Source: Phyllobates terribilis (lineage: Eukaryota). From it: DNA of 64,000 bases. Within the stretch, counting starts at the first letter, position 1, and every line of letters starts with the position of its first letter. Of the stretch, positions 1 to 64,000 are shown one piece after another. The position numbers and the translations under genes were made by a program. The notes under the pieces were generated by a model. It did no database searches. It saw only the letters and a list, made by a program, of their open reading frames with translations, and had not been told where the DNA came from. The DNA lies in NCBI RefSeq assembly GCF_046119375.1, contig NW_027362768.1:46190001-46254000 (forward strand), written 5' to 3'.

Positions 1-77
1 CAGTACACTGGTTGATAGGTACAGGTATGGAAAGCAGCTTATAGCAATGACTGCAGCATTTTTGTGGAGTGTGAGAT

Positions 78-361
78 TGTTAGCAGAGGATTAATCCGCG
101 TGACATCCAGAGTTTAGAACACAGAATGTAGGTTTATTCATATCCAGCATAGGCACAGCATGGAGTCTGGTGTTACTGCAGCATGAGGAAATCAAAATAC
201 ATATAACAACAACACAGGAAGAGAAGGAGGGGGCATCCTGTCTGTGTGTTTTTTTTTTTTTTTAACTAAACTTTGTTAACAACCTCACAATATATACAAA
301 ATATGAAACAGCACAGTAGTTGTTGCAATACACATACAGATCAATATGTATTATTCCAACA
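78..361 (-). repeat. copia 3' LTR (284 bp)
   Basis: TGTTAGCAG...TTCCAACA; matches 11050-11332 with about 6 substitutions and a 1-nt poly-T difference. Adjacent PPT reads GAGTGGGGG on minus (362-370). Confidence 0.96.
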
Positions 362-379
362 CCCCCACTCAACAACTAC

Positions 380-2296
380 TTATCCTCTTAGTCCCATTGT
401 GGTTCTCAATTCTTGGAACCTAGCTCGTGGCAATGGCTTTGTCAGCTACCATCTTATAAGTTTCACAATAGACAAACTGAATTATGCCACGATCTATCAA
501 ATCACGTAGATGATGATGTCTGACGTCAATGTGCTTGGTTCTAGCACTGATCTTTTCACTGCATTCAAGTTTAATGCATCCTTGGTTGTTCTCATAAATC
601 ACCGTCGGCTGAGTTGTCGGTTTGCCAAGATCGTCCATCAATTGTCTTAGCCAAACAACCTCCTGGCTTGCATAGGCTGCGGACACATACTCCGCTTCTG
701 TAGATGACAAGGCAACAGACACTTGTTTCCTACTAGACCAGGAGATTGAACTTTCTCTAACTTCAAACAAGTATCCACTTGTGGATTTACGATCACGCGA
801 ATCACCAGCCCAATCCGCATCTACATAGCCGGTAAGTTCTAGATCTCCTGCTGCAGATAGCTTTAAATTTACATCTTGCGTTTCTTTCAAATATCGGAGA
901 AGTCTCTTAACGGCATTCCAGTCTCTTTGGCGCGGTTTTTCCACATATCAGAAAAGGATTCCAACTGTTGTTGTGATATCCAGTCGAGTCATAGTTGATA
1001 TGTATAGAAGTGCCCCCACTGCCTGACGATATTTCTCATTGTTAGGCAACAGGTCATTTTCTCCTTCCAGCTTCAGGTAGGATGGTTCCATTGGGGTTGA
1101 TATACCTTTGGCCTCTGACATTTTAAACTGATTCAGAATCAAATTAATTTTTGCACTTTGGTTTAGAAGAAAACTTCCATCTTCCTCTCTCTGGATTTGG
1201 ATTCCTAGATAATATGTCACACTTCCAAGGTCTTTTGTTTCAAAGTGCTGATTCAGAATTTCAGTCATTTTTCCAATTTCTGCGTCGTCTTGATGAACAA
1301 CAATCACGTCATCCACATATAAGAGAATATACATCCACTTCCCATCTGTATATTTTGTGTATAAGCATGGATCTGCTTGACCTCTTTTAAATCCTTCTTC
1401 CAACAAGACTTTATTCATCTTGGTGTTCCATGCTCTTGCTGATTGCTTAAGACCATAGAGAGATTTTTGTAGTTTGCAAACAAGATTCTCTTCACCTCTT
1501 TTTACATAACCTTCAGGTTGAGTCATGTATAAGTCCTCCTCAATGTCACCATTTAGAAAGGCAGTTTTTATATCCAAATGCCTGACATACATCTTTTGTA
1601 CAGCAGCTACAGCTAACAAAGCTCTGAACGTGGTCTGCTTAGCGACTGGAGGAAATGTAGCATCGTAATCTTCGCCATACTTTTGAGAATATCCTTTTGC
1701 GACCAACCTTGCTTTGAATCTGTGGACTTTACCTTCAGAGTCATATTTGGTTTTGAAGACCCACTTGCACTTGATTGCCTTTTTGCCCTGTGGTAGCTTG
1801 GTGAGTTTCCAAGTTTGGAGTTGATGAAGCGATTTGATTTCCTCATTAGCGGCATTGATCCACTTTGTTCTTTCATGGACAGGTAGTGCTTGCATTTCAT
1901 CCCATGACTGAGGCTCTGACTCAGGTAGTGTCTTGACAATGTAGGATAGACATTTAGCTGGTATACCTTTGTTTGATCTTGACGATCACCTGATTTCAGA
2001 TTCACCTGACTTTTCTGTTGTTCCTTCATTAGTTGAAGAATCCAGCCAGACCTCTACATCCTCCTTGTTGCTGTCTTGTAATTGTGACTTCAGCTGGACT
2101 ACTGGCGTGATGTCACAAAACTTGGGTGATACAAACTTCTCATCAATCACTACATCTCTACTTATTGTGATCTTGTTTGTTTCTGGGTGTAGAATCCTAT
2201 AACTTTTCTGGGTTTCGCTGTAGCCTACCAGGATACCTTCCTTAGCGTGAGATTCCCACTTAGTTCGCTTTTCTTTGGGAACATGTACAAATGCTT
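380..2296 (-). pseudogene. copia integrase C-terminus, RT and RNase H, 3' part of the polyprotein
   Basis: ORFs 1986..2420, 948..1895 (YVDD) and 420..944 (YVDADWAG) share one frame, split by TGA at 1986-1988 and 948-950. A small deletion in the ADxxTKPL motif shifts the last codons. Confidence 0.93.
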
Positions 2297-3522
2297 TGTA
2301 GCGTCGGCGTCCCTGCCCTCTGCTAGGCAGGGATGCTGTTCCCCTCACCTCTCTGCTCCGAGCCCGGCGTCCTCCTCCCGCTCTGCTGGCAGCGCGCGCT
2401 CCTTCCCGGCCACTGTGCATAGGGCGCGCGCGCGCTCCCTCCCTCTTTAAGGGGCCGCGCGCGCCGTCCTAAGGAGTCCCCGGCCAATGGCCGGAGGACT
2501 TCACCATATATAAGGCACCTCCTCCAAAATGGAGGTGCTCGAGCAATGTTGTTGCACTGTTCACTACTCTGCTTCAGCCCTCAGGTCCCGTTGCCAGTTA
2601 CCTGCCTGATTCCTGCCAGAGTCCTGCCAGTTTGCTGTCTGCCTGATATTCCTGCTACCTGCTTGCTAGCCTGAGGTCCGACGGTCTGCCTTCCTACTCC
2701 TGTCAGTCTGTCTATGGACCAGCTTGGCCGCTCACCTGGGAGCGCACATCTGCTACCTGCCTGCTAGCCTTCCTGGAGGCTCCGCCGTCACGTGCTGTGA
2801 CCACCTGCTATTCCAGAGACTCCTGCCCGCTCACCTGGGAGCGCTCCTCCGCTACCTGCCTGCTTGCCTACCTGGAGGCTCCGCCGTCACGTGCTGTGAC
2901 CACCTGCTATTCCAGAGACTCTTGCCCGCTCACCTGGGAGCGCTCATCTGCTACCTGTCTGTTGGTCTTCCTGGAGGCTCCACCGTCACATGCTGTGACC
3001 ACCCGATTATCCAGAGACTCTCGCCTGCTCACCTGGGAGCTCATGTCTATCATCTGCTGCCACAGGTCGTACCAATCCTTTACCCAGAGACTGCCCCGGT
3101 CACTTGCCGTGACCTCCTGCCCGTTCATCCAGAGACTGCCCCGGTCACTTGCCGTGACCTCCTGCCCGTTCATCCAGAGACTGCCCCGGTCACTTGCCGT
3201 GACCTCCTGCCCGTTCATCCAGAGACTGCCCCGGTCACTTGCCGTGACCTCCTGCCCGTTCATCCAGAGAGTGCCCCGGTCACTTGCCGTGACCTCCTGC
3301 CCGTTCATCCAGAGACTGCCCCGGTCACTTGCCGTGACCTCCTGCCCGTTCATCCAGAGACTGCCCCGGTCACTTGCCGTGACCTCCTGTCCGTTCATTC
3401 AGAGACTGTCCCAGTCACCTGCTGTGACTGCCTGCCCGTCTACCCTGGTCGCCACCCGCTCCCTTACAAGGACCGCCCTCTTGTATAGTAGCTCAGAGGT
3501 TCCGCCTCCCAGACCCGTTACA
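2297..3522 (+). repeat. gypsy 5' LTR (1226 bp)
   Basis: Direct repeat of 7724-8998; GC-rich U3, TATATAA box, internal 99-bp and 45-bp arrays. Confidence 0.97.
2730..3440 (+). repeat. LTR-internal tandem arrays: three 99-bp units plus a partial, then eight 45-bp units
   Basis: 99-bp unit starts at 2730, 2829, 2928 and 3027; 45-bp units CATCCAGAGACTGCCCCGGTCACTTGCCGTGACCTCCTGCCCGTT run 3081-3440. Confidence 0.95.
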
Positions 3523-3524
3523 GT

Positions 3525-3534
3525 TTGCTCGGGC
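3525..3534 (+). promoter_or_regulatory. Putative self-priming PBS (TTGCTCGGGC)
   Basis: Exact reverse complement of GCCCGAGCAA, which starts 30 nt after the start of the LTR TATA box (7968-7977; GCTCGAGCAA at 2537-2546). No TGG-type tRNA PBS is present. Confidence 0.75.
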
Positions 3535-3535
3535 C

Positions 3536-4474
3536 ATGGAACCCGGTGGCCCCCAAGCTCCCTCGCTCTCGGACCTCTGTCATGAACTGTCCCGTCAGAG
3601 GTCCCAACAGGAGTCCATCCTGGGTCACCTGCGGAATGTCAATTCTCGCCTGGACACTCTGACTGCTCCACCAGCAACCACCGCCAGTGCCATGACTCGC
3701 AACCCGGCAGCTCCGCTGCCCACCAATACCATGGTATCCTACCCCGGATCCCGGCTTTCTGCACCTCCTCGCTTCGGAGGCGACTCCGCCCAGGCTCGGG
3801 GCTTCATAAATCAGTGCACCCTGCACTTTGAACTCCTGTCCCACCAGTTCAACTCCGACCGGGCCAAAATTGCCTTCATCATGTCCCATCTCACCGGGGA
3901 GGCCCTGGCCTGGCTAAATCCTCTATGGGAGAGAGGAGACCCCCTGGTGTCCGACTTGCCTGCCTTTCTCATGGCTTTCCGGAAAGTCTTCGACGAACCC
4001 GGACGGAAGACCTCATCCGCATCATCTCTGCTACGCCTCCGTCAGGGAAGTCTCACCGTGTGCCAATATGCCATACGGTTCCGTACCCTTGCCTCGGAGC
4101 TGGCCTGGGATAACGACGCTCTGGTATCCGTCTTCTGGGAGGGTCTGTCCGGCCGTATTAAAGATGAACTTGCCGGTCGGGACATTCCTACCACTCTCGA
4201 TGACCTAATAACTCTTGCCACCCGGATTGACCTACGGTTCCAGGAGCGTGCCAAAGAGGTCACCCGTGAGAGGAGGTTTCCACGTCTAGCTCCTACTTTT
4301 CAGAAATCCGTCTCTCCCCAGGTACACTCTCCTGAGCCTATGCAGATCGACCAGACCAAGATGGTCAAAACCCGTCAGGACTTACGCCGTGCCGAAGGGA
4401 GCTGCTTCTACTGTGGCAGTAAGGAGCACCGGATCCATACCTGCCCGGAGAGTTCCGGAAACGCCTGTGTCTAG
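3536..4474 (+). CDS. gag: gypsy Gag (312 aa)
   Basis: ATG 13 nt after the LTR; retrotransposon gag region (PPRFGGD..RGFINQC, LRQGSLTVCQYAIRF) and CFYCGSKEHRIHTC knuckle. Confidence 0.95.
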   Translation: MEPGGPQAPSLSDLCHELSRQRSQQESILGHLRNVNSRLDTLTAPPATTASAMTRNPAAPLPTNTMVSYPGSRLSAPPRFGGDSAQARGFINQCTLHFELLSHQFNSDRAKIAFIMSHLTGEALAWLNPLWERGDPLVSDLPAFLMAFRKVFDEPGRKTSSASSLLRLRQGSLTVCQYAIRFRTLASELAWDNDALVSVFWEGLSGRIKDELAGRDIPTTLDDLITLATRIDLRFQERAKEVTRERRFPRLAPTFQKSVSPQVHSPEPMQIDQTKMVKTRQDLRRAEGSCFYCGSKEHRIHTCPESSGNACV

Positions 4475-4488
4475 GTTTGCTCAGATAG

Positions 4489-7400
4489 GTCAACCTAGAC
4501 AAGAATAAATACTCTCCATCTCTGCTACTGTCAGTCTCTATTATCTGCGGGGAGAATCGTTATTTCGAACTAGCCCAACTTGACTCTGGAGCGGCCGGGA
4601 ATCTTATCTCACAGTCCCTGGTAGGAAAATACCGCATTCCCACCAAACCTCTGGCTGTACCATTATCTGTCGCTGCTGTGGATGGGGGCCTCTTACCACG
4701 TCCCATCCAACTCATCACCGAATCCGTAACTCTGCAGGTGGGAATGCTGCATTCTGAGAGCATCTCTTTTCATGTTCTGCCTGGACTCTCTCACGCCCTC
4801 TTACTAGGTCTACCCTGGCTCCAGAGACATGCACCCGTGCTTGACTGGCAGACCGGAGAAGTCCTTCGCTGGGGACAGGACTGTCATAAGACTTGTTTGG
4901 TTCCTGTTCATCCCGTCGGTCCTTCTCCTACCCCAACTAATCTACCTGGACTTCCGATTCCCTATTGGTCATTTGCTGATGTCTTTAATAAAAAGGAGGC
5001 AGAGACATTACCCCCTCATAGACCATACGACTGTCCTATCGACCTGTTACCCGGTACTACTCCTCCCCGTGGGCGTATTTACCCATTGTCCGCTGCTGAG
5101 ACCCGGTCGATGTCCGAATATATTGAGGAGAATTTGGCCAGGGGATTCATCCGGAAATCTACCTCCCCGGCGGGAGCAGGCTTCTTCTTCGTAAAAAAGA
5201 AGGACGGCTCTCTCAGTCCCTGTATAGACTATAGAGGCCTTAACCAGATCACGGTGAAGAATAAGTACCCCCTTCCGCTCATTCCAGAATTATTTGATCG
5301 CCTGAGGGGGGCTAGAGTCTTCTCCAAACTGGACCTCCGTGGGGCGTACAACCTGGTCCGTATCCGTCAAGGGGATGAATGGAAGACTGCATTCAACACC
5401 CGGGACGGCCACTATGAATATCTGGTAATGCCCTTTGGTCTCTGTAACGCTCCTGCCGTCTTTCAAGAGTTGGTCAATGACATCTTCCGGGACCTTCTCT
5501 ACTCCTGCGTTGTGGTGTACCTGGACGACATCTTGGTCTTCTCTCCGGATCTCCAGACTCACCGGAGGGACGTTCGTCAGGTCCTGCTCAGGCTCATGCA
5601 GAACCACCTCTTCGCTAAATATGAGAAGTGCCTCTTTGAGCAGACCTCGCTTCCGTTTTTGGGCTACATTATTTCTCAGACCGGCCTACGAATGGATCCA
5701 GAGAAACTGTCTGCCATCGAGAAATGGCCCCGACCGGAGGGGTTGAAGGCCATTCAGCGGTTCCTGGGCTTCGCCAACTACTACCGCCTCTTCATACCGC
5801 ACTTCTCTTCCCGGACTGCCCCAATTTCCGCGCTCACCCGTAAGGGTACTAATCCCAAAGAGTGGCCGCCCGAAGCAGAGGAGGCCTTTCTTTCCTTAAA
5901 ACAGGCCTTCTCTTCCGCCCCGGTGCTGCATCGTCCGGACGGCAACAAGCAGTTCTTTCTGGAGGTTGACGCCTCCTCCTCTGGAGCCGGAGCTGTACTT
6001 ACTCAAAAATCTTCTTCCGGGAGGATGGTAACTTGCGGCTTCTTCTCCAAACTCTTCTCCTCTTCTGAGCGCAATTATTCCATAGGAGACCGAGAGTTAT
6101 TGGCCATCAAGCTGGCATTGGAGGAGTGGCGTTACGTACTCGAGGGGGCTCTTCATCCGGTTATAATTTACACTGACCACAAGAACTTGGCTTATCTCCA
6201 GCATGCCCAGAGACTTAATCCGCGCCAAGCCCGGTGGTCCTTGTTTTTTGCTCGCTTTGATTTTGTTCTACATTTTCGCCCGGCTGACAAGAACATCAAA
6301 GCAGACGCCTTGTCCCGATCCTTTCTGGTATCTGATCTCGAGGAAGAACCTAAACATATCATCGATCCCACCAGAGTAATGCAGGTGGCTCCCGTGAGTC
6401 TAAATCGTCTCCCTCCCGGTAAGACGTTCGTATCGGTACCTGATCGGGAGAAGATCCTACACTGGGGTCATTCGTCTAAACTAGCTGGCCACGCCAGTCA
6501 GAAAAAGACCCCCCAGCTTATTTCCCGGCACTACTGGTGGCCTAACCTGCGCAAGGATGTAATAGACTTTGTTTCTGCCTGTGTGTCCTGTGCCCTCAAC
6601 AAAGTTCCGAGACACCTGCCAGCCGGTCGCCTTCTTCCTCTGCCAGTACCTGCTGCCCCCTGGCAGCATATAGCGATGGACTTCATAACTGATCTTCCCG
6701 TCTCTGCCGGTTGTACGGTCATTTGGGTGGTCGCTGACCGCTTTTCCAAGATGGCTCACTTCATTCCCCTGCCAGGCCTCCCGTCTGAACCCGAGCTGGC
6801 TAAAGACTTTATCCGCCACATCTTCCGTCTTCATGGCCTGCCCCGTCACATCGTGTCGGATCGTGGGGTACAGTTCACTTCTCGTTTCTGGAGAGCCACT
6901 TGTAAATTGCTAGACGTCACCCTGGACTTCTCCTCCGCTTACCACCCACAGTCTAATGGTCAAGTGGAGCGGATCAATCAGATCCTGACCAGTTACCTCC
7001 GGCACTTCGTTAATGCCCACCATTCTGACCGGGTGGATCTCCTGCCATGGGCCGAATTCTCGTACAACAATCACGAGAGCGAATCTTCCTCCAAATCCCC
7101 GTTTTTTGTAGTCTTCGGTCAGCATCCTCGGATCCCGTTTCCCGTCTCCACCTCGGTGGACAATCCGGCTGCGGAATCTCTTGTTAACAAATTTTCCTCC
7201 ACATGGGAGAGTACCCGGTCCGCACTCCTTCTGTCATCCGAGCGTATGAAAAGACATGCTGACAAAAAACGTCTGGATCCTCCTCAATTCCGTCCAGGGG
7301 ATAAGGTCTGGCTCTCGTCCAAGTATGTCCGGCTCAAGATTCCTTCCTATAAGTTAGGGCCTCGGTTCATCGGTCCTCTGGAGGTCATCAGTCAGATCAA

Positions 7401-7728
7401 CCCGGTGGCCTATAAATTGAAACTCCCGGCCAACTTGCGGATCCCTAACTCCTTCCATGTATCTCTCCTCAAACCTGTGGTACTTAACTCTTTTTCCAAG
7501 TCTACAGGCACGCCTCCTGCTCCGGTTTCCGCTGAAAACGAATTTGAGGTAGAGAACATTCTGGCCACCAAAAGGGTAAGAGGGAAGACCTTTTTTCTAG
7601 TAGATTGGAAGGGGTTTGGTCCTGAAGAGAGAACGTGGGAGCCCCGGGAGAACATCCATGCCCCTCTCATCCTTGCTAAATTTCTGTCTGGCCTAAAAAA
7701 GGGGGGCCTAAAGGGGGGGGTACTGTAG
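4489..7728 (+). CDS. pol: gypsy Pol (PR-RT-RH-IN-chromodomain), -1 frame relative to gag
   Basis: Frame open from 4489, upstream of the called start at 4678: LDSGAAGNLI protease (DSG 4582-4590), YLDD, EVDASS, HIAMDFIT, GPRF, C-terminal chromodomain. The stop lies in the first 5 nt of the 3' LTR; an in-frame TAG at 4486-4488 precedes the ORF. Confidence 0.95.
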   Translation, partial: VNLDKNKYSPSLLLSVSIICGENRYFELAQLDSGAAGNLISQSLVGKYRIPTKPLAVPLSVAAVDGGLLPRPIQLITESVTLQVGMLHSESISFHVLPGLSHALLLGLPWLQRHAPVLDWQTGEVLRWGQDCHKTCLVPVHPVGPSPTPTNLPGLPIPYWSFADVFNKKEAETLPPHRPYDCPIDLLPGTTPPRGRIYPLSAAETRSMSEYIEENLARGFIRKSTSPAGAGFFFVKKKDGSLSPCIDYRGLNQITVKNKYPLPLIPELFDRLRGARVFSKLDLRGAYNLVRIRQGDEWKTAFNTRDGHYEYLVMPFGLCNAPAVFQELVNDIFRDLLYSCVVVYLDDILVFSPDLQTHRRDVRQVLLRLMQNHLFAKYEKCLFEQTSLPFLGYIISQTGLRMDPEKLSAIEKWPRPEGLKAIQRFLGFANYYRLFIPHFSSRTAPISALTRKGTNPKEWPPEAEEAFLSLKQAFSSAPVLHRPDGNKQFFLEVDASSSGAGAVLTQKSSSGRMVTCGFFSKLFSSSERNYSIGDRELLAIKLALEEWRYVLEGALHPVIIYTDHKNLAYLQHAQRLNPRQARWSLFFARFDFVLHFRPADKNIKADALSRSFLVSDLEEEPKHIIDPTRVMQVAPVSLNRLPPGKTFVSVPDREKILHWGHSSKLAGHASQKKTPQLISRHYWWPNLRKDVIDFVSACVSCALNKVPRHLPAGRLLPLPVPAAPWQHIAMDFITDLPVSAGCTVIWVVADRFSKMAHFIPLPGLPSEPELAKDFIRHIFRLHGLPRHIVSDRGVQFTSRFWRATCKLLDVTLDFSSAYHPQSNGQVERINQILTSYLRHFVNAHHSDRVDLLPWAEFSYNNHESESSSKSPFFVVFGQHPRIPFPVSTSVDNPAAESLVNKFSSTWESTRSALLLSSERMKRHADKKRLDPPQFRPGDKVWLSSKYVRLKIPSYKLGPRFIGPLEVISQINPVAYKLKLPANLRIPNSFHVSLLKPVVLNSFSKSTGTPPAPVSAENEFEVENILATKRVRGKTFFLVDWKGFGPEERTWEPRENIHAPLILAKFLSGLKKGGLKGGVL

Positions 7729-8998
7729 CGTCGGCGTCCGTGCCCTCTGCTAGGCAGGTACGCTGTTCCCCTCACCTCTCTGCTCCGAGCCCGGCGTCCT
7801 CCTCCCGCTCTGCTGGCAGCGCGCGCTCCTTCCCGGCCACTGTGCTTAGGGCGCGCGCGCGCCCGCTCCCTCCCTCTTAAAGGGGCCGCACGCACCATCC
7901 TAAGGAGTCCCCGGCCAATGGCCGGAGGACTTCACCATATATAAGGCACCTCCTCCAAAATGGAGGTGCCCGAGCAATGTTGTTGCACTGTTCACTACTC
8001 TGCTTCAGCCCTCAGGTCCCGTTGCCAGTTACCTGCCTGATTCCTGCCAGAGTCCTGCCAGTTTGCTGTCTGCCTGATATTCCTGCTACCTGCTTGCTAG
8101 CCTGAGGTCCGACGGTCTGCCTTCCTACTCCTGTCAGTCTGTCTATGGACCAGCTTGGCCGCTCACCTGGGAGCGCACATCTGCTACCTGCCTGCTAGCC
8201 TTCCTGGAGGCTCCGCCGTCACGTGCTGTGACCACCTGCTATTCCAGAGACTCCTGCCCGCTCACCTGGGAGCGCTCCTCCGCTACCTGCCTGCTAGCCT
8301 ACCTGGAGGCTCTGCCGTCACGTGCTGTGACCACCTGCTATTCCAGAGACTCTTGCCCGCTCACCTGGGAGCGCTCATCTGCTACCTGTCTGTTGGTCTT
8401 CCTGGAGGCTCCGCCGTCACATGCTGTGACCACCCGATTATCCAGAGACTCTCGCCTGCTCACCTGGGAGCTCACGTCTATCATCTGCCGCCACAGGTCG
8501 TACCAATCCTTTACCCAGAGACTGCCCCGGTCACTTGCCGTGACCTCCTGCCCGTTCATCCAGAGACTGCCCCGGTCACTTGCCGTGACCTCCTGCCCGT
8601 TCATCCAGAGACTGCCCCGGTCACTTGCCGTGACCTCCTGCCCGTTCATCCAGAGACTGCCCCGGTCACTTGCCGTGACCTCCTGCCCGTTCATCCAGAG
8701 ACTGCCCCGGTCACTTGCCGTGACCTCCTGCCCGTTCATCCAGAGACTGCCCCGGTCACTTGCCGTGACCTCCTGCCCGTTCATCCAGAGACTGCCCCGG
8801 TCACTTGCCGTGACCTCCTGCCCGTTCATCCAGAGACTGCCCCGGTCACTTGCCGTGACCTCCTGTCCGTTCATTCAGAGACTGTCCCAGTCACCTGCTG
8901 TGACTGCCTGCCCGTCTACCCTGGTCGCCACCCGCTCCCTTACAAGGACCGCCCCCTTGTATAGTAGCTCAGAGGTTCCGCCTCCCAGACCCGTTACA
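7724..8998 (+). repeat. gypsy 3' LTR (1275 bp)
   Basis: 49 bp longer than the 5' LTR (one extra 45-bp unit plus a 4-bp insertion); TATATAA at 7938-7944. Confidence 0.97.
8161..8916 (+). repeat. Same arrays in the 3' LTR, with nine 45-bp units
   Basis: 45-bp units run 8512-8916; the ORF across the array is 15 aa longer than in the 5' LTR. Confidence 0.93.
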
Positions 8999-9003
8999 TG
9001 CTT

Positions 9004-10942
9004 TACGTCCGAATATTCTTATGTGATGTAGTTTTGGCTTTCTGCTATTCCATTGCTCAAATGGAGTTTTCTCTGTAGCTTTACCTGGTAGTCTGTTCTG
9101 AAGATAGCAAGCTGTTATGATTTCTTCACCCCAATATGCTCTGGGCAGATTTGCATCAAATAACATGCTTCTTCCACTTTCACATAGTGTTCGGTTCCTT
9201 CTTTCCGCGACACCATTTTGCTCTGGGTTATACGGTACATTGGTCTGAAATAGGATTCCATTTTTCTTTAAAATGCTCTGTGTCTCATTACTTGTATATT
9301 CAGTCCCATTATCTGCACGTAGAATCTTTGGCATTCTTCCAAATTTATTATATACTTCAGCTAGGTATATTTCAAGTTTCTCTGGAACTTCCTTCTTGCT
9401 GTGAAGCAGGTGGACAACTGTGTATCTTGAGTGATCATCAATAAATGTGAGAAAATATCTCTTCTTCCCTGGAGTCAGAGTGCTCATTGGTCCACAGACA
9501 TCTGTGTGTATTAAATCTAGTGGCTGTGCTGTTGTTGTACTAATTCTCTTAGGAAAAGCTTTCCTAGACATTTTCCCTTTGATGCAGCTAGTACACTTCA
9601 TTGTCTGGTTACATAGATCAATTGTAATATCCTCAGCTAGTTGCTTTTGGACTAACTTTCTTACTGCTTCTGGGTCTCTGTGTGCCAGACGCCTATGCCA
9701 CACATGAATACAGTTTTTATGCTCTTCTTGTTGTGCTGTATACACACACTCTTTGCATTTCAGCTGATAAAGTTCATCTGTGATGTTTCCCTCTGCTAGT
9801 GTGTGACCTTCCTTTGAGATGATGCAGCTATCATGCTTAAATGTAACTTCATTTCCTTGTTTTGTGAGTTTCTTCACAGATAGTAGATTACTTTCAAGAC
9901 TAGGCACATACAGCACATCCTTTACTGGGATCTTCCTGCTTTGTGTTGGTGAGATTTGACAATCAATATAACCATCTCCTATGCCTTCTGAAGTCATGTA
10001 ATGACCATTAGCCATAATCACTTTCTCTGATTTACCTTGGTCAAGCTTAGAAAAGAAGTCTCTGTTATTAGTCATGTGACTAGTTGCTCCAGAGTCTATA
10101 CACCATGCATGCTTTGATGTATTTGCACTGACAGTAAATGCAGTTTCAGTATTCACAGAATCATTTTCTCCAGATACAGCACTTTTAACCCTTTGATGAC
10201 TGCTTTGCTTTTTCAGCTGATTCATTCTAGCTTTCCAGACTCTGCAGTCAGCTTTCAAATGTCCTGATTTCTTGCAAACAAAACATTTACATGTTTCTTT
10301 TATATGCTTCCTGTTATCAGTTAGGTTTTGTGTCTGTAAAGCAGATTCTGTGTTGCATGTCCTACTGTTTACACCTTCTGCCTTTCGCTTATATTCATCT
10401 ATGAGCTTCCCCCTGACATACTCCAGTGTAAGCTCATCATCTGGACGCGCATCTAGTGCGGTTACAAGCGTATCAAAGCTCTCTGGAAGGCCACTAAGCA
10501 GTAATGCGGCCACATGAAAGTCCTTTAGATCTTCCCCAATGCCTCTCAGGCGTTCTACAACTTCCAGAACACTTCTTATGTAATCCTGCATATCCTGGCC
10601 TTTCTGTAGCTTAGACTGGTACAGCTTTCTCATGAGATAGAGCTTATTGCTTAAATTTATCCTCTCATGTACCTTTTGCAACTGCTCCCACATTTCCTTT
10701 GCAGTTTTACATTTACAAACATGCACAATCTGGTCATCATCTATACTGAGTGATATGGTACTTTGTGCTTTCTGATCCATCTCTGTCCACTCCTGTGGCA
10801 CTGGGTCAGGTTTAGGCTCCTGTGTGTATTTCCACATACCTTCTCTTATCAGCAGCATTTTCACTTTGAATTTCCAGGATTGATAATTCTGGTTAGTGAG
10901 ACTTGGCACTGTAAATTTCATGGAGCTGCTGCTGGTGGCCAT
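9004..10942 (-). pseudogene. copia gag-protease-integrase, 5' part of the polyprotein, cut by the gypsy insertion
   Basis: ORF 8969..10942: YQSWKFKVKMLL gag start, CFVCKKSGHLKADC knuckle, WCIDSGATSHM protease, HVWHRRLAH and CTSCIKGK integrase Zn finger, IHTDVCGP and LRADNGTEY core. Confidence 0.95.
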
Positions 10943-11035
10943 CTTTGCTTCTTCTCAGTTTGCTGTCTTTCTTTCTTTTCTTCCCTCTGTGTTCTGGGGA
11001 TCTGTGACTCTGTGACTCTGGGGACTCTGGTACAT

Positions 11036-11049
11036 CTGGGCCCATAACC
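11036..11049 (-). promoter_or_regulatory. Primer-binding site for an internal (half-molecule) tRNA-iMet primer
   Basis: Minus strand GGTTATGGGCCCAG directly after the LTR, complementary to the tRNA-iMet anticodon-arm sequence CTGGGCCCATAACC, as in Drosophila copia. Confidence 0.88.
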
Positions 11050-11332
11050 TGTTAGCAGAGGATTAATCCGCGTGACATCCAGAGTTTAGAACACAGAATG
11101 TAGGTTTATTCATATCTAGCATAGGCACAGCATGGAGTCTGGTGTTACTGCAGCATGAGAAAATCAAAATACATATAACAACAACACAGGAAGAGAAGGA
11201 GGGGGCATCCTGTCTGTGTGTTTTTTTTTTTTTTAACTAAACTTTGTTAACAACCTCACAATATGTACAACATATGAAACAGCACAGTAGTTGTTGCCAT
11301 ACACATACAGATTAATATGTATTATTCCAACA
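11050..11332 (-). repeat. copia 5' LTR (283 bp)
   Basis: Direct repeat of 78-361, followed on the minus strand by the PBS. Confidence 0.96.
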
Positions 11333-11859
11333 GAGATTATTGAATTGTATGAGCAAAACTGTGGTGGAAAAACCTAACCTTTTTTTTTTTAATTTTTACA
11401 ATATATATTTTTTTTAATTCTCCCCACTTAACAAAAATGATTAACCTTAATAAACTATATATTTTAGATATTTTAAAATGTCGATATTTAATTTTACTCA
11501 AGGAAAGTTGAAGCAACAGCCATCAGTATTGTTGTGGCATGTACACTTGTAGATGTTCTAAAGAGTGCCATCATTAGATGAATAATAAATAATATTTAGA
11601 TGATAATCACTAATAAGTTTTAGGATCATTTGTCCAGCATTGGTCATGCCAAAGGCTGTGGTTTATAAATATTTTGGTAATAAATTATTATATTTAGATT
11701 ATTAATTAATTAATAATAAAATGGATTTGAATGAATAATGATCATAAATCACTGATTAAGAAATATATAAGGAAGTGACAAAGTGTTGTAAATGTGGTGA
11801 ATACTCAAAGTGAGACAAATCAAAAACTATCTGCAGTAATAATGAATAACACGCAGGAT

Positions 11860-12720
11860 CAGGGCCGCCATCAGGGCATTACTGCCCTTACTACTGTATG
11901 GAGCTCGGTGAACAGCAGTAAAGAGTGGGTGCCCCCTCTTCTTGTTCTTCTGTTCACCGGGCCCCAGGGCATACATGTCCTCTGCGCAGGGAGCCTTGGA
12001 GCCTTGGAGCTCTCATGGCCGTCAAAACTGAATGACCATGCAGCTCAAAGGGAGTCCCTTCTCCCCTTCAGTCACGCTCTAGAGACAGCACGTATGCTGT
12101 GACATCATCGTGTACTCGCAGGCATTCAGCGCAAGGATGCTGCCAGTCCTTGACTGCAGGGATCGTATGAAAGGTAAGTATGAGAACTTTATTTTTTTTA
12201 TAGAGTTACTTAAATTGTCTTGGGGGAGATATAGTGCTGAACTGGGAGTGGGGGTGGGGAGAGATAGTGATGAACTGGGAGTGGGGGTGGGGAGAGCACA
12301 TGATGAACTGTGAGTTGGGGGTGGGGAGAGCACATGATGGAGTGGGGGATGGGGAGAGCACATGATGAATTGAAAATGGGGGGTGGGAAGAGGAAATGAT
12401 GAACTGGGGATGGGGAATAGGGAATGCAAATGATGAACTAGGAGTGGGGGGTGGGAAGAGCTAATGATGAATTGGGAGTGGGGGGAGAGCAAATGATGAA
12501 TTGTGAGTGGGGGGGCAAATGATGAATTGGGAGTGGGGAGCAAATGATGAAATGGGAGTGGGGGGCAAATGATGAATTGGGAGTGGGGAGGAGTGAAAAT
12601 AATGAATTGAGGGTGGGCAGAGCACAAATAATCATGAATTGAAGGTGGGATGGAGACAGGAAATTATGAATTGATGGTGTGGTGGGGAGAGTAAATGATG
12701 ACTTGAGGGTGTAGGGGAGA
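11860..12720. mobile_element. Probable non-autonomous DNA-transposon fragment with a purine-rich degenerate minisatellite
   Basis: CAGGGCCGCCATCAGG terminus-like motif at 11860; many ~20-30-bp GATGAA(C/T)TGGGAGTGGGGG units at about 12230-12715. No second end was found. Confidence 0.45.
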
Positions 12721-12848
12721 GCTCTTTGGATCACTGGAATCAATCACAAACACCAGTCATAATTAGTTTACCATGTGAGCCAAATTAAAGGAAAACAACC
12801 TAAGAATGATGTTAAACTTTATTAAGAAGGCCACAGGTTTCAAGCAAT

Positions 12849-13555
12849 ATGGGAAAGAAAAAGAATCTCAAAGCTGCCAAAAAGTTAAATAGTGCAATTC
12901 CTTGGACAAGGTGTGAAAACAATAGATATTTCACGAAAAAGTAAGTGTGATCATTATACTGTGAAGAGATTTGTGGCAGATACAGAGCACAGATGGGTTC
13001 ATGTTGATAAAGGCATAATGAGGAAGGTTTCTGCCTGAAAAGTTGAATGGATTAATCGAGCAGCTGCTAAAATACCATTGCAAAGCAGCAATCAGGTGTT
13101 TAAAGCTGTTGATGCCTCTGGAGTTCTAAACCTCCAGTAGCTTGCAGTTGTGGATAAACCTACTATTCAGCCACCCCTAAACAGTGCTCACAGGCAGAAA
13201 CAGTTGCAGTGGGCTCAGACACACATGATGACTAATTTTAAAACAGTCTTGCTAACTGATGAGTGACGTGCAACCCTGGATGATCCAGATGGATGGAGTA
13301 ATGGATTGTTAATGGATGGCTATCATGTCTCAACAAGGCTGTGAAAGTCAGCAAGGAGGTGGCGGAGTCATGTTTTGGACCAGAATCATAGGGAGAGAGC
13401 TGGTAAATCCTTTTAGGGTCCCTGAAGGTGTGAAAATAACCTCGCAAAGTATATAGAGTTTCTTCCATGATACAAAAATAGAACAATGTCATTCGCAGCA
13501 AATTTATCGTCATGCATGACACTGCACCATCTCCTGCTGCAAAGAATACTTCTGA
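12849..13555 (+). pseudogene. Degenerate Tc1 transposase fragment
   Basis: MGKKK start, HKPTIQPPLNSAHRQKQLQWAQTH, first-D region and HDTAPSPA (second D), with stops and deletions. Confidence 0.8.
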
Positions 13556-14039
13556 CAACAGACTCAGGCAGGTAATGAACAAATTGCTTTTCTTCCTCCC
13601 TCAGCTATTGCATACATACAAGTATTTTTCCAGAATAAATATGAGGCCTGATAAGTTTGATTGCCTCTTTGAAGGGTTTTGAAATGCATTATGCATCCCT
13701 CATATATACAGTATACTGTATATAGACTGTGCGTCTATAACCTTATTTAACACAAATTTTCAAGTAGTAAATGACACATCCACATTACATAAAATAAAGA
13801 AATCTTCATTATTAGAATTCCTTGTGACTGGTCACATTTAACAATCGTAGGCACCACAACAATACTGCTGACTGTTGCCGCATATTACTTTCAATGAGTG
13901 TGCTTATTTGTCATGGGTGGAAAAATTTTAAACCAAAAAATGGTTCAGTATCTTAACTAAGTTCAAAAATAAATTAAAAGTTTTACATTTGCCCAAAATG
14001 TATGCTAAATCATAGATGCTTATGGTTGGGTCGGTGACT

Positions 14040-14680
14040 TCATCATTAACCACCTTGTCTTCCACCACCGCACCCCTGTCCTTCTGACTTCATGACTTAG
14101 CAAAAATAAGACATAGCGTCAACTGTGTCTCATCATAATTTTTATCCTAGAAAAAAATTGCTGTTCCCCACAGTCATCTTCTTGTAGCCATGGCTGCTCT
14201 AAGTTTTGTGCATCACTAGACAGCATGTACTTCTGTCTCTCTTGGACCATGCAGGTTGAGAGGCCACAATCAAGAAATAAGGATGTAACTAGCTCCTTGG
14301 AGTGTCCTAATGTGGGATCACTAGTCTCCTGGGACTTAACATAGTAGTAGGAACCAGGATCAGGGGGAGGATTAAGTGATCCTGACTGTAGGCTGGTGAG
14401 ACTGGACCATGTTGAAGACTGGGTAGTGCTGCCTGGAATGCTGAAAGCATTATTTGCTATCCAACCGACCACCTGGTCGCACTGCTCTGGTTTTAGAAGT
14501 GGTGTATTGTTCCTCCCTCCAAAGTGGGACAGGAACCTGTGTCAAGGATGGGCGTGTTTCTTGAGCTCCAGCAACAGGTGTAGTCGAAACTGCCCCTCGT
14601 CCTCGGCATCTGCGTGCATCATCATTAGCACTACCACTTCCCCATCCCTTACCGCACGCCTTACACATATTGTAATTGCT
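14040..14680 (-). pseudogene. N-terminal fragment of a third hAT transposase of the same lineage
   Basis: ORFs 14450..14743 (KACGKGWGSG) and 14119..14472 (VVGWIANN, SDPTLGHSKEL) align by eye with the N-terminus of ORF 21193..23001 (KARGKGRGSG, VINWIADN, SDPTLGHSEEL). Confidence 0.8.
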
Positions 14681-14769
14681 AGGTTTCTTGAAACCAAGTT
14701 TATTTTTAATAAAATAAAAAAATTGGTCACCTGTAGCAGTCAAAGTGGTTTTTGGGCATTTAATACCAC

Positions 14770-15255
14770 AGTAGTGTAACAGAAAGTACGCAAAAGTGTA
14801 TGGATGACAAATTCAATTCAGGAAAAAAAAATTAAACGCTTTTTTGAAGTGTTATATGCCACAGAAATGTACCACAAAGCACGTAATACGATATGGGTGA
14901 GAAATTTAACCCACCAAAAATTTGTAAAGCTTTTTTTGGAGTTTTATATGTCACAGAATGTACCCCACACCATGTAATAGTGAATAGGTAATAAATTTAA
15001 CCCTGCAAATTTTTTAACGCTTTTTTGGAGTGTTAAATTCCATAAAAATGTACTCCAGGCCACGGAATACTGTATTGGTGAGAAATTTAACCTAGCAAAA
15101 TTTTTTAATGATTTTTTGACTGTTATATCTCACAGAAATGTACCCTAGACCACAGAATACTGTATGGGTGAGTAATTTAATCCAGCAAAATTTTTTTTAA
15201 CTTTTTTGTAGTGTTATATAACACCAAAATGTACCACAAAGCACATACTACTCAA
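14770..15255. repeat. Degenerate ~90-bp tandem repeat, about 5 copies
   Basis: GTGTTATAT..CACAGAAATGTACC-like motif near 14849, 14941, 15030, 15120 and 15211. Confidence 0.8.
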
Positions 15256-15904
15256 TGGATCAAGAGTAGTGTTGAGCGAGCACTAAAATGCTCGGGTGCT
15301 CGAAGCTCGGGCCGAGCTCGCCGTGATACTCGGGTGCTCGACCCGAGCAATGAGCCCAATGTTAGTCTATGGGAGACTCGAGCATTTTTGCGGTGGCACC
15401 CCCGGCAGTCTTTTAAAAGCCTAACAAGTGCCCAAAACGATAGTGACAGTGCTCAAATGACATGGGGACAGCATGGGGATCGCCCCAGGAAGCATTTCTG
15501 ACCCCAGGTCACTGCTGTCAACAACGGGGTCAGAGGTATTAAGCCACTTTTACAGGCTCACAATAAAACGAAAGTGAAACTTTTTTCCTGTGAAATATGT
15601 TAAGGAACATCCTTTCCAGGGAAAAGACTTGTGTATAAGTTAAAATAAATGACCAAAAACAAAAATACTCCTCCACACCTTCGGCTATGTTCACATGTAG
15701 CATTTTTTATGTGTTTTTGCACTTTTGTATTGCTTTCAACCGTGACAAATGCATTCACCGGGAAATGTAATTTTAACATTTTACAACCTTATCTGGCCAT
15801 GTGCTGTGTGACACATGCATAAAGTGCTGAAAAGACATGGGAACAGCATGGGGAAGACCCCTGGAAGCATCTCTGACTCCCAGGTCACTGTCTAAAAGTG
15901 TGCC

Positions 15905-17140
15905 CATCATAAGTGATCCTTGCCGCATCAGAAGATGCAGACTTGCAACTATCCCCATGCAAGTTCTAGTCCCAGGGCAGTGTTTAATTGTACCTCCCCC
16001 ATTCCTTGCAATATAAGCGCAAGTATGCAGCCTGCCACCCACCCACCCCTAGGCTGCAATACCATACTGCTTGCTTGTTGAACTTGAAATTGGGCCTTTT
16101 AGGCATGTGGAGGCGGAATCTGGCTACCACGTCATGGCTGTGTTGGCGGCCTGGAATCCATACTCAGTCCCCAGCCGCCCGGCGGCCGGGTGTCCATACT
16201 CAGTCCCCAGCCGCCCCACGGCCGAGTGTCCACACGGTCCCCAGCCGCCTGGGGGCTGTCGGGTGTCCATAAACGGTCCCCAGCCGCCCCCATTTCTCCT
16301 TGGAACATCCCCCCACACACTTTTCTTAGCCCGGCCTGCTTTAGGCAGCATTGGACGAGCCCACCAGAGAACCAGACTTCTCCGGTGGGCCCTGACTTCT
16401 CCATCGGTGGAGTTGAGAGTGCCAAGGTGGGGAGCATGATGATGATGACAGAAGTTAGCATCTGCTATGTTTTCTTTTAATGCAACTGTAAGTGTGCAGC
16501 CTGCCACCCACCCACCCCCAGACTACAATTCATACTGCTAGCTTGCACTTGAAATGGGGCCTTTTAGTTTAGAGGAGGCCGAAGCTGGCCACTACCTCAT
16601 GGCTGCTTCGGCAGCGAGGTATCCATACTCCCCAGCCGCCCCTATTTGTCCTGGTGTGCCTTATACATAAGATTAAGCGCGTATACCAAAACATTACCTG
16701 TGCCCTCCCCAGTGCATTTAGTGGGAAGGAGAGCCTATTCCGCTGTAGTGTGTGCATGCCAAACCCCTGTTCATGGTACATGCGAATATGCCTCCCACCT
16801 TGCACCTGTCATTGCAGACTTGCAACTATCCCCATTCAAGTCCTTGTCCCAGGGCAGTGTTCAATTGTACCTCTCCCATTCCTTGCAATGCAAGCACAAG
16901 TATGCTGCCTGCCACCCACCCACCCCCAGGCTGCAATACCATACTGCGTGCTTGCTTGCACTTTAAATTGGGCCTTTTAGGCATGTGGAGGCGGAATCTG
17001 GCCACCACGCCATGGCTGTGTCGGCGGCCTGGTATCCATACTCAGTCCCCGGCCGCCTGGTGGCCGGGTGTCCCCGCTTGCTCCCCAGCCTCCAGGGGGT
17101 GGCCGGGTGTCCATACTCGGTCCCCAGCCACCCCTATTTG
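15905..17140 (+). pseudogene. Inverted (plus-strand) degenerate copies of the hAT transposase mid-region, three blocks
   Basis: Plus-strand translations SVQLYLSHSLQCKHKYA and LEIGPFRHVEAES..PYSVPSR mirror the minus-strand transposase SVQLSISQTFERKRKFA and LEMLPFRLVETES..RYSVPSR. Confidence 0.8.
16300..16430 (-). pseudogene. Short RRM-gene (dnd1-like) fragment in hAT 1; second copy at about 17145-17275
   Basis: Nucleotide similarity by eye to 47535-47660 (CACACTTTTC.TAGCC.GG.CTGCTT...GGTGGGCCCTG.CTTCTCC). Confidence 0.6.
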
Positions 17141-17807
17141 TACCGGTAACCTTTCCCACACTTTTCTTAGCCTGGCCTGCTTTAGGGCAGCATTGGCCGA
17201 GCCAACCGGACTATCAGACTCCTCCGGTGGGCCCTGGCTTCTCCATCAGGGGAGTTGAGAGTGCCAAGGTGAGGAGCATGATGAGGATGATAGAAGTTAG
17301 CATCTGCTTTGTTTTGTTGTAATGCAAGCGCATGTATGTAGTAGTGGCTAGGCCTGAGGAGGTCAGCGTTTTGGCGCATATCCTACCTCCCCCGAGGATT
17401 GCTGGATGTCTTCCTGCTACTATCCAAGTTCTATGACTCCCGTTAAAACAAAGCTTCAGGTGATAAATGATGGATGAGGTAGTGTCAAAGGAGAAAGAGC
17501 AGGAGGAACAGGGACCATTCACATCAATATCAGGCCAGTCAACCAGATATGTCTTGTAGGATATGTTTCTGTAACAAAAGGAGCGGTTCGGCTACACAGT
17601 TATAGGGCATACAGTGAGTGCAATGCCTACCAAAAATTTCGAGGCACTCCAATGCCCCTTGGAAATGACATGGAGGTCAGAGGGCATTAACTAAACCTTT
17701 TTTTCCATTTATAGCAACTAGGTCTCCAGTGCACTGTTGGCCTAAGCAGTGAATGGAATGCTTTCCAAAAATTATGAGGTACTGCAATGCCCCTTACAAG
17801 AGCCATG

Positions 17808-18832
17808 TGTGGCACCCCAGGGGTCTGGTCACCACAGTAATAGAGATTACGTCGGAGAGCAAGTGGGAGGTTTCCTGGTCAGGATCCCTTAAACATGCAA
17901 CATCCTCCTGCCCCAGTCCTGGGAGGGGAGAATTCTGCCCTTATAAACTGGATCTGGGGTGGGGTTGAGTGAGTCAGAGAACAGAGAACAGTCAGAGTCA
18001 GAGTTAGAGCAAGGGAAACTAACAGCAAGGAGCTCTGTAGGAGCTAGGAGCTAAAGACGAGGGGCTGGAAGCTGAGCAGAGCTCGCCCTGGCAGAAGACA
18101 ATAGGAACCGGACTCAGGAGTCCGTAGCTGTGAGGACTTATATATCCAGCAGCAGAAACCAGCCGGCAGGGGATTTCCTGTCCTTTGGCCAAAGAAGCCC
18201 GGAGGCTCAGTCACAAGCAAGGGACCAGCACTGCCGTCATGGAGCGGAGGCTAACAGAAGGCCCCAAGTCACCAGCCATACGGGTGAGCACTACACGGTA
18301 CACTCAGGGACGTGGGCTACTTCTACCCGCTTACAGCAAGGTAGCCAGGAAGAGTGCAGACAGACGGGGAGGCCTACAACTCCACCTGGCCAGGGGAACT
18401 CCTGCTTGCTCACAGACTAACCAGGCCTCTTATGCTAGCCAGTACTCCCGGGAGGGTCTACCTAATAATCATCAGTAAAGACCCTGAACTGCACTGCAAA
18501 GACTCTGAGTCATTCCTGCTGCGCTCGTGCACCATCACCCCCATCATCCACACTCACTGCCCTGAGGCTATACTCCTCCCGAGGGGAGTTATCCCATTTT
18601 ATGCTGCGCACACAACACCAGCCTCAGCGGTCTGCCTCGCAGCGGTGGTACACCCTGACCGCAATCCACGGGTGGCGCAGTCGGACAGTTAACCTCAAAA
18701 CCTAAGAAATATTGCCACTGGTTTGACCAGCCTGAGCCACGGGACCGGGTCACCGCCACGGAGACTACAGACCCCAGAGACCCGGCACCGGGTATCCCAC
18801 ACACGTGTACACACGGCTCAGGGAGCGCGTCA
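17808..18832 (+). mobile_element. Solo LTR (gypsy-type, 1025 bp) inside hAT 1
   Basis: TGTGGCACC...GCGTCA flanked by CATG at 17804-17807 and 18833-18836; removing it restores the host 133-bp unit; TATA-like and polyA-like motifs. Confidence 0.8.
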
Positions 18833-19483
18833 CATGCAGTACAGCATATTACAAACATAAGTCCCATTATTGGGGAGTGGGTGTCCCATAGTATTTGCTT
18901 ATGCCTTGCAATCAAAAGCTGCCAAAAATTAGGACGGAGCAACTTGCAATGCCCCTTACAAGAGCCATGCAGTACAGCATATTACAAACATAAGTCCCAT
19001 TATTGGGGAGTGGGTCTCCCATAGTATTTGCTTATGCTTTCCCAGCAAAAGCTGCCAAAAATTAGGACGGAGCAACTTGCAATGCCCCTTACAAGAGCCA
19101 TGCAGTACAGCATATTACAAACATAAGTCCCATTATTGGGGAGTGGGTCTCCCATAGTATTTGCTTATTCTTTCCTAGCAAAAGCTGCCAAAAATTAGGA
19201 CGGAGCAACTTGCAATGCCCCTTACAAGAGCCATGCAGTACAGCATATTACAAACATAAGTCCCATTATTGGGGAGTGGGTCTCCCATAGTATTTGCTTA
19301 TTCTTTCCTAGCAAAAGCTGCCAAAAATTAGGACGGAGCAACTTGCAATGCCCCTTACAAGAGCCATGCAGTACAGCATATTACAAACATAAGTTCCATT
19401 ATTGGCGACTGGGTGTCCCATGATATTTGCTTATGCTTTCCCAGCAAAAGCTGCCAAAAATTAGGACGGAGGAACTTGCAATG
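18833..19483. repeat. 133-bp tandem array, about 5 copies, downstream of the transposase
   Basis: CATGCAGTACAGC unit starts at 18833, 18966, 19099, 19232 and 19365. Confidence 0.95.
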
Positions 19484-19629
19484 CTGGCACCCTGGTGGTA
19501 TAGTGGTGGTGGAGGCTGAGGATAAGGAGAAGAAGATTAAACAGCCGAAACAAGGAAGCGTATACCCATGTGTGGGTGTGAAGCGGTGCATGTGAATACA
19601 CCTCCCGAAATAACACAGTGGATTTGACT

Positions 19630-22600
19630 TTATGTTACTCTGCTGTCATTTGGTGGTGATGAGAAGTCTGGCCCAATCCAGCCCTTGATCATTTTGATAA
19701 GGGTCAGCTTGTCAGCATTGTCAGTTGACAGGCGAGTGCGCTTAGCAGTTATAATTCCCCCAGCGGCACTAAAAACACGCTCCGATAGCACGCTAGTGGA
19801 AGGGCAGGCCAGGACCTCCAAGGCGTACAGAGCGAGTTCATTCCAAGTGTCCAGCTTGGATACCCAATAATTAAAAGGCACAGAGGAATCACGGAGGACG
19901 CTGGTACGATCGGCAAGGTACTCCCTCACCATCTTTTGAAACTTTCCACTCCTTGTGAGAGTACCCCGCGCCTCAGGGCCTGTAAGCTGGGCGGGTGTCA
20001 GAAAACTGTCCCAGAACATTGACAGTGTTCCCCTGCCTCTGCTGGATTGGAGTTGCATCTCTCTCGCCTGTACGCCTTGGTTGGGCAATGAAGTGTGACC
20101 TCTGCCGCTAGTGTGTTCAGATGGGAATTTTTTTAAGAGTTCTGCAGCAAGGGCCTTCTGGTATTGCCCCATTTTTGTAGACCTCTCCACCTCAGGAATA
20201 AGAGAGTGAAAGTTCTCCTTGTAGCGGGGGTCTACAAGTGTCACCAACCAGTAATGACTGTCACCCAACATTTTGACAACACGAGGGTCACGGTTAAGGC
20301 AGCGTAACATAAAGTCAGCCATGCGTGCCAGACTGGTAACGGGCAAGATTTCCGTGTCCTCACCAAGATGACGACTGACCATGCTCTGCTCCTCCTCCTC
20401 CTCCTCTTCCTCCTCCCCCCTGTCCTCAGGCCACCCACGCTGCACCGACGGTTTGACACTTGTACAGGTACTACCGTCTACAACGCATGATAGCAGCTCC
20501 TGTTCTTCCTCCTCCTCCTCCTCCTCCTCCTCTCCCTCATTGTCCCCCAATGCACGTTGGGATGAGATGAGGCTGGGCTGTGTGTAATCGCCCGCTACGG
20601 CTTCTTGATCCTTCTCATCTTACTCTGGCTGCAATGCCTCCTCTTTAATTCTCTGCAGAGAGCGTTGCAAAAGACAGACAAGTGGGATGCTGACACTAAT
20701 GATGGCGTCATCGCCACTCACCATCTTGGTGGCCTCCTCAAAGTTTGTCAGGATTGTACATATGTCAGACATCCAGGTCCACTCCTGAGGTCTTACGTGT
20801 GGAGTCTGACCTGAATATCGACGGCCTTGTTGCAGCTGGTACTCCACAACTGCTCTCTTCTGCTCACAAATCCTTTGCAACATGTGGAGGGTAGAGTTCC
20901 AACGTGTGGGGACATCACACACCAGTCGGTGTGCCGGAAGCTGCAAACGCTGCTGCAACACAGCAAGGGCGGCGGAAGCTGTAGCCGACTTGCGAAAATG
21001 AGCTGACAGGCGGCGTACTTTCACGAGCAGATCTGGCAACTCGGGGTACGATTTAAGAAACCGCTGAACCACGAGGTTAAGCACATGAGCCAGGCATGGT
21101 ACGTGTGTGATCTCACCTCGCCTCAGAGCCGCCACCAGGTTACGGCCATTGTCACACACGACCATGCCGGGATGTAGGTTCAGTGGTCTCAGTCACAGAT
21201 CTGCCTGCTCTTTCACAGCTGTCCACAACTCACAAGCAGTGTGAGGTTTATCACCTAAGCTTATCAGTTTCAGCACAGCATGTTGCCGCTTGGCGGAGGC
21301 AGTACTGCAATGCTTCCAGCTTGTACCTGATGTGGTGATATCTGAGATGGAGGCTGAACATGAGGAGGAGGAGGAGGATGCGCAGGAACTGTACACTGTG
21401 GGGGCAACTCTGACTGACATAGGGCCCGCAATCCTCGGTGTGGGGAGGATGTGTTCCGTCCCAAGGTCCGACTGGGTCCCGGCTTCCACTATGTTTACCC
21501 AGCGTGCCGTCAGAGAGATGTACCGTCCCTGGCCACAAGCACTTGTCCACGTGTCCGTTGTCAGGTGGACTCTCCCAGTAACTGCGTTGTTGAGGGCACG
21601 GCAGATGCTTTGGGACACGTGCTTGTGTAGTGCGGGGATGGTACACCGGGTAAAATAGTGTCGGCTGGGAACCGAGTACCGAGGGACGGCCACCGCTATA
21701 AGATTGCGGAAGGATTCCGTCTCCACCAGCCTAAAAGGCAGCATTTCCAATGCACGCAGTCGTGAAATGTGAGAATTTAGGATTGTGGCCTGTGGGGCGT
21801 TAGCTGCGAATTTCCGCTTTCGTTCAAAGGTCTGGGATATGGACAATTGAACGCTGCGGTGGGACATGGACGTGGACGTTGATGCTGTTTCTTGAGAAAC
21901 TACCATAACAAGTGAAGACTGAGAGGAGGGGGCATCTTTACATGCAGTATGGACAGGGGATTGCCTTGCACACACAACAGGGGGTTCTATTGCACGCACA
22001 ACAGTGGAAGAAGCAGTGGTGACACCCGCTGACACTGGTCGTGGACCCTGGGTTTCGCCCCACAAAGTCGAGTGCTTTGCTACCATGTGCCTGATCATGC
22101 TGGTGGTGGTCAGGCTGGTAGTTTTGTCACCCCTGCAGATGTTGTCATGGCAGGTGGAACATATGGCCTTTTTGGGGTTATCAGCAGAGTCTTTAAAAAA
22201 ATTCCAGACTCTGGAAGACCTACCGCTTGTACTGGCAACGTCCCTCGTGTTGGTGTTACTCGGAACGGTTGCCTGCCTTCTGTCTGCGGCCACCACACTG
22301 CTTCTTCCTGCCTGTTGGGGTACTCTGCCTCCCTCCCCCTGTGTGCTGCTGGCCTCTCTCTGCATGTCCTCCTTCCACGTTGGGTCAGTTACTAGATCAT
22401 CCACCACCTCCTCCTCTTCCACTTGCGCACCACGATCCTCCTCCTCACTTCCTGGCAATTGTGTCTCGTCATCGTCCACCTCTTGTGACAGATTGCCAAC
22501 GTCGACTTCCTGTGGCCGTGGCTGTTCAAATATTTGGGCATCGCAACATGGGATCTCCTCTTCCACCACTTCAAGCGTATCAGGCGAGGGGCCCAAATAT

Positions 22601-23001
22601 GGAAATGGACCAGTGAACAGCTCTTCAGAGTGTCCAAGTGTGGGATCACTTGCTGTCTGACGACACTCGGCATGGTGGGAGGAAGGAGCATCAGGGTGAG
22701 GAGGAGTATGCGGTCGAGACTCACGGCTACTAAGAGTTGACCGTGTGGAAGACAGACCGGAGGTGGTGGTGCCCAGGTAACAGGAAGTATTGTCTGCTAT
22801 CCAATTAATAACCTGTTCACACTGATCAGTTCTCAATGCTGGTGTTGTTCTGTGCTTCCCTAGTAATTCGGTCAAGAAGTGGGAGCGAGAAGATGTGGCT
22901 GTTGGTTGTGGCACATTTTCACCTTGGCCACGGCCCCGTCCTCTGCACGAACCATCACTAGAACGTCCACTTCCACGTCCCTTGCCACGCGCCTTGCCCA
23001 T
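19630..23001 (-). pseudogene. hAT transposase, single exon of about 1123 codons with two in-frame stops
   Basis: ORFs 21193..23001, 20620..21165 and 19630..20550 share one frame: BED finger (VWNFF..CSTC..MIRHMVAKH), TTDTWTS, VCDNGRN, CLAHVLNL, TRWNST, and hATC domain SVLSERVFS. Confidence 0.95.
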
Positions 23002-23064
23002 TGTAAATGAAGTAAAATAGCTTACACTTGCACTATCAATGGAAAAAGGGTAATAAAGTGTAGA

Positions 23065-25220
23065 TTAGAACCGTGGAAGAGGAAAACCACAGTTATTGTT
23101 TACTGGGGTATACCACAATTTTTTAAATAGAGATATTTGCGGCTGAACAGTGAGCGACACACTCAAACTGCTTTTTTTTTAGATACCAAAGGCCCAAAAC
23201 TGGATAGTACAGCGATTTGACCCGTGGAACTGCGAAACCACACTGGGATGTCGGGCCTACGCAAGACTATTTTCAACAGATATATTTTTGTGTCACAACA
23301 GTCAGGAGACACTACTGTTTTTCTTTACGGAAAAAACTACCAAAACCTGAACAATAGAGATTTTTTACCGTGGAACAGCAAAACCACAGTTATACTTTAC
23401 TGGTGTATACTAGGCTTTTTAAAATATATTTATATTTGTGGCTAAACAGTGAGCGACACACTCAACTGTTTTTTTTAGATACAAATGGCCCAAAAGTGGA
23501 AAATACAGAGGTTTGTACCGTGGAACTGCAAAACCACACTTGTATTTCTCGGGCCTACACCAGACTATTTTCAACAGAATATTTGTTTCTGAAAAATCAG
23601 GGAGACACTATTTTTTTTTTTTTTACAGCAAAAAATGCAAAAAGCAGGATAATAGAGATTTTTTACTGTGGAACAGCAAAAGCACACTTCTGTCTCTCTG
23701 GCCTGCACCAGACTATTTTCAACAGATATATTTGTGTCTGAAAAATCAGGGAGACACTATTATTATTTTTATACAGCAAAAAATGGCAAAAACAGGATAA
23801 TAGAGATGTTTTACCGTGGAACATCAAAACCACAGTAATAATTTACTGGTGTATACCAGGCTTTTTAAAATATATATATATTTGCGGCTGAACAGTGAGC
23901 GACACACTCAAACTGTTTTTTTTAGATACAAATGGCCCAAAAGTAGATAATACAGAGGTTTGTACCGTGGAACTGCAAAACCACACTTGTATTTCTCGGG
24001 CCTATACCAGACTATTTTCAACAGATATATTTGTGTCTGAAAAATCAGGGAGACACTATTTTTTTTTTTTTTTTTACAGCAAAAAATTCAAAAAGCAGGA
24101 TAATAGAGATTTTTTACCGTGCAACAGCAAAAGCACACTTCTGTCTCTCTGGCATACACCAGACTATTTTCAACAGATATATTTGTGTCTGAAAAATCAG
24201 GGAGGCATTATTTTTTTTTTTTTTACAGCAAAAAATGCAAAAAGCAGGATAATAGAGATTTTTTACCGTGGAACAGCAAAAGCACACCTCTGTCTCTCTG
24301 GCCTACACCAGACTATTTTCAACAGATATATTTGTGTCTGAAAAATCAGGGAGACACTATTTATTTTTTTTTTTACAGCAAAAAATGCAAAAAGCAGGAT
24401 AATAGAGATTTTTTACCGTGGAACAGCAAAAACACACTTCTGTCTCTCTGGCCTACACCAGACTATTTTCAACAGATATATTTGTGTCTGAAAAATCAGG
24501 GAGACACTATTATTAATTTTATACAGCAAAAAATGCCAAAAACAGAATAATAGAGATGTTTTACCGTGGAACATTAAAACCACAGTAATAATTTACTGGT
24601 GTATACCAGGCTTTTTAAAGTATATATATATTTGCGGCTGAACAGTGAGCGACACACTCAAACTGTTTTTTTTAGATACAAATGGCCCAAAAGTGGATAA
24701 TACAGAGGTTTGTACCATGGAACTGCAAAATCACACTTGTATTTCTCGGGCCTACGCCAGGCTATTTTCAACAGATTTATTTGTGTCTGAAAAATCAGGG
24801 AGACACTATTTTTTTTTTTTTTACAGCAAAAAATGCAAAAAGCAGGATAATAGAGATTTTTTACCGTGGAACAGCAAAAGCACACTTCTGTCTCTCTGTC
24901 CTACACCAGACTATTTTCAACAGATATATTTGTGTCTGAAAAATCAGGGAGACACTATTATTATTTTTATACAGCAAAAAATGGCAAAAACAGGATAATA
25001 GAGATGTTTTACCGTGGAACATCAAAACCACAGTAATAATTTACTGGTGTATACCAGGCTTTTTAAAATATATATATATTTGCGGCTGAACAGTGAGCGA
25101 CACACTCAAACTGTTTTTTTTAGATACAAATGGCCCATAGAACTGCAAAACCACACTTCTATTTCTCTGGCCTAAACCAGACTATTTTCAACAGATATAT
25201 TTGTGTCTGAAAAATCAGAG
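23065..25220. repeat. ~149-bp satellite with three monomer types in higher-order arrangement
   Basis: ACCGTGGAAC anchor recurs about every 148-152 bp; about 15 monomers in order C A C A B C A B B B C A B C A'. Confidence 0.9.
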
Positions 25221-26058
25221 GCACACTTTTTTTTTGGGGGGGGCACCAAAAGGTTAATAAGATGGGTATTTGTACATTGTGAAGGAGGAAAAAAAAAAGA
25301 GGATTTAGATAAAAAAAAAAAGGATTTTTCCTGGCCCCCGGGACCTGGAGCTAAGTCCAGCAATTTCAGCAACAGGAGCAGCACACAGGACTGTAATGCA
25401 GCATTTGCTGGTATAACCACTGCGTCTCCTATACAGCCTGCCTGCCTGCCTGCCTGATATACCTGGGATGGATATTAGTCCTGAGAAGGACTGTTTGTTT
25501 GATCTGGCAGCCTTTACAGACCCTACACTAACTATTTTGCAGGATATATCTCTCCCTAAATCAGCAGTGCTGTCCCTACACTGTCTGATCCGGAGCGACT
25601 GTGTCCAAGATGGCGGCGCCCGGTTTTAAATACTCGAGGTGACGCTGTGCGGCCAGCCAATCACTGTAATGCCCACAAACAACATGGCTGCGGCATTACA
25701 GTGACTGGCTGGCAATCACTGCATGTTCATTGCCTCTGTAAAGAGCGCCAAACATGCAGGGCGGAGACCCGAGCTCCCGCCCGAGTAACCCGGAAATGCT
25801 CGGTGCTCGCCGAACATCCCGAGTAGCGTGATGCTCGGGCGAGTACCGAGCAGTGTCGAGCATGTTCGCTCAACACTAGTCATGATGCATTGTCAGCATG
25901 GATATATATTTAAGTGTGCATTTAAATGCTCAATTAATACCTATTATAACTTATAATTTGATGTATTTTTTGCATTTATCTCTTCATGTGTTGCATTTAA
26001 TGTGTTAGGAGGTTTAAGTTAATGATGTGTGATCATGTGGTTAATCATTTCCTATATA

Positions 26059-27683
26059 CAACCTCTGGCAAAAATTATGGAATCTCCGTGCTCGGAGGAT
26101 GTTCATTCAGGTGTTTAATGTTGTTGAAAAAAAGCAGATCACAGACATGGCACAAAACTAAAGTAATTTCAAATGGCAACTTTATGGCTTTAAGAAACAG
26201 AAAAAGAAATCAAGATAGAAAATGTAGTACTCAGTAAGGGTAATTTTTTCAGACCAAGCAGAGGAAAAAAAATTATGGAATCACTCAATTCTGAGGAAAA
26301 AATTATAGAATTACCCTGTAAATTTTAATTTCCAAAACGAACACCTGCATCAAATTTGATCTGCTTGTTAGTTTGCATCCAAAAAGTAGTGATCACACCT
26401 TGGAGAGCTGTTGCACCAAGTGGACTGACATGAATCATGGCTCCAACACGAGAGATGTCAATTGAAACAAAGGAGAGGATTATCAAACTCTTAAAAGAAG
26501 GTAAATCATCACGCAATGTTGCAAAAGATGTTGGTTGTTCACAGTCAGCTGAGTCTAAAATCTGGACCAAATACAAACAACATGGGAAGGTTGTTAAAGG
26601 CAAACATACTGGTAGACCAAGGAAGACATCAAAGCGTCAAGACCGGAAACTTAAAGCAATATGTCTCCAAAACAGGAAATGCACAACAAAACAATTGAGG
26701 AACGAATGGGAGGAAACTGGAGTCAATGTCTGTGACCGAACTGTAAGAAACCGCCTAAAGGAAATGGGATTTACATACAGAAAAACTAAACAAAAGCCAT
26801 CATTAACACCTAAACAGAAAAAAGAAAGGTTACAATGGGCTAAGGAAAAGCAATTGTGGACTGTGGATGACTGGATGAAAGTTATATTCAGTGATGAATC
26901 GCAAATCTGCATTGGGCAAGGTGATGATGCTGGAACTTTTGTTTGGTGGCGTTCCAATGAAATTTATAAAGATGACTGCATGAAGAGAACATGCAAATTC
27001 CCACAGTCATTGATGATATGGGGCTGCATGTCAGGTAAAGGCACTGGGGAGATGGCTGTCATTACATCTTCAATAAATGCCCAAGTTTGCATTGATATTT
27101 TGGACAGTTTTCTTATCCCATCAATTGAAAGGATGTTTTGGGATGATGACATCATTTTTCAAGATGATAATGCATCCTGCCATATATCAAAAACTGTGAA
27201 AACATTCCTTGAAAGAAGACACATAAGGTCAATGTCATGACAAGGCTCAACCCTGCAAAGCTGATCTGGCAACAGCAATCAGAGAAAGTTGGATCCAGAT
27301 TGATGAAGAGTACTGTTTGTCACTCATTAAGTCCATGCCTCAGAGACTGCAAGCTGTTATTAAAGCAAGAGGTGGTGCAACAAAATACTAGTGATGTATT
27401 GGAGTGTTCTTTTGTTTGTTTGTTTTTCATGATTCCATCATTTTTTCCTCAGAATTTAGTGAATATATTTTTTTTTTCCTCTGTTTGGTCTGAAAAAAAT
27501 ACCCTTACTGAGTACCACATTTTTTATCTTGATTTCTTTTAGTGTTTCTTAAAGCCATAAAGTTGCCATTTGAAATTACTTTAGTTTTGTGCCATGTCTG
27601 TGATCTGCTTTTTTTCAACAACATTAAACAACTGAATGAACATCCTCCGAGCCCCGTGATTCCATAATTTTTGCTAGAGGTTG
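26059..27683 (+). mobile_element. Tc1 transposon, IR/DR type, internally deleted
   Basis: ~190-bp TIRs starting CAACCTCTGGCAAAAATTATGGAATC; TA on both sides (26057-58, 27684-85); inner copies of the terminal motif near 26270-26285 and 27430-27447. Confidence 0.96.
26437..27391 (+). pseudogene. Tc1 transposase lacking the SPDLNPIE segment (third catalytic residue)
   Basis: 267-aa ORF with HTH, GRPRKT, IFSDES and FQDDNASCH; after 27239 the C-terminus HDKAQPCKADL...ARGGATKY* continues in another frame. Confidence 0.93.
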
Positions 27684-28995
27684 TATATGGCACTTTATAT
27701 CACTTGTGCATATTCTATGACTAAGAGCAGTAAATGCGTAAGAATCACTCTGTATTTTTTTTTAATCATGGATATCCCTGTTTTTAATGGATGAAATAAA
27801 TGGAAGTTTTATTCAAGTACAGATCATTTTTCCTATTTTTTCTTATTGCACACTGTTAGTCGACAGCATGGATTGAGCAATTATTACTGATGCAGCGACA
27901 AGGTGCTTTGAGGCTTTTCATGTTTTGTAAACAAAAACCCACTGAGTGGACATTATTTTTAAACTGTGAACTTCGAATAGAATCACAGATTGTTTGAATT
28001 AGTATGAAACTGCAGATTTCATGAAATTATACTGAAACTCAATCCACTCATCTCTAGCCAATACCACTTTCTGCACCTCTATCTTGTTTCCAGGATTTTG
28101 TGTAATCATCATGATCATAATCATCAATATCCCAGATTTGGTTGACAACTGCCTCTGTTTGAGAAATTGCTTTAGCTGCTTTCCCTCCTGCTTGATTTCT
28201 ACCTGAAGATTTGCTCTGGCTCCATGTGGTATTTCCAGTGCAAGTTCCCCTACTACCATGGCTTGCAGAGCCAGCAACATAGCTTAGCATTAGAACTGAT
28301 GCCTCCATCTCCTCCAGTATAATGTTTTACGAGAACAATGGCAGACTATCTATTCCAATAAATCAACTGCATGAAGTTGTTTTGGAGTGTCCTCCCTAGC
28401 CCATTTTAGACTATGAATTATGGGTCTGAGGGGCAAAACAGAATTAAGTGTCATTCACAGAATAAAAACTCTTCTTTATACAACATTAAATGCTATGGTG
28501 GCAGACAATGTGGACTGAGCAAAACACTGATTTAAACTGGTGGTGTTGCTGTCAGAGGCTACATCATCCTATTGTGACTGAGACAAGTGATGTGACATAT
28601 TCCACTATGTCCTCTGCTTCCTTCCCACTGGTTTACTTTCCAGAGACAAATTAAGCAAATTGTTGCTACCAGATGTTCTGGTTGCTACCAGATGTTCTTT
28701 TAGAGCTGCTGTTATCCTCTTATATTTTTCAGCATGCTGTGAGTGTTTTCTTTCCTCACCAATTTTGTCAACATTGCCACATTTTCGTTTAATGGTTAAT
28801 GGAAGTTTAATGGTTCATTCCGTTACAAAAGTTTGTTACCAGGCACACCGCACCTAACCAGCACTGGAATACTATGGAATCAATCTCAAGCCAGGATTCA
28901 TAGAATCATAGAAGAATCATAGAATCATAGAATGGTAGAGTTGGAAGGGACCTCCTGGGTCATCTGGTCCAACCCCCTGCTCAAAGCAGGATTCA

Positions 28996-31785
28996 CTAGA
29001 TCATCTCAGACAGATGTCTGTCCAGCCTCTGTTTGAAGACGTCCATTGAAGGGGAACTCACCACCTCTCGTGGCAGCCTGTTCCACTCATTAATCACCCT
29101 AACTGTCAAAAAGTTTTTTCTAATATCTAATCTGTGTCTCCTCCCATTTAGTTTCATCCCATTGCTTCTAGTCTTTCCTTGTGCAAATGAGAATAAAGAT
29201 GATCCTTCTACAATGTGACAGCCCTTGACATATTTGTAGACAGCTATTAAGTCTCCTCTCAGTCTTCTTTTTTGCAAGCTAAACATTCCCAAATCCTGAA
29301 ACCGTTTCTCATAGGACATGGTTTGCAGACCAGTCACCATTCTGGTCGCTCTTCTCTGAACTTGCTCCAGTTTGTCTATGTCTTTTTTAAAATGTGGTGC
29401 CCAAAACTGTACACAGTATTCCAGATGAGGTCTGACCAAAGAGGAGTAAAGACCGATAATGACTTCACGTGATCTAGACTGTATGCTTCTGTTAATACAT
29501 CCCAGAATTGTATTTGCCTTTTTTGCTGCTGCATCACACTGTTGACTCATGTTCAGTCTATGATCTATTAGTATACCTAAGTCTTTTTCACATGTACTGT
29601 TGCTTAGCTCTATTCCTCCCATTCTGTATATGCTTTTTTCATTTTTATTGCCCAGATGTAGTACTTTGCATTTTTCCCTGTTAAAAACCATTCTGTTGGT
29701 TGCTGCCCACTGCTCCAGTTTATTTAGGTCTTTTTGAATCCTCTCTCTCTCTTCTCTAGTATTAGCTATCCCTCCTAGCTTTGTGTCATCAGCAAATTTA
29801 ATCAGTTTACCCTCAATTCCTTCATCTAAATCATTGATAAAGATGTTGAACAATACAGGTCCCAGGACGGAGCCCTGTGGTACCCCACTTGAGACATTCA
29901 TCCAGCTGGATGTGAAGCCATTTACAACCACCCTTTGAGTCCGATCACTAAGCCAGTTATGAATCCACCTAACAGTTGCCTGGTCCATTGCATACTTGGT
30001 CATTTTTTCAATAAGGATGGTGTGAGATACTTTGTCAAATGCTTTGCTGAAGTCAAGATATACTATATCTACAGCATTTCCCTGATCCACCCAGTCAGTG
30101 ATTCTGTCATAGAAGGAAATTAAGTTAGTCTGACATGACTTGTTAGTTACAAACCCATGCTGACTCTGGTTAATCACTTCATTCTTATCCATGTACTTAA
30201 ATACATGTTGTTTAATAATTTGTTCAAAGATCTTTCCTGGTATAGAAGTCAGACTCACCGGCCTATAGTTCCCTGGGTCCACCTTCTTCCCCTTTTTGAA
30301 GATAGGAACAACATTTGCTCTTCTCCAGTCTTCTGGGACTTCTACTGTTCTCCAAGAATTTTCAAAGATTATGGAGAGTGGTTCTAAAATTTCTTCTACG
30401 ATCTCCTTCAGTACTCTGGGGTGTAATTCATCTGGACCTGGAGACTTGAACTCATTTATGTTAGCTAAATATTCCCTCACAATCTTTCTGTTTACAGATA
30501 ACTTGGATTCCTCTATTCCTTTAAAAGGACAGTGAAGATCAGTTGATGTTACATTTTCTTTCTGAGAGAAAACAGATGCAAAATAGGAATTAAAAAGTTC
30601 GGCCTTCTCAACATCCTCTCTTACCATTTCTCCATTTTCATCCTGTAAAAATCCTATAGCATCTTTGACTTTTCTTTTACTTTTGACATACCCCCAAAAT
30701 CCTTTTTTATTGCTTTTGACATCTCTTGCAAGCCTTAATTCATTGTCAGCTTTAGCTAACCTGATACGTGCCCTGCAGGATCTGCAGACTGCATTATAAT
30801 CTTCTTTAGATATGCCTCCCTCTTTCCATTTAATAAACATTTCTTTCTTTCTTTTTAGCATGTGTTTAAGTTCTGTGTTCATCCATCCTGGTTTCCTTAA
30901 ATGCTTCCCATTCTTCCTACTTTTCGGGATTGTTAACGATTGTGCTTTGAGAATCTCATTTTTAAAAATTTCCCATCCTTCCTGGACATTTTTGTCCTTA
31001 AGGACATCCAGCCATTGGATCCCTCCTATTCTCTTTCTGAGTCTCTTAAAATCTGCCTTTCTAAAATCTAACCTTGAAGTTTGAGTCTTCACATGTCTTC
31101 CTCCTCTAGTTATCCAAAATTCTATAATAGCATGATCGCTGCCTCCTAGGGTCCCAGCCACCTTTACCTCCTCAACCATTTCCTCCGTGTTTATAAGGAT
31201 TAGATCCAAAGTAGCAGATCCCCTTGTTTTCTCCCCTACCTTTTGGAAGATAAAGTTGTCAGCAAGAGAGGATAAGAATTTGCTTGACCTGTTAGTTTTA
31301 CTTGAGAGAGATTCCCAACAAATGTCTGGATAGTTGAAATCTCCCATGACCACTACGTCATATTTTTTGGAGAACTTGGTCATTTGATACATAAAGAGTT
31401 CATCCATATCTTCTGCTTGCCCAGGTGGCCTGTAGTAAATGCCTACAATGGTGTCCTTTCCGTTGTTCTCTCCTTGTATTCTTACCCAAACAGTTTCCAC
31501 AGAACTCCCAGTCTCTGAAGCTTCAATCTCTGTGCAGATATACGCTTTTCTAACATACAATGCAACACCTCCTCCTCGTTTATCAAGTCTGTTTCTTGCA
31601 AATAAGTTGTATCCTTTTAGCCTTTTATTCCAATCATGTGTATCATCCCACCAAGTTTCAGTGATTCCAATGACATCATATTCCTTTTCCTGCATTAGTA
31701 GTTCCAATTCTCCTTGTTTGTTGCCCATGCTTTGTGCATTTGTATAAAAACATTTTAGTTTGTGATTGGTTTCTCTTCCTCCCAT
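28996..31785 (-). CDS. CR1 ORF2p: APE endonuclease and reverse transcriptase (929 aa)
   Basis: FYTNAQS, ITETWW, GIYYRPP, MGDFNYP, LDLIL; SPGPDELHP, LDFSKAFD, GVPQGSVLGP, FADD. No stops or shifts. Confidence 0.96.
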   Translation of the reverse strand: MGGRETNHKLKCFYTNAQSMGNKQGELELLMQEKEYDVIGITETWWDDTHDWNKRLKGYNLFARNRLDKRGGGVALYVRKAYICTEIEASETGSSVETVWVRIQGENNGKDTIVGIYYRPPGQAEDMDELFMYQMTKFSKKYDVVVMGDFNYPDICWESLSSKTNRSSKFLSSLADNFIFQKVGEKTRGSATLDLILINTEEMVEEVKVAGTLGGSDHAIIEFWITRGGRHVKTQTSRLDFRKADFKRLRKRIGGIQWLDVLKDKNVQEGWEIFKNEILKAQSLTIPKSRKNGKHLRKPGWMNTELKHMLKRKKEMFIKWKEGGISKEDYNAVCRSCRARIRLAKADNELRLARDVKSNKKGFWGYVKSKRKVKDAIGFLQDENGEMVREDVEKAELFNSYFASVFSQKENVTSTDLHCPFKGIEESKLSVNRKIVREYLANINEFKSPGPDELHPRVLKEIVEEILEPLSIIFENSWRTVEVPEDWRRANVVPIFKKGKKVDPGNYRPVSLTSIPGKIFEQIIKQHVFKYMDKNEVINQSQHGFVTNKSCQTNLISFYDRITDWVDQGNAVDIVYLDFSKAFDKVSHTILIEKMTKYAMDQATVRWIHNWLSDRTQRVVVNGFTSSWMNVSSGVPQGSVLGPVLFNIFINDLDEGIEGKLIKFADDTKLGGIANTREERERIQKDLNKLEQWAATNRMVFNREKCKVLHLGNKNEKSIYRMGGIELSNSTCEKDLGILIDHRLNMSQQCDAAAKKANTILGCINRSIQSRSREVIIGLYSSLVRPHLEYCVQFWAPHFKKDIDKLEQVQRRATRMVTGLQTMSYEKRFQDLGMFSLQKRRLRGDLIAVYKYVKGCHIVEGSSLFSFAQGKTRSNGMKLNGRRHRLDIRKNFLTVRVINEWNRLPREVVSSPSMDVFKQRLDRHLSEMI

Positions 31786-31907
31786 ATTTTTATTATTTAA
31801 ATTGTTTTGTCTTTGTTCTTCCTTTCCACTTCCAGTAGCAGAGATCTCAATAGTATTTGTCAGCTGTATGGCTTTTTCTGGCCTTTTGCTTCCCTTCCCA
31901 CATTGTT

Positions 31908-32870
31908 CTAGTTTAAAGCTTTTCTGATGAGTGTAGCAAGGCGACTTCCAAATACATGTTTTCCAGTCTTCGTAAGGTGCACCCCATCTCTAGCAAGTAG
32001 TCCATCATATAAGTAATTCATTCCGTGATCCAGAAATCCAAATCCTTGTTGACGGCACCATCGACGTAGCCAGTTGTTCAACTGTAGAATCTTATTCCAC
32101 CTCATTGTTCCATGGCCATCCACTGGGAGGATGGATGAGAAGACCACCTGCGCTCCCAATTCTTTCACTTTCTTGCCTAAGTCTTCAAAGTCACTGCAGA
32201 TGGTTTCCAGGTCCTTTCTTGCGGTGTCATTTGTCCCCACATGTATTAGCAGGAATGGGTAGTGATCTGTAGGTCTGAAGAGTCTTGATATCCTGTCAGA
32301 CACATCTTTAATTTTTGCTCCTGGAAGACAGCACATTTCTCTTGAGGTTATGTCTGGTCTGCAGATAGCGGCCTCTGTTCCTCTTAACAGTGAATCCCCC
32401 ATGACCACCACTCTCCGTTTTTTCTTCACAACATTCTTCTTTCTCCATCCAGGAGGATTCTGAGGGCTTACAAGGTTATTCATTGCTGGCAAAGTCTTAT
32501 TTTGCTGTATTTCTTCATGGTTCTCCTGCGTGAGAGCCTGGTACTGGTTCCTGAGCAGTATGGGTGCTGACTGCCTCTCGATCCTCCTGCTTCTGTGGGT
32601 CACATGCTTCCATTCCTCTGTTTCGTCAGGTGCAGTTCGATTTTCTTCTCTTTCTGAATCATGAAGAGATAATTCTGCTCTGTCTAAGAACTCTTCACCT
32701 TCCTTAATGATTTTCAAGGTAGTTAACCTCTCTTCTAGATTTCGCAACTTTTCCTCCAACAGGGACACAAGCTTGCATTTCTGGCATGTGAAGTTTGGCT
32801 TTTCCACTGGCAAGTCTGTGAACATGTAGCAGGATATGCAGCTCACCAAATGGCTCCTGGACTCTTCCAT
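31908..32870 (-). CDS. CR1 ORF1p: Zn finger/leucine zipper and SGNH esterase-like domain
   Basis: First ATG at 32870; CISC..CQKC, heptad leucines, VMGDSLLRG, HVGTND, DGVHL. Confidence 0.93.
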   Translation of the reverse strand: MEESRSHLVSCISCYMFTDLPVEKPNFTCQKCKLVSLLEEKLRNLEERLTTLKIIKEGEEFLDRAELSLHDSEREENRTAPDETEEWKHVTHRSRRIERQSAPILLRNQYQALTQENHEEIQQNKTLPAMNNLVSPQNPPGWRKKNVVKKKRRVVVMGDSLLRGTEAAICRPDITSREMCCLPGAKIKDVSDRISRLFRPTDHYPFLLIHVGTNDTARKDLETICSDFEDLGKKVKELGAQVVFSSILPVDGHGTMRWNKILQLNNWLRRWCRQQGFGFLDHGMNYLYDGLLARDGVHLTKTGKHVFGSRLATLIRKALN

Positions 32871-32936
32871 GTTCTTATTGTTAATGTTCTGAAAACAGTG
32901 AAAAAAGCTTAAAAAAAAAGCTTCAAAATGCGTGCG

Positions 32937-33323
32937 CTCCAACAGCCAAAATCCAGTGTTCTTTGAGCTCGCGGAGACTCTTCACTTACCCCAAAATGCA
33001 GTGGGAATATGCAAATTATCTCCTCAGGACTCCTCCCCTGGTTTGCCGATGTCCTCTTTTCAGCTCCAACAGCCAAAATCCAGTGTTCTTTGAGCTCGCG
33101 GAGACTCTTCACTTACCCCAAAATGCAGTGGGAATATGCAAATTATCTCCTCAGGACTCCTCCCCTGGTTTGCCGATGTCCTCTTTTCAGCTCCAACAGC
33201 CAAAATCCAGTGTTCTTTGAGCTCGCGGAGACTCTTCACTTACCCCAAAATGCAGTGGGAATATGCAAATTATCTCCTCAGGACTCCTCCCCTGGTTATC
33301 TCCTCAGGACTCCTCCCTGGCCA
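32937..33323. repeat. 127-bp monomers (3 copies) in the CR1 A 5' UTR
   Basis: Unit starts at 32937, 33064 and 33191; each carries ATGCAAAT (33009, 33136, 33263). Confidence 0.93.
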
Positions 33324-34276
33324 AAAAAGTGAATGCAATACTAGCCTGCCTGTAATATTGGTGCAGAATGTATGTCTCGTTAATTCAACAACTTAAACAG
33401 GTATGGCAAAACCAACATACCCAGAATGTAACACACAAGACAAAAAAGATGCTCGGAGGCAGAAAAGCAGCCACAAAATCAAGCAACAGCCCACAGTATA
33501 GTTGTGGGATGTATGGTTGTCAAATTGGAATAGTCAAGCAAGTATGAAACAAGTAAATTGTGTGTATAATGTTTCCAAATTTCTATGTATGGTTTTAAAA
33601 TACTATTATCCCCCTCGCCAAAAAACCCTAACCCAGAATGCTATGTTGTTTCTTAGGCACATGAACAGTAAGTAATCTGCGGCAGCAGCTACTAGTATTG
33701 TTCAGGTGTGTACGGTTGTTATATTTGATTAATTAAACAGTTGTAAAACCTTAAACTTTTTTCTTTTCTTTTTTTTTTAATTGATAGCATTCTTCAAACA
33801 AATATAATGTACAGAACTATATTATACTATGTTGTTAGGTAGGTACATTTACAGAAGTTAATTAGCAACAAAGGTCAGCATTGTTGATCTGGCACATATG
33901 GTTGTTCATTTGACTACTAGCACAGTATAAAAAACTTTGCTTTTTTTAAATGATGCCTTTTCTCTTGTACAAACATGCAACATAATAAAAAATGCTATGC
34001 TGGAAAGCAGTTACATGTAGGTTCACACATGACCAAAAATTGAGCTACCTCTTGCAGTATTGTCATAGTAACATACTAACATAGTTTGTAAAGCCGAATA
34101 AAGACTTGCGTCCATCAAGTTCGACCTGTTAGTTCTGTAATTGCTAAAGTTGATCCAGAGGAGGGCAAAAACCCCAAATGATTTGGCCAATCTTCACATT
34201 AGGAAAAATTCCCTCCCGACTCTGAAACCAGCAGTCAGAATAAATCCCTGTATCAACCTACTATTTTATTTTATTT

Positions 34277-36759
34277 TTAAGTATATACTGAAATCTGCCT
34301 GGTATCTAGAAATGCATCCAGTCCCCGCTTGAACTGGTGTAGTGAATTCGACATTACCGTCTCCTCACTCAGTGAATTCCATATTCTCACTGCTCTTACC
34401 GTAAAGAACCCCTTCCTATGCTGGTGCTGAAACCTTTTCTCTTCCAGTCTTAGTGAATGCCCTCTTGTTACCGTAATATCTCTCCTTTTGAACAAATCCC
34501 GGGCAAGATCTCTATACTGTCCCCTAACATATTTGTACACATTTATTATGTCCCCCCTCAACTTTCTCTTTTCCAGGCTGAATAGTCCTAGTTTTGCCAA
34601 CCTCTCTGGGTATTGCAGTCCCTCCATTCCCTTTATTAATTTTGTTGCCCTCCTTTGTACCTTTTCAAGCTCATTTATATCCTTTCTATATATTGGGGCC
34701 CATAACTGAGCACAGTATAACAAGTGTGGTCTGACCAGTGCTTTGTACAGTGGAAGAACAATGTTCTCATCCTTTGCAGCTATACCTCTTCTGATACATC
34801 CCATTACCCTGTTTGCCCTTACAGCAGCGGCCTGACTTTGGGCACTCCAATTTAGTTTGCTATCAATCAAGATGCCCAAGTCCTTCTCCATCTCTGAATT
34901 CCCCAATGATTTCCCATTCAGTGAGTACTGGTGACTTCCATTTTTCCTTCCCATATGTATGACCTTACATTTCTCCTCGTTAAACCTCATTTGCCATTTA
35001 ATGCTCCACCTACCCAGCTTATCCAAATCCCTCTGTAGGTCTGCACTGTCCTTTTTTGTATTAATTGTTTTACATAACTTTGTGTCATCTGCAAATATTG
35101 ATATTTTATTATTTATCCCGTTGACTATGTCGTTAATAAAGATATTAAATAACATTGGGCCTAGTACAGACCCCTGTGGTACCCCACTAGTGACGCTTAC
35201 CCATTCTGAGTATATTCCATTTATAACCACCCTCTGTCTTCTATGCCTTAGCCAGTTTGCTACCCACTTGCAAACATTTTCCCCCAGCCCCATCATTCTC
35301 ATTTTGTATACCAGCCTATTATGTGGCGCCCTATCGAACGCTTACTGAGTCGTTTCTGTACCTCAACTTGGGTTAGATTAGTCATACTTAGTGGAGGATT
35401 AAGCTTGTCACTTCTCATTTCTCCTGTTAGTTCTATTTCCTTTGTGAAAGTTGTCGAAAAAAAAATATTTAATAGATTGGCTTTATCCTCATCTTTCTCT
35501 ATGATTTTGCCTTCCTCACTTTTTATCGGTCCAATATTATCCGGTTTAATCCTTTTACTATTTATATACGTAAAGAACAGTTTGGGATTTGATCTACTTT
35601 CCCTAGCAATACATTTCTCTGTTTCCTCCTTCGCTATTTTTATTTGTTTTTTGCAGGTTCTCGTTTTTTCCTTGCAACACATTAGTGCCTCCTTACTGTT
35701 TTCCTGTTTTAATCTCTTGAATGCCTCTTTTTTGCTATTTAACGCCCCTTTTACGTTCTTGTTCAACCATATTTGTTTCCTCTTATTTCGGGCCCTTTTA
35801 TTCCCATACGGTATATACCTCTCACACTGAGTATTCAGAATTCTTTTGAAGGTTTCCCATTTACTATTCGTATTCCTTTGATTAAGTACTTTGTCCCAGT
35901 CAATAAGTTGAAGGTTTTCTATCAGCTGATCAAACTTCACCCTCCTAAAGTTTAATGTTTTTGTTGTTACCTTATTGATAACCCTACTGAAGGGAATTTT
36001 GAAGTCGATATGATTATGGTCGCTATTACCTAGGTGCCCCCCTATCTGTACCTCAGTTATTCTATCAGGCCTATTAGTCAATATTAAGTCCAACACGGCC
36101 GTCCCTCTCGTTGGTTCCTGCACTAGTTGGGAGAGATAATTATCCTTAATATTTGTCAAGAACCTTTTTCCTTTCTGAGATCTACAGGTTTCTGTTTCCC
36201 AGTCAATATCCGGGTAGTTGAAATCCCCCATTACAATCACTTCATTATGTTTTGCTACTTTGTCTATTTGTCCTAATAGCAGATTCTCATTGTCCTCTGT
36301 TATATTTGGTGGCTTATAGCAGACCCCCAGTAATATTTTATTATTATTTTTTGCCCTCTCTATCTCTACCCACATGGACTCGACCCCCTCTTCTCCCTCT
36401 CCTATATCTTCCCTTAGTCTGGGTTTTAGACATGACTTTACATATAAGCAGACTCCTACGCCTTTCCCCTGTTTCCGGTCCCTTCTAAATAAACTATAAT
36501 CTAATAAATTTACCGCCCAGTCGTAGCTATCGTCTAGCCAAGTCTCTGTTATACCTACCATGTCATACCTCTCCTCCGATATAAGCGCCCGCAGCTCATC
36601 CGCCTTATTGGTCAGGCTTCTTGCGTTGGTCGGCATGCAAGATAAAACTTTGGGGTTATTTAGCATCCTATTCTTCTCTAACGATCTAACTGTACTATCC
36701 CCACCCCCCTCTCCACCCTCATTATATTCACTTCTCTCCTTCCCCCTTGCTTGCCTCAC
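34277..36759 (-). pseudogene. CR1 B ORF2, deleted and frameshifted near 35345
   Basis: APE domain intact; sequence jumps from VQKRLSK to AFDRAPH, removing the SPGPD..LDF region; GVPQGSVLGP and FADD remain in the 341-aa ORF. Confidence 0.92.
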
Positions 36760-36793
36760 ATCCCACCTATTTCCTTGGTTCCTCCCCCCGTCT

Positions 36794-37720
36794 CTAGTTT
36801 AAAAACTCCTCCAACCTATTAGCCATCTTCTTCCCCAGCACCGCTGCACCCTCCCCATTGAGGTGCAGCAGGTCCCTACGGTAGAGCCTGTAGCCGACCG
36901 CGAAGTCGGCCCAGTTCTCCATGAACCCAAAACCTTCTGCCTTGCACCAACTCTTTAGCCACTTATTCACCTCCCTAACTTCCCGTTGGCGCTCGTGTGT
37001 GGCTCGCGTGATTGGTAGTATTTCTGAGAAAACTACCTTGGAGGTCCTTGCCCTAAGCTTCCTACCTAGGTCCCTGAAATCATTTTTAAGGACCCTCCAT
37101 CTACCACTCACTTTATCATTGGTGCCGATGTGGACCATGACCGCTGGGTCTTCGCCAGCCCCACCCAGTAACCTGTCAACCCGATCTGCAATGTGCCGGA
37201 CTCGAGCGCCAGGGAGGCAGCACACCGTTCGGCGATCCCGGTCTTTGTGACAGACTGCCCTGTCTGTCCCCCTAATAATAGAGTCACCCACTACCAGAAC
37301 CTGTCTTGCCTGCCCTACACTTCCCCCCTCCCCCTCATTACTGGAGCATACACTCCCCCGGCGGTCAGAGGATCTGTCGTGCTCCAATAATGCCGGTTCT
37401 GAACCAGCCTTCCTATACTTCTTCCCTCTATCCCTCCTAACTGTTATCCAGCTCCCTGCCTGTTCGGCCTGCACTTCCCCTCTATGCTCCACCCCCAGTA
37501 TTGACCCATTGAGTGTCTGCTCGGTGAGCAGCAAACTCCGTTCTATGTTGTCGATGCTCCTCAGTACCGCTATCTGAGCACTTAGATCCAGAATTTGGGC
37601 TTCCAAGTGCACGATATGCTCACATCTCTCGCAGCAGTATGGATCCGCGAGCGGTTGCTCACGGAATGCATACATTGCGCAAGATGTACACTGCACGGCT
37701 CCGGCCAACAAGGACGTCAT
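36794..37720 (-). CDS. CR1 B ORF1p with Zn finger and SGNH esterase-like domain
   Basis: ATG at 37720; CTSC..CERC, VVGDSIIRG, HIGTND, LHLN. Confidence 0.9.
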   Translation of the reverse strand: MTSLLAGAVQCTSCAMYAFREQPLADPYCCERCEHIVHLEAQILDLSAQIAVLRSIDNIERSLLLTEQTLNGSILGVEHRGEVQAEQAGSWITVRRDRGKKYRKAGSEPALLEHDRSSDRRGSVCSSNEGEGGSVGQARQVLVVGDSIIRGTDRAVCHKDRDRRTVCCLPGARVRHIADRVDRLLGGAGEDPAVMVHIGTNDKVSGRWRVLKNDFRDLGRKLRARTSKVVFSEILPITRATHERQREVREVNKWLKSWCKAEGFGFMENWADFAVGYRLYRRDLLHLNGEGAAVLGKKMANRLEEFLN

Positions 37721-39169
37721 GGGGATACAGTCAGTATATATATATACAAGTACAAAACACAATTATTTATATATAGGTGTATTGACGGGGATCAATTAGG
37801 GATGTGCAAGTGTATCAATTAGATATCAGCGGGGGATCAGTTAAGTATGGACGGGGGATAAATTAAATATCAAGTATGGACGGGGGAATCAGATAAGTAG
37901 GTCAGGTGGATTAATTCAGTAAAAAGTAAAGTAAAGAAAGAATGAAATACAGTCAGCAATTCAGTCCTAAGTCCTCCCTTCCAAACTCCCTGAATCCAAA
38001 GTCACTGAAAAACAAGTCACACACTTACTTTCGTTCGCACTTACGCTCCAGACACACGCAGCTCGTTCACACTCGCAAACTAAGAGATTTAAAGAGTTTT
38101 TTTTTTTTTTTTTTCCTTTTCCAGCAATGTACCCTTCACCTCAATGCACTTCCAAAGGACTTGATGCCCAACCAGCTGCCCCTTATAAACCCTTAATTAT
38201 GACCTCTTCCCCTTAATTAACCCCTTGTGAGTAAATCTACACCTCAGGATTTTAGTGCAATGTAGTTAACCCTTAAATACACAGGTAGTAAACTAAGAAA
38301 CTAAAACTGTAGTGAGAAAATAGGTTTTAAAAAGCCCAATAAATCTAAACAGGTAGAAAAGCACTCAGCAGGTCACAATGCAGCACTCACCGCAATTCAC
38401 ACAGGTATTTTCTGCAGGATTCCCAAATACCTCTTCACTGAAAAACAAGTCACACACTTACTTTCGTTCGCACTTACGCTCCGGACACACGCAGCTCGTT
38501 CACACTCGCAATCTAAGAGATTTAAAGAGTTTTTTTTTTTTTTTTCCCTTTTCCAGCAATGTACCCTTCACCTCAATGCCCTTCCAAAGGATATGGTTTT
38601 TAAATTGAACTATTAAAAAATGTATTAAAAAAAGGAAAGTTTTTAAAAAAATGAACCCACAGTACTTTTCAAGAAATAATAGTAAAAAGCTTATACAAAA
38701 AATTGTTTAACCCCTTTACAACCCAAGGTGGTTTGCACTTTAATAACCAGGCCAAATTTTACAATTCTGAACACTGTCACTGTATGAGGTAATTACTCTG
38801 GAACGCTTCAACGGATTCCCCTGATTCTGTGTGTTTTTTCGTGACATATTGTACTTCATGATAGTGGTAAAATTTCTTCCATATCACTTGCATTTATTTG
38901 TGAAAAAAATGGAAATTTTGCAATTTTCAAAATTTGAATTTTTATGCCCTTAAATGAGAGAGATATGTCACACAAAATAATTAATAAATAACATTTCCCA
39001 CATGTCTACTTTACATCAGCACAATTTTAGAACCAAAATTTTTTTTTATTGGGGAGCTATAACGGTTAAAATTTGACCAGCGATTTCTCATTTTTCCAAC
39101 AAAATTTACAAAACCATTTTTTTAGGGACCATGTCATATTTAAAGTCACTTTGAGGGGTCTTTATGACA

Positions 39170-40440
39170 GAAAATACCCAAAAGTGACACCATTCTAAAA
39201 GCTGCACCCCTCAATGTGCTCAACACCACATTCAAGAACTTTATTAACCCTTCAGGTGCTTCACAGGAATTTTTGGAATGTGGAAGAAAAATATTAACAT
39301 TTATCTTTTTTCACAAAAATGTTATTTTAGACCCAATTTTTTTTATTTTTGCAGGGGCAACAGGAAAAAATGGACCACAAAATTTGTTTTTCAATTTCCA
39401 GTGGGCACACAGATACCCAATATGTGGGGAAAAAACACTGTTTGGGCACACTGCAGGGTTCGGAAGGGAGGGAGCGCCATTTGACTTTTTGAATGTAAAA
39501 TTTGCTTGAATAATTAGCGGACGCCATGTTGCATTTGGGGAGCCCCTAATGTGCCTAAACAGTGGAAACCCCCCACAATTGACACCATTTTGGAAACTAG
39601 ACCCCTCAGGGAACTTATCAAGATGTGTGGTGAGCACCTTGAACCCCCAGGTGCTTCACAGAAGTTTATAACATTGAGCCGTAAAAATAAAATTTTCATA
39701 TTTTTCCCACAAAAATGTTTTTCAGCCCCCACTTTTGCATTTTCATAAGGGTAACACTAGAAATTGCACCATGCAGTTTGTTGTGCAATTACTCCTGAGT
39801 AAGCAGATACCCCATATGTGGGGGAAAACCACTTTTTGGGCGCACGGCAGGGTTTGGAAGGGAAGGAGCGCCATTTGACTTTTTGAATGTAAAATTTACT
39901 TGAAGAATTAGCGGATGCCATGTTGCATTTGGGGAGCCCCTGATGTGCCTAAACAGTGGAAATCCCCCACAAGTGACACCATTTTGGAAACTAGACCCCT
40001 CAGGGAACTTATCTAGATGTGTGGTGAGCACTTTGAACCCCCAAGCCCTTTACAGAAGTTTATAACATGGAGCCGTGAAAATAAAAAAATCAAACTTTTT
40101 CCCCAAAAATGATGTTTTAGCCCCAATTTTTTTATTTTCTCAAGGGTAAGAGGAGAAAATGGACCACAAAAAGTTTTGTACAATTTCTCCTGAGTACGCC
40201 AATACCCCATATGTGGGGAAAATACAGTGTTTGGGTGCACGGCAGGGTTCAGAAGGGAAGGAGCACTGTGTGACTTTTTGAACGCAAAATCAGCTGGAAT
40301 CAAAAGCGGACGCCATGTCTCGTTTGGAGAGCCCCTGATGTGCCTAAATAGTGGAAACCTCCCACAAGTGACCCCATTTTGGAAACTACACCCCTCAAGG
40401 ATTTTATCAAGTGGTATAGTGAACATTTTGAACCAGAGGT
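39170..40440. repeat. ~395-bp tandem repeat, about 3.3 copies
   Basis: TTGGG..CAC.GCAGGGTT.GGAAGGG anchor at 39442, 39836 and 40231. Confidence 0.9.
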
Positions 40441-40490
40441 ACGACACAGAATTTGATAACATTTGGTCATAATATTGAATAAGTTGTCAT

Positions 40491-40776
40491 TAGTCTTGAG
40501 CGCAAGTGCTCACTACTTGACTTTGCATCGGGTACTCAGGTATGCACCATGTATCACGGGTGCTCAAGTGAAATTCTAGAGTCCCCCCCGTATGTTTCAC
40601 GGTTATTAGACACCCCCCCAAAAAAATGAGGGGATCGCTCGTGCATGGCAGCCAATCCGCACGAGGTTTTTTTGGCCGTGAAACATATGGGATGGAGACT
40701 TGAGCACCCGCGATACTCAATACATACCCGAGCACCCGATGCAAACTCAAGTAGCGAGCACTTGCGTTCAACACTA
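40491..40776. mobile_element. hAT MITE (286 bp) sharing TIRs with the large hAT elements
   Basis: TAGTCTTGAGCG...CGTTCAACACTA; 8-bp TSD GTTGTCAT/GTTGCCAT (7/8). Confidence 0.88.
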
Positions 40777-40832
40777 GTTGCCATATCGTCATCTTTTTTT
40801 TTTTTTTTTTTTACTTTTGAAAAAAAAAAAAC

Positions 40833-40918
40833 CCCTAACCCAACCCTAACCCTACCCTAGCCCAACCCTAACCCCAACCCTAACATTAGCACAACCCTAA
40901 CCCCAACCCAAGCCCTAG
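40833..40918. repeat. Degenerate (CCCTAA)n telomere-like tract
   Basis: CCCTAA, CCCAA and CCCTAG units over about 85 bp. Confidence 0.8.
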
Positions 40919-41748
40919 CGTTTATTTTTTACGCCGTTCCTAGTGTGGCATATGTGATTACACGACCTTATTCTTCGGGTTGGTGCGACTACAGAGATAC
41001 CAGAATCATATCGGGTTTTTATGATTGACAGCTGTCACACACTAAAAGACACATTTTGTAAAATCTAGTTTTTGCATCGCCATATTTTGAGAGCTATAAT
41101 TTTTCCATATTTTGGCCGACAGAGTCATGTGATGGCTTGTTTTTTGCAGGATGAGTTGACATTTTTATTGGTGCCATTTTCAGGCACTTGTAATTTTTTC
41201 ATCGCTTTCTATTCCAACTTTTGGGAGGCAGAATAAACAAAAACGAACAATTCAGGAATTGTTTTTTTTTTATTTTTCTTATTCTACTCCACGTGTGGTA
41301 AAATTGATAAGGTAGCTTTATTCTTCGGGTCAGTACGTTTACAGCGGTACCACATTTATATCGTTTTTCTATGTTTTGGCGCTTTTACACAATAAAAGCT
41401 ATTTTATTGAAAAAATTATTTTTTTGCATCGCTTTATTCTGTGAGCTATAACATTTTGATTTTTTGGATGATGGAGCGGTATGGCAGATTGTTTTTTGCG
41501 GGACAAGATGACATTTTCAGCGGTACAATTTTTATTTATATTCGTCTTTTTGATCGCGTGTTATTCCATTTTTTGATTGGCGGCATGATGACAAAGCATT
41601 GTTTTTTGCTTCGTTTTTTATTTTATTTTTTTATCGTGTTCACTAAAGGGGTTAACTAGTGGGACAATTTTATAGGTCAGGTCGTTCTGGACGCGGCGAT
41701 ACCAAATATGTGCACTTTTATTGTTTTTTTTTTTCATAATAATATTTA

Positions 41749-42380
41749 CGCTGTGTTCCAAATTATTATGCAAATAATATTTTCTGAGATTTTACCAAAT
41801 TACCTATATGAATTGCAGTCATTGTAATTTTACAGTCAAATAACTATTAGAGTACAATTGAAAGGTTTTTGTACAAACTGCCTAGGATAACAGTATATTT
41901 AAAAAAAAATAAAAAACTCAAACTGCACTAAAAATGCATGTTCCAAATTATTATACACAGCAGAGTTTTCAACCTTTTCATTTTAATAAAGAACAAAAAA
42001 ATGGTCATTTTTGAAATTATAAGCATTAGCAGGTTATTACAAACTGAAATCAAACAGTTTTCAACTCCAAACTTTATTCTAGGTGATGTTACATTTGCAC
42101 ATAGGACCGCTTGTTCGAAAGGAGCTTCTGAACTCTCTCGTTCATTGAATTTGTCAGGTTTTGGATGGTTTCTGCTTCAATTATTTTGTATGAGGACAGA
42201 ATACCCTCCCAGAGCTGTTGCTTAGATGGGAACTGCCTCCCACCATCATAGACACTCCTTTTGATGATGCTCCAGAGGTTCTCAATGGGGTTGAGGTCAG
42301 GGGAGCATGGGTGCCACACCAAAAGTTTGTCCCCTTTTATGCCCATAGTAGCCAGAGATGCAGATGTGTTATGTGCAGCT
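41749..42380 (-). mobile_element. Truncated Tc1: one IR/DR terminus plus transposase C-terminus
   Basis: TA then CGCTGTGTTCCAAATTATTATGCA, inner repeat TGTTCCAAATTATTAT near 41939; ORF 42089..42346 with WHPCSPDLNPIENLWSIIK. Confidence 0.9.
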
Positions 42381-42698
42381 TGTATTAATGGGTACGTTAT
42401 ATTTTTATTTTTGGTGAATTTTTTTTTTTAATAGATTTTTACAATTTTTTTACATTTTTTTTCACTTTCTTACAGTTTTTTTACTTTTTTACTTTGTCCG
42501 CTGCACATAGTACTGGGTGTCAGCTGTGACAATCAGCTGACACCCAGCGGCGATCGCGCCCGCACAGCCTGTGTGTGCGTGCGATCGCCATAACGTACTC
42601 ATACGGGTCAGGCTCTTAAGTCCCAGGGCACAGACGAGTATTAGTACGTCATGGGCTTTAAAGGGGTTAATTTCTAGACTCCTAAGATACATTATGTA

Positions 42699-43483
42699 CC
42701 GTATTTTGCATATTATAAAATACACCAGATTATAAGATGCACCCCAAAGTTTTTGGAGGAAAATGGGAAAACAATTCTTTTAAGAAAATCCTGGTGTGTT
42801 TTATAATCCACTTTTTCAGTAGATTACCTGAAGGGCGGTGGTGCTGGAGCGCGGTTCCAGTAGGCAAGGTCGCTGCTGCACCAAGCTGGCATAAGCAGAG
42901 GCAGGAGATGCCGTGGGCCCCAGGCTGGTAGGAAGTGGTGTTCAGTGGAAGTAGGAGTGGGGCAATGCTGCTGGCCCCAGGCTGGCAGAAGCAGGTGCTC
43001 AGCAGTGCACTGCCGACATTTTGTGAAAGCCTGGAGATCGCCTCCTCCAAACTTTCCATGATTTTTAATGCAGTAAACTCTGGGAAAATGGCCAGATTTG
43101 ACACATGCTCAATTGAGATCCCGGGAGCCAAGATCTCGGGAGAAGAGATCTTGATGCCGAGATCTCAATCTGAAAATGTGCCTCCTCCGGTGGCTATTTT
43201 CCCAGAGTCCTCCTCATTGAAAAGCATGGAAATTGTGGGGCTTCTGGCTTTCACAAAATGTTGACGGAGCCCCCTACACCCCTGACTACCCCCTTCCACC
43301 AGCCTGGGACCGGCAGCATCGTTCCACTCCTGCCACCGCTGCCACCAGAAGCTTCCAGCAGCAGCGACCCTGGGACCCCCCGCTCCACCACAGACAGTAA
43401 GCTTCAATTCGAATTATAAAATGCACCTTCATTTTTTTCCCAACTTTGGGGGGAAAAAAAGTGCATCTTATCAAAAAATATGG
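42699..43483. mobile_element. Tc2/pogo-like MITE with an internal ~250-bp imperfect hairpin
   Basis: TA-CCGTATTTT...AAAATATGG-TA termini; arms at about 43014-43130 and 43155-43265 are inverted copies. Confidence 0.75.
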
Positions 43484-45290
43484 TATTTAAAAACAAACAA
43501 AAATGTAAAACAAAATAATGGCTTCTCTGCCTGTGATATACAAGCCTAAGTTTTAGGATTCTGCTTTACCAGCAAAATAAGTGCAATGGGAATTGTACTA
43601 CACTTCTGGTTTGCAATTGCAGTGTATGAATATTAAATTTTTTTTTTTATTAAAGTGATAATGTGTTGTTAATATATTAAATCATAGTTAAATGAATATA
43701 GATGCACTCACTATGCAGCAACTGCACTTCTCTATCTCACTAAAATCTTTGGTTTATTGTTCACAGAATGACTACCGTTCCCATTTTCAATGCTCTTTAA
43801 CATTGCTTCAACACTACTAGATTAGTACAAAAAAAAGTCAAATTTGGGCCATTTTCTGTCCTTATGTGAATGTGCATTGTACCCTGACCTCTTATTCCTA
43901 CATTATAAAAGCATAGAATGGCACTGCTTGGTCATTTCCCAGTGCACTATGTAGTGAAAATGTTGGTCTCACATTAAAGCTACAGGTTGGTGTTCATAGG
44001 AGAACCATCAGCGCAGGCACAGGGCTCTTTAATAGACCTCAGGCTGCCATTTCAACCTATCCCAAGGGGCTGATGTGAACTTGTAATGGTGCATCCCCTG
44101 CACTACAAGCTGTAAATGCTGCTGTAAGAGATTCACAGCATCATTTTAGTGCTTAATAGCAGCTCATCTCCACCTTCTATAGTTAAAAGCTGATGATGTT
44201 ACACATCCATTATCTGCCGGGAAAGATGCAAGCTCAGTTTCTAAACTTGCATTAACAAAAAGAACCTGATATATGACATAATAGTATGTCATATGTTGGA
44301 AATAGGATATCATATTGTAGAATAAATATAGGTTTAATATCAAATAGCGTTGCACAGTTAGAGTATCTTTGAGTGCTTTTGACAAAGATTGGACCATTAG
44401 GAAGGAAAGTAAAATTCTGAAAAACAATTAGTAATAACATCAGTGAAAGTGTATAGGATTCTCAAAGAGAAGCCTGCAAGAACATTAACCAGGATAGGGT
44501 TACAGTCATGAAGTAGAATTATATCAGTTTTATACATTTTTCATATACGACCCAAGCTTCCTAACTTTGAATGAAGTTGTGAAATGTGAATTCCCCTAAT
44601 GAACTGAATCTTTCAGATATAAAATTATAATTTAGGTTACAGATAACATCATCTATGGTTGAAATTAAAGGGCTGTTACATTTGTGAGTAACTGCTATTT
44701 TTTAAATTATTAATAGTCATGAGCGAGCACTAAAATGCTCGGGTACTCGTTGCTCGGGTCGAGCACATTGTAAAACTCGGGTGCTCGACCCGAGCAACAA
44801 GCCCAATGTAAGTCTATGGGAAACTCGAGCATTTTTCAGGCGGCTCACCCGGCGGTCTGCAGAGGGCCTAAAAATTGCCCAAATTGATGGGTACAATGCT
44901 CAAATGACATGGGAACAGCATGGGCAAGACTCCTGGAAGTATTTATGACTCCCAGATCACTGCTGTCAACAATTTTGTCAGAGTATTACGCCACTTTTAC
45001 AGACTCACATAAAACATGCAAAAACTAAACCAAAATGGATTTTCCTGGGAAATATGTTAAGGAACATCCTTTCCGGGGTAATAACTTGTATATAAGACAA
45101 AATAAATAACCAAAAACAAAAATACTCCTCCACACCTTTGGCTATGTTCACATGTAGCGTTTTTGATGCATTTTTGCACTTTTGCATTGCTTTCAACCAA
45201 GACAAATGCATTCACCAGGAAATGTCATTTTAACATTTTACAACCTTATCTGGCCATGTGGTGTGTGACACATCATCAGACACATGCATA

Positions 45291-46309
45291 TGTGTCACCC
45301 TGGCCTGGATGCCACAAATATAATAAAGCTGTGTCTGAGAGCAAGGGGGAGGTCCTCTAGTCAACAATCATTAGCATGCAGCACCTCCTGTTCAGACCAG
45401 TAGGGGGAGCAGGCTGCCCCTATAAAAGCTGGAGTTGGGGGCAGGGTTAGGGAGAACGGGACAACCTGTCTCTGGATAGAGAAGTGTTCCAGAGCAGGGA
45501 CAGACAGTTGTGTTGCAGCCTAAGAGGACGTGTGGCAGTAGGAGAGCCACGAGCCAGGGACAAGAGGCGAAGTGCGCCTGTCCTGGCCGACGAAGAGACT
45601 AATCTACCAGACTTTGGTGTCTGAGGCTGTGAGGATTCCACGTCCTACAGCAGATAACCAGTCTGCAGGGGACTGTATGTTCCTTGGCCTAAGAAGCCTG
45701 GAGGCTCCGCCACAGCAGAGGGGACCAGCAAAGCCGTACCAGGCCGGGAGTAGAAAGGGACCCAAGTTGCAAGCCATACGGGCGAGAGGACACGGTGAGC
45801 TCGGGAACGTGGGCTGTTACACTAAAAGGAGGGAAATAGCCAGAAGGAGCACAGAGAGCATGGTAGGCCTACACCCTGACCCTGACCAGGGCCAGCTTCC
45901 CACTTGCTCTCAGACATCCAGGCCCCCTCCTAGCCGGGCCTGTTTCTGGGTCATATTACCTGTTCTAATAAAGACCCTGAACTGTTTAAGAGGCCTCCGT
46001 TTCCTGGCTATCGCGGTCGGAATCATCCCCTCCATCATCCATTATATATTCTGCCCTGGGGCCATACTCCTCCCGTGGGGAGTTGAACTATTCAGTGCTG
46101 CACATTTATATCAGCCCCAGTGGTCTGCACTGCAGCGGCGGTTAACCCTGACCGCAATCCACGGGTGGCGTAGTCAGACATTACCTACAGCACATAGCAG
46201 ACTACCACTGGTCTGACCACCCTGAGCCACGGAACCGGGTCACCACTACGACTCCCAGCATTGCCCTGAAGTCCGGTTCCGAATGCTCCACGGCCCAGGG
46301 GGCGAGTCA
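45291..46309 (+). mobile_element. Solo LTR (1019 bp) related to 17808-18832, inside hAT 2
   Basis: TGTGTCACCC...GAGTCA; flanks CATA/CATG; shares TAAAGACCCTGAACTG and CCCTGACCGCAATCCACGGGTGGCG blocks with the other LTR. Confidence 0.75.
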
Positions 46310-46399
46310 CATGCAGTGCTGAAAAGACATGGGAACAGCATGGGGAAGACCTCAGGAAGCATCTCTGACTCCCAGGTCACTGCCTAAAAGTGTGCCCAT

Positions 46400-47950
46400 C
46401 ATATGTGATCCTTGGCGCATGCCAAGATGCCTCCCACCATGCACCTGTCATTGCAGACTTGCAACAATTACCGTCTTGTCCTTTTCCCTGTGGAGCGTTC
46501 AGTTGTCCCTACCCCATTCCTTGGAATGCAAGCGCAAGTATTCAGCCAGCCAGCCACCCACCCACAGGCTGCAATACTATACTGCCAAATTTTTGACAGC
46601 TGCTTGAACTTGAAATGTGGCCTTTTAGGCTTGTGGAGGCAGAAGCTGTCCACAATCTTATGGCGGCGGCGACCGGGTATCCATACTCGGTCCCCAGCCG
46701 CCACTATTTGTCCCGGTGTCGTCTTTGTCTTCCACAAGCACGAGTCCCACAACATTACCCATGCCCTCCCCAGTGCACTTACTGGGAAGGACCGCCTAGC
46801 CACAAACATGTGGACAGGTGAATGTGGCCAGGGACGGTACTGAGCTAGTCCACAGCTTTTTTTGCTGAGTTGTATTTCACCACAGCCATATTCTTTAGCT
46901 TGGTGAAAGGATTTGGGAAACCAATTCTACCCAGATGTCATTTCTCCCATGAAAACCTATAAAGCTGCTTTCACTTGAAATGTGGCCTTTTAGGCTCATT
47001 GAGGCGTAATATTTTCATAACCTCATGCCGGCGGCGGCCGGGTGTCCATACTCGGTTCCCAGCCGACTCTGTTTCTCCCGGTATTGTCTCCGCCTTCCAC
47101 AAGCACGGGTCCCACAACATTACCCGTGCCCTTCCCAGTGCACTTACTGGGAAGGACCGCCTAACCACAAACACGTGGACAGGTGAATGTGGCCAGTGAC
47201 GGTACGCAGCCAGTCCACAGCTTTTTCTGAAGAGTTGTATTTCACCACAGCCATATTCTTTAGCTTGGTGAAAGGACTGGCATAGAGGGAAACCGTATCT
47301 ACTCTGGGTGTCATTTCTCCCAGGAAGTCCGCTAAAGCAGCTTGTTGCAGAAGCAATGGCAGCCTGACCAACATCAACTCACACTTGTCGGTGGTGCTGT
47401 GACACACAAACATCATTCTTTGCGCATTTAATTTCATGACTACAGAGTTGGTAATGGCCTGATCTGCAATGCGGTTTGAGAAGTAACATGCATAAGCACG
47501 TCCGATACACATATAAAAAACAGCCATAGAGTGTCCTGGAACCTTCCCCCACACTTTTCATAGCCAGGGCTGCTTCTCGGCAGAATTGGACAGACCAACC
47601 AGAAAACCGGAGACTCCTCGGTGGGCCCTGTCTTCTCCTTCAGGAGAGTTCATAATGCCGTGATGAGGCCATGATGATGATAGAGGCCACCATCTGCTGA
47701 GTTTTCTGTTACTTGGAATGCAAGTGCAAGTATGCAGCCAGCCACCCACCCACAGGCTGCAATACTAAACTGTAAGATTTCTGGGCAGCTGCTTGCACTT
47801 GAAATGTGGCCTTTTAGGCTCATGGAGGCGGAAGCTTTTCATAACCTCATGCCTCATGCCTCGTGTCCATACTCCTTCCCCAGCCGTCACTATTTCTCCT
47901 GGAGTTTTCTCCACCTTCTACAAGCAAGGGTCCCTGAACATTACTGCTGG
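46400..47950 (+). pseudogene. Inverted transposase fragments in hAT 2 (about 46400-46845, 46965-47205, 47712-47950)
   Basis: Plus-strand MWPFRLVEAEAVHNLMAAA..YSVPSRHYLSRC and HKHESHNITHAL..MWTGECGQGRY versus transposase MLPFRLVETEAFCNLMAAA..YSVPSRHYISRC and HKHVSQNISHVL..MWTTACGQG. Confidence 0.88.
47206..47650 (-). pseudogene. dnd1: Tandem-RRM gene fragment resembling dead end 1 (DND1/RBM46/47/A1CF family)
   Basis: One frame with one stop (47558-60): GRAYACYFSNRIADQAI...FVCHSTTDKCELMLVRLP...EMTPRVDTVSLYASP...MAVVKYNS..AVDWL. This is colinear with DND1 as recalled from memory (GFAYARY.SRR.A..AI, VCRSTEK.EL, AVVKYDS, V.WLK). Confidence 0.7.
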
Positions 47951-48198
47951 TACTTTTCTTTGGGAATTTGCTTGCCTCCTACCAGCCTTGAATATTTCCA
48001 GTAAACTATGGTATAACACCATGATATTAGCACTGCCCCCAGTAACAGTAGCGAAGCCATCCCCAATTTACTTCTCAGGAATTTTATTTGGTAGACTGAG
48101 TGGCTGCCCAAATACATTAGTTTCTCACAAAGGAGCTGAAGATAGAGTGGCAGTAGGTGCAAGTTTCTCCACCCTGTTAGATATTAAAGGGTGAACAG

Positions 48199-48325
48199 CA
48201 GCACATTGGATCAGTGGTTAGCACTGAAGCATTGCAGCGCTGGGATCCTGGGTTCAAATCCCAGCAAGGACAACATCTGTAAGGATTTTGTATGTTCTCC
48301 CCATATTTATATGGGTTTCCACTCC
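48199..48325 (+). mobile_element. Truncated tRNA-derived SINE (V-SINE-like)
   Basis: A box TGGATCAGTGG (48207-17), B box GGTTCAAATCC (48251-61), then ..TTTGTATGTTCTCCCC..GGGTTTCC V-domain-like core. Confidence 0.82.
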
Positions 48326-48499
48326 AGTAAATAAGCAGCCATAGAGTGTGCGGGAAACTTCCCACACACTTTTCTTAGCCAGGACTGCTTCTCGGCAGGG
48401 TTGGACGGTCCCATCAGAGAATTCTCTGGTGTGCCCTGGTTTCTACATCAGGAGAGTTCATGATAGCTCTAACTTTGCAGCTGCTATGATGCTCTTGAG

Positions 48500-48668
48500 C
48501 GGGTGAGAAAGTTGAGCCCTCAGAATCAAATCTTCTGGTGGGCACAATGTTTTTCAATCTGAAACAGCTTCTCAGTGGGAGTTGTTTTTCACCACAGCCA
48601 TATTCTTTAGCTCGGTGAAAGGACTGGCATAGAGGGAAACCGTATCTACTCCGGCTGTCATTTCTCCG
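48500..48668 (-). pseudogene. Further dnd1-like RRM2 copy; others at about 46846-46945 and 48335-48470
   Basis: Minus strand reads MAVVKNNSH*EAVSD*KTLC, colinear with the recalled AVVKYDSHRAAAMAKKTLC and retaining the helix deleted in the main copy. Confidence 0.62.
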
Positions 48669-49029
48669 TCACCAGGTTCCGCCCATTGTCACACACGACC
48701 TTGCCTGGCTGTATGTTCAGCTTGCCGCTTGGCCAAGGCAGTGCTGCAGAGCTTTCAGCTTGTAACTAATGTGGTCATTTCAGAGACGGAGGAGGAGGAG
48801 GTGCAGGAGCTGAACAATGTGATTACATTGAGGTTATATTGGCGACTCTGTTTTTATAATAAAGAAAGATCCTACTGGTTTTTTTTTTACGTTATTTTTT
48901 AAGGCAAATGCATTCACCGGGAAATGTCATTTTAACATTTTACAACCTTATCTGGCATCCTGTTTCATTGATGATGGAGGGACTCTGAAAGACACATAGA
49001 GCAGGGCCACAGTTACGAGTACGACATTT

Positions 49030-49460
49030 TCCCATTAGAAAGGAGAGAGTCTGCTATACAGTTATAGGGTATGCAGTGAGTCCAATGGCTGACCAAATTT
49101 AGGAAAAACCCCATTAAGAATTTAAATTCACATAGAGCAGGGCCACAGTAACGACAAATTCCCATTAGAAAGGAGAGAGTCTCCCATAGTGTTGGCCTAT
49201 GCAGTAAATGCAAGGGCTGCCAAAAATTTGGAGGCACTTCAATGCCCCTCGGAAGAGACATGGAGGTCTGAGGGCCTCTTCAAAATAATATTCCCATTAT
49301 TAGGAAGTGGGTCTCCCATAGTGTTAGCCTATGCAGTGACTGCAAGGGTTGCCAAAAATTTGGAGGCACTCCAATGCCCCTTGGAAGAGACGTGGAGGAG
49401 GGCCTCATAATAAAATGTTCCCATTAGAAAGGAGCAGGCCTCCTATACTTGTAATGCCCA
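49030..49460. repeat. Degenerate ~132-bp array, counterpart of the 133-bp array of hAT 1
   Basis: CCCATTA...GTCTCCCATAGT...GCTGCCAAAAATT...CAATGCCCC units near 49030, 49162, 49295 and 49420. Confidence 0.8.
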
Positions 49461-49737
49461 TGCACTAAGTGTATGGGCTGACAAATATTTACCCCTGGGG
49501 GGTATACATGAACTGTACTGTATAAAAACTTTTTTTATGGTCATCATAAACACCCTTTAAAAAAATTATGTGGGTGTTGCATCACAGGCCACACTCACCC
49601 TGGTGATATGGTGGTGGAGGATGAGGAGAAGGAGGAGGACAAGAGCAAATAGCCAAAATCAGGAAGCGTATACCCATGTCTGGGTGTGAAAAGGTGCATG
49701 GGAATACAACTCCCAAGAAAAGACACTGGATTGGAGT

Positions 49738-52700
49738 TTATGTAACGCTGCTATCATTCGGTGGTGTTGAGAAGTCTGGCCCAATCCAGCCCTTGTTCAT
49801 TATTATAAGAGTCAGCCTGTCAGCATTTTCAGTTGACTGGCGGATGCGCTTAGCAGTTATAATTCCACCAGCGGTACTAAAAACCCGCTCTGATAAAACT
49901 CTGGTGGCAGGGCAGGTGTAGCATGGGCGTCTCTGCCTCCTGCCAGGCAGAGACGCCGTCCCTCTCACCGCTGCGCTCCCCGCCCGGCGTCCTCCAGCGC
50001 TCTTCTTCCTGCTGCTGCCGGCGCACGCAGCTTCCCGTGCACTCTGCTTAGGGCGCGCGCGCTCCCTCCCTCTTAAAGGAGCCGCACGCACCGTCCTAAG
50101 GAGTCCCCGGCCAATTGCCGGAGGTCCTCCCATATATAAGGCACCTCCTCCAAAATGGAGGTGCCCGAGCAATAGTTGTTGCACAGTGTACTTACCTCTG
50201 CTTTAGCCCTCAGGTCCCGCTGCTCGCCTGACTACTAGTCCTGGCCGCCAGCCTGACTACCTGTCCAGTCTGCCAACCTGACTACTCTCCAGCCCGACAG
50301 TCTGTCTTCCGTTCAGTCCGCCAGTCTGTCTATGTGCTTTGCCCGTCTGCTTACCTGGAGGCTCCTGCTTGCTACCTGCCGTGCCTACCTAAAGACTCCT
50401 GCCTGTCACTTTCCATGACCACCTGCCAGCCTACCTGGAGGCTCCTGCCCATCACTTGCCGTGACCACCTGACAGCCTACCTAGAAGCTCCTGCCTGTCA
50501 CTTGCCGTGACCACCGGTCAGCCTACCTGGAGGCTCCTGCCCGTCCCTTGCCGTGACCACCTTACAGCCTACCTAGAGGCTCCTGCCTGACTCCTGCCAT
50601 GACCACTCGACAGCCTACTTTGAGGCTCCCGCCTGTCGCCTGCCGTGTCTGCCAGTCCATCCACCTGGATCACTCGTCTGCCTGCCTGCTGTGCCCATCT
50701 TCAATACCGGTCAGTTCCTGCCTTCTGTACCATGGGAGTCACTTACAAGGTCGTCCCCAGAGTAGCACCTGGTCCCTCTGCTCGGACCCTCCCTGGTCAC
50801 AGAGTCGATTGAGCCGCCGTACGACCTAGGTTGCTCCGAGTAGATACCTAGTTATGCCCCTCTGGGTCCCTCCTTGCACTGCAGCACAGAGGTTCCACCA
50901 CCCGGATCCGTAACAGCAGGCCAGGACCTACAAGGCATAGAGAGCCAGTTCATTCCACGTATCCAGCTTGGATACCCAATAATTATAAGGCACAGAGGAA
51001 TCATGGAGGACATTGGTACGGTCGGCAAGGTACTCCCTTAGCATCTTCCCAAACTTTGCACTCCTTGTGATAGTACCCCGCGACTCAGGGCCTGTGCGAT
51101 GGGAGTGTCTGAAAAAACTCTCCCAGAACTTTGACAGTGTTCCCCTGCCTCTGCTGGATTGCATTTGTGTCTCTCTCGCCTGTACACCTTGGTTGTCCAA
51201 CGAAGTGTGCCCTCTGCCGCCAGCGTTTTCAGATGGGAATTTTTTTAATAGTTCAGCAACAAGGGCCATTTGGTACAGCCCCATTTTTGTAGACCTGTCC
51301 GCCTCAGGAATAAGAGATATAAAGTTCTCCTTGTAGCATGGGTCTAGAAATGTAACCAACCAGTAATGATTGTCACCCAAAATTTTGAGAACGTGAGGGT
51401 CAAGGGAGAGACAGCGTAACATAAACTCAGCCATGCGTGCAAGACTACTAACAGGTAAGTCTTCCGTGTCCTCACCAAGAGGATGACTGACCATGCTCTC
51501 CTCCTCCTCCTCCTCCTCTCTGTCCTCTGGCCATCCACGCTGAACAGACAGTATGACAGCTGTGCAGGTACTACCGTCTATAGCGCATGAAACTAGCTCC
51601 TGTCCTTCCTCCCCTTCCTCCTCTTCCTCATTGTCACCCAATAAACTTTGGGATGAAATGAGGCTGGGCTGTGTGTAATCACCCTGTATGGTTCTTTTTC
51701 CATCTCATCGTGCTCTGCCTGCAATGCATCCTCTTTGATTGTGAGTATAGAGCGTTTCAGAAGACAGAGAAGCAGGATGGTGATGCTAATTATGGCATCA
51801 TCGCAGCTCACCATCTTGGTGGAGTCCTCAAAGTTTTCAAAGATGGTACATACAGTATGTCTGACATCCATGTCCACTCCTGAGGTCTTATGTGTGTAGT
51901 CTGAACTGAATACCAATGGCCTTGTTGATGCTGGTACTCAACAACTGCCCTCTTCTGCTCACAAATCCTTCCCAACATCTGCAGTGTAGAGTTCCAATGT
52001 GTGGGGACATCACACATAAGTCTGTGAGCCGGAAACTACAAACGCTGCTGAAACACGGCAAGGGCGGCGGAAGCTGTAGCTGACTTTCTAAAATGGGCAC
52101 ACAGACGGCGTACTTAACAAGCAGATCCAGCAGCTCCGGGTAGGATTTTAGAAACCGCTGAACCACACGGTTAAGCACATGGGCCAGGCATGGTACGTGT
52201 GTGAGCTTGCCTCACCTCAGAGCCGCCACCAGATTCCGGCCATTGTCACACACGACCATGCCTGGCTGTAGGTTCAGCTTTGTGAGCCTCAGATCTGCCT
52301 GCTCTATCAGAGCTGTCCACAACTCTTCAGCATTGTGCGATTTGTCACCTAACCATATAAGCTTAAGCACAGTCTGTTGCAGCTTGGCCGAGGCAGTGCT
52401 GCAGTGCTTCCAGCTTGTGACTGATGTGGTCATTTCGGAGATGGAGGCTGAAGAGGAGGAGGAGGCTGAGGAGGATGAGGTGCAGGACCTGTTGACCGTG
52501 GGGGCAACCCTGATTGACCTATGGCACGCAATCCTTGGCGTCGGGAGGACGTGTTCCGTCCCAAGGTCTGACTTGGTCCCAGCTTCCACTATGCTAACCC
52601 AGTGTGCCGTCAGTGAGATGCACCATCCCTGCCCACAAGCAGTTGTCCACATGTCCGTGATTAGGTGGACTTTCCCGGTAGCTGCATTGTTGAGGACATG

Positions 52701-54023
52701 GCTAATGTTTTGGGACACGTGCTTGTGTAATGCGGGGACGGCACACCGGGAGATATAGTGGCGGCTGGGGACCGAGTACCGAGGGATTGCCGCTGCCATC
52801 AGGTTGCAGAATGCTTCGGTCTCCACGAGCCTAAAAGGCAACATTTCGCGCGAAAGCAGTCGTGAAATGTGAGAATTTAGTAGTGTGGCCTGTGGGGCGT
52901 TGGCTGCATATTTGCGCTTGCGTTCCAAGGACTGGGGTATGGACAACTGAACACTGCGCTGGGACAAGGACATGGACGTGCTTCCTGATGCTGCTGCTTG
53001 AGAGTGTGCAATGACAGGTGCAGGGCAGGAGGAATCCTCGCATGCACCATGGACTGGGGATTGGCTAGCATGCACGACAGCGGAAGAAGAAATGGTGCCA
53101 CCTGCAGACACTGTTCCTGGACCCTGGGGTTCGGCCCACAAAGTCGGATGCTTTTCTGTCATGTGCGTGATCATGCTGGTGGTGGTCAGGCTGGTCGTTT
53201 TTGGGGTTATCGGCAGAGTCTTTAAAAAGCAACCAGACTCTGGAAGACCTAACAGTTGTACTGGCAACTTCCTTCATGTTGGTGTTACGGGGAACAGTTG
53301 CCTGCCTTCTGTCTGCGGCCACCACACTGCTTCTTTCTGCCTGTTGGGGTGCTCTGCCTCCCACCCCCTGTGTGCTGCTGTCCTCGCTCTCCATGTTCTC
53401 CTGCCAGGTCGAGTCAGTTACTATATAATCCACCACCTCGTCTTCCACTTCCGCACCCTGGTCCTCCTCCTGACTTTCTGGCAATTGTGTCTCATCATCG
53501 TCCACCTCTTGTGACACTTTCCCACCGTCGCCTTCGTGTGACCGTGGCTGCTTAATTATTTGGGCATCGCTACATGCGATCTCCTCTTGCCCCGCTTCAA
53601 GTGGACCGGACAAGAGGCCCGAATCTATAAATGGAAAAGTGAACAGCTCTTCAGAGAGTCGAAGTGTGGGATCAGTTGTCTCCGGGCACTCGGCATGGTG
53701 GGAGGAAGGAGGATCAGGATAAGGAAAATGTGGTCCAGACTCAAAGCTACTGAGACTTGACCGTGTGGAAGACAGGGTGGTGTTTGTGGTGGCTAAGTGA
53801 CTGGAAGCATTGTCCGCTATCCAACCAACAACCTTTTGACACTGCTCTTGGTTCAATAGTCGTGTGCTGCAATCCCTTAGGGATTGGGACAGGAAGGTCG
53901 GGCGAGAAGATGTGGTTGTTTGTTGTGGCACAATTTCAGCTTGCCCACTGCCTTGTCTCGGCCTCTGCATACACCATCACCGTCATGTCCAGTTCCCCGT
54001 CCCTTGCCACGTGCCTTATCCAT
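49738..54023 (-). pseudogene. hAT 2 transposase, frameshifted, deleted in the BED region, split by a solo LTR
   Basis: ORFs 53065..53970, 52212..53267, 51888..52178, 51808..52017, 50928..51641 and the end of 49738..50184 match the hAT 1 transposase. Confidence 0.93.
49917..50915 (+). mobile_element. Solo LTR (999 bp) of a sister subfamily of the chromovirus at 2297-8998
   Basis: TGTAGC...TAACA; TSD GCAGG (49912-16, 50916-20); same TATATAAGGCACCTCCTCCAAAATGGAGGTGCCCGAGCAA block; its own ~45-bp array at about 50350-50640. Confidence 0.95.
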
Positions 54024-55619
54024 TTTAAATGGAGGACAGTATCTATCACGCTCACTACAAATGACTGAGTTTAGAGCGAACTTATATGTGATCTGTGTAA
54101 CGGAGAAAACAGAGTTTTAAATACCTGTCCTGTAGGTAACTAGTTTGAACAGCAAACCGGTGTCAAAAACTTTGCTGACACAGTGAAAAATAATTGGAAT
54201 GGATGCCAAAAATGGCAGTATTTTCTGAAAATGTATATGTGATCTGTGTGACGGAGAAAACACAGTTTTAACTAGCTGAATTTCTAGCGCTGTAATATGG
54301 GAAGCACATGGCTGTATTCTGCAGTGCCAACAAGCAAATGGCGCACAAAAACGTTGCTCTTTGGATTGCTTTTTAAACAAATAATGAGGATTAAGTTCCA
54401 AAAAAAAGTATTCCTGGCCCCTGAGACCTGGGCCTTTGTATAGAAATATCTAACAGAAGCAGAAGGCAGAATTGGAATGGAGCCTCTTGTGCTATATGCT
54501 CTTCAGTCTGCTATATACACTGCCTGCCTATATACCCTGCCTGCCTGATATCTCTGCAGATGGATTAGTTAGTCCTCAAAAGGACTGTTTGCAAAGATGG
54601 ATATGTGTAATGCATGGTTTTTCTCCCTACACTACCTAATACACAAGCAAATCTCTCCCTGACGCAGCAGCACCTCTCTCTACTCTGCCTGATTCCGGAG
54701 TGACTGTGACGAGCACGGCGGCGCAGGGTCTGATATAGACCTGATGACGCTGTGCGACCATCCCATCACTGTAATGCTACTAAAGAGCGCCAAACATGCA
54801 GGGAGGGGACCCGAGCTCCCGCCGAGCAACCCCGGAAATACTCGGTGGGAGCCGAGCATCTCGAGCAGTGAGATGCTCTGGCGAGCACCGAGCAGTAGCG
54901 AGCAAGCTCGCTCATCACTAATTATTAACAATTTGCCGATTAAAAACTGTGGATTATGGAGGGATACAGGCCAATAAAGAAAAGTGCTATTTGAGCAATT
55001 CAATATGCTTAGGTAGATAATATGAAAGTGGTCGGGAGTGAAATACCAGCGTAAAATAGTTTTTACAGCTGATCTTATTGTGATCTACATTTGAGCAATT
55101 TTTTATTAGCCAGAAAGTCTGGGTCAACTTTTTTTAAAGATAAAAAAATTAATTCACTTTGCCATAGGCATATACAATGTGATTTATTAAATAAATGTAA
55201 TTGTGCAGTAACAATATATATCAATTTCAGGCCTATTCTCCGTTTGATAAAAATATAAAATATAGAATTGTTGAAAGGGAGAGTTTACCTCTCTCTACGC
55301 CCACTAGAAAGTGCTTCATCTACAAGTATTTGTAGAATTTCACCTTATGGAGGTCAACTTGGGATGCACTTCACATTTCATATATTTAAATAGTTGTGAA
55401 CTGCACGCAGTGCTAGTCAGAGTTACATATAAATAAGATCACTTTTGAGGTGTCTTTCTTTAAGCTAAAAAAGCCCCCTTTTTCCAATCTCTCATTACAC
55501 TGTTCAACAAGGTTTTTGTTTCCTGCATGAAATTGGGTGAATCTTATCGGAATTGTCATGCTGAGTTCATAAATAACTTCAGAATTGCTCTATGATGTAA
55601 GATTTATGAGAAAAATGCA

Positions 55620-56620
55620 ATTATATGTATGCATTGAATACTGTCAAATTCGTATTGGCATGTGATATTCCGAATGCAAAGTCAGCAACAGCGATCACGT
55701 TTAGAAATGTTTTACCATTGATTTTAGTTTATAATCAATGTCCGATGATTCACGGAAAATATTCCCACAATAGTCACTCAGCAGCGAGGGACTCCACCTC
55801 CCCTGGTACTGTTTTTCCATCTGGGAAATGTCTTGATGAAACCTTTCACGATGTTCATCACTTACAGCAGGGTTCCCCAACTCCAGTCCTCAAGGCCCAC
55901 CAACAGGTCATGTTTTCAGGATTTCCTTAGTATTGCACAGGTGATGTAATTATTGCCTGTGCAGGTGATGTAATTATCACCTGTGCAATACTAAGGAAAT
56001 CCTGAAAACATGACCTGTTGGTGGGCCTTGAGGACTGGAGTTGGGGAACCCTGACTTACAGCGCCGAGGTTTGGTGGGAAAAAGTCAATGTGTGAATGAA
56101 GGAAATGTATTTTAAGTGACATGTTACACTTCATTGACTTGACTGAAGAAGACTTTCAACCTGTTCTTTGATAGGTATCGAAGGTAGACATTGCCAATGT
56201 GTAGCAAGACAGCCTTCAAACTTAAGACCGATGAATCAATGAACAGTCGCCATTCCCTTGGGTCATGGTCAACTCCAAGGAAAGAAAACAATCCAAATCC
56301 AGTAATATCACTGCAAAAAGTGAGACTGTCAGCTTAACTGAAATATTTGGTCAAATCTTAATGACGACTGTGAAATACTGAAATTTTTGTACCTGGCTAC
56401 AACAGATTCCACCCTTGCAACCTTGATCCAAGAAGTTCTGCCTGACTCTTTGGTAAACCCATATCTCTGACCAGATCGTTGAGTCTTGCTTGAGATCTTA
56501 AACGTGGAGCAGTTGATATTGAGACCTCTATAGAAGCAATGGATAGCTTTATATCAGACACCTCCCTGGAATCTGTGGATAATAATCCTGTGTCAACATT
56601 CATTAAATCTGCAGCCTTAT
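55620..56620 (-). pseudogene. Transposase remnant, Chapaev3/CMC-like (family assignment tentative)
   Basis: Minus strand LNDLVRDMGLPKSQAELLGSRLQGWNLL, EWRLFIDSS.LSLKAVLLH, CNMSLKIHFLHSHIDFFPPNLGAVSDEHRERFHQDI; central domain deleted. Confidence 0.65.
55868..56053. mobile_element. hAT (Charlie-like) MITE, 186 bp, perfect foldback
   Basis: 78-bp identical inverted arms (55868-55945, 55976-56053); perfect TSD ACTTACAG (55860-67, 56054-61). Confidence 0.96.
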
Positions 56621-57681
56621 CCTTGCCAAAAAACGGACAAGGAAAAGGAGAGGAGGGAGTAAGCATTGGCAAACACTCCCTGAAGAGGAGGGAGAAGAGA
56701 AAGTAGTGATTAATCTATCTAGAAAAATAGATCAAAAGCAGCACCAAAGAAAAAACAGGTGCAAAGCCCCCCAGGTACACACCAGTCCTGTATGCATCAA
56801 AAAGAGAATGGAGGCAGCTGCCTCCATTCTCTTTTTGATTAATCTATCTAGCTACATTCTAACAGACACACAAACACGCGTCTTGTCTAAGGGCTTATCT
56901 TTCTCCCCCACAAACTCCTATAATCTAAACAATACCCTCCTTGATGTAAATAACTTCGTCAGGAATCTGACGCTGAAATGACATTTTTTAAACAAAAGGG
57001 ATGATGATTACTCAGACTTACCTGTAATACCTCCATTAAATGAAAACTCTTTGGAGAAGCAAATTGGAACTTTTGATGAACAGTGATCCCTATATGATCT
57101 GAGGGAACTTGGAAGTGAGTCTCACTCCTATGATGAGAACTTAAGCCTTGCAATTAAAAAAACATTATTTTACCCTGTGAATTCACTACTGGACTCCTTT
57201 CAAGAATTGGTGGAAGAAGATATGGTTAAACTAAAAGAGGACAGTGTTAACTTCCATCAGGGGGAAAAAAATAAAAATAAATTTAATTTGAGTAAAAGTG
57301 AGCAGGAAGCTATTAATGAACTAAAAAAGAATGGGGATTTGATTGTAAGAAGGGCTGATAAGGATGGAGCAGTAGTATTGCTTAATGCTTGTTTATATTT
57401 CAATCAAAACATGGAAATGTTGAATAATAATGAAATATATATACCACTGGAGGAAAACCCTACAAATACTTTTCAGGAGAAAATGAAGAGACTGTTGATG
57501 GAGGGAGTGACATTGGGGGCTATTACTAAAAAGAAGTCAGAGGACTTAATAGTAGATTATCCTGTGGTCCCTATATTCCACTCTTTACCCAAAATACATA
57601 AGGAGCTCTTCCCTCCCCCGTTTCGTCCCATTGTGGCTGGTATTGGTAGTATGGGGGAGGAATTGAGCTCCTGGGTAGATT

Positions 57682-57990
57682 TAAGCCCCGGTCTCACATA
57701 GCGAGATCGCTAACGAGATCGCTGCTGTGTTACGGTTTTGGTGATGCAACAGCGACCTCACCAGCGATGTGGCTATGTGTGACACTTTGCAGCGATCAAG
57801 CCCCTGCTGTGAGGTCGCTGATCTCTGCAAAGTGTCCGGGACCAGCAGGAGCAGCGATCAGGCTGGTAACCATGGTAAACATCAGGTTACTAGGGTCACA
57901 CGCGGTCCTAGTAACCCATTGTTTATCATGGTTATGAGACTGCTAAAGTGAGCGGTAACCTCCCGCTCACCGTAGCAGAGTGAATATACA
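57682..57990. mobile_element. MITE fragment replacing part of the outer Penelope RT
   Basis: Abrupt GC-rich block TTAAGCCCCGGTCTCACATAGCGAGATCGCT with local palindromes; the RT frame ends at 57701 and resumes near 58000 with a motif missing. Confidence 0.6.
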
Positions 57991-58757
57991 GTGAATATAC
58001 AGACGCTACATGTGAATTTTTGGTGCTTTCTGTAGAATTTCTTTTAAAACATAATTTTTTTTCATTTGACAAACGCTTCTTTTTACAGAAGCGAGGAGCC
58101 CCTATGGGCGCAAGCTTTTCGCCAGCGGTTGCTAATCTATATATGTCAGCATGGGAAAGTGATTTAATTTATTCTGACGTGAACCCCTTTTCCTCCCATG
58201 TCAGGTGGTACGGCGGCTATTTGGATGACCTGCTCCTGATATGGGATGGAACGAGGGATTCTGCGTCAGATTTTCTCAATTATGTGAACAATAATAATAT
58301 GAACTTAAGATTTACTTTGAACATGGGAAAATCTGAAATCAATTTCCTAGATGTCTCCCTTAAATTTGACTCTATACAGGGGATAGTCTTCTTTCCTTTT
58401 CGTAAAACAACAGCCACAAATTTGATTCTTTTAGCGGACTCATGTCACTCAAAACATGCTATAAAAAGTATCCCTGTAGGGGAATTTATACGCTGTAAAC
58501 GAAATTCTACTTTGGACAGTGGCTACGAGGAGGAGAAAAAGATTATTAAAAATAGGCTTTTAAAACGAAAGTATAAAAAATGGATGCTTCATCGAGCGGA
58601 GATAATTTCGGATGGGAGGGATAAGAACGAAATGTTGCATATTACAACAAAAAATAATGGAAGTCAGGAAAACAATATGATCAGTGAATATGAATAGCGG
58701 TACCAGAGCGCCAATAACAGGGCAAAAATATTAAAAGGACTGATTTATTAATACACA

Positions 58758-58801
58758 CACACAACGCGTTTCGGTGGACACAGCCACCTTCATCAGGTGT
58801 G
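58758..58801 (-). ncRNA. Minimal type I hammerhead ribozyme, copy 2
   Basis: Exact reverse complement of 62620-62663. Confidence 0.85.
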
Positions 58802-59527
58802 ACAAGCAGCAAACAATTGATCCTTATATACATTTGACTAGGTATACAATTACTTAAAAGGGGCGGGGCCAGATACAGAGTATTACCTCTGTATTAACCC
58901 CTTGAGTTCATATATGCTCAATAGAGTAAAAAGGATTGTTATAAAATAATGCCTAATGAAGCATATAGGGTTCTTATAAAAAGGATTCGCTGTAAAAAAA
59001 ACAAACAAAAAAAAAACTTGTGAATCCTATAATCTTAATACTTCATAGGATATATTGTCATCTACCACCCTATATTTTAGATTATATAAAATAATAATAA
59101 TAATAATTTTTACATACAACATAAAACAATGCATAAATATAAAGTATAAAATTACAATCAGTTTCTATCATTGTAATTAGGAAAAGTNNNNNNNNNNNNN
59201 NNNNNNNNNNNNNNNNNNNNNNNNNNNNNNNNNNNNNNNNNNNNNNNNNNNNNNNNNNNNNNNNNNNNNNNNNNNNNNNNNNNNNNNNNNNNNNNNNNNN
59301 NNNNNNNNNNNNNNNNNNNNNNNNNNNNNNNNNNNNNNNNNNNNNNNNNNNNNNNNNNNNNNNNNNNNNNNNNNNNNNNNNNNNNNNNNNNNTTCTCCTT
59401 TCTCTCTCTCCTCCCTCCTCCCCTCCCTCTCTCCTTTCCCCTCTTCCCTCCTTCTCTCTCTCCTCCCCCCTCCTCCTCCATATAAAAGATATATATAATA
59501 AATTTGCTAAAATATGAAAACAATTAT

Positions 59528-60577
59528 TTAAAAAGTTGTCTTCTCTATATTAAGGTTCAAACCTTCAGGAGACAAGGTTCCCATTTTGAAAATCCAATAA
59601 TTTTCACGTGTAATGAGACGATTTAGTCTATCAGGGTGTGTATCAACTATATGATCAATGATAGTTAGTTTTAGGTTATTAGGATTTTTTTGATGTTCTT
59701 TTAAGAAATGATTAGAAACGCTATGTAGGGGAAAGCCGTTTCTAATATTTTGGCGATGTTTATTTAATCTTGAGTGCATTTCCTGGATAGTGCGGCCAAT
59801 GTATTGCAGGCCGCAGGTGCACTGGAGCAGATAGATCACATATGAGGACTGACATGTAAGTCTAAAGCGAATGGGATAGATCTCTCCAGTGACCGCAGAG
59901 ACGAATGTTTTGGCTCCGTTATCAATGGATTGACAGCATAAGCATTTAGTGACATTACATTTATAACATCCATTATTGCTAATAGGAGCTGGATGGTTCG
60001 GTCTTCTACCAATTGTTGTATTGCTAGGGGCTATATAGTTTCCTAGATTTTTACTCCTCCGATATATGACATGAGGAAATTCCGGTAAATGACCAGTTAA
60101 TATTGGATCATTACTTAAAATGAACCAGTATTTTTTTAATAAACTGGATAACACTTGCGTAGGTTTACCATAGGTAATTTTAGCTATTGTTTCTAAAGCA
60201 TGCATAGCCAGAGTATTCCTTTTATCAATCAACAATCTGATCAGTGTTGTTGAGCAATCAGAAATACACCTGTCCCATCTTTCAGTAAAAACAATATCCT
60301 GAGGAAAGGATGAGTGGAGATTCATTCTCAATCCCTTAGGTATTATGTTATCCTTAATGTAATGTTCTAAAAACATCGTGTCTATGTGATTAGTTATTTC
60401 TATTTTGCTATTATTTTCTAAGTTCAAAAACAGTCCACGTAACCTTTTTTGATCTATATCATTCAGCATAGTTGGATTATTATATATGCATCTGTCGCCA
60501 TCTTTAAAGTCTTTACTAAGGGCTGTATTGATCAGAGATAATCTAAATTTCTCTCTATTCGTCACATAAAAGTCCAT
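59528..60577 (-). CDS. RT-less Penelope ORF: N-terminal domain fused in frame to the GIY-YIG endonuclease (349 aa)
   Basis: ATG to TAA; YIKDNIIPKGLR N-terminal motif joins YGKPTQV near 60176; then CYKC..CLCC, VIYLLQCTCGLQYIGRT and RENYWI. Confidence 0.75.
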   Translation of the reverse strand: MDFYVTNREKFRLSLINTALSKDFKDGDRCIYNNPTMLNDIDQKRLRGLFLNLENNSKIEITNHIDTMFLEHYIKDNIIPKGLRMNLHSSFPQDIVFTERWDRCISDCSTTLIRLLIDKRNTLAMHALETIAKITYGKPTQVLSSLLKKYWFILSNDPILTGHLPEFPHVIYRRSKNLGNYIAPSNTTIGRRPNHPAPISNNGCYKCNVTKCLCCQSIDNGAKTFVSAVTGEIYPIRFRLTCQSSYVIYLLQCTCGLQYIGRTIQEMHSRLNKHRQNIRNGFPLHSVSNHFLKEHQKNPNNLKLTIIDHIVDTHPDRLNRLITRENYWIFKMGTLSPEGLNLNIEKTTF

Positions 60578-61024
60578 AATGATCCAGCAATTTAGATTTT
60601 AAAGTCTTAAACACAGTTCTTATCTGTTGATGATTCTGCAAGGTTTTTCCGTCTCTCGATGTGTAGAACAATCTGGGTCGCCCAATTTGCAGCTCCTGGT
60701 CTTGAGGCTAAGCCCCCAGCAATAGAAGACTCAATATGTAAAGAGAGGAGAGAACAAGGCGCAATGGGTGACTCAGTATTGCAATTGTAGAGGGGTGTGG
60801 GGATGGCTACTAACCTTATGAAGTTGTGCACCTCTGCACAACCCCAGTGTAAAGCTCCACAAGCTCCGCTCTGTTGGTGGCTGTCATCTATTTCCAGCGG
60901 CGTTCACAGATCCTGATCTCTTGGTGGTATATCACGTGGTCAGGTTAGTAGCATGTAATGCCGAGATAGACGCCCAGCTTCACCAACACCCCCGGCAGCG
61001 TTCCGGAGGGGTTAAGGCAGCGCA

Positions 61025-61068
61025 GACACAACGCATTTCGGTGGACACAGCCACCTTCATCAGGTGTC
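61025..61068 (-). ncRNA. Hammerhead copy 3 at the inversion centre, variant helix III
   Basis: GACAC-CTGATGA-A-GGTGGCTGTGTCCACC-GAA-ATGCGT-T-GTGTC. Confidence 0.72.
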
Positions 61069-61074
61069 AAATTG

Positions 61075-61903
61075 ATTCGGATTTTTTTCTGGAATCTAAG
61101 GTTTTACAAAAACGTTTTAGAGCTTAGGGATACCCCCGGAAATTATTAGAGGATGCTTTCTCCAAAACTAGATCCCTATCACAGAACCTGTGTATCAACA
61201 AATCCAAGAATACCAGCCAAGAGCCAAACAACGATTTCAGTTTAAATCTGATTACTACCTATGGTAAACCTACGCAAGTGTTATCCAGTTTATTAAAAAA
61301 ATACTGGTTCATTTTAAGTAATGATCCAATATTAACTGGTCATTTACCGGAATTTCCTCATGTCATATATCGGAGGAGTAAAAATCTAGAAACTATATAG
61401 CCCCTAGCAATACAACAATTGGTAGAAGACCGAACCATCCAGCTCCTGTTAGCAATAATGGATGTTATAAATGTAATGTCCCTAAATGCTTATGCTGTCA
61501 ATCCATTGATAACGGAGCCAAAACATTCGTCTCTGCGGTCACTGGAGAGATCTATCCCATTCGCTTTAGACTTACATGTCAGTCCTCATATGTGATCTAT
61601 CTGCTCCAGTGCACCTGCGGCCTGCAATACATTGGCCGCACTATCCAGGAAATGCACTCAAGATTAAATAAACATCGCCAAAATATTAGAAACGGCTTTC
61701 CCCTACATAGCGTTTCTAATCATTTCTTAAAAGAACATCAAAAAAATCCTAATAACCTAAAACTAACTATCATTGATCATATAGTTGATACACACCCTGA
61801 TAGACTAAATCGTCTCATTACACGTGAAAATTATTGGATTTTCAAAATGGGAACCTTGTCTCCTGAAGGTTTGAACCTTAATATAGAGAAGACAACTTTT
61901 TAA
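61075..61903 (+). pseudogene. 5'-truncated Penelope 2 ORF (thumb end and GIY-YIG)
   Basis: RFRA*GYPRKLLEDAF thumb region, a 1-nt deletion near 61388, then the 103-aa GIY-YIG ORF identical to the end of 59528..60577. Confidence 0.88.
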
Positions 61904-62619
61904 ATAATTGTTTTCATATTTTAGCAAATTTATTATATATATCTTTTATATGGAGGAGGAGGGGGGAGGAGAGAGAGAAGGAGGGAAGAGGGGAAAGGAG
62001 AGAGGGAGGGGAGGAGGGAGGAGAGAGAGAGAGAAAGGAGAANNNNNNNNNNNNNNNNNNNNNNNNNNNNNNNNNNNNNNNNNNNNNNNNNNNNNNNNNN
62101 NNNNNNNNNNNNNNNNNNNNNNNNNNNNNNNNNNNNNNNNNNNNNNNNNNNNNNNNNNNNNNNNNNNNNNNNNNNNNNNNNNNNNNNNNNNNNNNNNNNN
62201 NNNNNNNNNNNNNNNNNNNNNNNNNNNNNCGTCTACTTTTCCTAATTACAATGATAGAAACTGATTGTAATTTTATACTTTAATTTATGCATTGTTTTAT
62301 GTTGTATGTAAAAATTATTATTATTATTATTTTATATAATCTAAAATATAGGGTGGTAGATGACAATATATCCTATGATGTATTAAGATTATAGGATTCA
62401 CAAGTTTTTTTTTTTGTTGTTTTTTTTACAGCGAATCCTTTTTATAAGAACCCTATATGCTTCATTAGGCATTATTTTATAACAATCCTTTTTACTCTAT
62501 TGAGCATATATGAACTCAAGGGGTTAATATAGAGGTAATACTCTGTATCTGGCCCCGCCCCTTTTAAGTAATTGTATACCTAGTCAAATGTATATAAGGA
62601 TCAATTGTTTGCTGCTTGT

Positions 62620-62663
62620 CACACCTGATGAAGGTGGCTGTGTCCACCGAAACGCGTTGTGTG
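62620..62663 (+). ncRNA. Minimal type I hammerhead ribozyme
   Basis: CACAC-CTGATGA-A-GGTGG(CTGTGT)CCACC-GAA-ACGCGT-T-GTGTG: core, 5-bp helices I and II, palindromic helix III, GUU site. Confidence 0.85.
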
Positions 62664-63855
62664 TGTGTATTAATAAATCAGTCCTTTTAATATTTTTGCC
62701 CTGTTATTGGCGCTCTGGTACCACTATTCATATTCACTGATTGTCCTTTTCCCCCTGTTGGGGTGCGGTAGAGCTGCCTTTAACCTATTGTTTTTTCACC
62801 TGTGGGAGCAATTTAATTAGAATCACTACCCTGGTTTTCCAAGCTGCGCTGCCTTAACCCCTCCGGAACGCTGCCGGGGGTGTTGGTGGAGCTGGGCGTC
62901 TATCTCGGCATTACATGCTACTAACCTGACCACGTGATATACCACCAAGAGATCAGGATCTGTGAACGCCGCTGGAAATAGATGACAGCCACCAACAGAG
63001 CGGAGCTTGTGGAGCTTTACACTGGGGTTGTGCAGAGGTGCACAACTTCATAAGGTTAGTAGCCATCCCCACACCCCTCTACAATTGCAATACTGAGTCA
63101 CCCATTGCGCCTTGTTCTCTCCTCTCTTTACATAGGAAAACAATATGATCACTTTTGTCACTACTCATAGTCTGGAAGTTCAGAGAGTTAACCAGATTGT
63201 TAGGAATAGGTTACCAATGCTACAACAGGATAAAACATGGAATGTGATCTTGAAAGACCCTGTTAGATTTACAGCGAGGAGAGCCCCTACTCTGGGCAAT
63301 ATTCTCTCCCCAAGCTTATTCCAGAGTGATATGGGTAGTGGGGAAGAGAATTGGCTGTCAGTTAAAGGCTCATATAAGTGCGGTCATACAGTTTGCACTT
63401 GCTGTAAATTTATGGTAAATTCAAAATCTTTTATGTCATCGGTAACCAATAAAAAATCTGATATTGATAGTTTTATAAATTGCAATACTTGTAATTTGGT
63501 ATATCTTATCACCTGTATATCATGCAATGTACAATATGTTGGATGTACTAGCGGACCTCTTAAAATTAGAGTGAGGAGACATTTATCTGATGCCACTAGC
63601 AAAATTATATCCAAAAGCTCTGCTATTAGTAAACACTTTATCCATACACATAATGGTGATACTAAGGATTTTAGAGTAATGGGAATTGAAAAAGTTAAAA
63701 ATTTGGCTAGAGGTGGAGATATGAGACATAAATTGATGAATCGTGAGACCTGGTGGATGCATGTCCTTAAGACAAGAGTTCCATCAGTGGTTAACATTCG
63801 CCAGGACCTCATTTATCACTATTGATTTTCCACCTCTTGAATTGTCTCCTGATAA

Positions 63856-64000
63856 ATAGCACAGACCAAAAGTTTGGACACACCTTCTCATTTAATGAAT
63901 TTTCTGTATTTTCATGACTATGAAAATTGTACATTCATACTGAAGGCATCAAAACTATGAATTAACACATGTGGAATTATATACTTAACAAAAAAGTGTA
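63856..64000. mobile_element. Start of a Tc1 TIR, running off the window
   Basis: CAGACCAAAAGTTTGGACACACCTTCTC is a Tc1-type terminal motif. Confidence 0.7.

Follow-up and report, generated by a model that had tools for sequence, protein, structure and literature searches.

A dead hAT transposon in the genome of the frog Phyllobates terribilis, here called hAT 2, carries scrambled pieces of the germline gene dnd1 within its ends. These pieces are most probably passenger pseudogene debris, left by a spliced dendrobatid dnd1 cDNA that would have entered an ancestral ZBED4/6-like hAT, where it was scrambled and has evolved neutrally.

The window analysed is a stretch of 64,000 nucleotides of contig NW_027362768.1, and all positions count from its first letter. 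It holds two copies of the element, and the main landmarks are:

44714-54920, minus strand (that of the transposase): hAT 2, 10,207 bp, ends set by alignment to the second copy
49738-54030, minus strand: decayed ZBED4/6-like transposase gene of hAT 2, delimited from open reading frames, an LTR match and the domains of its relatives
15267-25878: hAT 1, the second copy, with the same ends as hAT 2

The dnd1 region lies inside a TSD-bounded hAT, as the initial annotation had held: a perfect 8-bp TSD, ATTATTAA, stands at 44706-44713 and 54921-54928, and the 15-bp TIRs, TAGTCATGAGCGAGC versus TAGTGATGAGCGAGC (reverse complement), match at 14 of 15 positions. Both the 8-bp TSD and the short TIRs are those of a hAT. 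So are the BED finger and C-terminal dimerisation domain of the transposase, though its gene is broken; a match to PF05699 (hAT dimerisation domain) passes the cut-off (E 5.7e-5, 49738-50184), and relatives of the protein carry PF02892, PF27039 and PF05699 (BED and hAT-dimer domains). hAT 2 is dead: its transposase gene is frameshifted, and a solo LTR interrupts it at 49917-50915. Rfam gave no match within the element or the SINE-like insert listed below.

The cargo is derived from dnd1. Its fragments occupy the minus strand of 46854-48667, and the largest of them, piece A, is matched by P. terribilis Dnd1 in tblastn at E 2e-29, with 66% identity over 95 residues. Human DND1 is the top PDB match by sequence (E 7e-5) and the sole significant one of four at E <= 10. 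Among 1.8 billion representatives there were 13 matches, of which all those looked up are dnd1 or dnd1-like, the best being P. terribilis dnd1-like proteins (phmmer, E 3e-22). The homology search and the tree that the initial annotation had proposed thus both uphold its assignment: the nearest relatives are DND1 and not RBM46/47, A1CF or SYNCRIP, and the main fragment falls within the Dendrobatidae dnd1 clade with support 100/97. The pieces cover residues about 105-334, from the last part of RRM1 through RRM2 and the dsRBD to the C-terminal tail; nothing is left of the N-terminus or of most of RRM1. In place of tandem RRMs and a dsRBD in one frame there are pieces in scrambled order, with stops and frameshifts, interleaved with inverted pieces of transposase. 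When the fragments were scanned with Pfam, no RRM and no DND1_DSRM model matched, the pieces being too short or too decayed. Read along the minus strand, the array is as follows:

48666-48813, minus: partial transposase duplicate (copy of 52469-52377 and 52280-52223), out of frame and with stops
48542-48667, minus: dnd1 piece A', residues 164-205 (RRM2), two stops; tblastn 76% identity, E 3e-13
48395-48541, minus: probable dnd1 C-terminal tail (from about residue 314) and stretch x, from U-unit alignment and a weak protein match
48326-48394, minus: dnd1 piece B2, residues 195-217; tblastn E 1.5e-5 (query P0001)
48196-48325, plus: SINE-like insert or filler, which replaces dnd1 residues about 218-242 and breaks the tblastn alignment
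47944-48195, minus: dnd1 piece C, residues 243-323 (linker and dsRBD); tblastn E 9e-9 and 4e-9
47709-47944, plus: inverted transposase piece T3 (copy of 52929-52703)
47673-47714, minus: probable dnd1 tail, residues about 320-334, a short, weak match
47580-47672, minus: stretch x, between tail and piece B, conserved in 4/4 U units
47508-47579, minus: dnd1 piece B1, residues 195-218; tblastn 71% identity, E 6e-5
47219-47503, minus: dnd1 piece A, residues 105-197 (RNP1 of RRM1, linker, RRM2), no stop
46963-47205, plus: inverted transposase piece T2 (copy of 52859-52622)
46854-46955, minus: dnd1 piece A'', residues about 160-197, in a 365-bp tandem duplicate of A + T
46409-46838, plus: inverted transposase piece T1 (copy of 53053-52622)

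Piece A' is 95.5% identical in DNA to 47232-47320 and adjoins the transposase duplicate at 48666-48813. Piece B2 falls within a tblastn match of P. terribilis Dnd1 that runs from 48394 to 48098 (E 4e-9). Piece C, which has a frameshift near 48141 as well as indels and is not detected by Pfam, matches a hyloid dnd1 mRNA contig at 80% of DNA positions, and piece B1 matches it at 77%. The tail at 47673-47714 reads K*QKTQQMVASIII against KYQQAKEMVASIII and is found also in hAT 1, at 17283-17321. Stretch x has no match to dnd1 proteins, hyloid dnd1 mRNA or UTR. The insert at 48196-48325, which may be a SINE, occurs once in the window, and ARAGORN found no tRNA in it.

The initial annotation had read the minus-strand frame 47206-47749 as a two-RRM-like peptide with a single stop. 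There is indeed exactly one stop, and the motifs GRAYACYFSNRIADQAI, VCHSTTDKCEL, AVVKYNS..AVDWL and AVVKNNSH*EAVSD*KTLC are all present, but only 47219-47503 is dnd1, and this part runs from late in RRM1 through the linker and covers most of RRM2, so it is no two-RRM peptide. The upstream part of the frame, 47561-47749, is not dnd1 in the frame originally read, and its stretch 47709-47749 runs antisense to an inverted piece of transposase. A candidate pre-RRM1 segment at 47580-47660 ('GGPPPGW...EVFIGK') had no tblastn match at E <= 10 to any of five proteins; the stretch read as pre-RRM1 gives, in another frame, residues 195-218. Partial copies do exist, at 46854-46955, 48326-48394 and 48542-48667, but the one placed at 48335-48470 corresponds to residues 195-217 and is not N-terminal. 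That reading did not include 47944-48195, where the dsRBD piece lies (residues 243-323, E 9e-9). Its two broader claims, that the cargo multiplied within the element and that it is decayed, agree with the repeated A and B pieces of hAT 2 and with the stops, frameshifts and lost conserved residues.

Part of this cargo is shared with hAT 1. The two elements are roughly 20% diverged (80.6% identity over the 3.2-kb transposase region). hAT 1 has degenerate flanks, matching at 5 of 8 positions, and transposase ORFs of 602, 181 and 306 aa. A core unit, termed U, made of tail, x and B, is present twice in each hAT, together with the junction that links it to inverted transposase sequence. The copies in hAT 1 are:

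16301-16470, minus: U unit copy a (tail, x and start of B), 71% DNA identity to 47537-47905 by alignment
17148-17341, minus: U unit copy b, 75% DNA identity to 47540-47737 by alignment, with the tail match

Copy b extends a few codons beyond the exon 3/4 junction. hAT 1 lacks the larger pieces A and C, which could be a later, separate acquisition. The sharing of cargo with a second hAT, on which the initial annotation depended, is borne out by DNA alignment for the core U unit.

The sequence of the source looks like that of a spliced cDNA, because piece B, 24 residues long, crosses the exon 3/4 junction (...KKSLCEG|TRTLYGC...) without an intron, twice in hAT 2 and partly in hAT 1. This is the sole exon junction that can be judged, and the position of its intron comes from a snake genomic contig, with a GT intron inside the G codon at ...CEG|T..., and, by inference, from one frog gene model, that of Gastrophryne, in which unrelated sequence is inserted exactly after LCEG; neither is a dendrobatid gene. 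The intron-position comparison suggested by the initial annotation therefore speaks for spliced cDNA and against DNA capture at one junction, with the position taken from snake and frog model. The run from B to C, residues 195-323, likewise reads as one cDNA-like stretch. Of the marks of a retrocopy, the absence of parental introns is seen at that junction in three copies, while neither a 3' poly(A) tract nor LINE-type target duplications were found; there is no A-run beside the dnd1 pieces, no 3'UTR by match to the hyloid dnd1 mRNA contig, and the tail passes straight into stretch x and then piece B. Such hallmarks may have been lost in the rearrangements.

The initial annotation had proposed instead a Pack-type capture, in which the hAT took up genomic dnd1 DNA, exons with their flanks, as plant Pack-MULE and Pack-TYPE elements do. 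This explanation, the strongest of the alternatives, is nevertheless doubtful. It accounts for multiplied gene fragments enclosed by the TIRs of a DNA transposon, as well as for the missing poly(A) tract and 3'UTR, and pieces A and A' do not contradict it, as they lie wholly inside exon 3 and are hence uninformative on introns. Against it stand the three intron-less copies of the junction in piece B, where a Pack-type cargo would be expected to keep the intron placed there from the snake contig and the frog model, and the cDNA-like run from B to C. Moreover, Pack elements are non-autonomous, with no transposase between their TIRs; hAT 2 is not of this type, because it retains a transposase gene, decayed, that fills 49738-54030.

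Preservation of the cargo was judged from piece A by a test of conserved versus variable columns. Changes are found in 10/36 conserved and 17/58 variable columns (Fisher p = 1), as against 0-1 conserved and 19-20 variable columns in real dnd1 orthologues. The sequence of piece A fits neutral decay, since conserved and variable columns change equally, and the studied copy is without sign of function. No Dnd1-like protein is made from the fragments, because of the stops, the frameshifts, the scrambled order and the dead element. Two predicted P. terribilis genes annotated as "dead end homolog 1-like" also show relaxed constraint in the column test.

It could be argued that what is seen is the wreck of something that once coded. 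An ancestral hAT would then have encoded a Dnd1-like RNA-binding module, or a fusion of the transposase N-terminus in frame with the RRM2-dsRBD part of Dnd1, and the product may have had a role in germ-plasm targeting or regulation. In that sense, the transposase duplicate abuts dnd1 at residue 164 in the same orientation, and piece A retains a stretch of 116 codons without a stop. However, the transposase-dnd1 junction is here out of frame and with stops, conserved and variable residues of Dnd1 are lost with equal frequency, the cargo lacks RRM1 and the N-terminus, and none of the 16 relatives of the 602-aa transposase ORF in public annotations is a transposase-Dnd1 fusion. Such a second product is quite improbable; if it did exist, it would give a transposon a germ-plasm or germ-cell RNA-binding function, and many amphibian dnd1 'retrocopies' would be relics of the spread of this hAT.

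A regulatory role through small RNAs, in which the pieces would be a source of piRNAs or siRNAs acting on host dnd1, is less probable still. The idea draws on the presence of germline-gene sequence in a repeated element, and on the inverted transposase pieces of the array, which could form hairpins with the transposase transcript. Yet hAT 2 holds no dnd1 hairpin and no built-in route to double-stranded dnd1 RNA, because all its dnd1 pieces share one orientation, on the minus strand; the inverted duplicate on which a Mu killer-like hairpin depends exists here for the transposase and not for dnd1, and the transposase arms are only 72-74% complementary. With about 66% identity in protein to dendrobatid Dnd1 and 67-80% in DNA to hyloid dnd1 mRNA, long exact matches to the host gene are also unlikely, and the sequence makes such a role of the hAT 2 copy against dnd1 unlikely as a whole. 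Last, the locus might have held a simple dnd1 pseudogene or retrocopy that insertions of transposable elements later broke up, with coincidental hAT ends around it. This can practically be dismissed, common as DND1 retrocopies are reported to be in amphibians: the pieces are confined within the TIR and TSD limits, they are interleaved with the hAT's own transposase sequence, and the U unit recurs with the same inverted-transposase junction in a second element elsewhere.

The model preferred here, that of a captured cDNA turned into passenger debris, proposes that part of a spliced dnd1 cDNA of dendrobatid origin joined an ancestral ZBED4/6-like hAT, in the space between the transposase stop codon and the TIR of that side, and that it would have spread through the genome together with the transposon. 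Once inside, the cargo would have been cut up and duplicated, and stretches of the hAT's own transposase gene, some inverted and some direct, would have come to lie between its pieces. The likely cause of this scrambling is template switching or microhomology-mediated joining during the repair of excision gaps. Microhomology is seen at two junctions of the array: imperfectly, as CCAG..TCCG, between piece A' and the transposase duplicate, and as AGC(T/A)GCTT at 46963-46970, the start of T2.

Compared with vertebrate DND1 (human 7q4l; P. terribilis XP_073525108.1), the cargo shows homology that begins late in RRM1 and takes in RRM2, the dsRBD and the tail, but it has no intact frame, lacks the N-terminus and most of RRM1, is scrambled in order and has lost conserved residues. 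Ac/Ds-type hAT derivatives with filler DNA and inverted transposase duplications of the Mu killer type are known, and hAT 2 resembles them in its patchwork interior, in its junction microhomology and in having inverted partial transposase in or near the element; it differs in that the filler includes host germline cDNA and that the arms are merely 72-74% complementary. DNA transposons that carry fragments of host genes are well known from plants and fungi; a full-text literature search found no report of such carriage by a vertebrate hAT or for dnd1. With plant Pack-MULE and Pack-TYPE elements, and with the amplification of a housekeeping gene by a fungal hAT (PMC8903248, PMC6710886), the likeness lies in pieces of host genes between TIRs that are copied, often rearranged and mostly non-coding debris, whereas the carrier is here a vertebrate hAT with a transposase gene, and the cargo is intron-less, cDNA-like and interleaved with inverted pieces of its own transposase.

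DND1 has been listed among the top parent genes of retrocopies in amphibians by a preprint that credits retrotransposition, and whose searched text does not mention DNA transposons (bioRxiv 10.64898/2026.06.26.734816). Carriage by hATs is a likely cause of this excess of dnd1 "retrocopies". If a census confirms it, a single cDNA capture followed by DNA-transposon amplification, and not many retropositions, would lie behind the rank of DND1. Retrocopy counts in giant amphibian genomes would then have to be reread, as would the feedback that is claimed to link germline genes with retrotransposons in them. For annotation, the two "dead end homolog 1-like" genes of P. terribilis may be pseudogenes of the same hAT-carried kind. 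With the amphibian retrocopies, as far as the searched text of that preprint describes them, the pieces in hAT 2 have in common an intron-less dnd1 sequence in an amphibian genome; they differ in lying inside hATs, without poly(A) or LINE hallmarks, and in having apparently been multiplied by the hAT.

The minus-strand frame at 47206-47749, with its single stop, and the dnd1 motifs reported for it in the initial annotation are both seen on translation, partial copies of the segment are found in the window, and its proposed derivation from dnd1 is right, since phmmer, tblastn and a phylogenetic tree agree. A Pfam scan of the dnd1 pieces returned no domains. The 116-residue stop-free piece (47206-47554) has one significant phmmer match among all PDB sequences, human DND1 (7q4l; E 7e-5, residues 90-183), and phmmer run exhaustively over 1.8 billion representative proteins found 13 matches. 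The two best come from Phyllobates terribilis, the golden poison frog, and are predicted as "dead end protein homolog 1-like": P0001 (E 3e-22, 65% identity) and P0002 (E 2e-19). Dnd1 proteins of other frogs rank below them. P0001, as a word-index query, led to the full-length dendrobatid Dnd1 of P. terribilis (P0017), Dendrobates tinctorius (P0018) and Anomaloglossus (P0019), and the pieces were mapped by searching the window by tblastn with P0017 (350 residues; RRM and DND1_DSRM domains).

The carriers are two related elements, whose common sequence is bounded by matching 15-bp inverted repeats at either end:

44714-54920, hAT 2, with a perfect 8-bp flanking duplication ATTATTAA
15267-25878, hAT 1, with degenerate flanks

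The transposase is read on the minus strand and harbors a hAT dimerisation domain; its relatives bear ZBED4/6-like annotations with BED and hAT domains, and the best-matching protein, from P. terribilis, is 89% identical. The transposase gene of hAT 2 contains frameshifts and a solo LTR (49917-50915). This solo-LTR-like insertion is ~72% identical to 2297-2904 and 7724-8335, both LTRs of an LTR element upstream, and includes a 46-bp tandem array (50337-50704). The dnd1 pieces occupy the interval from the transposase stop to the left TIR, where they are interleaved with three transposase-segment copies that lie on the plus strand, inverted with respect to the gene segment 52622-53053, and with one direct partial transposase duplicate (48666-48813). 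The inverted copies (46409-46838, 46963-47205 and 47709-47944, in the 3' part of hAT 2) are 72-74% complementary to the minus-strand gene segment and could once have made hairpins with the transposase transcript. The inverted transposase piece of hAT 1 (16100-16300, 17000-17130) shows short tandem reiterations of 'GGTCCCCAGCCGCC', coding for YSVPSR. All dnd1 pieces mapped by tblastn in hAT 2 lie on the minus strand:

47503→47219, minus, piece A: Dnd1 residues 105-197 (66% identity, E 2e-29, tblastn)
48667→48542, minus, piece A': residues 164-205 (76% identity, 2 stops)
46919→46854, minus, piece A'': residues 176-197 by tblastn, with DNA similarity out to ~46970 (residues ~160-197)
47579→47508 and 48394→48326, minus, two copies of piece B: residues 195-218 (71-74% identity)
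48195→47944, minus, piece C: residues 243-323, linker and dsRBD (E 9e-9 and 4e-9, 1 frameshift)
47714→47673, minus, probable tail: residues ~320-334 (short match)
48196-48325, SINE-like insert: breaks the B-C run and takes the place of residues ~218-242

Together the pieces cover Dnd1 residues ~105-334, the N-terminus and most of RRM1 being absent; a stretch formerly taken for the region before RRM1 gives piece B in another frame. From 48394 to 47944, B and C make up a single cDNA-like run, and the pieces follow one another on the strand in scrambled order: 164-205, tail, 195-323, an inverted transposase piece, tail, 195-218, 105-197, an inverted piece, ~160-197 and an inverted piece. Stretch x, of ~90 nt between tail and B, matched nothing among the sequences compared.

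A maximum-likelihood tree built on 94 aligned columns places piece A, whose terminal branch is long (0.4), in a clade with the Dnd1 of P. terribilis and D. tinctorius (support 100/97), and makes Anomaloglossus the sister of this clade (97/94), so the fragment derives from a dendrobatid. Piece B (...REAALAMKSVGEG SRTLYGC...) matches Dnd1 ...REAALAKKSLCEG|TRTLYGC..., where the bar marks an intron position, placed there because a snake genomic contig (L001) has an exon ending inside the G codon of ...VEG, followed by a GT intron, and because one Gastrophryne gene model carries an unrelated insertion that begins exactly behind LCEG. Both hAT 2 copies of B span this position without an intron, as does one copy in hAT 1 over a few codons only. 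The Pack-type capture proposed initially is thus unsupported, and this crossing points to a spliced cDNA as the source, on one testable junction in a short piece, with the intron placed from the snake contig and the Gastrophryne model. No poly(A) tract or 3'UTR is recognisable at the dnd1 pieces.

The cargo is in neutral decay, as the initial annotation had allowed, given its stops, frameshifts, insert and missing half of the protein, and the distribution of its changes. Compared with both dendrobatid orthologues, piece A is changed at 10 of 36 conserved columns (conserved to at least 90% across 23 amphibian Dnd1 orthologues) and 17 of 58 variable ones (Fisher p = 1), RNP1 positions being among the losses (GFAYARY to GRAYACY); functional orthologues show changes at 0-1 conserved against 19-20 variable columns. 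P0001 and P0002 are also under relaxed constraint (conserved against variable changes, 5/3 and 5/10). Their genes lie on two chromosomes, and P0002 is without part of RNP1; both have the look of gene models built on pseudogenes, perhaps likewise TE-borne. A Dnd1-like protein cannot be made from these pieces, the transposase-dnd1 junction in hAT 2 is out of frame, and no transposase-Dnd1 fusion was found among public relatives of the transposase. A small-RNA role for the hAT 2 copy is unlikely, because the shared orientation of all dnd1 pieces means that no dnd1 hairpin can be folded from hAT 2, and because the pieces have low identity to host dnd1 (~66% protein identity with dendrobatid Dnd1; 67-80% DNA identity with the dnd1 mRNA of another hyloid).

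That the cargo also lies in hAT 1 holds for one unit, tail, x and the start of B, including the join with the inverted transposase piece, which occurs twice in each element; pieces A and C are confined to hAT 2, through either loss from hAT 1 or later gain. By DNA alignment, the hAT 1 copies are:

16301-16470, unit of tail, x and start of B
17148-17341, unit of tail, x and start of B

These are 71-78% identical in DNA to those of hAT 2 (the 3.2-kb transposase region is 80.6% identical between the elements), and the shared unit is therefore older than the hAT 1/hAT 2 split. Both elements also contain a ~650-bp block (45606-46250 and 18107-18760, 70% identical), whose position relative to the dnd1/transposase array differs between them and whose 214-residue ORF has no Pfam match; it could be a small element in its own right. 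In both elements, tandem repeats of ~130-136 bp are found on the downstream side of the transposase stop (48993-49490, 17577-17807 and 18859-19466). A 56-bp left-subterminal motif of hAT 2 (45199-45254), found also at 15745-15800, recurs internally at 48901-48956 with 96% identity, far more than hAT 1 and hAT 2 share, which suggests that it was recently duplicated within hAT 2 or underwent gene conversion. Palindromic stretches occur at 40491-40776, 42953-43331 and, just beyond the right end of hAT 2, 55868-56053 (92.6% self-complementary over 186 bp).

Both junctions that were read closely carry microhomology: AGC(T/A)GCTT at the tandem-duplication junction 46963-46970, and an imperfect CCAG..TCCG match at 48666, where the transposase duplicate joins dnd1 at residue 164. 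The patchwork array would have arisen by template switching or microhomology-mediated end joining in post-excision repair, which fits the mix of direct and inverted pieces from the hAT's own transposase gene and the backward jumps along the cDNA. The dnd1 sequence itself could have been captured either as double-strand-break filler from reverse-transcribed germline mRNA or as a retrocopy landing inside a hAT element. The cargo is quite probably best read as the debris of a dnd1 passenger, derived from cDNA, that was carried along as a dendrobatid hAT family spread. It is of interest for its likely connection with the surplus of DND1 retrocopies reported for amphibians, in which, according to an independent 2026 preprint, DND1 is, with PIWIL2, among the parent genes most often retrocopied (bioRxiv 10.64898/2026.06.26.734816).
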